Shown here one piece after another: positions 1 through 44,043 of a DNA stretch of 44,043 bases. The stretch's first letter is position 1. Every line of letters starts with the position of its first letter. This DNA comes from a virus. Its lineage: Duplodnaviria; Caudoviricetes. Position numbers and translations under genes: made by a program. Where the stretch lies: positions 1 to 44,043 of the IMG/VR virus record IMGVR_UViG_3300005326_000723. One strand, 5' to 3'. The notes below the pieces were generated by a model. It did not search any database and was not told where the DNA came from. It saw only the letters and a program-made list of their open reading frames with translations.

Positions 1-2556
1 TCAAGAAAAGGCTGAATACTTCCCAAGTTTCTGTGCCTCGTTGAAAACCGGCAGTGGCTGATTGCAGTTCTCGTTTATTGCTAAGGACAATTTCTTAGGG
101 TCGAGCGGTTTATACAAAACACTATTAATGCCAGAAGCAAAACACTGCTCCCTGGTAATCACATCAGTATCTGCAGTATACGCAACGATGGGTACAGCGA
201 TGGAATTAAGTTCCTTCTCTCGTGCTCTAAATCGAGAGGCCCACTCAATTCCATCCATATCAGGCATTCGGATATCGAGGATAATTAAATCAAAGTTGCA
301 TTGATTCACCAGTTCCAAAGCCTGCAAAGCGCTTACCGCCTGTGTAACCTCATGGCCCCATGTGGAAAGGGTGTCGCTAAGAAGTCGCCGGTTAAATGCA
401 TTATCTTCGATTATCAGGATATTGAGAGGAGTAATAGCGAGGAGTGGAATATTCTTGTTTTGAGGTTGAGAACTATCAGGCAAGGGTAATTCGACAACAA
501 AACAACTCCCTTTGCCCTCTTCGCTGACGACCTCGATCCTCCCCTTCATCAACTCTACGAGCCGCTTCACAATAGCCAGCCCCAAACCAGTACCATCGTA
601 TTTACGCTTAGTGCTTGAATCGAGTTGACGAAAAGGTTGAAAAAGCAAAGGGATTTGATCTTCAGCAATGCCTATACCGGTATCATGCACTTCAAGTCGG
701 ACCAAATTGTTATTAATTCCAAGCCCACCAGCGATAGATGTGACGGTGAGTGAAATGCTGCCTGCTTCGGTGAATTTAAAGGCATTAGCAATCAAGTTTG
801 ACAAAATTTGACGGAACCGTATGGGATCGCCACAGGTCCAACTGGGTAAATTCTTGTCTTTGTACACTTGAACATCGATCTTTTTCTTTGCTGCCAGGGC
901 GGCATATTGCCCAACAATGCGATCAATTGTTTCGATAAGATTAAAAGGAATTGATTCCAGGCTCAATTGCCCAGCTTCTATTTTTGACATGTCGAGGATA
1001 TTGTTAACCAAATCCATTAACGACCCGGAAGACTGATCAATAATATCTAAGTATTGTTGTAAAATAACAGGGTCGGTGGTTTTACGTGCCAGAGAGCTAA
1101 AACCCACCAACGCATTGAGTGGGGTGCGAATTTCGTGGCTAACTAGGGCCAAAAATTCAGATTTGACTTTACTGGATTCTTCAGCGACCTTACGGGCCAT
1201 GTCCAATTCTTCTTGGTTCCTTTTCTGTTCCGTAATATCAACGGCATTGCCGACAAACGAGATAATTTCTTTTTTGTCATTCAAATAGGGCATAAAATTA
1301 GACATAAACCAATGAATGGATCCATCTCGATGAAAAATACGATATTCGATCCCCTCTCGAGCCCGTCCGGTATTTAACATCTCGTTGTGAAATGCTTCAC
1401 AGGCGGCAACATCCTCTGGATGTAATGTCTCTCTGAAATGCTTTCCAATAAATTCAGATGGTTCATAGCCGAGCAATCTGGTGATACTCGGAGATACATA
1501 ATTCAGAATACCATCTAGACTCACCGTATGAATTATGCTGTGGCTGTTCTCTACTAGGGAGTGATATAGTTCTTTAGCATGAAATAATTCCAAGTCAGCC
1601 CGCTTATGTTCCGTGATATCCAGGCAATGGCCGATATAACCCAAAAAATTTCCATTAATATCGAAGCGAGGTGTTCCATCAACTAGGAACCAGTGGTATT
1701 CACCACTGTTATGTCGCAGTCGGAACTCAATACTGAATTTTTCACGTTTATCAAAGGCGGTGGTATAGACCCGCAAACAGCGATCGAGATCTTCTGGATG
1801 CACTCCTTCCAACCAGCCGTTGCCTATTTCCTGTTCCAGCGTTTTACCAGTAAATAGCAACCAGGGTTCGTTGAAGTAGTCGCACAATTTATCGGGGCCG
1901 CTGGTCCAAATGAGAGCTTGACCAGAATCAGCTAGAACACGGTATTTAAATTCGCTTTCGGCAAGCGCTCTCTCACTCCGCTTGAGATCTAAGATTAATC
2001 GGGCCTGTTGCATATTCTGGTAAGCACTTTCAGATAGGTGTTTTGCGAAGGTAAACAACAGCTGAGCCATTCTTTCGAATTTTTCTCGCGACATAACTGG
2101 AACTTCATCAAAGGCTTCAATCATGGAAGTTTCGTCAACTCCAATCTCTCTGGCATAAGCGCGCATTTTCTCTTCAGTCTGTGATTCGTCACGCACCTGG
2201 CCGATCAGCCAGTTAGCGATATGTTGTTCACCGACCACAATACCGGCACCAGCATCCCAAAGTCCGCAACTCAAACATTGGTGAACCACCGGGCCATCTG
2301 GATTGGGCACACCAAAAATTGCATCGGATTTACAACAATTAGCAGCACCTATCTTCGTTCTACGGATAATGTCTTTACACATCCTGGTAAAATTACTCGG
2401 TACGGTGATAGGTGTTCCATCGGGGCGGGTTATGATAGATGCAAGGCCAGTTGACCAAGCAAATTGATCCTGTATGCGCTGAAGTTCCTCTAAGCTGAAT
2501 AATTCCTCAATACTGATGCTAGTTACGCTACCCTGCGAGCACTTCAACGAGGTCAT
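1..2556 (-). CDS. Hybrid sensor histidine kinase/response regulator (PocR - PAS - PAS - HisKA - HATPase - REC), flanking gene
   Basis: N-terminal PocR-like domain (QDQFAWSTG..C..GLWDAGAGIVVG.HIANWLIGQV), two PAS domains, H-box SHEIRTPLN, N-box NLIANAFKFT, G-boxes DTGIGI/GTGLGL, receiver DLIILDIRMPDMDG. Start chosen at ATG 2556 (AAGGAG upstream); 2574 is the alternative. Confidence 0.93.
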   Translation of the reverse strand: MTSLKCSQGSVTSISIEELFSLEELQRIQDQFAWSTGLASIITRPDGTPITVPSNFTRMCKDIIRRTKIGAANCCKSDAIFGVPNPDGPVVHQCLSCGLWDAGAGIVVGEQHIANWLIGQVRDESQTEEKMRAYAREIGVDETSMIEAFDEVPVMSREKFERMAQLLFTFAKHLSESAYQNMQQARLILDLKRSERALAESEFKYRVLADSGQALIWTSGPDKLCDYFNEPWLLFTGKTLEQEIGNGWLEGVHPEDLDRCLRVYTTAFDKREKFSIEFRLRHNSGEYHWFLVDGTPRFDINGNFLGYIGHCLDITEHKRADLELFHAKELYHSLVENSHSIIHTVSLDGILNYVSPSITRLLGYEPSEFIGKHFRETLHPEDVAACEAFHNEMLNTGRAREGIEYRIFHRDGSIHWFMSNFMPYLNDKKEIISFVGNAVDITEQKRNQEELDMARKVAEESSKVKSEFLALVSHEIRTPLNALVGFSSLARKTTDPVILQQYLDIIDQSSGSLMDLVNNILDMSKIEAGQLSLESIPFNLIETIDRIVGQYAALAAKKKIDVQVYKDKNLPSWTCGDPIRFRQILSNLIANAFKFTEAGSISLTVTSIAGGLGINNNLVRLEVHDTGIGIAEDQIPLLFQPFRQLDSSTKRKYDGTGLGLAIVKRLVELMKGRIEVVSEEGKGSCFVVELPLPDSSQPQNKNIPLLAITPLNILIIEDNAFNRRLLSDTLSTWGHEVTQAVSALQALELVNQCNFDLIILDIRMPDMDGIEWASRFRAREKELNSIAVPIVAYTADTDVITREQCFASGINSVLYKPLDPKKLSLAINENCNQPLPVFNEAQKLGKYSAFS

Positions 2557-2603
2557 GCATTGCTCCTTTTCCATTTAGCTTGGCAAATGCCTTTAGTTCT
2601 AAT

Positions 2604-2610
2604 CAACCCA
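2604..2610 (+). repeat. Left copy of direct repeat CAACCCA (contains the putative target-site duplication)
   Basis: Identical to 43525-43531; lies 13 bp beyond the stop codon of the last phage gene. Confidence 0.7.
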
Positions 2611-2623
2611 CACATTTTACTTT

Positions 2624-3385
2624 TTAATTCCGAATCAACAACTCTGTTCTCATCTGCGCCCGGCTGCCTTCCTTCGGGCTCATCGAGTATTTCAGCTCCA
2701 CCTCCTCGATTTTGAACCGCGCAAATATCTCCCGGACCTCGGGCGTATCGTTGATGGTCATCAGGAACCGCCCCTTGATGCCAGCGAGCACCTCGGCCAG
2801 ATCCACAAAATCCCGCTCCACGAAGTTGTGCTCATAGCAGTTGATCTTCCAATACGGCGGATCGAGGAAGAACAGGGTGTACTCCCGGTCATAGCGGGGA
2901 ATCAAATCGCGGAAGTCGAGACACTCGATCATCACATGACCAAGCCGGATCCACGCCTCCTCGAGCAACCGTTGCAGGGTGAACAAGTTGAGTCTGGGAG
3001 TGCCGGTGGTTGAGGTGCCGAAGGTCCTGCCCCGACTGCGGTTGCCAAAGCACATCCGTTGCAGATACAAGTACCGGGCGGCCCGCTGGATATCGGTGAG
3101 GGTATCGGGATTGACCTGCATCAACCGGTCGAACTCGTCCCGCGAGACCAGGACATACTTGAACTGACGATGCAGCTCCTCGGGGTGATGCTTGACCGTC
3201 CGATAGAGGGTGATCAGATCCCGGTCCAGATCGTTGATCACCTCGGTCCCCTTGGGTTCCTTGGCAAAAAAGACATTGGCGGCGCCGGCGAACACCTCGA
3301 CATAGCATTGGTGCTCCGGGAATTTGGAAAGAATGGTTTTGGCTAGGCGGCTCTTGCCGCCAAAATAGGGTATCAGCGCTCCCAC
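2624..3385 (-). CDS. dam: Phage DNA adenine methyltransferase (Dam/D12 class) at the Mu mom position
   Basis: Motifs YFGGKSRLA, EVFAGAA, INDLD, FLDPPY. GTG start at 3385 preceded by AAGGAG. Confidence 0.92.
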   Translation of the reverse strand: MGALIPYFGGKSRLAKTILSKFPEHQCYVEVFAGAANVFFAKEPKGTEVINDLDRDLITLYRTVKHHPEELHRQFKYVLVSRDEFDRLMQVNPDTLTDIQRAARYLYLQRMCFGNRSRGRTFGTSTTGTPRLNLFTLQRLLEEAWIRLGHVMIECLDFRDLIPRYDREYTLFFLDPPYWKINCYEHNFVERDFVDLAEVLAGIKGRFLMTINDTPEVREIFARFKIEEVELKYSMSPKEGSRAQMRTELLIRN

Positions 3386-3395
3386 GAAAGGCTCC

Positions 3396-3424
3396 TTGTG
3401 GAAATGCAGGCAATATGCTACTAC
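3396..3424 (+). promoter_or_regulatory. Putative sigma70 promoter, antisense to late transcription
   Basis: TTGTGG (3396-3401), 17 bp, TACTAC (3419-3424) with a TGn extension; sits just before the structured region. Confidence 0.45.
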
Positions 3425-3429
3425 CCCCC

Positions 3430-3545
3430 TTGCGCTGTCCTCAGCGTGCATCGGGGCTAGAGCAGGAGAACCTGCGGATCACCTTCCGTGTTATCGCACG
3501 GTTGGATGGTTCGGGGAGGGGTGCAACCCTCCCCAGTCCCGTCCT
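3430..3545 (+). ncRNA. Putative cloverleaf-like structured RNA upstream of, and antisense to, dam
   Basis: 5' hairpin TGCGCTG/CAGCGTG, then closing stem CGGGGCT/AGTCCCG enclosing GCAGG/CCTGC, ATCACC..CCGTG/CACGG..GGATGGT and GGGGAGGG/CCCTCCCC. Several non-Watson-Crick positions are G-U on the + strand. Confidence 0.55.
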
Positions 3546-3556
3546 CGGGTTTCACA

Positions 3557-3757
3557 TCATACTTCGTATATCTTCACTGTCGGCGAGCTGGGGATGTTAC
3601 CGGCTACCACGCCAACGATGATGCCGTTCATCACCGTTACCCGATCCCCATTGCGGTACGCGGTCCCAGAAGAAGCCTTGTACTTGCGGCCGCTGCCGTC
3701 GATCACCTGATAGACACCTGGCATTATGATTGATGCGATTGTGCCGGTGATCGTCAC
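3557..3757 (-). CDS. Small tail-region protein (66 aa, beta-rich)
   Basis: GTG start overlaps the upstream stop; last gene of the tail cluster. Confidence 0.7.
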   Translation of the reverse strand: MTITGTIASIIMPGVYQVIDGSGRKYKASSGTAYRNGDRVTVMNGIIVGVVAGNIPSSPTVKIYEV

Positions 3758-4068
3758 GGCGCGACCTCCTTCTCGATAGTCAGAATCATGGCGCGGTTGA
3801 CGCGCTCTTCCTCTCTCGCCATGGTGATGGAAATATCGGTCAAGAGCCCCCTCCAGGGAGCACCCGTCAGGGCCTGCACTTCAATAATTCGATTGATCCT
3901 CAGCCCAGAGCGGGGAACGATCTCCATCGTGACCAGCTGCCTCGAGCTACAGTTGGCGTCGATCTCATTGCGACCACGCTCGACTGCAACAGGTTCAGAG
4001 GTGATCAAGGGATCATTGATATCCGGCCCCTGTTTATCCCCTGGGCTGCGTTGAACAACGACGATCAT
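3754..4068 (-). CDS. Tail-region protein (104 aa), possible tail-tip/hub subdomain
   Basis: 4-bp overlaps with both neighbours; function inferred from position only. Confidence 0.7.
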   Translation of the reverse strand: MIVVVQRSPGDKQGPDINDPLITSEPVAVERGRNEIDANCSSRQLVTMEIVPRSGLRINRIIEVQALTGAPWRGLLTDISITMAREEERVNRAMILTIEKEVAP

Positions 4069-4559
4069 GCCGCCTCCATGGTCACGACAATCAAGATGGG
4101 ATAGTCTTCCTCTTCGGCCAGCACGATATCGGGAGGGATGAGCCTGTACTGGTGTGCGGCAATGACCATGGCGATATCACACACTGCCGGTACAACCCCG
4201 GAAGGGGTCAAGGTCCGGCCGACAACACTCAACCCGGCGTCGTTACCGAACCAGGTGATAGTCGGCCGACCGGACGGAAGATACTCTAACTCCTGACTCT
4301 GCAACTCCTGCCACTGCATCCGCTGGGACCGTTCCCTCTCAACCATCCCCAAGTCTTGAATGCTGCCACTGGAGCAGGAAACGGCGGCGATCACCAGGGA
4401 TGGTTCATGATGCACAAGAAAGACCGGCTGATCGCCAGGCTCGAAGGTGGTTTTTTCAGTGCCCGATGCATCGAGATTGACGGCCCCGTCCAGCTCGATC
4501 TTCACCAAAGCATTGCTATCGGCACCTTTACCGAACTGAACGACAACGGTCGCACTCAT
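4065..4559 (-). CDS. Tail-tip region protein (164 aa)
   Basis: Start MSATVVVQFG at 4559 overlaps the upstream TGA; beta-rich. Confidence 0.75.
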   Translation of the reverse strand: MSATVVVQFGKGADSNALVKIELDGAVNLDASGTEKTTFEPGDQPVFLVHHEPSLVIAAVSCSSGSIQDLGMVERERSQRMQWQELQSQELEYLPSGRPTITWFGNDAGLSVVGRTLTPSGVVPAVCDIAMVIAAHQYRLIPPDIVLAEEEDYPILIVVTMEAA

Positions 4560-6625
4560 GACGCCACCTCGGCAACGAACTGCACCTGTTCCACCTGACT
4601 GTTGCGTGCCCTGAACAGGCGGCAGCGGGTTGTATAAGTGATCGACAGTAGGCTCTCTCCGGAGACCGAGGAAATAAGGCGCCCGTCTTCGCTTGCGGTG
4701 ACCTCGCCGAGGTCGACCTGCAGCCAATTAGTCACCGAAACGCCATACACAGGCTTTGCCGTTTGCGTCTCCCCGGCGATGAACTCCACCACTTCGATCT
4801 GCTCACTCTCCTCGATGCCGAGGTCGGCCAATTGCACCCAGTCTCCCCCGGTATGGGTGAAGTCAAAATCGTCCGCCCAGGGGGTTTGATATACCCTGAG
4901 CAAATAGACCATATCGCTCTCGCTCTCCGGCTCGATCCGCAGCGACCCCGTGGCCGCAGCAACCTGATCGCCGACGAGATATCTGTTGTAGCCTGGCCGG
5001 TAATCGTCATCGTCGGTGGAGCTGATGACATCGAGGGTCTCCCGGATTACTGCCGAAGGCATTGCCTCATGGTACCTATTGACCGGGACCGGGTAGGCGG
5101 GTTCGATCACCATGGACCCGTCGGGAAGTGAGAGCATCAGTCCTCCAGGAACGGATGCCAGTTGTCGGATCAGGGCGAGCGGCGTCTGATCGGTGGCGGA
5201 GAGGTCACCTGGGACAAGGGTCCAGTCGACGGTTGCCCAGTCCAGCGAGAGCTCGCCGGCGAGCTGCTTCGCACACACCGAGGCCAGTCCGAGCTGGTCG
5301 CCCGTTCGTGTCTCCGCAAAGGGCGCATCGAGCCATGCAGCGGGGCTGATACAGGAGATGGTATATATCCATTGCCCATGCCTGCGATCCCGTCGCCGAT
5401 CTTCAATGCGGAGGCGATACTCATCGCCGTACAGGGTGAGCACCGCATCGGCACCGATGGCACAATGGGCGTACTCGGCCTCAGTCGCCACGGCAACAGT
5501 GGCGGTGATGGCGTATTGCGACCTGCTCCATTTAAACTCAATCGATAGAGGATCAATGGCAACCCCGTCGACAACGAAGGACTCTGCCTCCGTCTCGATG
5601 AGGAGCGGCGCCGCATCCCCCCAAGCAACCAGGTCAACCTGTGAGCGGGCACTTACCCGATCGACAACGGCGAACGGCATGTCGACCTGGGAACGGACCA
5701 GCGAGGATCCAAACAAATAGCGCATGTCGACCTGGGCCAGCGCCCTGACCATGTACCCGAACGGCAGGTGTACGTGCGCTTTTGCGGTCGGCCGGTGGGT
5801 AAACGGCAGGTCGACCTGAGCCCTTGGCCGGTATCGGCTGGCATACGGTAGGTCGATCTGGGCTTTGAGTGTGGTTGCGGCCCGGTACGGCAGGTCGATC
5901 TGATTGCAGGCTAGGGCTCCGGCGATGGCATACGGCAGATCGATCTGGGCAATGACATCGTACCGGAACAAACTCGCCAAGGAGTCCAGAAGTGTAAAAT
6001 TGGCAGTGTCCCTTGCCACTCCTTTAGTGATCCGTAGGTCATCGATGTAGCCGTAGAAAGAACCGCCTCCGCTCCCCCCAGGAGTGCAACCAATGGTCAA
6101 CGGATTGCTCGAACTGCCGAGGTCAGATGAATTGGTCGCAGACCCATCGGCGACACCATTCACCCACAGCGTAAAAATGTTCGACTGGCGGGTGATCGCG
6201 ACGTGATACCAGACACCAACACTCAATGTCGTTGACCCGGCGGCAAGCGTTCCGGATGGGGTATACATCCCCAACTTGCCGGACACGATATTCCAGACCC
6301 AAGGAATGCCTGAAGCTGTCGACCGAAAATCCAGGATATTAAATGTTCCGGATACGGACGAAATCCTAACCCAACACTCGCAAGTGAAATCAGCAGTACC
6401 CAGTGCGAAATCGGCAGAACTCGCTAAGCTCAGGTAATCGGTACTCCCATCAAAATATGCCGAAGCCCCGCCGAACTTGCTCTGCGCCGTGCTGAGTTGG
6501 ACGTTGCCTGCAGGGGTGACGGTATGGCCTTTCAGGTCGACGAACGACGTCGAACCCGATGCGCCATCCATCGACATGGCCAGGACAACGGAGGCCCAAT
6601 AGGGATCAGTGCAATACAGAGCCAT
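4556..6625 (-). CDS. Tail protein with N-terminal LamG/concanavalin-A-like domain, repeat linker and C-terminal hub-like region
   Basis: AQSKFGGASAYFDGSTDYL, DFTCECWV, WYHVAITR, FYGYIDDLRITKGVAR are typical of phage LamG-like domains. Start at 6625 from a TGATG overlap. Confidence 0.8.
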   Translation of the reverse strand: MALYCTDPYWASVVLAMSMDGASGSTSFVDLKGHTVTPAGNVQLSTAQSKFGGASAYFDGSTDYLSLASSADFALGTADFTCECWVRISSVSGTFNILDFRSTASGIPWVWNIVSGKLGMYTPSGTLAAGSTTLSVGVWYHVAITRQSNIFTLWVNGVADGSATNSSDLGSSSNPLTIGCTPGGSGGGSFYGYIDDLRITKGVARDTANFTLLDSLASLFRYDVIAQIDLPYAIAGALACNQIDLPYRAATTLKAQIDLPYASRYRPRAQVDLPFTHRPTAKAHVHLPFGYMVRALAQVDMRYLFGSSLVRSQVDMPFAVVDRVSARSQVDLVAWGDAAPLLIETEAESFVVDGVAIDPLSIEFKWSRSQYAITATVAVATEAEYAHCAIGADAVLTLYGDEYRLRIEDRRRDRRHGQWIYTISCISPAAWLDAPFAETRTGDQLGLASVCAKQLAGELSLDWATVDWTLVPGDLSATDQTPLALIRQLASVPGGLMLSLPDGSMVIEPAYPVPVNRYHEAMPSAVIRETLDVISSTDDDDYRPGYNRYLVGDQVAAATGSLRIEPESESDMVYLLRVYQTPWADDFDFTHTGGDWVQLADLGIEESEQIEVVEFIAGETQTAKPVYGVSVTNWLQVDLGEVTASEDGRLISSVSGESLLSITYTTRCRLFRARNSQVEQVQFVAEVAS
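5631..5956 (-). repeat. Eight degenerate ~14-16 aa protein repeats, consensus (A/S)Q(I/V)D(L/M)P(Y/F)
   Basis: AQIDLPY, NQIDLPY, AQIDLPY, AQVDLPF, AHVHLPF, AQVDMRY, SQVDMPF, SQVDLV in the translation. Confidence 0.85.
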
Positions 6626-6921
6626 CAGACTCTCCCCAAATACCGGCCCCACCGGCACAGCAGGCAGGTCTCATGCTGCTCGCGGCCGATGACCGACGTT
6701 TTGACTCCTGGTTTTCCGCATTCTGGGCAGAGTCGGAGGGGTGGTCCCTGTTGCGGGGAGGACTCTGCCTTATTATTCGCCGCCATCGCTTCAACCCTGC
6801 CTTGAACGGCCGAGAGCAATTCCTGTTGCATCGCATCGAGGCTGCCGATTTCGGCGACTTGACACGCATGAACGATTTGCAGGCAGGTCTGCAGATCCTT
6901 CAAGTTATAGGCGTCCCACAT
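6625..6921 (-). CDS. Small zinc-ribbon protein (CPEC...CLLC) in the tail cluster
   Basis: Two CxxC pairs; start MWDAY at 6921 overlaps the upstream TGA. Confidence 0.75.
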   Translation of the reverse strand: MWDAYNLKDLQTCLQIVHACQVAEIGSLDAMQQELLSAVQGRVEAMAANNKAESSPQQGPPLRLCPECGKPGVKTSVIGREQHETCLLCRWGRYLGRV

Positions 6922-8900
6922 CAGCACTGCCATGCCCAGACCCTCCACGTTACACCTGGATAAATTACCTCATGATTACAATAGGACATCTGCCCAGTGA
7001 TAAACTCAGATCGGCAATCGGGTTCCGGATCGCATGGCCCAGGATCATGGCCCAATATCGGTCGAGCCTCAGCCATTGTAGCAACGCCATAATTTGTCAG
7101 ACACGGGTCGGTCCTTATACCGAAAGCTGGACAGGCCAACCGAACAGGTTCTTGCACCCCACCGCAGGTGGACAAACACAGGAGATCCGCACGTTGCACC
7201 TTATAGGCTCCACGGATTGATTCGGAATAACAGGTCGAACCCCAGTTGCCATAGCTTACAGAGGCGCAACTGGTATGGGTATTTGCGAGATCCTCGACTA
7301 TCACCCACTGGCCATTGACCGAGCGAACCGCGCCTGAAGCCACCTGCAGGCAGTAGTCGCGGACCGTGATCTCTCCAACCCCGCAGGCAGCCGACGTATA
7401 GATCAGGACAAACGGGCTGTTGGTGGTGAGCGTCTTTTTGGTGTGCGCCGCGTCCAGCCAGAACCCGGTGCCGGATATTTGCACATCGAACGGCCCCAAC
7501 CCGCCTATCCAGAAAACGGCACCCATGCTGTTGTCCGCCATCACATCGGCAGAGTTAGTGTAATCCCATTCGACCGGAGGCGCGGAGGCGCAGCAGTTGT
7601 TGTTCACCTCCCAACGGATGGTCAGCTCCCCACAGTTGCCCTCGCGCGGAGCCACTGCCACGAACTCGACATCCGGGCCGAGCTTGTCCTGCCAATATGC
7701 CTTGCTGGGCTTGACCTCGGCTCCCGGCTTCCAGACCCGTTTGATGACCGGGCAGGGCGGCAGAGATCGCCCTGAAGGTGGCGGGAAGCAACACACCTCT
7801 TCGTAATAGGCGGGATCGTTTATCCGGTAGAGCACCCCTCCCAACACCTCCCATCCCGCCTCGTCGCAATCGATGTAGTCGCTCGTCACTCTCCTGCTGC
7901 CGACCAGGTGCGCTCCAGGTAAAGTACCTTCGGGACAATCGACGGCGACCTCGACCTCTTCCGAGGACACCACCTTGCCCGAACACTGGCACTTCACCTC
8001 ATGGGTTACCAGTTCGTAGCAGGTGGTTGGCAGCTCTTCCTCCTCGGTGTCGCCTTGCCGGTTGCGGCTGCACAGATCGGCGTCGCCATCGGCGGTGGTA
8101 TCTGTTTCCGGCGGCTCCAGGGTCAGGGGTTCGGCCAGCCGGTTCCAGAAACAGATGACCTCACCGTTCTGCAGCCCATCATCTGAGACTGGGGGGTTGC
8201 CCTCCGTGTCGATCTCCACTTCGGACTTGATGATGTCGGTCTTGAGGGGCTCGGATTGTACCCCAGCAACAGGCCCATGCACCTTGATCGACACCCGATC
8301 CCAAGCGGTGGCGTAGGTCAAGTTCAGCTGGCCCCTGGCCGGCTCGCTGAGATAGAGCGTCGCACCCCCGACCCGCCACTCCGGGAGCGCCCCCGATACG
8401 GAGGTGACGTTGCCCCACGTGCCGGTGACGGGTCCGAGCGGCGGATAGGGCAGATCCATCTCGCTGACCCCGTCCAGGATCATTGAGACGGTTCGCTCCC
8501 CGCCGATTAGTTGGGTTTCAAGGAATGAGCCGTTCTCGATCTGCAGCTTGTACGGGATGTCGTTGCGGCTGCGGATCACATCCACATAGGCGACCCAGCT
8601 GTAATCGACCATAGCGAGGCAGGCGTTGAGCGGGACGGTCTCCTGGGCAATGTCCAGGAACTCCCCTTCGCCGACCGGAGGCACAACCTGCCCCTCCTCG
8701 TCGTACTCAACGGCGTCGCCTCCGTTGCCAAGGCCCTCCTCGCAGGTGTCGATGCCGAAGGTCGCGTCGATGACCCGAGCCGCATCGGCCACGGTCGCCA
8801 TGTCGCTGTCGCGGTTTACCTGCTCCAGCCGCAGCCAGTCCTTGCCCGTGCCCCAGGCTGTGGATGGCTCAAAGGTGATGGTGAGGCTACTCTTCGACAT
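6921..8900 (-). CDS. Cys-rich tail-tip/fibre-like protein; N-terminal domain paralogous to the two upstream genes
   Basis: About 27 Cys by hand count; N-terminus SLTITF...WLRLEQ resembles 8887-9726 and 9726-10511. Confidence 0.8.
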   Translation of the reverse strand: MSKSSLTITFEPSTAWGTGKDWLRLEQVNRDSDMATVADAARVIDATFGIDTCEEGLGNGGDAVEYDEEGQVVPPVGEGEFLDIAQETVPLNACLAMVDYSWVAYVDVIRSRNDIPYKLQIENGSFLETQLIGGERTVSMILDGVSEMDLPYPPLGPVTGTWGNVTSVSGALPEWRVGGATLYLSEPARGQLNLTYATAWDRVSIKVHGPVAGVQSEPLKTDIIKSEVEIDTEGNPPVSDDGLQNGEVICFWNRLAEPLTLEPPETDTTADGDADLCSRNRQGDTEEEELPTTCYELVTHEVKCQCSGKVVSSEEVEVAVDCPEGTLPGAHLVGSRRVTSDYIDCDEAGWEVLGGVLYRINDPAYYEEVCCFPPPSGRSLPPCPVIKRVWKPGAEVKPSKAYWQDKLGPDVEFVAVAPREGNCGELTIRWEVNNNCCASAPPVEWDYTNSADVMADNSMGAVFWIGGLGPFDVQISGTGFWLDAAHTKKTLTTNSPFVLIYTSAACGVGEITVRDYCLQVASGAVRSVNGQWVIVEDLANTHTSCASVSYGNWGSTCYSESIRGAYKVQRADLLCLSTCGGVQEPVRLACPAFGIRTDPCLTNYGVATMAEARPILGHDPGPCDPEPDCRSEFITGQMSYCNHEVIYPGVTWRVWAWQC

Positions 8901-9726
8901 AGTCGGCATCTATCGGTTGGCCGGTGCAGGCGCTGTATCTGAGTCGTGGGCGCTTTTTGAACTGCTCAGGAGCAAACAGCCCGATCACCTTGGGCACATC
9001 GTTCGGGCACAGCTCTAGGAGATCCTTTGCGCAATCCGGCAGCTGCATCTCCAGGATCTCCGATCGCGACTCGCCGGCAGCATCGACCCAGGATGCGGTG
9101 ACCGATATCGTCACCTCGCCGGTGGCCGACCAGGCATATTCGCCGCTCTCCGGATCGAGCTCCACCTTGGCGAACGAGCACACCACCGGATAGCTATACC
9201 CCAGGGCAACGCCGCGCAGCCGCATGACGCCATAGCACCCCTTGGTCAGCACAACATTCGCCCCCGCAACGCTAATTTCTGGAGGAATGATCGACTCAGA
9301 ATGGCTGTCGAAGCAGCCCATCTGCCATGCCACCTCGGCCTGTTCGGTAATCCACGGTAACCCGATGACCCGTTCACCCTCGGCGGCTACATCTATCTCC
9401 CGGTGATGCCGCACCGCCGATTGGTCGCCAATGGCTGCACCCGCCGCCTTCAGCGTATAGGGCAGGCCCAGGGACGAAGGCCAGACATAGAGTGTCAACG
9501 TCACCGTGACCGTTCCCTCGCTATCGATGGAGACCGAAGGACAGCGATCGGGTTGATAGCTGCGGGCGCTAAGTCCTGACAGCGCCCTGGCAAGCATTTG
9601 GTTCAGGTCGCTGGTGCTGACATTGTTCTGGCTGGTGGGGATCGCCTCCTGCTCGAGGTTGATCCACGACTCATTGGATGCGGGGGAATCGGCACCATTC
9701 AAGGCAATCAACAGGGAAGCATCCAT
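8887..9726 (-). CDS. Tail-tip region protein (279 aa), paralogue 2
   Basis: Start MDASLLIAL at 9726 from a TGATG overlap; WINLEQE and LPYTL motifs. Confidence 0.8.
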   Translation of the reverse strand: MDASLLIALNGADSPASNESWINLEQEAIPTSQNNVSTSDLNQMLARALSGLSARSYQPDRCPSVSIDSEGTVTVTLTLYVWPSSLGLPYTLKAAGAAIGDQSAVRHHREIDVAAEGERVIGLPWITEQAEVAWQMGCFDSHSESIIPPEISVAGANVVLTKGCYGVMRLRGVALGYSYPVVCSFAKVELDPESGEYAWSATGEVTISVTASWVDAAGESRSEILEMQLPDCAKDLLELCPNDVPKVIGLFAPEQFKKRPRLRYSACTGQPIDADYVEE

Positions 9727-10511
9727 CAGTTTTCCCTCAAAAAGTTGCCACCACAGTAGTCCCAGACTTCTTCCTTTTTCCCTGGAGTCACCCGATTGGC
9801 AGGATCCTGTTCCTCCCACTCCAGGGAGAGACCGATCCGGCCGCCGCACTCCGCCGCCATGGCCGTCAACTCTTCGGCTGTCGGCGGCGGATCAAACTTG
9901 AGCAAAACCGGCTCGCCGCCGAGAGGCAGCCCTAGAATATAGGCCGACCAGAAGTGCTCCAGGGCATCGTCCCGCGCCTCCATACTCAAGGTATGGGCGG
10001 TGCGGAAGGTGCGGTACTTGATCTGCAGTGACCCATACACTGGAAAGGCCGTGCCGACCGATCGGGCCTTGATCGTGATGCCGGGCGCGGGGATCTGGTT
10101 GCCCTCGGCATCGTAGGCGGTCAGCCAGTTGGCGCTGACCAGGGAATGGGCGGGATATCGCAATCCCTGCTCCGTCTCCAAACGGAAATGGACGGTCTCC
10201 GTCAACACAGGAGTTTGCACTCGCCCTTCGGACAACTCGCCATAACTGGCGAGCACCCGATACGGCAGGGTCGGTGTGGCTGGGTAGGCATAGATGGTGC
10301 TGGTCACCCGTTCGCCGCTGATCGCACAGTCGATCTGCGGATTCCATTTTCCGCCAAAGAGTTTGAAGGCGATATGCCGCACCATGTTGGCCTTGGTCAA
10401 CAGGCCGGTGTATGCCTTCCACTCCTCTTGTTCAAGGGTGAGCAGGCCGGATATCGATTCGGATTCCTCCTGCTTGGCCAGCGTGATGGCGAGACTAGCC
10501 TGCCGACTCAC
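9726..10511 (-). CDS. Tail-tip region protein (261 aa), paralogue 1
   Basis: GTG start; ASLAITL...LLTLEQE and LPYRV motifs. Confidence 0.8.
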   Translation of the reverse strand: MSRQASLAITLAKQEESESISGLLTLEQEEWKAYTGLLTKANMVRHIAFKLFGGKWNPQIDCAISGERVTSTIYAYPATPTLPYRVLASYGELSEGRVQTPVLTETVHFRLETEQGLRYPAHSLVSANWLTAYDAEGNQIPAPGITIKARSVGTAFPVYGSLQIKYRTFRTAHTLSMEARDDALEHFWSAYILGLPLGGEPVLLKFDPPPTAEELTAMAAECGGRIGLSLEWEEQDPANRVTPGKKEEVWDYCGGNFLREN

Positions 10512-11499
10512 AGAACATCACCAAGGAGGCAATGGAGCTTGCAATCTCGCCGGTTCCCGCCGGGGTGACGCGATCGACGAACAGGGGCACGGCGGCCGGG
10601 TGCGTCTGGTACACCAGCGTATTGCCGATCGCTTGGGTGCCCGCCCATCCTGCTGCACGTAGCGTAAAGAATGGTTTTCCGTATGCCGAGTTGGTGGGAG
10701 CAAAATCGGTGCTGACGTTGCCGGTGCCAACCACGCCAACCGTGTCGCCGCTGACCGTGAAAGCCGTCGTGCTGGTGAAGGTCAGGGTCCAGGTCTGCTC
10801 GATGGTGCCGATATTGTCGCCCAGGACCGGGTAGGTCGTCTCATCGTACGTGCCTCCCAGCGTCTCGACCCAGTTGTCGACCGCACAGGCCACGCTGGCA
10901 GGTTCGTGCACTGTCGAGACCCTGGATCCCGATGACGTTGCGTAGCTGTTGGATAACGCGCTTTCGAGCGTGATTGTGACGGTCAAGCCATCCACAACGG
11001 GCGCACCGTCGATAGTGCGGAACTCTTCATTGCCGGTCGCCGATCCGGCGTTGACCTTGTCGGTGATGCGGATGGTGTCGCCGTCCTGGAAGATGCCCGC
11101 CAACGCCGCGTTTTCGAGGGTGACCACGAGAGTCGAGCTGCCGGCGTTTGCATTGCTTGCCAGATACGCCGCCCCATACTTGCGCTCCGACCCGGTCAGG
11201 TCGGCCTCGACATTCCTTTGGGTTGCCGGATAAAAGAACACGTATTCGCCGCCGGCTGTCGGCTTGTCGAGCCAGATCCTGGGGGAGAGCGCGGTCAGGT
11301 CGGCATCGTTCGCCACTTTGAAGAAGGCTTTCCGCCTTACCCTGCCGCCTTCGGTCCGTTCGGCATAGCCGATATTGGGCAGCGCATTGTTGACGACCCC
11401 GCTCACAACCCGCGTGGTCGTCATTCTGCCGCCGTTCGCCGAGGGATTCTCGCTGACCGCACCCAGATACAAATGGAGTTCGCTGTCGATGATGGCCAT
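10495..11499 (-). CDS. Minor tail protein (334 aa, Thr/Gly/Ser-rich beta protein)
   Basis: Second gene after the tape measure; virion-like composition. Confidence 0.8.
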   Translation of the reverse strand: MAIIDSELHLYLGAVSENPSANGGRMTTTRVVSGVVNNALPNIGYAERTEGGRVRRKAFFKVANDADLTALSPRIWLDKPTAGGEYVFFYPATQRNVEADLTGSERKYGAAYLASNANAGSSTLVVTLENAALAGIFQDGDTIRITDKVNAGSATGNEEFRTIDGAPVVDGLTVTITLESALSNSYATSSGSRVSTVHEPASVACAVDNWVETLGGTYDETTYPVLGDNIGTIEQTWTLTFTSTTAFTVSGDTVGVVGTGNVSTDFAPTNSAYGKPFFTLRAAGWAGTQAIGNTLVYQTHPAAVPLFVDRVTPAGTGEIASSIASLVMFCESAG

Positions 11500-11853
11500 T
11501 TAAACCTCGAGTAAAAGGATCGACCCGGAGAGCCAATTGGTTCCCAGCGGGTCCTTTAATTTGGGAGATGGATCCAGCTGGACGCCGACGATCAGCACCG
11601 TGAACGTGCCCCGATGATGAACAAGGGTAACGGCCTGGCGCAATGCCGCCAGCTCCTGCACCGCGTCCTTCTGATCATAGGTGAAATGATTCTTGCCATC
11701 CAAGGAAAGCGACCGTCCTCCTGGGGAAGGATCGGTGCGCACCACCTGCCTGCCACCGAGGGTCCGCTTTGCATCGACAACAACCGGTACGGACGAATCC
11801 AGTCCGGTCAGGAGCAATTCATCGGAGAGGATGACAGATCCCAGGGAAACCAT
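11500..11853 (-). CDS. Putative distal-tail-like protein
   Basis: Directly after the tape measure gene; KRTLGGRQVV hairpin-like motif. Inferred from synteny. Confidence 0.65.
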   Translation of the reverse strand: MVSLGSVILSDELLLTGLDSSVPVVVDAKRTLGGRQVVRTDPSPGGRSLSLDGKNHFTYDQKDAVQELAALRQAVTLVHHRGTFTVLIVGVQLDPSPKLKDPLGTNWLSGSILLLEV

Positions 11854-11854
11854 C

Positions 11855-14800
11855 TCAGCTCCGCAACCGTTCGAACCGGGCCAACGCCCGTTTTATCTTG
11901 TGCACATCGACCTCGGAACCCGACACCTTGGCCCTGCCGTCCGCCCCGAAATCGAAATACAGGGTGGTCTCCCCGCCAGCTCCAGCCACGACCGGCCCGC
12001 CGGTCGCAAGGTGCTGTACCGGCATCTGCGGCATGCGATCGATGAGTCCGCCCAAGCGGTATCCTATGTTGGCCTTGATGCGTTTTGAGAGTTCGATGAT
12101 GGCCAGGTCGATCCGACCGTTGTTGAGATGGGCCAGAGCCGGCAATCCAGCCTTCAGCGAGGCCCATTTGTTGATCATGTATTCCCCGGCCTCTCCCAGT
12201 AGGTTCACGGTATCGCCGCCGCCGAATCCGGGCAGGTGACCGCCTCCCAGGATGTTGCGGACGCCGCCGCCGCTGGCGAGCGCCTGAATGGCGCCACCGA
12301 GACTGTACCCGCCGATCCGGCCGCCGGATGACCTGGATTCGACCGTCTTGACGTTGATGTAGACGGTCCGGTCCTTGTTCACGATCTTCTCGATATGCTC
12401 CTCGACCACGACCAATTCCTTCTCGGCCTTGGATCGCATGTTCTGCCAGCTCTCCAGCCACTTCTGTTCCGCCTCGTCCATCCCTTTGGCCAGATTGGCA
12501 AAGCCGCTCTCCTTGGTCAGTGCGTTCATGGCGCCATTGGCGGCATCCTGCTGCTGTTTGAGGATGGAGATCGCCAGCTCGCCCGAACTCTTCACGCCGT
12601 CCATGGCCGTCTTCAGCGCTTCCTGCTGGCTAACCACGACGGTGTCGCCGTTCTTCACCTCGGTGTTGAGCGCCTTATACGCCTGTTTCGCCTCGTCGGC
12701 ATAGCCCACGGCTTCTTTCCACTTCTCTCCGGCGGTGATCGTATCGCCTGCGGCCATCGCCGCCTTGGCTTCCTCCGCCGCCTTCTTTGCCGCCGCCTCG
12801 TATTCCTGCGCCTCTTTGCGCTGATCTTCCCATGCCGATACGCCGGACATGCCGGAGCGGGCCATAGCTCGCAGTTCGGATGCCAGCGATCGCTCGCGGT
12901 TCGCGATATCCGCCTGGATACGCCTGATCTCATCGGCATATTCCTTGTACCGCTTTTGCATCTCCTTGAGGGCCTCGCCAGTCGCCTGCTTCATGACGGT
13001 TCCGGTCTGCTTGGTGGCGTCCTGCTGCTCCTTCGATCCCGCCTTCCAGGTCCCTGTGAGGTCGTCGTAATGCAATTTGCCCTCCTTGACGGCCTGGTCG
13101 AGTTCCTTCATAGAGGTGACGGTCACACCTGTCGATTCCGATATTTCGACGAAGCGTTCGTTCACCCTGCGTGTGTTCTCAGCCAATTCCGCTTGGGCTT
13201 CTGCCGTGCCTTTGATTGCAGACCGCATCGTCAGCCATTCCCCAAACTTATATGCCGCCAGGAATACCAATGCTGCCCCGAGGCTGCGACACCATGTCGT
13301 CAAGGTGATCACCGCTGGAGTCGTAGCCGCAGCTTGCGTCCCAATTCCTGCAATGGCCAGCTTAGCGATTAGAGCCAGTTTCGAGACCTGGCTAAACACC
13401 AGCGCTCCCGTACCGATGGCGACGATCGCAGCCGTCACCCTTGGCGCTGCGGTCGCCGCGTCGGCAAAGAGCCGGATCAGCTCTCTAATGGGTGCCAAGA
13501 TGGTTTTTATCGCTGGAAGATATGCCGTCCCCAATGCCACCGCAGATTCGGTCACTTCATTCTTCATCAATTGAATCTGGTGCTCAGTCGTCTTGGTCCT
13601 TTCCTCAAACTCCTTGTTCATCGATCCGGCATACTGCGACCGGTCGGCAACTTGCCCGAGCGCCTCACGATAGGTTCCGAGACTGCCGACCAATACGGCG
13701 ATATCGTCCTGAAACTCACGACCAAATAATCCAGTCAGGACCTCTGCCCGCTCCTGCCCCTTGAGCCTGCCCAAGGTGTCGAGCAATGTATCGAGAGCCT
13801 TTTGAGGATCTGCTGCCACTTGCGCCGCCATGTCTTCCGCGCTCATGCCGATCTTGTCTAGCGCCCACATAAAATCCTTGCTCTGCATGGTGGCCGTCTG
13901 CATCCGGTTGAGCATGGAGTTGATCGCAGTGGATGCGACTTCTGGAGCTTTCCCGAGGCTAAGCATGGCGGCGGCGAGCGCTGCCGTCGATTCCTTTGCC
14001 AGTCCAAACTGTTTGGATGTACCTCCGACCCGCAACATCACATCAACGATGTCTCGCTCACGTGCTGCCGACGTATTGCCCAACCGGTTGATGGTATCGC
14101 CCAACCCCTCAACCTCGGTCACCGCCAATTGGTAGACGTTCTTGATTTTGCCGATGGAGTCCCCAGCCTCCTGAGCTGACATGTCGAAGGCCGTCGCCAT
14201 CTTTGCGGTCACCTTGACGAACGCGCCTATATCCTCGGTGGCAATGCCCAACTGACCACCGGCAGCTGCGATCTGCGCCAGTTCGTTGACGTTCATCGGG
14301 ATTTCCCTGGTCAAGGCGACAATCTCCTTGCGCAGCGCCTGAAATCCGGCAGGAGTGGCATCGATCACCTTCTTGACGCCAGCCATCGAGCTTTCGAATT
14401 TGATCGCCTGGCCGATCGCCAGCACCGTGGGCGCTGCAGCGGCTGCGATCTCGACCATCCCCGTCTTAACTCCGCCTAACGCCTCCCTCCAGCCGTTGGT
14501 GCGTTGAGTCAGCTCCTCGATGCGCCCCCGGAGTGCGACCTTGGCTTGGGCCAATTCTGCCATCGAGAGTTTTCCCGAAGCGGCCAGGATGGCGTAGGAT
14601 TGTTTTGCCTTGGCTATTTCAGCGCTGATATCGGCATGAGGGGTGAGTTTGAAGGTGTCCCGCGCCTGTGCAACCTTGGCCAGATCCTGGTATTTTTGTC
14701 TGGTTGCGTCGAGTTGCGATCGCAATGCGGCTTGCTGCCCGGCAAGTCCCGAAGTCGATACGCCAGCAGCGGCCATGACCGACCGCATTCTCTGCAGCTC

Positions 14801-15118
14801 TTGCTGTTGCCCGGAAAGCGTTTCCTTCAGCTTTCCGGCAGCAGCCTTGGCTTTGTCAAACTCCTTGGCTAGCGCCGAGCCGCCGGTCCCGTCTTTGGTC
14901 GCCTTTGCCAGGTCGGCTACTTTCTTTTGGGCCTCTTGGTAGGCTCTTGCCGTTTCCTCAGTTTGTTTTTTAAGGTCAACAAAGCCCTTGATGGAACCCA
15001 GCGCCTTGGAGATCCCGGCAGAAGCTGTACGGAAATCGGTCTGTAACTGGTCGAGGTTCGTCTTGACCGTTGCCGTTTCAACGCCTATCTTGATTGACAG
15101 TTCCGAAGGAGATCCCAT
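11855..15118 (-). CDS. Tail tape measure protein (TP901-family core)
   Basis: About 1087 aa, Ala-rich and helical; AIKFESSMAGVKKV, AAAGGQLGI, MATAFDM, LGDTINRLGN core. Confidence 0.93.
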   Translation of the reverse strand: MGSPSELSIKIGVETATVKTNLDQLQTDFRTASAGISKALGSIKGFVDLKKQTEETARAYQEAQKKVADLAKATKDGTGGSALAKEFDKAKAAAGKLKETLSGQQQELQRMRSVMAAAGVSTSGLAGQQAALRSQLDATRQKYQDLAKVAQARDTFKLTPHADISAEIAKAKQSYAILAASGKLSMAELAQAKVALRGRIEELTQRTNGWREALGGVKTGMVEIAAAAAPTVLAIGQAIKFESSMAGVKKVIDATPAGFQALRKEIVALTREIPMNVNELAQIAAAGGQLGIATEDIGAFVKVTAKMATAFDMSAQEAGDSIGKIKNVYQLAVTEVEGLGDTINRLGNTSAARERDIVDVMLRVGGTSKQFGLAKESTAALAAAMLSLGKAPEVASTAINSMLNRMQTATMQSKDFMWALDKIGMSAEDMAAQVAADPQKALDTLLDTLGRLKGQERAEVLTGLFGREFQDDIAVLVGSLGTYREALGQVADRSQYAGSMNKEFEERTKTTEHQIQLMKNEVTESAVALGTAYLPAIKTILAPIRELIRLFADAATAAPRVTAAIVAIGTGALVFSQVSKLALIAKLAIAGIGTQAAATTPAVITLTTWCRSLGAALVFLAAYKFGEWLTMRSAIKGTAEAQAELAENTRRVNERFVEISESTGVTVTSMKELDQAVKEGKLHYDDLTGTWKAGSKEQQDATKQTGTVMKQATGEALKEMQKRYKEYADEIRRIQADIANRERSLASELRAMARSGMSGVSAWEDQRKEAQEYEAAAKKAAEEAKAAMAAGDTITAGEKWKEAVGYADEAKQAYKALNTEVKNGDTVVVSQQEALKTAMDGVKSSGELAISILKQQQDAANGAMNALTKESGFANLAKGMDEAEQKWLESWQNMRSKAEKELVVVEEHIEKIVNKDRTVYINVKTVESRSSGGRIGGYSLGGAIQALASGGGVRNILGGGHLPGFGGGDTVNLLGEAGEYMINKWASLKAGLPALAHLNNGRIDLAIIELSKRIKANIGYRLGGLIDRMPQMPVQHLATGGPVVAGAGGETTLYFDFGADGRAKVSGSEVDVHKIKRALARFERLRS

Positions 15119-15137
15119 GTTCTTCAATAACCCTTCA

Positions 15138-15365
15138 ATGCCCCTTCAACAGAGGCATATCGTCCTTGTAATCGTCGGCATCTGCATGCTTGCCGTGCAC
15201 CCGGACGCCTTTACCCTGCTTGCTGCCTTGACCTTGATGATTCCTGTCGGATGCCTGTTTATCTCAGCATCCGGTCTGCTGTTTGGGAGAAGCGGATGGA
15301 TAGCGAGCACGGCAGCCTCCTGTGCCCTGATTGCCACCGTGCTCATTTATTCGCTGACTCGTTGA
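15138..15365 (+). CDS. Possible small membrane protein (antisense moron between chaperone and tape measure)
   Basis: 75 aa, almost entirely hydrophobic (2-3 TM segments). No clear RBS; overlapped by a minus-strand ORF at 15146-15346. Confidence 0.45.
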   Translation: MPLQQRHIVLVIVGICMLAVHPDAFTLLAALTLMIPVGCLFISASGLLFGRSGWIASTAASCALIATVLIYSLTR

Positions 15366-15413
15366 TCTCCTCGATCGCAGCTTGATAGAGCGTCCATCCA
15401 TAGGTGGGCGCGT

Positions 15414-15776
15414 TCACGTGGCCGAGTCTGGCGAGCTTGCAGACGGTTTTTCTGATGTCTCTGGCTCTTTCTTTCCGATCAAACCCGCAACATGGTGCAA
15501 CCGAGCCAGCATCCTTGACAAAAAATCGTTCACCTCCTCGACCGCATCCCATATCCGTTTCATATCGCTGGGTAAGATTTCCCCGTCAAACCACTCCGCA
15601 GCCAGTCCGGTACTCATGACCACCGCTTCCAACGGAATAACCGAATCCATCAGCAACTCAGCCAGCGAAACCTTTTCCCTTGTCGCCTTGTTCTCATCCA
15701 ACAAATCGGCAATTTGGGGAGCGTTCAGCTCTTTGACGACAATGTCTTTTCCCGCAACAACGATTGTTTTTTCCAT
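15414..15776 (-). CDS. Tail assembly chaperone (gpG-like); -1 frameshift product would extend to 15343
   Basis: Between tail tube and tape measure. The overlapping -1 frame (RKTVCKLARLGHVNAPTYGWTLYQAAIEE) has no start of its own. Confidence 0.85.
   Translation of the reverse strand: MEKTIVVAGKDIVVKELNAPQIADLLDENKATREKVSLAELLMDSVIPLEAVVMSTGLAAEWFDGEILPSDMKRIWDAVEEVNDFLSRMLARLHHVAGLIGKKEPETSEKPSASSPDSAT
15480..15486 (-). other. Candidate -1 ribosomal frameshift site G GGT TTG (alternative C GGA AAG just downstream)
   Basis: In-frame X XXY YYZ heptamer inside the overlap of the chaperone ORF with the -1 ORF ending at 15343. Confidence 0.6.
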
Positions 15777-15784
15777 GGTCAACC

Positions 15785-16540
15785 TCAGCTCAACCAGATC
15801 AGCTTGAACGGTTCGGTTTTCCCAGATGGCGTCTCCAGGGTGGCGTCAAACTTGGCCTCCATGAACTTCTTGTCGCCCGCTTGAAAGCCGAACTCACCCG
15901 ATGGGGCAAACCGTGCCTGGTAAATATCCAGGATGAAGCGGCGTCCGTCCGCCTTGTTTTGCCCGTCGACCAGGATCCGGGCGCGAACGTCGGCATGGGT
16001 CATGGCCACCATCTGGGTGCCGTTGATCGCCGCCTTGCTGCCGGAAACGTAGACTGTTGCCCCGGATGGAATCGTTCCGGTCGACTTGGCCTTGATCAAT
16101 CCGAGCCGAGGATTGATTTCGTAGTTATCGGCGGCAAAGGTCGTGCCTCCGGAAGTCTCCTTCACCACTATTGAACTGAGCATGTGGGACCCGATCTCCA
16201 CCCACTTGTCGGCGATGGTCACGATCGGCACATCCGTTAGCGTTCCCGAGCTTTGGGTGAACGCACTGTTGGTGCCGAAGAACGCCGCTGCAAACAACGC
16301 TTCGTCCATTTGGTTGAAGATTGACGACATTGACATCGGCTTGGGGAAGGTGGCCGATGCAATGACTTGGGCGAAATTAGTGAGGCCCGTCCCCTCCTGC
16401 TCGATCCGCTCGGAATCGCCCTTGATGGTAAGGGTGGGGCAGTTCCCTTTGAGTTCTAGGCCGGTCGATACCCCTTCGTCGGTCAGGATATCCATTAAAA
16501 CATCGGCTATGCCCATAAATGAAAACGGTGCGCCCATCAT
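15785..16540 (-). CDS. Major tail tube protein (non-contractile type)
   Basis: Position after the tail terminator; LKGNCPTLTI, YEINPRLGLI, GQNKADG, LETPSGKTEPF; no sheath gene nearby. Confidence 0.8.
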   Translation of the reverse strand: MMGAPFSFMGIADVLMDILTDEGVSTGLELKGNCPTLTIKGDSERIEQEGTGLTNFAQVIASATFPKPMSMSSIFNQMDEALFAAAFFGTNSAFTQSSGTLTDVPIVTIADKWVEIGSHMLSSIVVKETSGGTTFAADNYEINPRLGLIKAKSTGTIPSGATVYVSGSKAAINGTQMVAMTHADVRARILVDGQNKADGRRFILDIYQARFAPSGEFGFQAGDKKFMEAKFDATLETPSGKTEPFKLIWLS

Positions 16541-16713
16541 GCCTCCTCGCTGCCTTCAGTCCCGCCTGTTTCGGTGGACTGCTCTAATGGTTTACCGATA
16601 TCGCCCCTGCGGAGCAGATACTTGGCGTTTTCCTCTGCCAGTTCCACGGTCGAACCTGGAGGATACTCCTTGCCGTCGTGGTGGATGGTGCGTCGTACGG
16701 GATACTCTTTCAT
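16537..16713 (-). CDS. Small neck/tail-region protein (58 aa)
   Basis: GAGGA RBS; IHHDGKEYPPGSTVEL motif common in phage neck regions. Confidence 0.75.
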   Translation of the reverse strand: MKEYPVRRTIHHDGKEYPPGSTVELAEENAKYLLRRGDIGKPLEQSTETGGTEGSEEA

Positions 16714-16723
16714 TCGGTCCTCG

Positions 16724-17125
16724 TTATGCAAAGTTTGTAGGGAAGACGCCCAAGGCTATCCGAGCCGTATAGATCAGCAAGGTATCCTCGACGCCCTCGT
16801 AACGGATGCGGGGCACACTCGCCCGTAGACTCCCGACCGGAGTCGCCTCCCAGTCGGTAAACGCATCCCGCACCGCATCGATCATCTTCTCCATGTCGGC
16901 CTGGCCTTTGACAGGGTCAAGATAGCTACTCAGTATCGCCACTTCCCAGGTCAATTTCCTGAGCGCCGCAGGGGAGTCTGTCTCCATTTCGTCCAGCACC
17001 AGGAAAAACACCGCAGAGGGAGGCGCCTGCAGCACCCGCTTGCTGAACCCTTTCTCCACGACCTTGAACAGGGAAAGTCCCTCCAGCCTGGCCCTAATGG
17101 CCTCTCCGATTATGGTCAGCATCAC
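16724..17125 (-). CDS. Tail terminator (Mu gp37-like)
   Basis: Synteny after gp36 and size 133 aa. Confidence 0.7.
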   Translation of the reverse strand: MMLTIIGEAIRARLEGLSLFKVVEKGFSKRVLQAPPSAVFFLVLDEMETDSPAALRKLTWEVAILSSYLDPVKGQADMEKMIDAVRDAFTDWEATPVGSLRASVPRIRYEGVEDTLLIYTARIALGVFPTNFA

Positions 17126-17559
17126 ATCCGCTCCAGGAGGCTTGCCGGAAACAGACGGTCATTGCTCGACACCAGCATATCCACCGATGCGGAGGTTGCC
17201 GGCGGTGTCGCCGCATCCGCACCCATCCCGGCCTCTCCGGATTGCACCCGTTTGAGGTATGCCAGGGCTTGGGCCTGCTGGGTCTTGATCGCCTCGGGAA
17301 TCTCCCCGATGTTCGGCCGGCGGGCAAAGAGGTTGTAGATGCCGAGATCCGCCGAGAATGACCTGGCCAGAGCCGGCACCGGATCGAACGGTACCGCATA
17401 GCGCCCCGCGCAATGGGCATCAATCACCGCGTCCGCCTTGGCGATCGCCCAGTCGATCCTGGTCTGATCCACCACGCCGGCCATGGTTTCATCCGTCAGG
17501 TCGATCAGCACGGACTCGGCCAGCTGCTCGAGAAAATCCTCCAGGGTGCTGTAAGGCAT
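17122..17559 (-). CDS. Head-tail adaptor, Mu gp36-like (DUF1320)
   Basis: MPYSTLED..LIDLTD..AIAKADAVIDAH..GRYAVP..DLGIYNL signature. Confidence 0.88.
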   Translation of the reverse strand: MPYSTLEDFLEQLAESVLIDLTDETMAGVVDQTRIDWAIAKADAVIDAHCAGRYAVPFDPVPALARSFSADLGIYNLFARRPNIGEIPEAIKTQQAQALAYLKRVQSGEAGMGADAATPPATSASVDMLVSSNDRLFPASLLERM

Positions 17560-17865
17560 TTATCTGCTCAGCTCCTGCTCGCGGGCTTCAATGGCGGCCA
17601 GCACGGTTTTGCGGTCTTCACCGTTTTTCAGTTCGACAAGGGCATCCATGGTGGTGGCAGCCTGGGCGGCGGCAATGACCTCGCCGGCGTTCAGCTTGCC
17701 AGGTTGGCCATTAAGCGACGGTTCCTGTCCGACCCTCTCCACCTTGCCTTGCCGGATGCGCCGGGTCGCCTCGGCCTCGGGCATGTTCAACTCTTCGCCT
17801 GGCCCGTAGGTGGTGCGGTTATCGCAAAGCAGCGTTCCGGGTAACACTCTCACTCGTATGTCCAT
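17560..17865 (-). CDS. Mu gp35-position protein (101 aa)
   Basis: GGAGG RBS; C-terminal EDRKTVLAAIE helix; follows the capsid gene. Confidence 0.75.
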   Translation of the reverse strand: MDIRVRVLPGTLLCDNRTTYGPGEELNMPEAEATRRIRQGKVERVGQEPSLNGQPGKLNAGEVIAAAQAATTMDALVELKNGEDRKTVLAAIEAREQELSR

Positions 17866-17912
17866 TGTTTGCTTCCTCCTGTGATAGGCACGGCAGCCCG
17901 TGCCCGATCAGA

Positions 17913-18908
17913 TCAGACCACCACGGCCCAGACCACGCAGAGTGGCTGAAAGAGCACAGGCAACGGCCGGGATTCAACCTTGAGCCACTGACCGCTCGGG
18001 TCCTTGCTCTCCCACATCTTCGAGAAGAAAATGTCAGCCGCCTGCCCCTTGCCCACGCCGCCGGGTGCTTCGAGATCCACCACCGGCGCGAACAGCTCTG
18101 CCGCCACCTGGGATCCGAGACCGACCAGGGCGAACACATCCTCGGGAATGAGGTCGTGCCGGACTCCGGCGCTGTCGAGGTAGGAGCCGAAATACTCCTC
18201 GATGGAGGAGACCCCGGCTAGCCGGGAGATGCCGCCGGTCTCGGCGATCTGTTGACCGGCCTGATAGCCGAGCAACCCACGGACATTCTCGTTGTTGATC
18301 AGCGCGGTCATGGCCTCCGATCCGCAGAAGGCGGCGAAGCCGGTCACCGGTCCGCCGTTCTGGGTGATCAGCTTCTTCCAGGCCCGGATGTTGCCGATCG
18401 GGTCCGAAGCCTCATCAGTCCACAGCCCCGTGAGGGTGAGGGTCGGCGTATGGGCTGCCGGCAGGTTGTAATCCACCAGCACATTGCCGGCCTTGTCCAC
18501 CACCTGCCCGGAGAGGGCCTTCACCGCCTGAAATTCGCGGGTGAGGTCGACCGTCTGCCGCATATCGTACTGCTCCTCGGCGATCCGCTCCTTGAGCAGT
18601 TCCGGGTAGGCGGCATCGCCGAACTTGCGCATATCGTTCAGGTCAGCGGCGGAAATAAATTCCTTCTCCGCATAACGGGGTGCTTTGCAGGTCAGGGTCT
18701 TGCGGCCGATACCGCCACGGATGGTGGCCTCGGCGGCCACGCGGATATTGGGGAGGAGTCCCTCCGATCCGGCCTTCACATCCCAGCTGAAGGTGTCGCT
18801 CAGCTGGCGTTTTTTTGTGGGGAACACCACGTCGAGCACCCTGGTGGGTGCCGGCTTCATCAGGTTGACCGCCGTGGTCAACGCTCTGGGGCTAAATTCT
18901 CCAGCCAT
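17913..18908 (-). CDS. Major capsid protein (lambda gpE-like family)
   Basis: 331 aa; TREFQAVKALSG, LWTDEASDPIGNI, C-terminal WESKDPSGQWLKVESRPLP; AAGGAG RBS. Confidence 0.9.
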   Translation of the reverse strand: MAGEFSPRALTTAVNLMKPAPTRVLDVVFPTKKRQLSDTFSWDVKAGSEGLLPNIRVAAEATIRGGIGRKTLTCKAPRYAEKEFISAADLNDMRKFGDAAYPELLKERIAEEQYDMRQTVDLTREFQAVKALSGQVVDKAGNVLVDYNLPAAHTPTLTLTGLWTDEASDPIGNIRAWKKLITQNGGPVTGFAAFCGSEAMTALINNENVRGLLGYQAGQQIAETGGISRLAGVSSIEEYFGSYLDSAGVRHDLIPEDVFALVGLGSQVAAELFAPVVDLEAPGGVGKGQAADIFFSKMWESKDPSGQWLKVESRPLPVLFQPLCVVWAVVV

Positions 18909-18935
18909 TGTTCTTGCTCCTTGCCGCGAGGGCCG

Positions 18936-19271
18936 TTACACGAAATAGAGGCCCTTGGCTTCCAGGGCGAGTTTGTAGGCCGCAGTCAGGCCGGTCATGC
19001 TGGCTTCTACATAGACGCCGGCAAAACCGACGATAGCCACGGCATCGGCGCCGGCTGCAGCCGCGTCTTCCATCAGCACCGCCACCGGGGTCTGTGAGCC
19101 GTCACTGGAAGCTGCCGCCGCAGCCTTGAGTTTACCGCTGGCGGTGATGCGGCCAAGGATGGTGCCCTTGACCAGGTTGGCGCCGGCGGCGATGGTCGCC
19201 GGGATCAGGACCGGGCCGAAAGTGTCGGACGCCACATAGGCATCCATGGAGAGGGTTGCTTCTGTAACCAT
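18936..19271 (-). CDS. Head decoration protein (lambda gpD-like)
   Basis: GANLVKGTILGRITASGK..DGSQTPVAVLMED motif; immediately upstream of the capsid gene. Confidence 0.88.
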   Translation of the reverse strand: MVTEATLSMDAYVASDTFGPVLIPATIAAGANLVKGTILGRITASGKLKAAAAASSDGSQTPVAVLMEDAAAAGADAVAIVGFAGVYVEASMTGLTAAYKLALEAKGLYFV

Positions 19272-19298
19272 TGTCTGCTCCTGTAGTGGTGGCCCAGG

Positions 19299-19742
19299 TT
19301 ATGCCTTGGCCGGGTTGACTTTGGCGGCAATCTCCTTGCCCAGGGTCTCGTCCTCGGCAAAATCGTCCGTTTTTGTTTCTTCAGGCTTGGCCATCTGTTT
19401 GAACAGCGGGTGTTCGGCAAAGGAGCTGATGAACCGTTTGAACCAGGCAAGCGGCGCCTCTTTTTTGCCCTCGCTGAACTCGTAGGTCTCGGTCCGGGCA
19501 TCGAGGGTGCCCATGAATGCAGCCAGGCCCTGTTCCTTCCATGCCGGCAAGATTTTGCCCTCCTTGATGCCCTGATCGATGAAGCCATCGATCGCTTGTT
19601 TCTTGGTTTGCTGCTCCAGCTCGGCGAAGCTGGTCTCCGCCTGCTTTTTCGCCTCCTCGTTTTGGGCGGCCTTCGCTTCGGCCAGTTCCCGCTTGTTTCG
19701 CTCCTCGGCCAGTTGCTGCTGCAATCGTTCCAGTTCAGTCAT
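19299..19742 (-). CDS. Scaffold protein from internal in-frame start (Mu gpZ-like)
   Basis: GGAGGA 7 nt before ATG 19742 (MTELERLQQ..), followed by a coiled coil. Confidence 0.65.
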   Translation of the reverse strand: MTELERLQQQLAEERNKRELAEAKAAQNEEAKKQAETSFAELEQQTKKQAIDGFIDQGIKEGKILPAWKEQGLAAFMGTLDARTETYEFSEGKKEAPLAWFKRFISSFAEHPLFKQMAKPEETKTDDFAEDETLGKEIAAKVNPAKA

Positions 19743-20162
19743 GTCTGCGTCCTCCGTGTCCGCATATTCATAGGTCTCCGCCGCAGATCCGGCGAACTCG
19801 ATATCCTTCAACCCCTTCACCGCCGGTGGCTGCGCTCCCAAAAATCCTACATGTCGCAAGGTGCCGTCCGGGTAGAGGGAGATCGACCGTTTCTTGAAGC
19901 GGCCGGCCTTGACCAACTCCGCAAACTCCGGCGCCACCTGTCCGGGCATCGCCAGCAGTTTTTCCCCCTCGACCTTCAGTTCTTTTATCCAGCCGAAGGC
20001 GGGCGTGTTGTCATGGGGGTGGCCCACGACGATCGGCGCTTCATGCGTTTTCGGGTCATACGCCTCGGCCATCTGCCGCAGATCGTCCACGGTCCATGCC
20101 CGCTCGATTCCGTTTGCCGAGACATGCTTCCCGACCTTGAAAATCTCCATCCATCCAGTCAC
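19299..20162 (-). CDS. Prohead protease/scaffold (Mu gpI-like)
   Basis: EIFKVGKH, HEAPIVVGHP, PAFGW, GRFKKRSISLY, LRHVGFLGAQPPAVKGL; GTG start with AAGGAGG. Confidence 0.9.
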   Translation of the reverse strand: MTGWMEIFKVGKHVSANGIERAWTVDDLRQMAEAYDPKTHEAPIVVGHPHDNTPAFGWIKELKVEGEKLLAMPGQVAPEFAELVKAGRFKKRSISLYPDGTLRHVGFLGAQPPAVKGLKDIEFAGSAAETYEYADTEDADMTELERLQQQLAEERNKRELAEAKAAQNEEAKKQAETSFAELEQQTKKQAIDGFIDQGIKEGKILPAWKEQGLAAFMGTLDARTETYEFSEGKKEAPLAWFKRFISSFAEHPLFKQMAKPEETKTDDFAEDETLGKEIAAKVNPAKA

Positions 20163-20182
20163 GACTCCCTCCTTGACGAAAC

Positions 20183-20204
20183 CCCGTTTAAAACCCGTTT
20201 AAAA
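20183..20204. repeat. Tandem 11-bp repeat CCCGTTTAAAA x2 in the G-I intergenic region
   Basis: Two perfect adjacent copies at 20183-20193 and 20194-20204. Confidence 0.8.
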
Positions 20205-20292
20205 TTGCCTGTATTTGATTGACCGGCCGCTGCCCGACTCGTTGGCCGGGGCGTCCGGTTTGAAAAACAGGCGCCGTTTGACGGCCTCGGCT

Positions 20293-20823
20293 TCACTGGT
20301 CAAGCAACTGCTCCCGGAGCAGGTCGAGCACCATCTGCCGGTCCTCGTCCGCCAGTTCCATCTCAGTGCCCCGGTTTAGGGCCAGATAGGGTCTGGCCGG
20401 GATGGTCACCTTGCGCCCTCGTCCGGCCTTGCCGCCCAGTTGCTGGATGGCCGCATAGGGAATATGGCCGCCGGTGCCGATGGTGACGCTGTCCTTGGTC
20501 GCCTGACTATGAACCGATCCCTCCAGGTCGCCGCTCTCCCGCAGGATGCGCTTCCCGGTCAGGTACCGCTTGCCCTTGGCCGAGAGATACCCGTTCTTCT
20601 TCCAGCCCTTGTGCTTGGCCAGGCCCAGGTGCAGGGTTGCCTCGGAGAGCGGCTGCCAGGGCGTACCGTCCGGGGCGGACAGGTTCTGGAAGTTCTCGAC
20701 CACTCGCCGCTCGTAAAAAAGGCCGATTGCCTGCATCGTGGGGGTCAGGTCGGAAGCCCGCCGCAAGAGCCGATTCAAGAGTGCAACTACTTCACGGTCA
20801 TTGGTTTTGAACTGCAGCTCCAT
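20293..20823 (-). CDS. Virion morphogenesis protein (Mu gpG-like)
   Basis: DLTPTMQAIG, APDGTPWQPLS, ILRESGDL, YAAIQQLGG, IPARPYL. Confidence 0.92.
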   Translation of the reverse strand: MELQFKTNDREVVALLNRLLRRASDLTPTMQAIGLFYERRVVENFQNLSAPDGTPWQPLSEATLHLGLAKHKGWKKNGYLSAKGKRYLTGKRILRESGDLEGSVHSQATKDSVTIGTGGHIPYAAIQQLGGKAGRGRKVTIPARPYLALNRGTEMELADEDRQMVLDLLREQLLDQ

Positions 20824-20851
20824 TGCCGGACAGGCTCTCCGTTCTTATATT
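20823..20851 (+). promoter_or_regulatory. Putative sigma70 promoter for the antisense RNA
   Basis: TTGCCG (20823-20828), 17 bp, TATATT (20846-20851). Confidence 0.65.
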
Positions 20852-20857
20852 TAAGTC

Positions 20858-21153
20858 AAAGAGTTCGTTGACTGGTTTGAGGCTTCCAACTTCAACAGCT
20901 CTAGTTGGTTGTGAAGATGAATGGGTTCCCTCTCCTCCCATTCGAGTCAACGGATTCTCCCAAAACGCCAAATTCGTTGATCGGTCCACCAATGACAGAC
21001 GAGGTCATTGGCACCCACCTTCATGGTTTAACTTGTATTCCATGGGGTCCAGGCGGGCAGGAGTCTCACCTGGGTCAACGGATTTGCTCCTGTAAACGAT
21101 GCTCCTCGTTAACTGGGCTCCTATGAGAGATCCCCGGTTAACGAGTTTTTTTT
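20858..21153 (+). ncRNA. Putative multi-domain structured ncRNA of three tandem units with related closing stems
   Basis: Stems GAGTTCGTTGACT/AGTCAACGGATTC, CAAATTCGTTGAT/GTCAACGGATTTG and CTCGTTAACTGGG/CCCGGTTAACGAG; all non-Watson-Crick positions in these stems are G-U on +. Internal hairpins; upstream promoter; downstream T8. Confidence 0.7.
21105..21153 (+). terminator. Intrinsic terminator-like hairpin plus T8
   Basis: 13-bp stem spanning 21105-21145 followed by TTTTTTTT. Confidence 0.7.
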
Positions 21154-21898
21154 ATCCCACCAGCCACGCTTCCAAACCCATACGGACGATCAGATCTCTC
21201 CAAGCCGCCGCGATATCGGCAGGCATCCTGGCCATCTTCTCCAGCATGGCATCGGCGAGGTGTTGCTTCCCGGCGGCGCCGACGTTGTAATCCCAGCCCT
21301 TGTCGGGCAGATCCTGCCAGTTCTCCGGGCGCTGCTTGCTCGTAGGATTCGCAGCCTGATATTCCTTTTCAGTCGCTGCTACTGCCCGGCAATGGCAGCC
21401 AAAGCCGTTCGGCGGATAGTTGATCTGCCAGAATGGATCGGTCCGGGGCAGGATCAGACCGTCCATGGCCAGGTGGTTCGGACGGGGGTTCCGCACGCCG
21501 TCGTTGTGCATGTATTTGAGGTACCTGACCTCAGCCACATCCATCTGCTGCCAGCGGCCGGCCTGGTAGGCGGTGCTGATGTTGGTCCGAAAGATCAGAT
21601 CGCTCCGCCAAGCCGGGCCGCCGCCCTGCAACTGCCAGCCGTACCGCTCCACCAGGGGGCGGAACTGTTTGCGGAACTCCCGGATATCGGTCTCCCCAGC
21701 AATCGCTTTGTCCACCATCTGCCGCAGATCGGTGAGCAGATCGGCCTGGTAGGCGCCGGCACTCATAAAACCCTTGCCGTGCGCCTCACCGGCCAACTCG
21801 TCCCATTTGGTGGTCGGGATGTTGAGCTTGTCCCGGAACCAGGAGGATGCTTCCTCAAACGGCAGGCTGAACACCTTGGCGAATTCCGCCCCGGTCAT
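21152..21898 (-). CDS. Minor head protein (Mu gpF-like), short form with no C-terminal toxin domain
   Basis: LIFRTNISTAYQAGRW, RPNHLAMDGLILPRTDPFW..YPPNGFGCHC, PDKGWDYNVG. Confidence 0.93.
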   Translation of the reverse strand: MTGAEFAKVFSLPFEEASSWFRDKLNIPTTKWDELAGEAHGKGFMSAGAYQADLLTDLRQMVDKAIAGETDIREFRKQFRPLVERYGWQLQGGGPAWRSDLIFRTNISTAYQAGRWQQMDVAEVRYLKYMHNDGVRNPRPNHLAMDGLILPRTDPFWQINYPPNGFGCHCRAVAATEKEYQAANPTSKQRPENWQDLPDKGWDYNVGAAGKQHLADAMLEKMARMPADIAAAWRDLIVRMGLEAWLVG

Positions 21899-23418
21899 TC
21901 GCCGCTCGCCTCCAGCCGGCCGGCAAGATTGCCCAGCAGCTCCATCCTGGCCATGATTGTTCCCAGCCGCTCCGGCTCACTGGCGGCAAAAAGCTCGATC
22001 AACCGGTCGCGGAACTCCTCCAGACTCTCCACCTGGCCGAGTAATGCCTCGGCGGCATCGATCATGGTCGCGGCAGGTCCTGCGGTTTGTTCCTTGGCCC
22101 AGGCCAAGAGGACCTCTTCGACCGAAGCTGCGTTTTCAGGTTCGGCGAACTCCTGACCGACTTTTCTTCGGTCGTCTTCTGCCGAGGCGGTTGATTCCGC
22201 GACCTCGATCTCATCCTCCTGAAACCCGTACCGCCGCACGTAGTAGGCTTTCTTTATTTTCAGCCCCGAATCGGTCAGCGTCTTGTCGCGGTCGGCAAAA
22301 TCGGTCTGCGGATCCTCGCTCTCAAACCAGGAGAATACCGGCGCCGGTACCTCCGGGGCGTTGATGTCGCGGTAGATCCGCCCGATCTCGTCCATCACGC
22401 CCTTGACCAATCGCTGGTCCGCTTCGCGGTAATCCTCCAGCACATCTTCGTGGGTCTTGCTGGCGGCATAACTACCGGTATCGCCCACCTGTGCGGTCAG
22501 GGTCTGGCCCATCAGCACCTGGCTGATCTCGGCATCCATGGCGTTGCGCAGACGATCGAAGGTGTCCGTGGAGCCGCTTGATCCGGACGATCCGTTCTTG
22601 TCGAGGAACTCGATCACATTGCCTTCGGGGATGACGGCCACTGCGTCCTGCACCATCTTCGCCAGGGCGCTGAGCAGGGTCTTTTGCTCGGCATCGCTGG
22701 CCCCTTGGCGATATTTGCCCACCAGGAAGGGCATGCCGTACTTCTCGCAGAAGGTGACCCAGAATTTGGTGCCGCCCTTCTTGAAGGCCACCGGCCACAG
22801 GCAACGCGAGAGCAGCCGCAGCCCGAAGGGATTGTCGTAGGTGGGGAAGTGGCGGGCGAATACCATCTTGCCCCAGGGAATCTCATCGCCTTCGGTCTGG
22901 TTGGCTATCGAGCGGAAGCGCGGGTTGTTCTCCTGATCAAACCCGAACCAGCGGTTGGGCAGGACCCGGATCCTGGTCAGTCGGATCGATCCGTCCCTCG
23001 GCTCCCAGAACAGTTCTGCTGGGGTCATGCCGTAATAGGGTGCATCCAGCAGGCCGGATAGCAGGTCCTGCATGCCCACATCTTCCAGGTCGGCAAGTAA
23101 ATCCTTGCACAGTTGCTCGGCACGGGCGTCGGTCTGGCCGTCCTGTGTGCCGGCTGTGAACTCGTACTCACGTTTGAGCGAACCCAGTTTGCGGGTCTGG
23201 ATGGCGGTCAATACCTTGCCGTCGGCGGTCAACTCCTCGAGGATCTCGGCGCCGTCGCCACGCTTGCGCAGGATCGGATCCGGATCAGGCAGCAGGCCGA
23301 TCAGGGCGCTGAAGTCCCATGCAAGGGTTCGACTTGCCACTTCGCGGGTGAGGCCGCGCAGCTTCTGTTCCCCGAAATCAAGGTACCTGGTTGGGCTGAC
23401 CCATAATCCGGAAGCCAT
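21895..23418 (-). CDS. Portal protein (Mu gp29/DUF935)
   Basis: LPDPDPILRK, NPFGLRLLSRCLWP, FCEKYGMPFLVGKY, ISQVLMGQTLT. Confidence 0.93.
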   Translation of the reverse strand: MASGLWVSPTRYLDFGEQKLRGLTREVASRTLAWDFSALIGLLPDPDPILRKRGDGAEILEELTADGKVLTAIQTRKLGSLKREYEFTAGTQDGQTDARAEQLCKDLLADLEDVGMQDLLSGLLDAPYYGMTPAELFWEPRDGSIRLTRIRVLPNRWFGFDQENNPRFRSIANQTEGDEIPWGKMVFARHFPTYDNPFGLRLLSRCLWPVAFKKGGTKFWVTFCEKYGMPFLVGKYRQGASDAEQKTLLSALAKMVQDAVAVIPEGNVIEFLDKNGSSGSSGSTDTFDRLRNAMDAEISQVLMGQTLTAQVGDTGSYAASKTHEDVLEDYREADQRLVKGVMDEIGRIYRDINAPEVPAPVFSWFESEDPQTDFADRDKTLTDSGLKIKKAYYVRRYGFQEDEIEVAESTASAEDDRRKVGQEFAEPENAASVEEVLLAWAKEQTAGPAATMIDAAEALLGQVESLEEFRDRLIELFAASEPERLGTIMARMELLGNLAGRLEASGE

Positions 23419-24908
23419 CAGTATCCCTCAAACATGGCGTTACTTTCGCGTGGCATGGCGGAATGGATCTCCATGTCGCCTACCTCCATTCGGGTTGCCG
23501 AGACCGCCATGGCCACGGCAATGGCCGCATCCCCATGTCGCTGCTTGCCGTCTTTGCCCTTGGTCTTGGTCTCCGGCAGCTTGGCCACGCCCTTGATCAT
23601 CTTGATTGCCCGGTAGTCGTCCATGTGGTCGGCATCTTTGGCGACCTCGATCGATCCGTCCTCGAAGAACTGTTTGAAGCGGGGCATCTCTTCGCGGTAC
23701 CAGGCATCCGAGAGCATCACCTGCTCGATCCGACCCGTCCCGAAGTGCTGCATGGCCCGCTCGGCCAGATACTGGCCGTTACCGCGCGCGTCGAACTTGC
23801 CGAAGGTGAATCGGGGCAGCCGCTTGATGATGTAGCACATGATCAGCTCCTGCTCCGTGAACGGCACGTTGGCCAGCTCGACCACAAACGGCTGCCGGTA
23901 GCGCAGGTCCTGCAGTTCCGCCAAGGGGGAGAACACCGTCAGGTCGCCCGTTCGCGCAAAGTCCTCGCCGAAATAGTGTCGCCGCCCCTGATCCAATCGA
24001 GACAGCTGCGGCGCAAGCGTCTCATCGCACCATGCCTGTGCTTCCGCCTGCCTGATATGATCCGGCTGCAGGGCGAACTCGTCCTTGCAGGCCCAGCGCA
24101 GGATCGGGATATCCTCGCGCATGCACCGCTCGATGATCACCGTGGGCAGGTAGGTGCCGCTGCCCTGGCTTGGGATGCAGAACAACTCTTCGTCCGCACC
24201 GCTGCCGTATTGGGCGATCAGTTTTTCCCGCCACTGCTCCTCCGCCTCTTGCGACCAGGGCTTGCCCAGGCGCAGGCAGATACGCTCGTACAGCCCTTCC
24301 GCCAAGGCATCGTCGATGGTCACTCGGTGCAGGCTGTAGGGTTTCTTGCCGGCCCGGACCTCGTTGATCACCTCGTTGAATGGGTTGGTGTCGCCGTCGT
24401 GGGTGGAGATGATCACCACCCGGCCGCCCCACATGAGGAGGGCCATGGCTGCCTTGATCAACTCGGCCAGGTTGTCGTGAAAGGCCGCCTCATCGAGCAC
24501 CACCTTGCCCTGCTTACCGCGCAGGTTGGAGGGCCGGCTGGAGAGGGCCACAATCTTGAATCCCGAAGCACAGCGGATGCGGAAGGCGAGGATATCCTTG
24601 TCCTCATCCTGGAGGACGAACTCCTCAACCGCTGAAGCCGCCTTGTTGAAGTGCTTCAACCAGTCGCCGCAGTCCTCGATGAACTCCTGGGCCATGTCCT
24701 TGTTGTAACCGATGTACCAGACGTCCATGCCGTTTTGGCTCGCGGCCAGTAGGGCATCATCGGCGGCTTCCGCCCAGGAGATGCCGATGCGCCGGGACTT
24801 CTCGATGATCTTGACCTCGCTCCCATCCTCCAGCCATCGCTGCTGGTAGGGCAGCAGGGCCATGGGGGTTCGCTTGGTTCGATCCTCTTTGGTTGTGAAG
24901 TCCGCCAT
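23418..24908 (-). CDS. Terminase large subunit (Mu gp28-like)
   Basis: LLPYQQRW, EKSRRIGISW (Walker A), VVLDEAAFH (Walker B), GEDFAR, HGDAAIA. Confidence 0.94.
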   Translation of the reverse strand: MADFTTKEDRTKRTPMALLPYQQRWLEDGSEVKIIEKSRRIGISWAEAADDALLAASQNGMDVWYIGYNKDMAQEFIEDCGDWLKHFNKAASAVEEFVLQDEDKDILAFRIRCASGFKIVALSSRPSNLRGKQGKVVLDEAAFHDNLAELIKAAMALLMWGGRVVIISTHDGDTNPFNEVINEVRAGKKPYSLHRVTIDDALAEGLYERICLRLGKPWSQEAEEQWREKLIAQYGSGADEELFCIPSQGSGTYLPTVIIERCMREDIPILRWACKDEFALQPDHIRQAEAQAWCDETLAPQLSRLDQGRRHYFGEDFARTGDLTVFSPLAELQDLRYRQPFVVELANVPFTEQELIMCYIIKRLPRFTFGKFDARGNGQYLAERAMQHFGTGRIEQVMLSDAWYREEMPRFKQFFEDGSIEVAKDADHMDDYRAIKMIKGVAKLPETKTKGKDGKQRHGDAAIAVAMAVSATRMEVGDMEIHSAMPRESNAMFEGY

Positions 24909-25438
24909 TATTTATTCAACCCCAGGATCTGGCGACGGATCGCATCGGCTGCCTCGTCAGAAAGGCCGCCCCGTTTTGCCGGTTCGGTCACGGCTGCCGC
25001 CGCCTCTTCCAAAGCCTTAGTCCGAGCCTCGGCCACATGCTTCTTGACGTTGATGGAGGCACGGGCCAGGTCGCCGATCGCTCGGGCCAGCTTGGCCAGG
25101 ATCGATCCGTCGATATTGGTGGTATCCACCTCCATCAGGAGCGTGAACAGTCGCTCCTGGCAGAGTCCGGTCAGGGCCTCGAGCATGGTGCCGTCGTTCT
25201 CGCCCATGGCGGCGGCGACCGTTCGCGCGCTCTCCGTGGCCAGCTTGAGCGCCTGCAGTCGTGGTGCCAGGTCGCCGGCGTGGTAGCGCTGCAGGGCCGA
25301 GTCGCTGATCGCAAACCCCTTGGCCTTCAGTTGCGCTTCCAGGGCAGCGAACTGCTGGCCGCCGTTGGCTGCCAGGGTCTCATCCAGCCAGGCCCGGATC
25401 GGTTCCGGCAGGGTATAGACCTTGTTCTTCGGCGGCAT
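24908..25438 (-). CDS. Terminase small subunit (Mu gp27/DUF3486-like)
   Basis: KVYTLPEPIRAWLD..ISDSALQRY..GGLSDEAADAIRRQILG. Confidence 0.88.
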   Translation of the reverse strand: MPPKNKVYTLPEPIRAWLDETLAANGGQQFAALEAQLKAKGFAISDSALQRYHAGDLAPRLQALKLATESARTVAAAMGENDGTMLEALTGLCQERLFTLLMEVDTTNIDGSILAKLARAIGDLARASINVKKHVAEARTKALEEAAAAVTEPAKRGGLSDEAADAIRRQILGLNK

Positions 25439-25441
25439 GGC

Positions 25442-25747
25442 TTACCAGTACTTCTCCGGCCGGGCGATGCCGGGTTCGCAGTCCACGGTGTACTCGACCA
25501 GGTCGATCCCGATCCGGGTCAGGTCCCCGTGCCAGCTGGGTCCCTGCTTGCCCTTGATGGTCACCAGTTCGCGGTGCTCCAGGTAGTCTAGTTCGTTGCG
25601 AAGCTCGCGGATGGTGCAGTCCGGCACGATCCCCTGGATAGTGGAGAGGATGACGGCCTCGGAAGTACCCAGGGGTCTCGCGGAATTGAGGGTCAGCAGG
25701 ATGTACCAGCGCAGGTTCTCCCGGCGGGCCTTGTCTGGATCGATCAT
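25442..25747 (-). CDS. Mu gp26-like winged-helix protein
   Basis: RRENLRWYILLTL..ELDYLEHRELV..LTRIGID..PGIARP; start overlaps the upstream stop. Confidence 0.85.
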   Translation of the reverse strand: MIDPDKARRENLRWYILLTLNSARPLGTSEAVILSTIQGIVPDCTIRELRNELDYLEHRELVTIKGKQGPSWHGDLTRIGIDLVEYTVDCEPGIARPEKYW

Positions 25748-26082
25748 TGGGCCTTGTGTTGGCATTTTCGGCACTCCAGTTGTCTGATGTCGGTCGCCAG
25801 TGCATCGAGCTTGGCGTGGGTCAGGGTTTCAAACCGGATCATGTCTTCCCGGCGGTAGTAGTCGATCGGCAGTCGGCCCAGAAAACTCAGGTACTCCTCG
25901 CGGTGCTGCTGCAGGCCGGTAACGGCAGCGTTGGCCGTGTCCGTGGCACCCTTTACCCGCTCTTCGATGTTGGCCACGGCCTTGGTCACCAGCCACTTGA
26001 TGATGCCAACCAGAAAACCGGTCCACGCGAGGAGCAGGGTGACCATGATGCCCACCGCCTGCCAGGAGAGGGTGAGGCTCAT
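25744..26082 (-). CDS. Single-TM coiled-coil protein (Mu gp25 position)
   Basis: N-terminal hydrophobic helix; LPIDYYRRED motif; GGAGGGG-like RBS (AGGGGGGA). Confidence 0.8.
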   Translation of the reverse strand: MSLTLSWQAVGIMVTLLLAWTGFLVGIIKWLVTKAVANIEERVKGATDTANAAVTGLQQHREEYLSFLGRLPIDYYRREDMIRFETLTHAKLDALATDIRQLECRKCQHKAQ

Positions 26083-26294
26083 GGCATCCCCCCCTGTCGG
26101 CGCTCCAGGGTTTCCTGGCAACTCAAGCAGAACCGACAGCCTGGCATGGCCTGCCGTCGGTCTTCGGGGATCGGTTCACCGCATTCCAGGCATTTTCTGG
26201 CAGATTCTCCCTTGGGCAGGGCATAGACGCGGGCCGAGAGCAACCGCCGAAGCTCCAGTTCCTGGCGTTCCTGGGCATAGTCGACCTCATCCAT
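26079..26294 (-). CDS. TraR/DksA C4-type zinc-finger protein
   Basis: MDEVDYAQ..CLECGEPIPEDRRQAMPGCRFCLSCQ. Confidence 0.9.
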   Translation of the reverse strand: MDEVDYAQERQELELRRLLSARVYALPKGESARKCLECGEPIPEDRRQAMPGCRFCLSCQETLERRQGGMP

Positions 26295-26599
26295 CAGGGT
26301 TGCGGCTCCTTGCTCTCCGGAGTTCCCACGATCAGGCGGGCCAGGCTGGCGGCCGCGTTCTTCTCCACCTTGTGCCCCAGGCCGACCAGGCCAAAGCCGA
26401 AGAGGATGGCCTGCAATCCCAGGCCGAACAGCACTTCCTTCAACTCCGTTGCCACCAGGCCCATGCCGATCATGGCCAGGCCCAGCAGGCAGAGCCCGCC
26501 TGCCGCAGCCCATGTCTTCCATCCGCCCATCATGACTGTCTTGCTCCTCGATAGGGTTTCCGTTCCCGGATTAGATGCGACCGTATAGTCAGGCCGCAT
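26294..26599 (-). CDS. Putative holin (two TM helices)
   Basis: Follows the endolysin; GWKTWAAA plus two hydrophobic segments. Start uncertain. Confidence 0.6.
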   Translation of the reverse strand: MRPDYTVASNPGTETLSRSKTVMMGGWKTWAAAGGLCLLGLAMIGMGLVATELKEVLFGLGLQAILFGFGLVGLGHKVEKNAAASLARLIVGTPESKEPQP

Positions 26600-26620
26600 G
26601 ATCGCCCGGATATCCGGGGA

Positions 26621-27166
26621 TCAGGTTCGTTCGAACACGCCGGGGAAGTCCTCATGGCGGCTCCAGTTCTTGTAATGGATGTACTGTTCGCCATTCTGGC
26701 ACTTCACCAGGATGCGCGGTGGCCTGTGGGTCAGACAGGTCAAGGTGGCATGCAGGGTCTTACTTCCCATGGCGCCGTCCACCATAACGTCTGGAAAGAG
26801 TCGCTCGCGGGAGTTGAGGGCATTGAGTGCCCGTTGCAGGAACTTGATGCCATTGCCTGGACCACAGTTGACCGACGCCTCGAATAGCTCCTCGGCCACT
26901 GCCTCGCTCACTGGGTCAATCAGGTGGCATTGCAGCGATTGCCAGAACTCCTTTTGGTAAAAGGAGCGCACCAGGTCGGCCAGGCCGGTCGCCATGGACA
27001 GCGGTTCACCATGTTGGAGGCACTCGTCAATGATCGGCCAACCAGGCCACTCGGGGTGCTTGTTGCGAGCGATGCCCATATAAGTCGCGCCGCCGGGATC
27101 GTTCGGATCATTGGCATAGCCGCCCTCGTGCTGCATGGTGGTGGCGAATGCTCGGGAAAAGCTCAT
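26621..27166 (-). CDS. Endolysin, glycoside hydrolase family 108 with peptidoglycan-binding domain
   Basis: HEGGYANDPNDPGGATYMGI, VNCGPG..LQRALN, VDGAMGSKTL; GAGGG RBS. Confidence 0.92.
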   Translation of the reverse strand: MSFSRAFATTMQHEGGYANDPNDPGGATYMGIARNKHPEWPGWPIIDECLQHGEPLSMATGLADLVRSFYQKEFWQSLQCHLIDPVSEAVAEELFEASVNCGPGNGIKFLQRALNALNSRERLFPDVMVDGAMGSKTLHATLTCLTHRPPRILVKCQNGEQYIHYKNWSRHEDFPGVFERT

Positions 27167-27341
27167 GGTTCCCTCGTTGTCAGAAAAACTGGTGCGAGCG
27201 TTTGACGCCAATTGGCGTCAAAGCTGTTGCCTATTGTCTGGATTAAAGCTCTCAACCTCGAGAAGGGGCGGGTCAGGAGACCCGCCCCTGTCTCAGAGAA
27301 AAGGAGAGTGCATGGTCAACCAGGCAACGGTTGATGAGGGA

Positions 27342-27400
27342 ACTATAGAGGGAATGGTGGGGTGGGATAAGGCTGTGGTATTACAGAGGTAGGATTGCAG
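27342..27400 (-). promoter_or_regulatory. Putative Mor/C-activated late promoter
   Basis: -10 TATAGT (27342-27347) without a good -35; upstream direct repeat CTGCAAT/CTGTAAT; heads the late operon. Confidence 0.45.
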
Positions 27401-27535
27401 GGAGAGAGTGTTTTTGGAATAGCCATAGGTAAAATTACCTATGGAATTTTAATGTGTTTTGAAACTTGTCAAGGTTTTGTGTGGGTGGTACATCAAAACG
27501 GATCTGTTCATTTTTTCACAAAGAAAAAGGCAACG

Positions 27536-27988
27536 ATGAGCGGCAAGGAAGAATCTGAAGAGAATGTTGCTTGCAGTTTCTGCGGCAAGCTGCCCAAAGA
27601 CGTTGAACTCATGTTTTCCGGCGGAGAGCAACTCGCCATCTGCAATGAGTGCGTGACGCTTTGTATGGCCGTTCTGGATGATAGACAAGCATCTGACATT
27701 CCATATCCTAGATTTCTTGGCCAAAAATATCGGGAAACAAATCGAAAGCTCCGGCCTATAACCAAACTGCCGGAAGGGTGGAAGATCAAGGACACCGAGT
27801 TGTATGCCACTGAGCCCTATGTTACCGGTTGCTCCCCTGACGGAAAACGATATGCCGATTTTGCGATCCCCAAGCAGTTGGCCTGGTGGATCATAAGCAA
27901 TGATAAAGCACTGGATGTTGACGAGTTGAGAGAAGAGATCACCAAGCACCTCACGTATGTTGTCTGGCAGACTTTATTGAATTACTGA
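27536..27988 (+). CDS. ClpX-type C4 zinc-finger domain protein (cargo)
   Basis: CSFCGK..VELMFSG..AICNECVTLC matches the ClpX N-terminal zinc-binding domain pattern; no AAA+ domain follows. Confidence 0.82.
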   Translation: MSGKEESEENVACSFCGKLPKDVELMFSGGEQLAICNECVTLCMAVLDDRQASDIPYPRFLGQKYRETNRKLRPITKLPEGWKIKDTELYATEPYVTGCSPDGKRYADFAIPKQLAWWIISNDKALDVDELREEITKHLTYVVWQTLLNY

Positions 27989-28165
27989 AGGGCTCTGAAG
28001 TTAGGATTCGCTCCTCACTCCAACCTACGTGCTGGGCGACCCATCCTGTGGCCAGATGTTGAAATGCAAAATGGTGACAATTCAATACATGACCCCGAAA
28101 ATTCGTAGTGCATGCTGGTCCTGCTGTCGAGCTTTTCAATTTTCTATTCGTGAAGGAATTAGGAG

Positions 28166-30172
28166 ATGATCAATTTTCCTGTTTTTGAACAGTTGGAGGT
28201 AAGAGGCTACGGATTATATCCTGGAACTAGCGAGAAACCAGGCGTCAATATCCATTTCAAATCAGGTCTGACACTAATCCTGGGGGCTAATGGGCTAGGA
28301 AAAACCACCCTAATCACAATTCTCTACCGTATGCTCTCCGGAGCGTACGATTTGCCACGGGTAACGCTGGAAGCTGTTGAGTTAGGAGGCGCTTCTTTGG
28401 ACATCAAACCATTGAACGCCCAGGAAAAAGCATTGTTCGCATATCGAGTGCAGGATTTGGCAACCAATGCAGTCGCGATCTTGCAACTCTCGATTGGAAA
28501 GAATAACCTGACAATTCATCGTAATCTTAAAGATTTGAGCCTTGTCTCTCTCAGTTGCGACAATTCCAAAGTAGTCAAGGACGAGGTGGAATACCAACGA
28601 CTGCTCCCGACACTTTCCGGTGTGCATAGCTTTGGCGATTGGTTGCTGTTGCTGCGGCACATGGTTTTCTATTTCGAAGACCGGAGGGAATTGGTTTGGG
28701 ATGCATCTGCACAACGCCACCTCTTTAGAATGATGTTTCTCTCTCCTCAGGAAGCCGAGACTTGGTATCTGCGGGAGAGAAAAATACTGAGTCTTGACAG
28801 TCAATATCGTAACGATACAGCGTCGCTAAACCGACTGAAGAGGAAAATTACGGCTATTGATAGAGCGCAAGGCGATGAAGCGTCGTTACGTGCCGAGTTA
28901 GCTTCCTTGACAAGACTGCAAGAAGAGGATGACATGGCATATGCTATGCTTGTTGGCGAAGCCGATGTTTTGGACGACAAGCGACATGTACTTCGGAAAA
29001 GCCTGTTGGCGGCAGAGTTAGAAGCCGACAAACGAGCTCGCTCCCTGGAATTTGAGAAACTGACGTTACTCAAGAGCTACTTCCCCTCCGAAATGCAGAC
29101 AGCTCAGTATCTCTATTCATTGCTCATCGCACAAAACCATTGTGCCGTTTGTGGTAACGAGGCTAAAGCTGCGGCAGAGAACCTCGCTTCGCAAGTGACA
29201 AATCTCAAATGTATTGTATGTGGGAGTAATCTTGACCCCTCTACATCCACTGGAAACATTGTCTCTTTTTCTAAACAGAAAGTACAATCCTTGCACGAGA
29301 AGCTAGAAGCAGATAGGGCTCGCGTTTCTGGATTAAAAGACGAATTAAAAGACGTTTCAAATCAATATGACGCCGTTGCCACCCGTCTTATTGATACGCG
29401 AGCAGCGCTTGCAGAACGAGCAAAGCAGATCAGTCGGATCGAAAAAGCTTTGCCAAAGGATCATGGTAAAAATGCCCAAGCCAAGTCTGAGCTTTCTGCC
29501 TTGGGTGAGACTTTGGCTGCGGACAGGGCTGAGTTGTCCAGCCTCGCCAACTCATTTAAGGAGCTAATTGAAAAAGCCAATATCCAAATACTCAAACACT
29601 CCGGCGCAATAAAAGACACCTTTGCTACGTATGCTGGCGGATTTCTCGCTGAAGATGCTCAGTTGAAATGGTCCCCGGTGAGTAAGGCAGTAGGGCAAAC
29701 AGGGATCTCTAAAGCTATTTTCCCTGCATTTGATCTTGAGATGAGCGGCTCCGACTTTACTACGCGGATATCTCGAACAGGGCCACAGTCAGTATCAGAG
29801 AGTCAGCGGGAATTTATCGATTTAGCCTTTCGTATGGCTTTAATTCAAGTTGCTGGTCAAGGCAATGGTGGTTCGCTGGTAATCGACGCACCGGAATCTT
29901 CGCTTGATGCCTTCTTTGTGAAGAGGGCAGCGAATGTACTTTGCCGTTTTGGAAAACCTAATTCTAACAACCGTCTCATAATCGCATCAAATTTGATCGA
30001 TGGACAGTTACTACCAGAAATGATTAAGGGCGGCATCCCTGTCGAGGAACAGGATCAACGTCTTGTGAACCTTATGCAACTTGCTGTTCCCACTGCTGCT
30101 TTACGTGAAAATCGGTCAGAATACGAGGCTGAGTTCGAGAAGATTATGACTTCTGGAGGTCTCCGTGAATAG
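28166..30172 (+). CDS. SMC/Rad50-like ABC ATPase with coiled coil and central Cys pairs (putative defence sensor/motor)
   Basis: Walker A LGANGLGKTT; long coiled coils around CAVC...CIVC; degenerate signature VSESQR; Walker B/D-loop LVIDAPESSLD. Confidence 0.88.
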   Translation: MINFPVFEQLEVRGYGLYPGTSEKPGVNIHFKSGLTLILGANGLGKTTLITILYRMLSGAYDLPRVTLEAVELGGASLDIKPLNAQEKALFAYRVQDLATNAVAILQLSIGKNNLTIHRNLKDLSLVSLSCDNSKVVKDEVEYQRLLPTLSGVHSFGDWLLLLRHMVFYFEDRRELVWDASAQRHLFRMMFLSPQEAETWYLRERKILSLDSQYRNDTASLNRLKRKITAIDRAQGDEASLRAELASLTRLQEEDDMAYAMLVGEADVLDDKRHVLRKSLLAAELEADKRARSLEFEKLTLLKSYFPSEMQTAQYLYSLLIAQNHCAVCGNEAKAAAENLASQVTNLKCIVCGSNLDPSTSTGNIVSFSKQKVQSLHEKLEADRARVSGLKDELKDVSNQYDAVATRLIDTRAALAERAKQISRIEKALPKDHGKNAQAKSELSALGETLAADRAELSSLANSFKELIEKANIQILKHSGAIKDTFATYAGGFLAEDAQLKWSPVSKAVGQTGISKAIFPAFDLEMSGSDFTTRISRTGPQSVSESQREFIDLAFRMALIQVAGQGNGGSLVIDAPESSLDAFFVKRAANVLCRFGKPNSNNRLIIASNLIDGQLLPEMIKGGIPVEEQDQRLVNLMQLAVPTAALRENRSEYEAEFEKIMTSGGLRE

Positions 30173-30839
30173 TGTCCATACTCCCAGTCGGCTGGAACCC
30201 GTTGATCAGCACCGACGATGGTTGAGGATACTATCAATACTGGATGCTTGCCGTTGGGTCGGATTAACCCCTGTCACGACTAACTCGTTGCATGTCATTG
30301 CATATCTTTCCGAAGTATTCGCGCCCGTCTGGCAGGTCAAGTTGTTGAACGGAAAGGTGTTGAAGCAATTGACCTCTCCATACTATCCCACGCTCCAGCA
30401 GGATGTAGATCGTCTTATCGGGATGGGGCTCATCCGAGTCGACGAAATGGATGTTGGCCGAAATGATGATGGAGAGCCTGTCTTGTTACCAAAATTCAGT
30501 TTGGAAGTTGGACGCGTTGAGCCAATCTTGTCCGCACTGCGTGAGCTTCCCGGTGAAGAAATTGACATGGACTTTCTCCGTGAGGTCGTTCAATCATTTT
30601 CCATATTATCTGATGAACAGGTCCCAACATCGATGAATGAGGATGCTACTTACGGAGATCCCGCTGTTGATACAGGACAAGTTATTGACCTTGGTGAGTG
30701 GAAAAAAACAGAGGATACGGCCACCTCGCACGTCGTTGACCGGATTCGTGAACTTGGTGAAAACAGGCTGACTTCTGCGGAAGTCATCGATATGTACGTG
30801 AACCATATTGCCTATCGGGTAAACCATGGATGCCGCTAA
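30165..30839 (+). CDS. Winged-helix-like protein (ABC three-component middle-component-like)
   Basis: Overlaps the ATPase stop; LHVIAYL..SPYYPTLQQDVDRLIGMGLI resembles wHTH middle-component/Panacea-type folds. Fold is inferred. Confidence 0.65.
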   Translation: MNSVHTPSRLEPVDQHRRWLRILSILDACRWVGLTPVTTNSLHVIAYLSEVFAPVWQVKLLNGKVLKQLTSPYYPTLQQDVDRLIGMGLIRVDEMDVGRNDDGEPVLLPKFSLEVGRVEPILSALRELPGEEIDMDFLREVVQSFSILSDEQVPTSMNEDATYGDPAVDTGQVIDLGEWKKTEDTATSHVVDRIRELGENRLTSAEVIDMYVNHIAYRVNHGCR

Positions 30840-31905
30840 ACTGGGTCTTTGGGGAAATGACGATTTGACCGCTACGGTAAAATGCTATTCCGGAAGCCAG
30901 TACTATCAGCCTTTGCCAGATAACGTGCGTTTTGTTCACAGTGTCGCAAAGATCATTTCAACATGTCACGCGAGAGATAAAGATGAGCTTTGCTCAGCGC
31001 CTTCTTTGTATGTCTTAGGCACTGTGCCTGAAGGTGTAGTAAAGCCAAAGCGTGAGCCAGCCTTTAGTCTTGGTGGTGTCGTCGTCTCTGGTAAGATTTG
31101 GTTCGGTGCGCAGGCCATGAACTCTGCCAATGGTGTTGCGATACCAGAATGCAGCGACGCCGATGCTCTATTTACTTTCGTATCGGATACCTTGAAATCA
31201 GGAAGCAGACCAGCAATCTATTTCGATGGAACGGCTAACGAGGAAATCCTACGCTTCTTTCCCAAGGGAGTTGATTTCCCAGAGGAATGCGAGGATATAC
31301 CCCTCGGTGGAGCACACTTAAATGAAGCGACTCTTAAAATAATCCTGGACAGGATTCACGAGCGACACATGAAAACGCCAACTGCGTCGGCGCTCTCTGG
31401 CAAACTATGGTCGAATAAACCGAAATGTTATCCGACAGAAAGGGCTGAGTATGCTGTTCAAAGCATACTCGAAATTGGGCTCGGAACCGCACTAGGGAAT
31501 GTGCGAGCTAAACGAGAAGGGACAGGGGTCTATGGGCGTTATGACCTAGTTCTTGTTGAGCAGGATAAGCAGGATTCGTCGAAGGTCATTAATCACGCTG
31601 TGTTAGAGTTAAAAGTTATCAGGGGGTTCACATCCACCGGAGCAAAGGTTGCCGATATCACCAACCAGACTGCAGTATTAAAAGGAGTGAAACAGGCTTT
31701 CGCATATCGCCAGGAATGTGGCGCACGAATTTCAGCTCTATGTTGCTATGACATGCGGCCAAATCCGAATCTGCATAAGCACTCTGGACGCGGATGCCAA
31801 ATCGCGACTGATTTTGAGGTCGAGTTTTGGGCTTGGCCATTGTTCTCAACAACGGAAGCCGCAAGAGACAGGCTCGCTGAAAACCACTTAAACAAGGAGG
31901 CATAG
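30826..31905 (+). CDS. Putative PD-(D/E)xK restriction-endonuclease-fold nuclease
   Basis: C-terminal half has REG..GRYDLVL..VLELKV..GVKQAFAY (E, D, ExK, QxxxY); overlaps the upstream gene. Confidence 0.72.
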   Translation: MDAAKLGLWGNDDLTATVKCYSGSQYYQPLPDNVRFVHSVAKIISTCHARDKDELCSAPSLYVLGTVPEGVVKPKREPAFSLGGVVVSGKIWFGAQAMNSANGVAIPECSDADALFTFVSDTLKSGSRPAIYFDGTANEEILRFFPKGVDFPEECEDIPLGGAHLNEATLKIILDRIHERHMKTPTASALSGKLWSNKPKCYPTERAEYAVQSILEIGLGTALGNVRAKREGTGVYGRYDLVLVEQDKQDSSKVINHAVLELKVIRGFTSTGAKVADITNQTAVLKGVKQAFAYRQECGARISALCCYDMRPNPNLHKHSGRGCQIATDFEVEFWAWPLFSTTEAARDRLAENHLNKEA

Positions 31906-31943
31906 CAAGCGAGCAAGCCATCGCACGCTCTCAACCCGGATTT

Positions 31944-33260
31944 TCAGCGCTTCCTTAGGACAATCAGTGTTTCGTCCAACGCCTTTTGGCCGCCCTGCTG
32001 GGCAGACGCCCTCATCGAGCGGAAGGATTCGATGTTGACGACATTGTAACCTATGGCAGGAGCTAGCTCTTTGAGAATATCTGCTGTCGGCACCAGAATG
32101 CCAGCATATTGACTGTCGCCGACTACTGCCCACGTTTCTCCCTCTGGTTCCAGTTGCGTATAGAGCCCTTCAAGGACCAGTTTCATATCGTGAAAATATC
32201 CGCCTATCATTTCTGGAATCCATGGACTCCAAAGTTTGCCACGTAACTCTTCCAGTTCCTTGACCACCTGGGTCAATCGATAGGATCCCGTCGGAGGAGG
32301 AGGGTATTCACGCTTGACCTGTACGTGGGAGCAGAGCGTTGACTCACGTAATACTCGATTGTCCGGCAAGCAGGACAAATAGCCCAATATCCACAGTTCA
32401 ATGTTGTATACGTCGGTATAGTCGAACGAATTAGGGTATGGGGGTGAAAAAATAGCCCCATCAATTGGTCCAATTATAGAGGTTTTCGTCCGACAATCAC
32501 CACGAATCAATTCGTACTTCTGTTCTTTCCGGAATCGATATGAGTGAGCTTCGACAATCGCTTTTTGAGAGCGTTCGCAGAATAGGGAATCGAACTCATC
32601 GGGAGAAACTAACCGTAAATCCCAATTGTGGCGGTAACGCCGTCCCTTTCCGTTTACGACGGTGTTGCTAACGTAAACAAGCATGCCGCCAAGTTGAATT
32701 CGGAAGAAGCGACGGTGACAAGGGTTAGACAGGGAGTCAATTGCATCCAGGTAAGCTGCTATTTTGTATGCAATTGGTTTGTTGAATATCCACCGATTCG
32801 TCTTGTTGGATTCTACAAAAGTCGGCGGAAGCGTGGCAAACCGCTGTAAGGAGGATTTGGCAGCATGTACTGCTCGAACAATTCGGCCCAAACTTTGAGC
32901 CAGTTCATCGCTATTGTATGAGCAGAGCTTTGCCTCGATGAGGTCGGCCAGATAGGGATTGACCTCGATTGTAACTGGCTCTATGCCAAGGAATTGGCAG
33001 GTTAAGGCCGTCGTTCCGGACCCCCCAAAGGGGTCAGCGCAACGCAATAGATCCCGCTTTGATCCCTTGGCTGCCTTGGCGACTAGCTCCGGAGTAAAGG
33101 CTTCTTTGAAGTGGTGCCAAGTTTGAAACGGTAGCTTCTCGGCACCGGCATTAGTACCGAGCGCTAACACTTCCCGGTTTTGCGTCCACGATTCGAAAGA
33201 TACATTCAAAATGTCAAAATTTTCAGGCCTTACGGCCCATGATATACCTGTCGTGCTCAT
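31944..33260 (-). CDS. DNA amino-methyltransferase, probably N4-cytosine (motif I before motif IV)
   Basis: WHHFKEAF, DPFGGSGTT (SAM binding), FSPPYPNSFDY (catalytic), VVGDS. Alternative GTG start at 33266. Confidence 0.88.
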   Translation of the reverse strand: MSTTGISWAVRPENFDILNVSFESWTQNREVLALGTNAGAEKLPFQTWHHFKEAFTPELVAKAAKGSKRDLLRCADPFGGSGTTALTCQFLGIEPVTIEVNPYLADLIEAKLCSYNSDELAQSLGRIVRAVHAAKSSLQRFATLPPTFVESNKTNRWIFNKPIAYKIAAYLDAIDSLSNPCHRRFFRIQLGGMLVYVSNTVVNGKGRRYRHNWDLRLVSPDEFDSLFCERSQKAIVEAHSYRFRKEQKYELIRGDCRTKTSIIGPIDGAIFSPPYPNSFDYTDVYNIELWILGYLSCLPDNRVLRESTLCSHVQVKREYPPPPTGSYRLTQVVKELEELRGKLWSPWIPEMIGGYFHDMKLVLEGLYTQLEPEGETWAVVGDSQYAGILVPTADILKELAPAIGYNVVNIESFRSMRASAQQGGQKALDETLIVLRKR

Positions 33261-33317
33261 GGGCACACTTTAGCAGAAACCAATCAATCCTTCATCCTCA
33301 TTGTCGCAATAAATTTT

Positions 33318-33638
33318 TCAAAACAACCTCAACTGCCGCCCATCCATCTTCCCTAAAATATTCCAAATCTGCCGCTCCTGCAGGCCATACTTCCGGGCTA
33401 GGTCCGTTCCGGAATACCGGCCGGTGTCGTAGTCACGCCGGATACACTGATCCCGCCAACTCCGCCGCCAGCTCTTCCAGCCATAGATCCGCAGGGAGAT
33501 GCCATCAAATCGCTGGGCCAGCTTGAGGGCATTCCCCACGCCGATCAACTCCGCCACTCGGCGCATGTCGCCGTTCAAATCCTCCAGTCGTGGCCAGGCA
33601 TCCGGCGGCAATTCGAACGATTCATCCTGCCAGTTCAC
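33318..33638 (-). CDS. Mor/C-family transcription activator
   Basis: VAELIG..ALKLAQRFDG..IY..RDQCIR..LARKYGLQERQIWNIL; follows gemA. Confidence 0.9.
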   Translation of the reverse strand: MNWQDESFELPPDAWPRLEDLNGDMRRVAELIGVGNALKLAQRFDGISLRIYGWKSWRRSWRDQCIRRDYDTGRYSGTDLARKYGLQERQIWNILGKMDGRQLRLF

Positions 33639-34072
33639 TGGTTGCTTGTTCCTCGTATCTTCAACCGATGCTCCAGATCGGTTATCAGAATATGCAGGGC
33701 GTCATGATCCTCCAGCCACTCGAACCGGTCGACCCCAAACTGCTTATTGACCCTGGCATGGAGCTTGGGCATGGCGTAACCCAGCTCGTGCCACAGGGCC
33801 AACACCTTGCGCTGCTGCTTGGCGGCCGGGCCGGGTTTGATCTCAATGAACTGGCTACCGGCCTTCCGTTGCCGAGCACCGGTATAAGGTTTCGGCTCCC
33901 AGCCCTTGGCCTTGAACAGATTGATCAGCTCTCGAGCCTGCTGCTCGGTCAATTCCCTGGCCGATCCCACTCCGAAATTGAATCCCAGCATGTCCCGGTA
34001 GGTTTCCTCACTCAGGCCCAGTTCCTTCTTGGCAATATGAATCCTGGCCAGTGCACTGTTACTCGGCGTCAT
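33635..34072 (-). CDS. gemA: GemA-like protein (Mu gp16/DUF1018)
   Basis: LARIHIAKKELGLSEETYRDML..GVGSARELT..KVLALWHELG..FGVDRFEWL. Confidence 0.9.
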   Translation of the reverse strand: MTPSNSALARIHIAKKELGLSEETYRDMLGFNFGVGSARELTEQQARELINLFKAKGWEPKPYTGARQRKAGSQFIEIKPGPAAKQQRKVLALWHELGYAMPKLHARVNKQFGVDRFEWLEDHDALHILITDLEHRLKIRGTSNQ

Positions 34073-34586
34073 GTTGCTCTCCATGCTGTGCAAGAAATTT
34101 GCGCATGATCTCGCTCATGCCTTCTTCCGAGGGCTGACGGGACACCCGATGGGTACCGTCGATCTCCTGTTGCCGCTGTTGTTGTTCCTTGTGACCGTCC
34201 ACCTGGTTGGCTATCTTGTAAACGATGGATCGCAGATAGTTGTGGTTCTTCATCGGTAGGTCCAGAGTTCCGGCCAACTCCTGCATCCGCTCCATACCCA
34301 TCGCCCAGGAAACCGGGGAGCAGGTTCGATCTACCTTGCCCTTCTCTGAAATATAGCCCTTGGCAACCAGGTCGGCCAGGTCCCTGGTCAACCGTTCCGC
34401 CTTGGTCGGCTGAATGGCGCATCCCGAGGCGGGCCTGAACAGGGACAGATATTTGAGAAACTGCTTTTGCACTTCGCGAGGCAAATCCGAAAAAGCCTGC
34501 AAGAGTGCTCCATGTTCCGCTGCATCCGCAAAGCAAGTCACTGGCGCCTTGAATGCACATCGCGGGCATTTTCCGTTTACGGGCAT
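34059..34586 (-). CDS. Early-region protein with N-terminal CxxC
   Basis: CPRC, YLSLFRP and LPMKNHNYL motifs; usual position before gemA. Confidence 0.8.
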   Translation of the reverse strand: MPVNGKCPRCAFKAPVTCFADAAEHGALLQAFSDLPREVQKQFLKYLSLFRPASGCAIQPTKAERLTRDLADLVAKGYISEKGKVDRTCSPVSWAMGMERMQELAGTLDLPMKNHNYLRSIVYKIANQVDGHKEQQQRQQEIDGTHRVSRQPSEEGMSEIMRKFLAQHGEQHDAE

Positions 34587-34665
34587 TTTTCATGTTCTCC
34601 CTGGCTGCTCATCAGATCCGGAGCGCCACCGCCGGATGATCCCGGTCAAGCCGGGATTTCGCACG

Positions 34666-34800
34666 TCATTGCGGTCGCTTTGGCCCCGGCCAAACAACCT
34701 GCGCCTTGCTGATTTTCATTTCACACTCCGGACAGAGGCTATCCTGCTCGATGGCGCGGCCACAAGCAGCACAGAGCCAGGTGTGTGCTTTGACCTCCAT
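34666..34800 (-). CDS. Very small zinc-finger-like protein (44 aa)
   Basis: CAAC..CPEC; ATG 4 nt after the gam stop. Confidence 0.45.
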   Translation of the reverse strand: MEVKAHTWLCAACGRAIEQDSLCPECEMKISKAQVVWPGPKRPQ

Positions 34801-34804
34801 CTTC

Positions 34805-35335
34805 TCACACCTTTGCCGCCTCGAGTTCTGTTTCAAACGGTTCGACATTGAAATTCTCCCCAGCGCTGCCGATCGTCACTCCTGGCACCAACCTGGCGGC
34901 ATCGGGTTCGTCCAGCATCGCTTCCTTGTTCACCTCTTCGCGGATCCGCAGGAATCGTTTCAACCCGAGTTTCTTCAGCGCATCGATCACCGACTCCACC
35001 TTTCTGATCGTGACCCGTGGGGGCAAGGCCCGCCACGAGATGACCCCGGTGGCCAACTCTGCCGACTGGCGTTTTCCGCCACTGGTCAAATCGTCGCGGT
35101 GCGCAATGGCCCACGCCTGCAACCCGGTCAACAGCGCCTCGATATCCTCGCGGTAGGGTCGGGCCGTTTCCTCGTGCTCCGCCTTGATCCCGGCGATTTT
35201 GTCGTTCATCGCCGTCTCGATGCGCACCACTTCGCGCCGGTGCTCGCCGATCTGCCTGATCCAATACTCGGCTTCCTCCCGGCTCTGTGGCACAACGATA
35301 CGTGCGGTAGTTTTGCCCTTGATCTTGCCGCTCAT
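34805..35335 (-). CDS. gam: Host-nuclease inhibitor Gam-like protein
   Basis: VPQSREEA..IRQIG..MNDKIA..TGVISWRALPP..RIREEVNKEAML..GENFNVEP; GGAGG RBS. Confidence 0.92.
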   Translation of the reverse strand: MSGKIKGKTTARIVVPQSREEAEYWIRQIGEHRREVVRIETAMNDKIAGIKAEHEETARPYREDIEALLTGLQAWAIAHRDDLTSGGKRQSAELATGVISWRALPPRVTIRKVESVIDALKKLGLKRFLRIREEVNKEAMLDEPDAARLVPGVTIGSAGENFNVEPFETELEAAKV

Positions 35336-35712
35336 GCCTCCTCCACGTTTGCGCACATATCCTTACGGATGGTCATGCGGTCCAGGTTTACATAGGTGCT
35401 GATCTTATCCCGGCCCAATTCGCAGGCATAGCCGATGCTGACCAACTGGCGGCTATCCGGACAGCCTCCGCATTCATTGAACAGGTCGACGATCCGCTGC
35501 ACCTGGGCCACAGCATCGTCCCGGTATCCCTGCACTACCTCGGGGCACGCCAGGTGACGCTGTAATGCCTGGGTGATGCACCAGAGCCGAGTCAACTTGT
35601 CTCCCATGCCCTGATCCTGGCGGGCGACCCTTTGAATGTTGGCCTTCAAGCCATCGATTGCCATGCCGATTTCCGTCAACTGTTCAAGCATCTGCAACTG
35701 TTGCGTTTCCAT
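35332..35712 (-). CDS. Hypothetical early protein (126 aa)
   Basis: AAGGAG RBS before METQQ; stop overlaps the gam start. Confidence 0.7.
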   Translation of the reverse strand: METQQLQMLEQLTEIGMAIDGLKANIQRVARQDQGMGDKLTRLWCITQALQRHLACPEVVQGYRDDAVAQVQRIVDLFNECGGCPDSRQLVSIGYACELGRDKISTYVNLDRMTIRKDMCANVEEA

Positions 35713-35843
35713 TGTCACGTTCTCCTTCCGATTGCGGCCCGCTGCTCCAAGGTGTATTTTGGAACAGGAGCCTGGTTGATTCTCCTTCGCTCCACTCTCC
35801 TGGCCGGGGGATGCGCCAACATTCCCCGGCTTTTCCTGTGTAA

Positions 35844-36017
35844 TTAGGTGATGGCCCGCGTCAGCAGGACACAGGCACCATATCCCATGATCAGGATCGA
35901 GACCGGTGTCCAGAACACGCTCGGCCCGATCAATACCATTCCGGCAACTCCCGACCCGAAGGCCATCCTTGGAATCCACCGGTACAACCCTTCGGGCAGC
36001 CAGATGTGCTTCAGCAT
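35844..36017 (-). CDS. Small two-TM membrane protein (57 aa)
   Basis: AAGGAGG RBS; hydrophobic sequence. Confidence 0.7.
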   Translation of the reverse strand: MLKHIWLPEGLYRWIPRMAFGSGVAGMVLIGPSVFWTPVSILIMGYGACVLLTRAIT

Positions 36018-36031
36018 GGCATCGCCTCCTT

Positions 36032-36364
36032 TTATTCCTCTTCCTTTGGATCGCTGTTGTTCGGACAGGCTCGGCATGCCTGGAACATCCGTACCCGGTG
36101 GGGATTGGCCGTGGTGAACGGCCTTCTTCGTTCCTCGACACAGACCGGATAAGCGATTGCTCCCATGACCGGACAAAAAACCTCGGTCTTGCCAAACACC
36201 TCTTCAACCCTGGTTAAAAAGGCGTCCAACGCCCCTTTATACAAACCCGCCAACACCTGGGAGACCGTGGCCGTGCTGTAACCGAGCAACCTGGCCACCT
36301 TGGCCTGGCTGCCCAACTCCGCCACAGCCTCGCGCAGCAGTTCGAGCCGGTCATCGTTCGTCAT
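36032..36364 (-). CDS. XRE-type HTH protein with C-terminal Cys cluster
   Basis: GSQAKVARLLGYSTATVSQVLAGLY; CPVMG..C..CRACP; GAGGAGG RBS. Confidence 0.85.
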   Translation of the reverse strand: MTNDDRLELLREAVAELGSQAKVARLLGYSTATVSQVLAGLYKGALDAFLTRVEEVFGKTEVFCPVMGAIAYPVCVEERRRPFTTANPHRVRMFQACRACPNNSDPKEEE

Positions 36365-36935
36365 TGCCGGCCTCCTCATCGCTGCGCCACCGCACCTTTT
36401 GCTGGTTCGGATCCCAGACCCGCTTGGTCCGCTGGATTTGCGGCGCCAGCGGGCCAGTGTAGGCTGCGGGTAGGAAGATGTAACCATTGCCGCTTTTCTT
36501 CAGGTACCCAGCCCTGCACAGGTGGTAGGTGTAGTCGATGGCGGTTTGTTCTTTGACCAGGCATTCCGGTAGGCTCGCGGCCACGGCCAGTTCGCGGGCC
36601 GTAAAGATGCGAAGGATCCGCATGGCCTCCCACATGTTCTTGCAGCCATCGCCCATGGTGACCTGCGTGCCGTCCTTGCGCACGCGCGGGGCCTCGACGC
36701 CGACGTCTTTTCTAAGTTCCCAGACAACCGGATCGCCCGGCCGCTTCGACTCGTGGGTGCGTTCGATGAAGCCTGCCTTTTCCAGACCCACCACGTACTC
36801 CCTGACGGAATCCAGCCTCAGCACCGTTTCCTCGCGTAGTGTGCGCAGCGTGAAGGTCTGCATCCGCCGAATCGCTGCCCAGAGCGCCTGGCGGGAGTCG
36901 AACCCGTTACGCTTGTCCATCGGTTTAAGCGCCAT
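36351..36935 (-). CDS. Winged-helix DNA-binding protein downstream of MuB
   Basis: ALWAAIRR..FT..YVVGLEKAGF; EAPRVRKDG; MWEAMRILRIFT; YTGPLAPQIQR. Confidence 0.85.
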   Translation of the reverse strand: MALKPMDKRNGFDSRQALWAAIRRMQTFTLRTLREETVLRLDSVREYVVGLEKAGFIERTHESKRPGDPVVWELRKDVGVEAPRVRKDGTQVTMGDGCKNMWEAMRILRIFTARELAVAASLPECLVKEQTAIDYTYHLCRAGYLKKSGNGYIFLPAAYTGPLAPQIQRTKRVWDPNQQKVRWRSDEEAGNDER

Positions 36936-37677
36936 ATCGCCTCCCCCTGGATCCGCCCACCAGGAACTCGCGGGAGCCCCAATCCTTGAGGCAGACCGAC
37001 TCCATGCCGACATCGGCGGCAAACCCGGCCACCTGCGCCAGGTTGAGGCAGACCCGGCCGGCGGAACCGTCGCTCACCTCGGTGATCCGCTCCAGGAGGT
37101 CCTGGGCGATCTCCACCTCGGGGTGATACAGCCGCCGCAAATGGGCAGCATCCTCGATATCCACGGGAACGGCCTGCACCCATTCCAGCACCCGCCGGTG
37201 GAACCGTTCCCAGCGTTTGAGCTTGTCGTAGACGCCCTGTTCGCCGATCAGTAGGATTACCGCACCCGAGCCTTCGAACAGGTCCCGGATCAGCTCCACG
37301 CTCTTCTTCTCCACCAGCTTGTCCAGCTCGTCGACAATCAATGGTCGGCCGCTCTTGGCCAGCTGCTCACACGCCTGTTCCGCCATCTCCCACACCCGCT
37401 GTTTAGGTGGGATGCCCATGGTTTGCAGGATGTAGTGGAGGATGGCCCGGCCATTCCAGGTCTCCTGGCACTGGATGTAATAGCCCCGATGCTTCAGGCT
37501 GACATAGGTCGCCGCCTTGGACTTGCCCCAGCCCGCCGGCCCGTACATGCACACCATGCCCGGTAGGTGGCCGGGCCGCTGCATGGCTCGCTCCACCGCG
37601 CTGGCGCACAGGCTGACATTTGCCAGCGGCGCTACCGTGTACGCGGTGAAATCCGTTTTCTTGCCTTTTTCCTTCAT
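36925..37677 (-). CDS. MuB-like AAA+ transposition ATPase
   Basis: Walker A YGPAGWGKS, Walker B PLIVDELD, ILLIGE, WERFHRRV; AAGGAG RBS. Confidence 0.92.
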   Translation of the reverse strand: MKEKGKKTDFTAYTVAPLANVSLCASAVERAMQRPGHLPGMVCMYGPAGWGKSKAATYVSLKHRGYYIQCQETWNGRAILHYILQTMGIPPKQRVWEMAEQACEQLAKSGRPLIVDELDKLVEKKSVELIRDLFEGSGAVILLIGEQGVYDKLKRWERFHRRVLEWVQAVPVDIEDAAHLRRLYHPEVEIAQDLLERITEVSDGSAGRVCLNLAQVAGFAADVGMESVCLKDWGSREFLVGGSRGRRYGA

Positions 37678-37726
37678 TGGCGTTACTCTCCTTGTGGTTT
37701 CCTTTTGAGACATCGGAAGCGTTTTT

Positions 37727-38263
37727 TTAGGGCCGTGCGCCAACACGGCCCATGTTCTTTCTCCTCGACAGAGCAGTGCAAATCCACCGCGACAACGCCG
37801 AGAATGCCGCATACCAACCGCAGTGATCCCGAACAAAACCCTCACTATCCTCGATTTGTTTCAGACCGAGCCGACGAGCTGATCGATGAACTTGCGCCAG
37901 GGCAAGTCGAGCGACTCCGTGATGCATTGCGTACCAAAACCTTGGCAGACTGGATGTACTGGTTCGAAAGTGCACGGGAAGCGATTTGTAGATATGACTC
38001 GCTAACTCCCTCCGAGCGCAGATCCCTGCTTCAAAATCAGCACGATATTGAGCCATTATTGCTTCAGCATGCCTGTGTCTTCTTTGAGCTTTGGCGTCAG
38101 CGAACCGAGATGCAATTCTACGCTCTTCACCACAATGAATTTCTGATTGAAAATCAGCAGGAACAACGCGAAATGATGTTCTCTGTTCTGGCATCGTACA
38201 ACAGTGCTCCTGTGTATGATTACTGGCCGTTTGGCGGCGAGTTTCCATTTTGTTTCGATACAT
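37727..38263 (-). CDS. Possible overlapping sense ORF (178 aa) bridging MuA and MuB
   Basis: AGGAG RBS and ATG just after the MuA stop; open across the whole antisense gene; no recognisable domain. Confidence 0.35.
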   Translation of the reverse strand: MYRNKMETRRQTASNHTQEHCCTMPEQRTSFRVVPADFQSEIHCGEERRIASRFADAKAQRRHRHAEAIMAQYRADFEAGICARRELASHIYKSLPVHFRTSTSSLPRFWYAMHHGVARLALAQVHRSARRLGLKQIEDSEGFVRDHCGWYAAFSALSRWICTALSRRKNMGRVGARP

Positions 38264-38265
38264 AG
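37804..38265 (+). CDS. Antisense cargo gene between MuA and MuB (153 aa, helical, unknown function)
   Basis: Lower-GC segment with a protein-like acidic/aromatic sequence; start uncertain. Confidence 0.55.
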   Translation: MPHTNRSDPEQNPHYPRFVSDRADELIDELAPGQVERLRDALRTKTLADWMYWFESAREAICRYDSLTPSERRSLLQNQHDIEPLLLQHACVFFELWRQRTEMQFYALHHNEFLIENQQEQREMMFSVLASYNSAPVYDYWPFGGEFPFCFDT

Positions 38266-38275
38266 ACTCTCCTGT

Positions 38276-40378
38276 TCACCCCTGCCGCCTGCCCAGCTGC
38301 TCCTCCACCTCGGTGAATGTCCGGAAGGTTGCGGAGTTTCGGAAGCTTTCGTAGAAGCGCATGGCCCGTTCCTCCAGTACCTCGCCATCCCGTAACCTGC
38401 CGTCCAGCTCTCGCCACAACCGGTACATGTCGCGATCGTTGTGGGGGATGGTGAAGGTCTCCGGTGCATTCATCTCCACCGCCAGCCTGGCCCTGGCCGC
38501 TGTCAGTTCTGGCCGCTCCTCGCTCTTGACCGGGAAAGTGAGCAACTCGCCCTTGGGACGGAGTTGCGGCGCCGGGATGAGATCGATGACGCCCCGGCCT
38601 TCCTCGTGGATCAGGTCAAGCTGTTGCTGCTTGATCTCGGCCCGCCGCTTGGTGCGCCGTTCCTGCGCCTGCTCCACCATGGATTTGGGGAAGTAGTCGA
38701 TCCGGTTCTTCTCGAACCAGGCGTAACAGACCAGGCGTCCCTGTTGATCCCAGATCTGCACCTTGGAGGCGTCGTTGGGGAAGTAGGCCACCTGCACCGC
38801 CTCGCCCTCGATATGGGCCAGGTCGGCGTTGTAGTAGTGGTTGTTGCCGAGCTGCACCATGGAGCGGACCACCTTCCGTTCTTCCCTTGGCAGCCACAGG
38901 ATCTCGATCTCGGCCTCGGTGAGCTGGTGTTCCTTGGGATTCCAGCCATCGGCCACATGCCAGGCCCAGCATTCCAGGGGTGACATGTGTCGCTTGCGGC
39001 CGGTTTCCGGGTCGTTGATCTTGGGCAGGCTGCTGTGGGGCCTGCGGTTGTAGGTGTCGACCGTCTCCTGGCAGAAGTCGAGGAACTGCGGCCAACTGAT
39101 CAGGTGCTCGCTGCCGCCTTTCTTCTCGAAGTCCCGCTGCATCACCATGTAGAGGTTGCGCTTGGTGCTCTTATCCATTTCCCGGCCGGTAAAGGTGGCC
39201 AGTTCCTTGGCGCTCCTGATCCACATCGTCCGGTTGGGTCGTTCGATCACGCCGTGGCCCTGGGGATTACCCGGCCGACCGGTAGTGAAAGTGGTGCCGA
39301 TCCGGGCAAACAGGCCGGTTTTATCGTCGGTGTTGACGCCTGCCATGTTGCCGGAGCCGCCATCGGTGTAGACGATGTCGAAGATGCCGCCGTAGGGTTT
39401 ATGTTCGCTCACCATGGCTGCGTCACGAATCGCCCCGGCCACGGTCAGGGCGGATTCCGCGAGACCTGCCGACCAGCCGGCCACCACCTTGGTGGCGACG
39501 TCGATGATAGCGCATACTTCGGGATGGAACGGCCGGCCGTGCACCGGATGCGCCACCTTGGCCTTGTAACTGTGACCGTCGCAGCAGCCGATGGTCATCG
39601 GCCGGTAGCCGCTGGTATCGCGCTGCCAGTAGCCTTTCAGGGCCTGGTAGGCGGCGCCGGTCTTGCGGCCTTTTTCCCGTTCCAACCGGGAGCGCTTGTT
39701 ATGGAAGCGCAGCACCTGGTGGTAGGAGGGCATGGCCGTGCCCTCGGGCAGGATCTTGGCCATCTGTTCCATGGCCTCAGGAATGGTAGGGTTGGAGGGG
39801 CGCTGATAGCACTGGATGAAGAAGCCGGCCCACTCGGGGAAGGTTGGTTTCTCCATTGGTTTGGGCGCCAAGGCCGCGAAGCCGTAGCGCCGCACCGCCC
39901 GTTGCCAGCTCAGGATCAGGGAGCGGGAGAGGGTGCGGGCCTCGCCCTTGCGGGCATTGGCCAGGACCACGCATTGCATCAGTTGTTCCGGCAGCCTCTC
40001 TTGTTTGGCCATCTCCACCATAGTGTCCACGGCCCGGTTGGTACCGTGCAGCTTTTGCAGTTGTTCGAACTCCCGGTACAGGGTGACGCGTGCTTCGAAG
40101 ATCTCCCGCTGCCACCCCTTCAGGCTGGTGAGCCTCTGGTCGGTCTGTTCCCGGATGACCAGTTCCTTGTCCTTGGAAGGCGTGGGTGCATACTGGAAAT
40201 GGAGGGCGGCCTGGGTTTCTGCGGGTAGGCAGGTCAGGTGGTATTCCTTGCCGCCACCCTGGCCTTGGCGATACCGGGCCATCCAGTGTTCTTTCCGCGC
40301 CTTCTTGATGATGCCCGGTATTGAGGTGGGCATGCCCGGCAGGCCAGTCAGTTCGGAGGTTCTGAACCAGTCTTTCAT
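38276..40378 (-). CDS. MuA-like DDE transposase
   Basis: N-terminal Mu DNA-binding domain (WFRTSELTGLPGMP..GGGKEYHLTCLP); DDE triad CCDGH / YTDGGSG / GVIER; YNRRPHSSL. Confidence 0.95.
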   Translation of the reverse strand: MKDWFRTSELTGLPGMPTSIPGIIKKARKEHWMARYRQGQGGGKEYHLTCLPAETQAALHFQYAPTPSKDKELVIREQTDQRLTSLKGWQREIFEARVTLYREFEQLQKLHGTNRAVDTMVEMAKQERLPEQLMQCVVLANARKGEARTLSRSLILSWQRAVRRYGFAALAPKPMEKPTFPEWAGFFIQCYQRPSNPTIPEAMEQMAKILPEGTAMPSYHQVLRFHNKRSRLEREKGRKTGAAYQALKGYWQRDTSGYRPMTIGCCDGHSYKAKVAHPVHGRPFHPEVCAIIDVATKVVAGWSAGLAESALTVAGAIRDAAMVSEHKPYGGIFDIVYTDGGSGNMAGVNTDDKTGLFARIGTTFTTGRPGNPQGHGVIERPNRTMWIRSAKELATFTGREMDKSTKRNLYMVMQRDFEKKGGSEHLISWPQFLDFCQETVDTYNRRPHSSLPKINDPETGRKRHMSPLECWAWHVADGWNPKEHQLTEAEIEILWLPREERKVVRSMVQLGNNHYYNADLAHIEGEAVQVAYFPNDASKVQIWDQQGRLVCYAWFEKNRIDYFPKSMVEQAQERRTKRRAEIKQQQLDLIHEEGRGVIDLIPAPQLRPKGELLTFPVKSEERPELTAARARLAVEMNAPETFTIPHNDRDMYRLWRELDGRLRDGEVLEERAMRFYESFRNSATFRTFTEVEEQLGRRQG

Positions 40379-40590
40379 GCGGCCTTCCTCATATCCTCGG
40401 GAATGGCAAGAAACCGTTCCGGGCACCCCATTTCCAAGAACCAAGTCAACACTCGGCGGTTGTTTTCGCGTCCCTCGATGGTGGCCCACACCGTCTTGTT
40501 GTCCTTGAACCCCAGTTCTTTCTGGATGGTTACCAGCCGGATGCCTTGTCGCTGTAGCCATACCCGGATTTCGACGCTATCCCGTTTCAT
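40375..40590 (-). CDS. Ner-like small HTH regulator
   Basis: 71 aa directly upstream of the transposase with an ATGA overlap; EIRVWLQRQGI..IQKELG..TVWATIEG. Confidence 0.75.
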   Translation of the reverse strand: MKRDSVEIRVWLQRQGIRLVTIQKELGFKDNKTVWATIEGRENNRRVLTWFLEMGCPERFLAIPEDMRKAA

Positions 40591-40595
40591 CGTCT

Positions 40596-41492
40596 CTATG
40601 CCTGCAGGTTGGAGGGTTCGAGCAAGAGGTCACGGAAAACTTCCTCGGCTTGGGCCTCGGTTTCGTATTCACCGTACACCAGCCAGGTCCCGGCGGTTTC
40701 CATCTGCTCGATCCGGATTTTGTCCATGAGCCTGAATATCCCGAAACCAGACGCGAGGAGTTTCTCCAGATTGTTGGACCGCCAGAGGATTTTCTGCTCG
40801 CGGATGTTCTGTTCGCCGCATTCGCCCACTCTCCGGGCCAGGTTGTTCAGGGTGGCGAAGAGGGTTTCCCTGGAGGTGTATTTCCAGCCGCTGTTGTGCT
40901 CGATCTCGACCTGTTTGAGAAATCCCTCCCAGGCTTGAGTGAACTCGGCGGATTGACGGCTGGTTTTGGCATGGGTTCGGGGCTTGGCTTGTTCGCCGGC
41001 CTGTCTGATGCTGTCGGAGAGCTGTTCCCCCTTGAAGGACTTGACCGCGTTCTTCACCGTTTTGGCTGTGACCTTGAAAGGGGCCTCTTCGGGTGTTGAG
41101 GGCTGTTTGGTCTCGATCAGTTGTTGCCAGACCTGTTTCTGTTCTTCCGGTTCCAGTCGGGAGAGTTCTCTTGCCTGGGACTCGTTGGCCGGCATGCGTT
41201 CCCAATCGATGCTGCCGTCCTCTTTTGCGCCAATGGGCGTCAGGTTCTCGATCACCTTGGAGGCGGCCACAAGACGATCGGCGTATTTGTAGCCCATGTC
41301 CCAGATCTCCCGGCAGTAGCCTTCCCAGGTCCGGCCATCGCTGGTCCGGTACAAGCGTTTCTCGCGGATCTCCATGAGGGCATTGCCCACCGCCACATAG
41401 GCCAGAAAGTTTTCCCGGATGATCGATTCCAGTGCCGAGAGGCGGGTTTGTTCCACCGGGGTCAAGGGTTTGTCTTCGATGATCAGTTCCAT
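40596..41492 (-). CDS. Early protein of unknown function (298 aa)
   Basis: VGNALMEIREKRLYR..TWEGYC..PANESQAREL motif typical of phage DNA-associated proteins; GGGAG RBS. Confidence 0.8.
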   Translation of the reverse strand: MELIIEDKPLTPVEQTRLSALESIIRENFLAYVAVGNALMEIREKRLYRTSDGRTWEGYCREIWDMGYKYADRLVAASKVIENLTPIGAKEDGSIDWERMPANESQARELSRLEPEEQKQVWQQLIETKQPSTPEEAPFKVTAKTVKNAVKSFKGEQLSDSIRQAGEQAKPRTHAKTSRQSAEFTQAWEGFLKQVEIEHNSGWKYTSRETLFATLNNLARRVGECGEQNIREQKILWRSNNLEKLLASGFGIFRLMDKIRIEQMETAGTWLVYGEYETEAQAEEVFRDLLLEPSNLQA

Positions 41493-41501
41493 GCCTGCTC
41501 C

Positions 41502-41924
41502 CTAGAGTGTCGCCTTCAATTTCTTCATCATCGCCTGCTTCTGCTTGACCTCCTGGTCCAGTTCGGCCAGTCGCAGCAGCTTGGCTTATTTGTCGTCAAT
41601 CACTCGCCAGCCAAGTGGCGCCACCAGGACCTGCATCGGCTCGATGCTGTCGGTGGCCGCGCAGAAAACCGGCAGCGCCTTGATAGGGATGACCCGTTCC
41701 TTGTCCTCCGGGTTCAGCCACTTCTCGAAGGTGGCCATGGTCAGGTTCGGTCCGTTTCCCTTCACCAGCCGGACGCCGTAGCGGTCTGCGAGTTGGTTGA
41801 CCCGGGCGCAGAGTTCATCCCGCGAGAGTCCGGTCGCATCGGCAGCCTTGGCCATGGCGGTCTTCAGGTCCCGGAGCACGTTGAGCGTCGGTGCGGTGCT
41901 GAAGAGGCCAAGTTGCGTTACCAT
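41502..41924 (-). pseudogene. Early regulatory protein (CII/CP76-like) interrupted by an in-frame TAA at 41586-41588
   Basis: After IDDK* the frame continues AKLLRLAELDQEVKQKQAMMKKLKATL* to 41502, ending at the next gene's RBS. Confidence 0.7.
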
Positions 41925-42217
41925 CAGGTTCGCTCCTCATGCAGTCGCTCGGCGATTCTCACGGCTTGCTCCAAGGTGAAGAAGCCGAATTTGTAGCCCT
42001 GGCGACCATGCCATCGGCCATCAACACGCAACCGGAAATACTTCTGCCAGTATTCCCGGTTGCGTAGTGGTGGATGCGGGTGCATGGTTTTCCGGTAGGG
42101 GCTCCAGTTCCGTCGCCACTGCTCTGCTTTAAACAGTTCGATTCGGAGTGGTTTTTTGCCCTCGGTGGCGGCATTTCCCCATCGCCACACAATGTCCGGC
42201 ATCCGGATTTCACTCAT
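41924..42217 (-). CDS. Hypothetical basic early protein (97 aa)
   Basis: First sizeable ORF after the early promoter; TGATG overlap with the next gene. Confidence 0.7.
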   Translation of the reverse strand: MSEIRMPDIVWRWGNAATEGKKPLRIELFKAEQWRRNWSPYRKTMHPHPPLRNREYWQKYFRLRVDGRWHGRQGYKFGFFTLEQAVRIAERLHEERT

Positions 42218-42389
42218 AACCTGGCTTTATCGAAAATATTTTGCCTGTCGAAGTCCCGCATGAACGTCTACCGTCCGCCATTCTCCACCTTCACCGTCTG
42301 GTTTAATTTTGAAACGGACATTGAACCTTTCTTGTCAGTCGTGTACTTTTTGAAGAACAATTCCCGTTTCTGCGGGAACCTTTAGGAGT

Positions 42390-42418
42390 GGTATAGAAGA
42401 AAATCGCGACCGAGTCAA
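42390..42418 (-). promoter_or_regulatory. Early lytic promoter (Pe-like)
   Basis: TTGACT (42418-42413), 17 bp, TATACC (42395-42390); divergent from the repressor. Confidence 0.65.
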
Positions 42419-42429
42419 CAGGAAATCGC

Positions 42430-42566
42430 GGTTTAAACTTGTCTTGATTGCGAATTTTCGCATTTATCGCGATAAACTTATGTTTTCCCGCGATTATTGC
42501 GGAAGTTTAAACTGGCCGCTTGAGTTAACAGTTAGTTAATAGTTTTTCCGGAGGAAGTTTAAACTG
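42430..42566. promoter_or_regulatory. Operator-like palindromes (A/G)GTTTAAACT x3
   Basis: At 42430-42439, 42504-42513 and 42556-42565; the last two lie within a 14-bp direct repeat GGAAGTTTAAACTG. Confidence 0.65.
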
Positions 42567-42568
42567 AG

Positions 42569-43330
42569 ATGACCGAAGATACTTTCGTTGAACGTGTGCG
42601 AAAAGCTGCGGAATTAGCGGGCGGTCAACTTGCGCTTGCTCAGAAAACGGGAATTTCTGCTAGGACTATAAACGCCTATGCTCTCGGCGAATCAGAACCT
42701 TCCAGAACTAGGCTTGTGTCAATTGCCGAGGCTGCAAACGTGTCTATCGGCTGGCTCGCAAATGGTGTAGGGCCTATGCAGGCAGAATTGTCCGTGGAGG
42801 TGAAAAAACAGACTTCCCGCAATGAAATCCAGCAGGCAATTGAACCACAGCCCTGTGTGATTGACGCCGCAGGCCATATTGCCATTCCGCAATGGCAATG
42901 CCCGGATCCGGAGATGTTCGACTATATCCCAATGGCCGAGGCACAGTTATCGGCTGGTGGCGGCTGTTTCGTGCTTTCTGAAGATGTTGAAGGGTACTAC
43001 GCGTTCAGGAAGAGCTGGCTGAATAGGGTGGCGTCAAGCGCCAAGAATCTGGTGCTTATGAGAGTGCAGGGAGGGTCGATGCACCCGACCATTCAGGACG
43101 GCGACACCGTTATGATTGATACAGGGCGCATGTCGGTGAAAGAGGGCATGCTTTATGCCCTGCGGTTCGATTCGACCATCATGGTCAAGAGGCTGGCTTT
43201 CCGGCCAGGCGGCCGCATTCAGATCGTTTCCGACAACCGCCAGGAATACGATCCATTCGAGGCCGACCTCAAGGACCTGCACATCATAGGCCAGGTCATC
43301 TTCTTTTGCAGGACCTTTGTTTCGGATTAA
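42569..43330 (+). CDS. CI-like repressor (XRE HTH plus S24 peptidase)
   Basis: GGQLALAQKTGISARTINAY..SEPS; SAGGG cleavage site; VQGGSMHPTIQDGD; MVKRL. Confidence 0.95.
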   Translation: MTEDTFVERVRKAAELAGGQLALAQKTGISARTINAYALGESEPSRTRLVSIAEAANVSIGWLANGVGPMQAELSVEVKKQTSRNEIQQAIEPQPCVIDAAGHIAIPQWQCPDPEMFDYIPMAEAQLSAGGGCFVLSEDVEGYYAFRKSWLNRVASSAKNLVLMRVQGGSMHPTIQDGDTVMIDTGRMSVKEGMLYALRFDSTIMVKRLAFRPGGRIQIVSDNRQEYDPFEADLKDLHIIGQVIFFCRTFVSD

Positions 43331-43351
43331 AGGGCTGTGTCGGCAAAGAAA

Positions 43352-43371
43352 AACCCCTCGAATGAGGGGTT
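43352..43371. terminator. Hairpin after the repressor (possible terminator)
   Basis: AACCCCTC-GAAT-GAGGGGTT with an A-run on the left. Confidence 0.55.
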
Positions 43372-43526
43372 CTAAATCTCGTGCGAATAGCGCACCATGT
43401 GAAGAAAACTATCAGGAAAGGTTCAAAATCAAACGAAACGGCAAAATCACCGTTTTCAAATCCTCAACCTTTTCTCGAAGCCCGATTATTGGGCCAACCC
43501 GCATTATTTCATATCATCCCGCCACA
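43368..43526. other. Phage left-end region with repeated putative transposase-binding sites, ending in CA (5'-TG on the phage strand)
   Basis: Related motifs GGTTCTAAATC, GGTTCAAAATC, TTTTCAAATC and TTTCATATC precede ...GCCACA at 43526. Confidence 0.55.
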
Positions 43527-44043
43527 ACCCATATAGAGGTGCAGAACCTCTGGTTAAAGGACTCTCCTTTTTGTCACCCGTAGATCTCCCGTCCAATACC
43601 CTCAAGGAAGCCCTCACAGGTTTCAACCGATGAATATATTTTTCGGTGGTCGATACACTCTTGTGACGAAGAATATCCTTAATATCGATCAACGGTACAT
43701 CGGCCTGCATGAGGAGGCTTGCGGACAGATGACGGATGCCATGAAGACCGAATTGCTTCACTTCTGCCCTCTTGCATAACCCTATTAACCAGCGACGCCG
43801 GAAATGATAGGATTGCCCAGTCTCTGGATCAGGAAATACCCACTCCTGGGAAGAATCCTTTTTCCATTCCAGCAGCAAGGTCTTGAGGCCATCTGTCATC
43901 GGTAGCCAGTCATATTCAAATGATCCGTCTCTGCGTTTCTTTGTGTAAAGTCTAACTTGTTGACCTGCAAAATCAATATCAGTCCAATGAAGAGTAAAAA
44001 CTTCATTACGCCTAGCTCCTAGGTGGAGATAAGCTATAAGCAT
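43504..44043 (-). CDS. Tyrosine recombinase/integrase, C-terminal part (5' end probably outside the window; native C-terminus replaced by the phage end)
   Basis: LGARRNE (R), HGIRH (HxxR), ILRH, TTEKYIH (Y). Confidence 0.9.
   Translation of the reverse strand: MLIAYLHLGARRNEVFTLHWTDIDFAGQQVRLYTKKRRDGSFEYDWLPMTDGLKTLLLEWKKDSSQEWVFPDPETGQSYHFRRRWLIGLCKRAEVKQFGLHGIRHLSASLLMQADVPLIDIKDILRHKSVSTTEKYIHRLKPVRASLRVLDGRSTGDKKESPLTRGSAPLYGLWRDDMK
43525..43531 (+). repeat. Right copy of direct repeat CAACCCA
   Basis: Identical to 2604-2610. Confidence 0.7.

What the first reader, a model, noticed from the sequence alone, without database searches (positions are those of the whole stretch)
28166..33266. 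Candidate new defence system: SMC-like ABC ATPase + wHTH + PD-(D/E)xK nuclease facing an SPPY DNA methyltransferase
Seen: a visibly lower-GC block between mor/C and the lysis genes holds three overlapping + strand genes. They encode a 668-aa Rad50/SMC-like ATPase (GANGLGKT, coiled coil with CAVC..CIVC, unusual signature SESQR, IDAPESSLD), a 224-aa wHTH-like protein and a 359-aa protein with D..ELK..QxxxY. They converge on a 438-aa MTase (DPFGGSGTT, SPPY). Known: ABC three-component/Lamassu-type systems pair an SMC-like ATPase, a small middle component and an effector, but are not defined by a cognate MTase; classical RM types use helicase-like or AAA+ motors rather than an SMC-like ABC ATPase. 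Inference: a hybrid in which an SMC-like scanner licenses a nuclease and methylation marks self. I cannot assign it to a named system.
Basis: partly seen in the sequence, partly recalled or inferred. Interest (0 to 1): 0.88.

Follow-up and report, generated by a model that had tools for sequence, protein, structure and literature searches.

The report
Rad50-like nuclease machine with obligate methylase
A Mu-like phage carries four genes (a Rad50-like ATPase, a small adaptor, a nuclease and a DNA methylase) that stay together across at least seven bacterial phyla and likely form an unnamed anti-virus system in which methylation would mark the cell's own DNA and the ATPase would gate the cutting of unmarked DNA.

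Summary
Observation confirmed; the methylase link passes its tests. The four ORFs fill a 48% GC block in the mor-endolysin slot of a 60% GC Mu-like phage; relatives carry other low-GC cargo or none there. All 52 of 54 ATPase-seeded GTDB loci not cut by a contig end hold ATPase-adaptor-nuclease plus an SPPY methylase, and so do 7 of 7 adaptor-seeded loci. The methylase sits in four arrangements and was exchanged between two ~25%-identical clades at least three times, yet never missing. The ATPase folds like Rad50/LmuB (two invariant CxxC); the nuclease is PD-(D/E)xK with QxxxY behind a tentatively DisA/DAC-like domain. No Pfam, NCBIfam or PADLOC model matches adaptor or nuclease at cut-off; gene order and effector polarity are the reverse of Lamassu. 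Best reading (0.5): an ATP-gated restriction-modification-like defence system; defence of some kind about 0.85. The scan noted the same kind of cassette before in another genome (e1-6723353).

The parts
28166..30172 (+). Rad50/LmuB-like coiled-coil ABC ATPase, 668 aa, two CxxC zinc-hook-type motifs, degenerate Walker B (DAP), Asn at the H-loop position
   Evidence: AAA_23; PADLOC LmuB PDLC03859 E 9e-21, res 27-595; Rad50 Z 26; LmuB chains E 2e-12 to 3e-10
30165..30839 (+). 224-aa middle/adaptor protein of an unnamed family, probably winged-helix (Panacea/PadR/MC2-like leads only)
   Evidence: (349 clusters at 50% identity)
30826..31905 (+). 359-aa nuclease: N-terminal domain (31-164) tentatively of DisA/DAC fold without cyclase motifs; C-terminal PD-(D/E)xK domain (161-343) with QxxxY
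   Evidence: PDDEXK_9 in 21 of 52 members; pLDDT 91
31944..33266 (-). Amino-DNA methyltransferase, motif I before SPPY (alpha order), probably N4-cytosine; co-directional with mor, 51 bases downstream of it
   Evidence: (MTase_II PDLC03224 E 3e-46)
27516..33316 (.). Variable low-GC cargo slot of the Mu-like phage between the endolysin leader and mor
   Evidence: DNA similarity to L145 stops at 27515 and resumes at 33317; other cargo in L145, L146, L152, L154/L163; no low-GC cargo in L149, L151
27536..27988 (+). 150-aa ClpX-type C4 zinc-finger ORF; passenger in the slot, not part of the conserved cassette
33318..33638 (-). Mor-family activator, right border of the slot (context)
26621..27166 (-). 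Endolysin, left border of the slot (context)

Best explanation
The four genes travel as one unit across many phyla and likely form an ATP-gated restriction-modification-like defence system: the methylase would mark a short site on resident DNA, and a predicted complex of ATPase, adaptor and nuclease would hold the nuclease idle until it meets DNA that lacks the mark, which it would then cut. Shown here: the gene set and its linkage, the folds of ATPase and nuclease, invariant catalytic motifs, mobile and defence-rich surroundings. Inferred: (1) the mark is N4-methylcytosine (SPPY, alpha order; relatives serve type II enzymes such as a BsoBI-family nuclease); (2) ATPase dimer, adaptor and nuclease bind each other, as LmuB, LmuC and LmuA do, with the N-terminal DAC-like domain as anchor or oligomer-forming module in place of the LmuA C-terminal domain; (3) the nuclease has little sequence preference of its own, so the mark is read by the ATPase-adaptor-nuclease assembly or with help of the methylase; (4) in this phage the methylase, lying just behind mor on the same strand, is made with the phage's own transcription and protects replicating phage DNA, while the opposite-strand operon guards the lysogen against other phages and plasmids.
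For: Linkage in both directions: 52 of 54 ATPase-seeded loci, the 2 misses cut by contig ends; 7 of 7 fetched adaptor-seeded loci, 5 of them new; 7 of 8 methylase-seeded loci scoring over 300 bits have partner genes, the eighth is a 1.6-kb contig. The methylase is kept through four arrangements (45 convergent, 5 downstream same strand, 1 upstream divergent, 1 upstream same strand) and at least three clade exchanges, which a passenger would not survive. Its own transcription unit in 46 of 52 loci fits methylate-first control (inference). Pairwise identities covary among 38 clade-A loci (ATPase-nuclease rho 0.83, ATPase-methylase 0.48, permutation p 0.001; kinship alone produces such correlation). 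Both methylase clades share (D/N)G(K/R)xxR and R..T/R...SH motifs largely absent from 6 unlinked relatives, compatible with one shared specificity. Flanks hold integrases, relaxases, type I RM, HipA, AbiEii, HEPN and SIR2 genes. The phage slot holds other defence-like cargo in relatives.
Against: No experiment, methylome or target site. Nuclease and methylase identities do not covary once both methylase clades are included (rho 0.06, p 0.27, 46 loci): L009 vs L027 are 57/63/55% identical in ATPase/adaptor/nuclease but 25% in the methylase, unlike a cognate type II pair. Four loci hold two distant ATPase operons or a second ATPase around one methylase (L005, L040, L048, L056), so a triad may not need a private mark. 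Walker B lacks the catalytic Glu (Ala 42, Thr 6 of 48), arguing against a processive motor. The methylase profile was built from linked genes, so the 300-bit boundary is partly circular. Flank content was not compared with a random-gene control.
Confidence: 0.5

Rival explanations
1. A Lamassu-like suicide system that guards the methylase: the ATPase-adaptor pair senses DNA ends or the loss or inhibition of the methylase (DNA mimics, SAM depletion) and releases a non-specific nuclease that destroys all DNA; methylation does not protect the target.
For: Closest profile and folds are LmuB and Rad50; degenerate Walker B as in short LmuB (PMC12663957, part 1); nuclease unaffected by methylase exchange; two operons can share one methylase; nearest nuclease folds include non-specific CdiA-CT and NucS.
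Against: Characterised Lamassu systems need no methylase ('methyl' occurs 0 times in PMC12663957 and PMC10586767); gene order and effector polarity are reversed; no LmuA or LmuC model matches the 52 and 53 aligned members.
Confidence: 0.22
2. Modification-dependent killing: the methylase is switched on at infection and the nuclease cuts the newly methylated DNA, as proposed for Ambrosia.
For: Separate transcription unit allows conditional expression; precedent in 10.1101/2025.09.30.679545 (passages); MspJI and McrBC appear among weak fold neighbours.
Against: No SRA, EVE or PUA-like reader domain found in the nuclease model; in this phage the methylase follows mor on the phage's own strand, so induction would be suicidal (inference); five loci place it in the same operon direction as the nuclease.
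Confidence: 0.08
3. Mainly a selfish addiction module that stabilises mobile elements: loss of the cassette dilutes the mark and the nuclease kills the cell; phage defence is secondary or absent.
For: Rare and patchy (8 non-centre hits in 1,950 sampled genomes), often beside integrases and relaxases; 6 of 52 loci have split ORFs.
Against: A 668-aa ATPase and an adaptor are not needed for addiction; the phage slot rotates unrelated defence-like cargo. Not exclusive with the best reading.
Confidence: 0.12
4. A DNA repair or recombination module (SbcCD-like) with a linked methylase.
For: Top structural match is Rad50 (Z 26); NucS/EndoMS is a top nuclease fold neighbour.
Against: No Mre11/SbcD-type phosphoesterase in the cassette; rare, mobile and patchy; carried as low-GC phage cargo.
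Confidence: 0.04

Closest known systems
Lamassu / DdmABC / ABC three-component systems (short LmuB type)
   Same: SMC-like ABC ATPase of about 600-670 aa with CxxC motifs and degenerate Walker B, a small middle gene, a nuclease gene; best PADLOC hit LmuB PDLC03859 (E 9e-21, 73 bits), Foldseek hits to LmuB structures.
   Different: Order ATPase-middle-effector instead of effector-middle-ATPase; nuclease domain C-terminal, not N-terminal; effector not interchangeable in the loci seen (PD-(D/E)xK in all but L057); no LmuA or LmuC profile match in the main family; an obligate DNA methylase.
CxC ABC ATPase-DndE systems (PbeABCD) and DndD-DndE (PMC10853773, section 16 and passages)
   Same: Zinc-hook coiled-coil ABC ATPase plus small partner proposed as DNA scanner; some neighbourhoods carry cytosine-5 or cytosine-N4 methylases proposed as self mark.
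   Different: Partner there is ribbon-helix-helix DndE and the effector an HKD nuclease-SF2 helicase; methylases occur only in some loci. Here no helicase, a 220-aa adaptor, a PD-(D/E)xK nuclease, and only weak PbeC/DndD hits (E 1e-5 or worse in the window protein).
Type II restriction-modification with alpha-type SPPY methylases (e.g. BsoBI family)
   Same: Methylase family: distant relatives sit beside a BsoBI-family nuclease (L088, E 1e-145) and an AlwI-like nuclease (L077); separate transcription of methylase and nuclease.
   Different: Two extra obligatory genes; nuclease not of a known type II family; methylase exchangeable without nuclease change.
BREX / Wadjet (recalled; BREX paper PMC12839542 seen in passages only)
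   Same: Multi-gene defence with a large ATPase, winged-helix partner and (BREX) a self-marking methylase or (Wadjet) an SMC-gated nuclease.
   Different: BREX uses AAA+ BrxC, PglX and PglZ; Wadjet uses a hinge SMC, TOPRIM JetD and no methylase; no profile of either matched.

Membership tests
Lamassu (LmuABC / ABC-3C) | LmuB: SMC-like ABC ATPase, about 600 or 800 aa, Walker A, 0-2 CxxC | tested here: met
   score is modest (73 bits), so a relative rather than a core member
Lamassu (LmuABC / ABC-3C) | LmuA with N-terminal effector and C-terminal CTD | tested here: not met
   Nuclease domain is residues 161-343; 0 of 52 members match an LmuA model at E 0.1; one divergent member has E 0.004 over 50 residues
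Lamassu (LmuABC / ABC-3C) | LmuC / MC-family middle component | tested here: inconclusive
   0 of 53 members match LmuC or Pfam MC families; leads only: Atlas MC2 0.82, LmuC E 0.009 for divergent L076; no structure predicted
Lamassu (LmuABC / ABC-3C) | Operon order effector-middle-ATPase, no methylase required | tested here: not met
   Order ATPase-middle-nuclease with methylase in 52 of 52 untruncated loci
Lamassu (LmuABC / ABC-3C) | A1B2C1 complex, DNA-end sensing, abortive infection | not testable with these tools
CxC ABC ATPase-DndE (PbeABCD) | DndE ribbon-helix-helix partner and HKD-SF2 helicase effector | tested here: not met
   No conserved fifth gene; no DndE, PbeA or PbeD profile hit for adaptor or nuclease; nuclease is PD-(D/E)xK
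Type II restriction-modification | Stand-alone methylase with intact motifs I and IV | tested here: met
Type II restriction-modification | ATP-independent nuclease sharing the methylase's site, two-gene core | tested here: inconclusive
   Two extra genes always present; nuclease-methylase covariation lost across methylase clades; specificity itself untestable here
Diadenylate cyclase (DAC/DisA_N) | DAC fold | tested here: inconclusive
   Foldseek rank 1, E 3.6e-4; Z 5.5-6.8, rmsd 3.5-4.5, 112-122 aligned, under the tool's chance range of Z 8; profile comparison with 5 DAC sequences gave probability 0.3%
Diadenylate cyclase (DAC/DisA_N) | DGA and RHR catalytic motifs | tested here: not met
   Present in all 5 fetched DAC proteins (DGA or DGG; RHR or RHM), not among conserved columns of the 52 nucleases

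The most novel reading that the evidence does not exclude
An undescribed class of restriction-modification in which a Rad50/Lamassu-type SMC-like ATPase and its adaptor, not the nuclease, read an N4-methylcytosine self mark and unleash a nuclease caged through a dead diadenylate-cyclase-fold domain: the missing link between DNA-end-sensing Lamassu and epigenetic self/non-self systems, with swappable methylases.
Probability: 0.3. Interest if true: 0.88.

Novelty: new variant of a known kind. Interest (0 to 1): 0.72.

Why it matters
How SMC-like immune ATPases tell foreign from own DNA is an open question (PMC10586767, passages); the characterised ones use DNA ends or topology. A compact four-gene, 5.1-kb unit in which such an ATPase is never without a DNA methylase makes it directly testable whether a base modification can gate an SMC-like sensor. 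It would add an ATP-dependent restriction architecture with neither helicase nor AAA+ motor, is missed by PADLOC 2.0 rules as a system, and this copy is intact. The mor-endolysin slot of these Mu-like phages is also a new place to mine for defence genes.

Tried and rejected
Passenger methylase: rejected. Zinc-finger ORF or any fifth gene as part of the system: rejected. Active diadenylate cyclase: rejected on motifs. Sequence searches of PDB with ATPase, nuclease and adaptor profiles gave only chance or coiled-coil hits. No relatives in INPHARED phages; single-sequence IMG/VR scan none, alignment scan one truncated hit; 2 plasmid records. Promoter scan at chance level (7 vs 7.1). Fetching MC2 proteins for a profile comparison found none in 5 genomes; comparison of the adaptor profile with 2 Panacea proteins gave probability 8%, P 0.004, controls 0.3 and 0.43: a lead only. 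Palindrome depletion in the phage arms (CCGCGG 0 vs 12, CCCGGG 1 vs 13, AGGCCT 0 vs 11, GGGCCC 0 vs 8) cannot be tied to this recently acquired cassette. The maximum-likelihood methylase tree did not finish; FastTree was used, with long branches flagged. The wide VIA search of the ATPase did not run; the narrower one did. Krishnan et al. 2020 (PMC7544218) is not held.
Full report
Observation. The block is 48.2% GC in phage arms of 59-60%. The window is a 44,043-base virus record with Mu-like transposase, transposition protein, Gam, Mor, endolysin and terminase. The host is not determined; the nearest cassettes are in Desulfocapsa and Solidesulfovibrio (ATPase 69 and 68%, methylase 78 and 72%).

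The slot. Of 19 related viral loci, 7 allowed the mor-to-lysis interval to be read. L145 (Mor 96% identical) has 6.7 kb at 45% GC with an HSP90-like ATPase, a metallophosphoesterase-like and an NTPase-like ORF (my reading of motifs); L146 has 4.4 kb at 35% GC with a 945-aa MinD/ParA-like protein (weak hit) and a 164-aa ORF; L152 1.4 kb; L154 and L163 the same 3.5 kb; L149 and L151 no low-GC cargo. DNA likeness to L145 stops at 27515 and resumes at 33317. The slot is a cargo hotspot; none of the 19 holds this cassette.

ATPase. AAA_23 over cut-off; best PADLOC hit LmuB PDLC03859, residues 27-595, E 9e-21. The model (pLDDT 85) matches Rad50, SMC heads, LmuB and JetC, Rad50 at Z 26. In 48 of 48 sequences G40, N42, G43, G45, K46, both CxxC, SESQ, D574 and N609 are invariant; the Walker B Glu is Ala (42) or Thr (6). 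Short LmuB has hhhhD[Q/S/T/E] and 0-2 CxxC (PMC12663957, parts 1-2 of 8 read). That the H-loop is normally His is recalled.

Adaptor. No Pfam, NCBIfam or PADLOC family fits; the family has 349 clusters at 50% identity. Atlas neighbours with a name are MJ1567, PadR/Panacea and MC2 at 0.82-0.85, leads only. Divergent members give DarG E 1e-4 and LmuC E 0.009. A winged-helix fold is plausible, not shown; no model was made.

Nuclease. PDDEXK_9 in 21 of 52 members; invariant E231, D240, E261, K263, Q290, Y294. The model (pLDDT 91, pTM 0.87) matches restriction-endonuclease folds over 161-343 (CdiA-CT Z 9.7, NucS 8.3, BamHI 7.9). Residues 31-164 match DisA and DacM cyclase domains (Foldseek rank 1, E 3.6e-4; Z 5.5-6.8, about 115 residues, 3.5 A). 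This is below the level the tool calls safe, has no profile support, and the DGA and RHR motifs are not conserved, so at most a dead DAC fold. That QxxxY marks nucleases which rely on partners for targeting is recalled.

Methylase. MTase_II PDLC03224, E 3e-46; motif I precedes SPPY. Alpha order and SPPY as typical of N4-cytosine enzymes are established knowledge, recalled. Distant relatives sit beside BsoBI-family, AlwI-like and PLD nucleases.

Linkage. The GTDB scan found 146 relatives, kept the best 80, and gave 54 loci (seeded on two conserved words, so biased to the main family). 52 of 54 hold all four genes; L036 and L044 end at the contig edge; L040's methylase is cut; 6 of the 52 have split ORFs. 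46 of these loci, placed in a tree, span seven named phyla. Independent seeding with the adaptor in 1,955 sampled genomes of five phyla gave 13 hits, 5 being the centre genomes and one a 259-base contig; the other 7 all have four genes, 2 duplicating earlier loci (for L181 the divergent-nuclease profile contained its own protein). Seeding with the methylase (2 of 64 parts of the metagenomes, 80 of 152 relatives kept): 7 of 8 loci over 300 bits have partner genes, the eighth has no flank; nine weaker relatives with flank have none. Plasmid L056 has one methylase between two divergent operons; L057 has a split ATPase, an unrecognised third gene and a KAP NTPase before the methylase. Flank clustering shows no fifth gene. 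Of 114 flank ORFs scanned (of 147 picked), many are integrases, relaxases, type I RM, HipA, AbiEii, HEPN, SIR2, HNH, TniQ, others housekeeping or without hit; no control set was run.

Evolution. Linked methylases form two groups about 25% identical, with unlinked type II-like enzymes between them (FastTree, long branches flagged). On the ATPase tree of 46 loci the two types need three changes, all forced by branches of 95 or more; on the nuclease tree four, two forced. Within clade A all four genes covary; across clades nuclease and methylase do not. Both clades share motifs largely missing in unlinked relatives. So a methylase is always kept but can be replaced: either both clades write the same mark, or the mark is not read by a sequence-specific nuclease.

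Mechanism. I commit to ATP-gated, mark-sensitive restriction (0.5); rivals are a Lamassu-like guard with cell death (0.22), addiction (0.12), modification-dependent killing (0.08), repair (0.04). Complex formation, the mark, its reader and defence are all inferred.

Known systems. It works like a Lamassu core joined to a type II methylase but fails Lamassu membership on effector polarity, order and methylase. The nearest precedent in print is the CxC ABC ATPase-DndE system with optional cytosine-N4 methylases (PMC10853773, section 16 and passages), which has other partners. Ten searches listed no paper on this set; I saw listings and abstract starts only, plus passages of PMC12839542, PMC10586767, PMC12663957 and 10.1101/2025.09.30.679545. 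No supplements were read. Krishnan et al. [quoted passage not shown] PADLOC here dates from 2023 and DefenseFinder was not available.

Earlier notes. My reading was fixed. One search then showed note e1-6723353, the same kind of cassette, broken, in another genome, which agrees but is not independent evidence, and e1-4979939, a different cassette whose methylase was judged a passenger, the alternative tested and rejected here.

Verdict. Real, conserved, apparently unnamed and untested; new variant of a known kind; interest 0.72.

Noticed in passing
L145:9820-16004: Different cargo in the same phage slot: HSP90-like ATPase (781 aa), metallophosphoesterase-like protein (498 aa) and NTPase-like protein (578 aa), 45% GC; candidate defence module.
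   Followed up: partly
L146:10078-13412: Same slot: 945-aa protein with a MinD/ParA-like P-loop and a second P-loop, plus a 164-aa ORF that looks HEPN-like by eye; 35% GC; candidate defence pair.
   Followed up: partly
L005:1948-11018; L040:780-8713; L048:5806-13995; L056:3692-13815: Two distantly related ATPase operons (third proteins 16-24% identical to the window's, catalytic motifs intact) around a single methylase; in L048 only the second ATPase is within the locus.
   Followed up: partly
L057:4306-15081: Variant on an Azospirillum replicon after a transposase and NTP-binding gene pair: split ATPase, adaptor, 300-aa third gene without a recognised nuclease motif, KAP NTPase, methylase.
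   Followed up: partly
L064/L181, L073, L076, L078, L179: A divergent branch of the system (third gene with EIKW/EVKW-type nuclease motif, methylase mostly in the same direction) shows the family is wider than the main clade.
   Followed up: partly
window 27536-27988: Stand-alone ClpX-type C4 zinc-finger ORF in the cargo slot, preceded by a 9-pair terminator-like hairpin at 27423-27444.
   Followed up: partly
window 1-3451: Second low-GC end region (43-49%): a Dam-like DNA methyltransferase (2624-3451, PHROG 56) and an 857-aa ORF of unknown function cut by the window start.
   Followed up: no
window 3001-27200 and 33301-42500: Phage arms avoid CCGCGG, CCCGGG, AGGCCT and GGGCCC (0-1 seen, 8-13 expected), suggesting host restriction pressure.
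   Followed up: no
window 43504-44043: Tyrosine integrase fragment beyond the Mu-like repressor, probably flanking host or second-element DNA.
   Followed up: no
L111:6641-10800; L117:6695-10814: About 950-aa fused methylases facing PLD-type nucleases, relatives of this methylase family without the ATPase operon.
   Followed up: no
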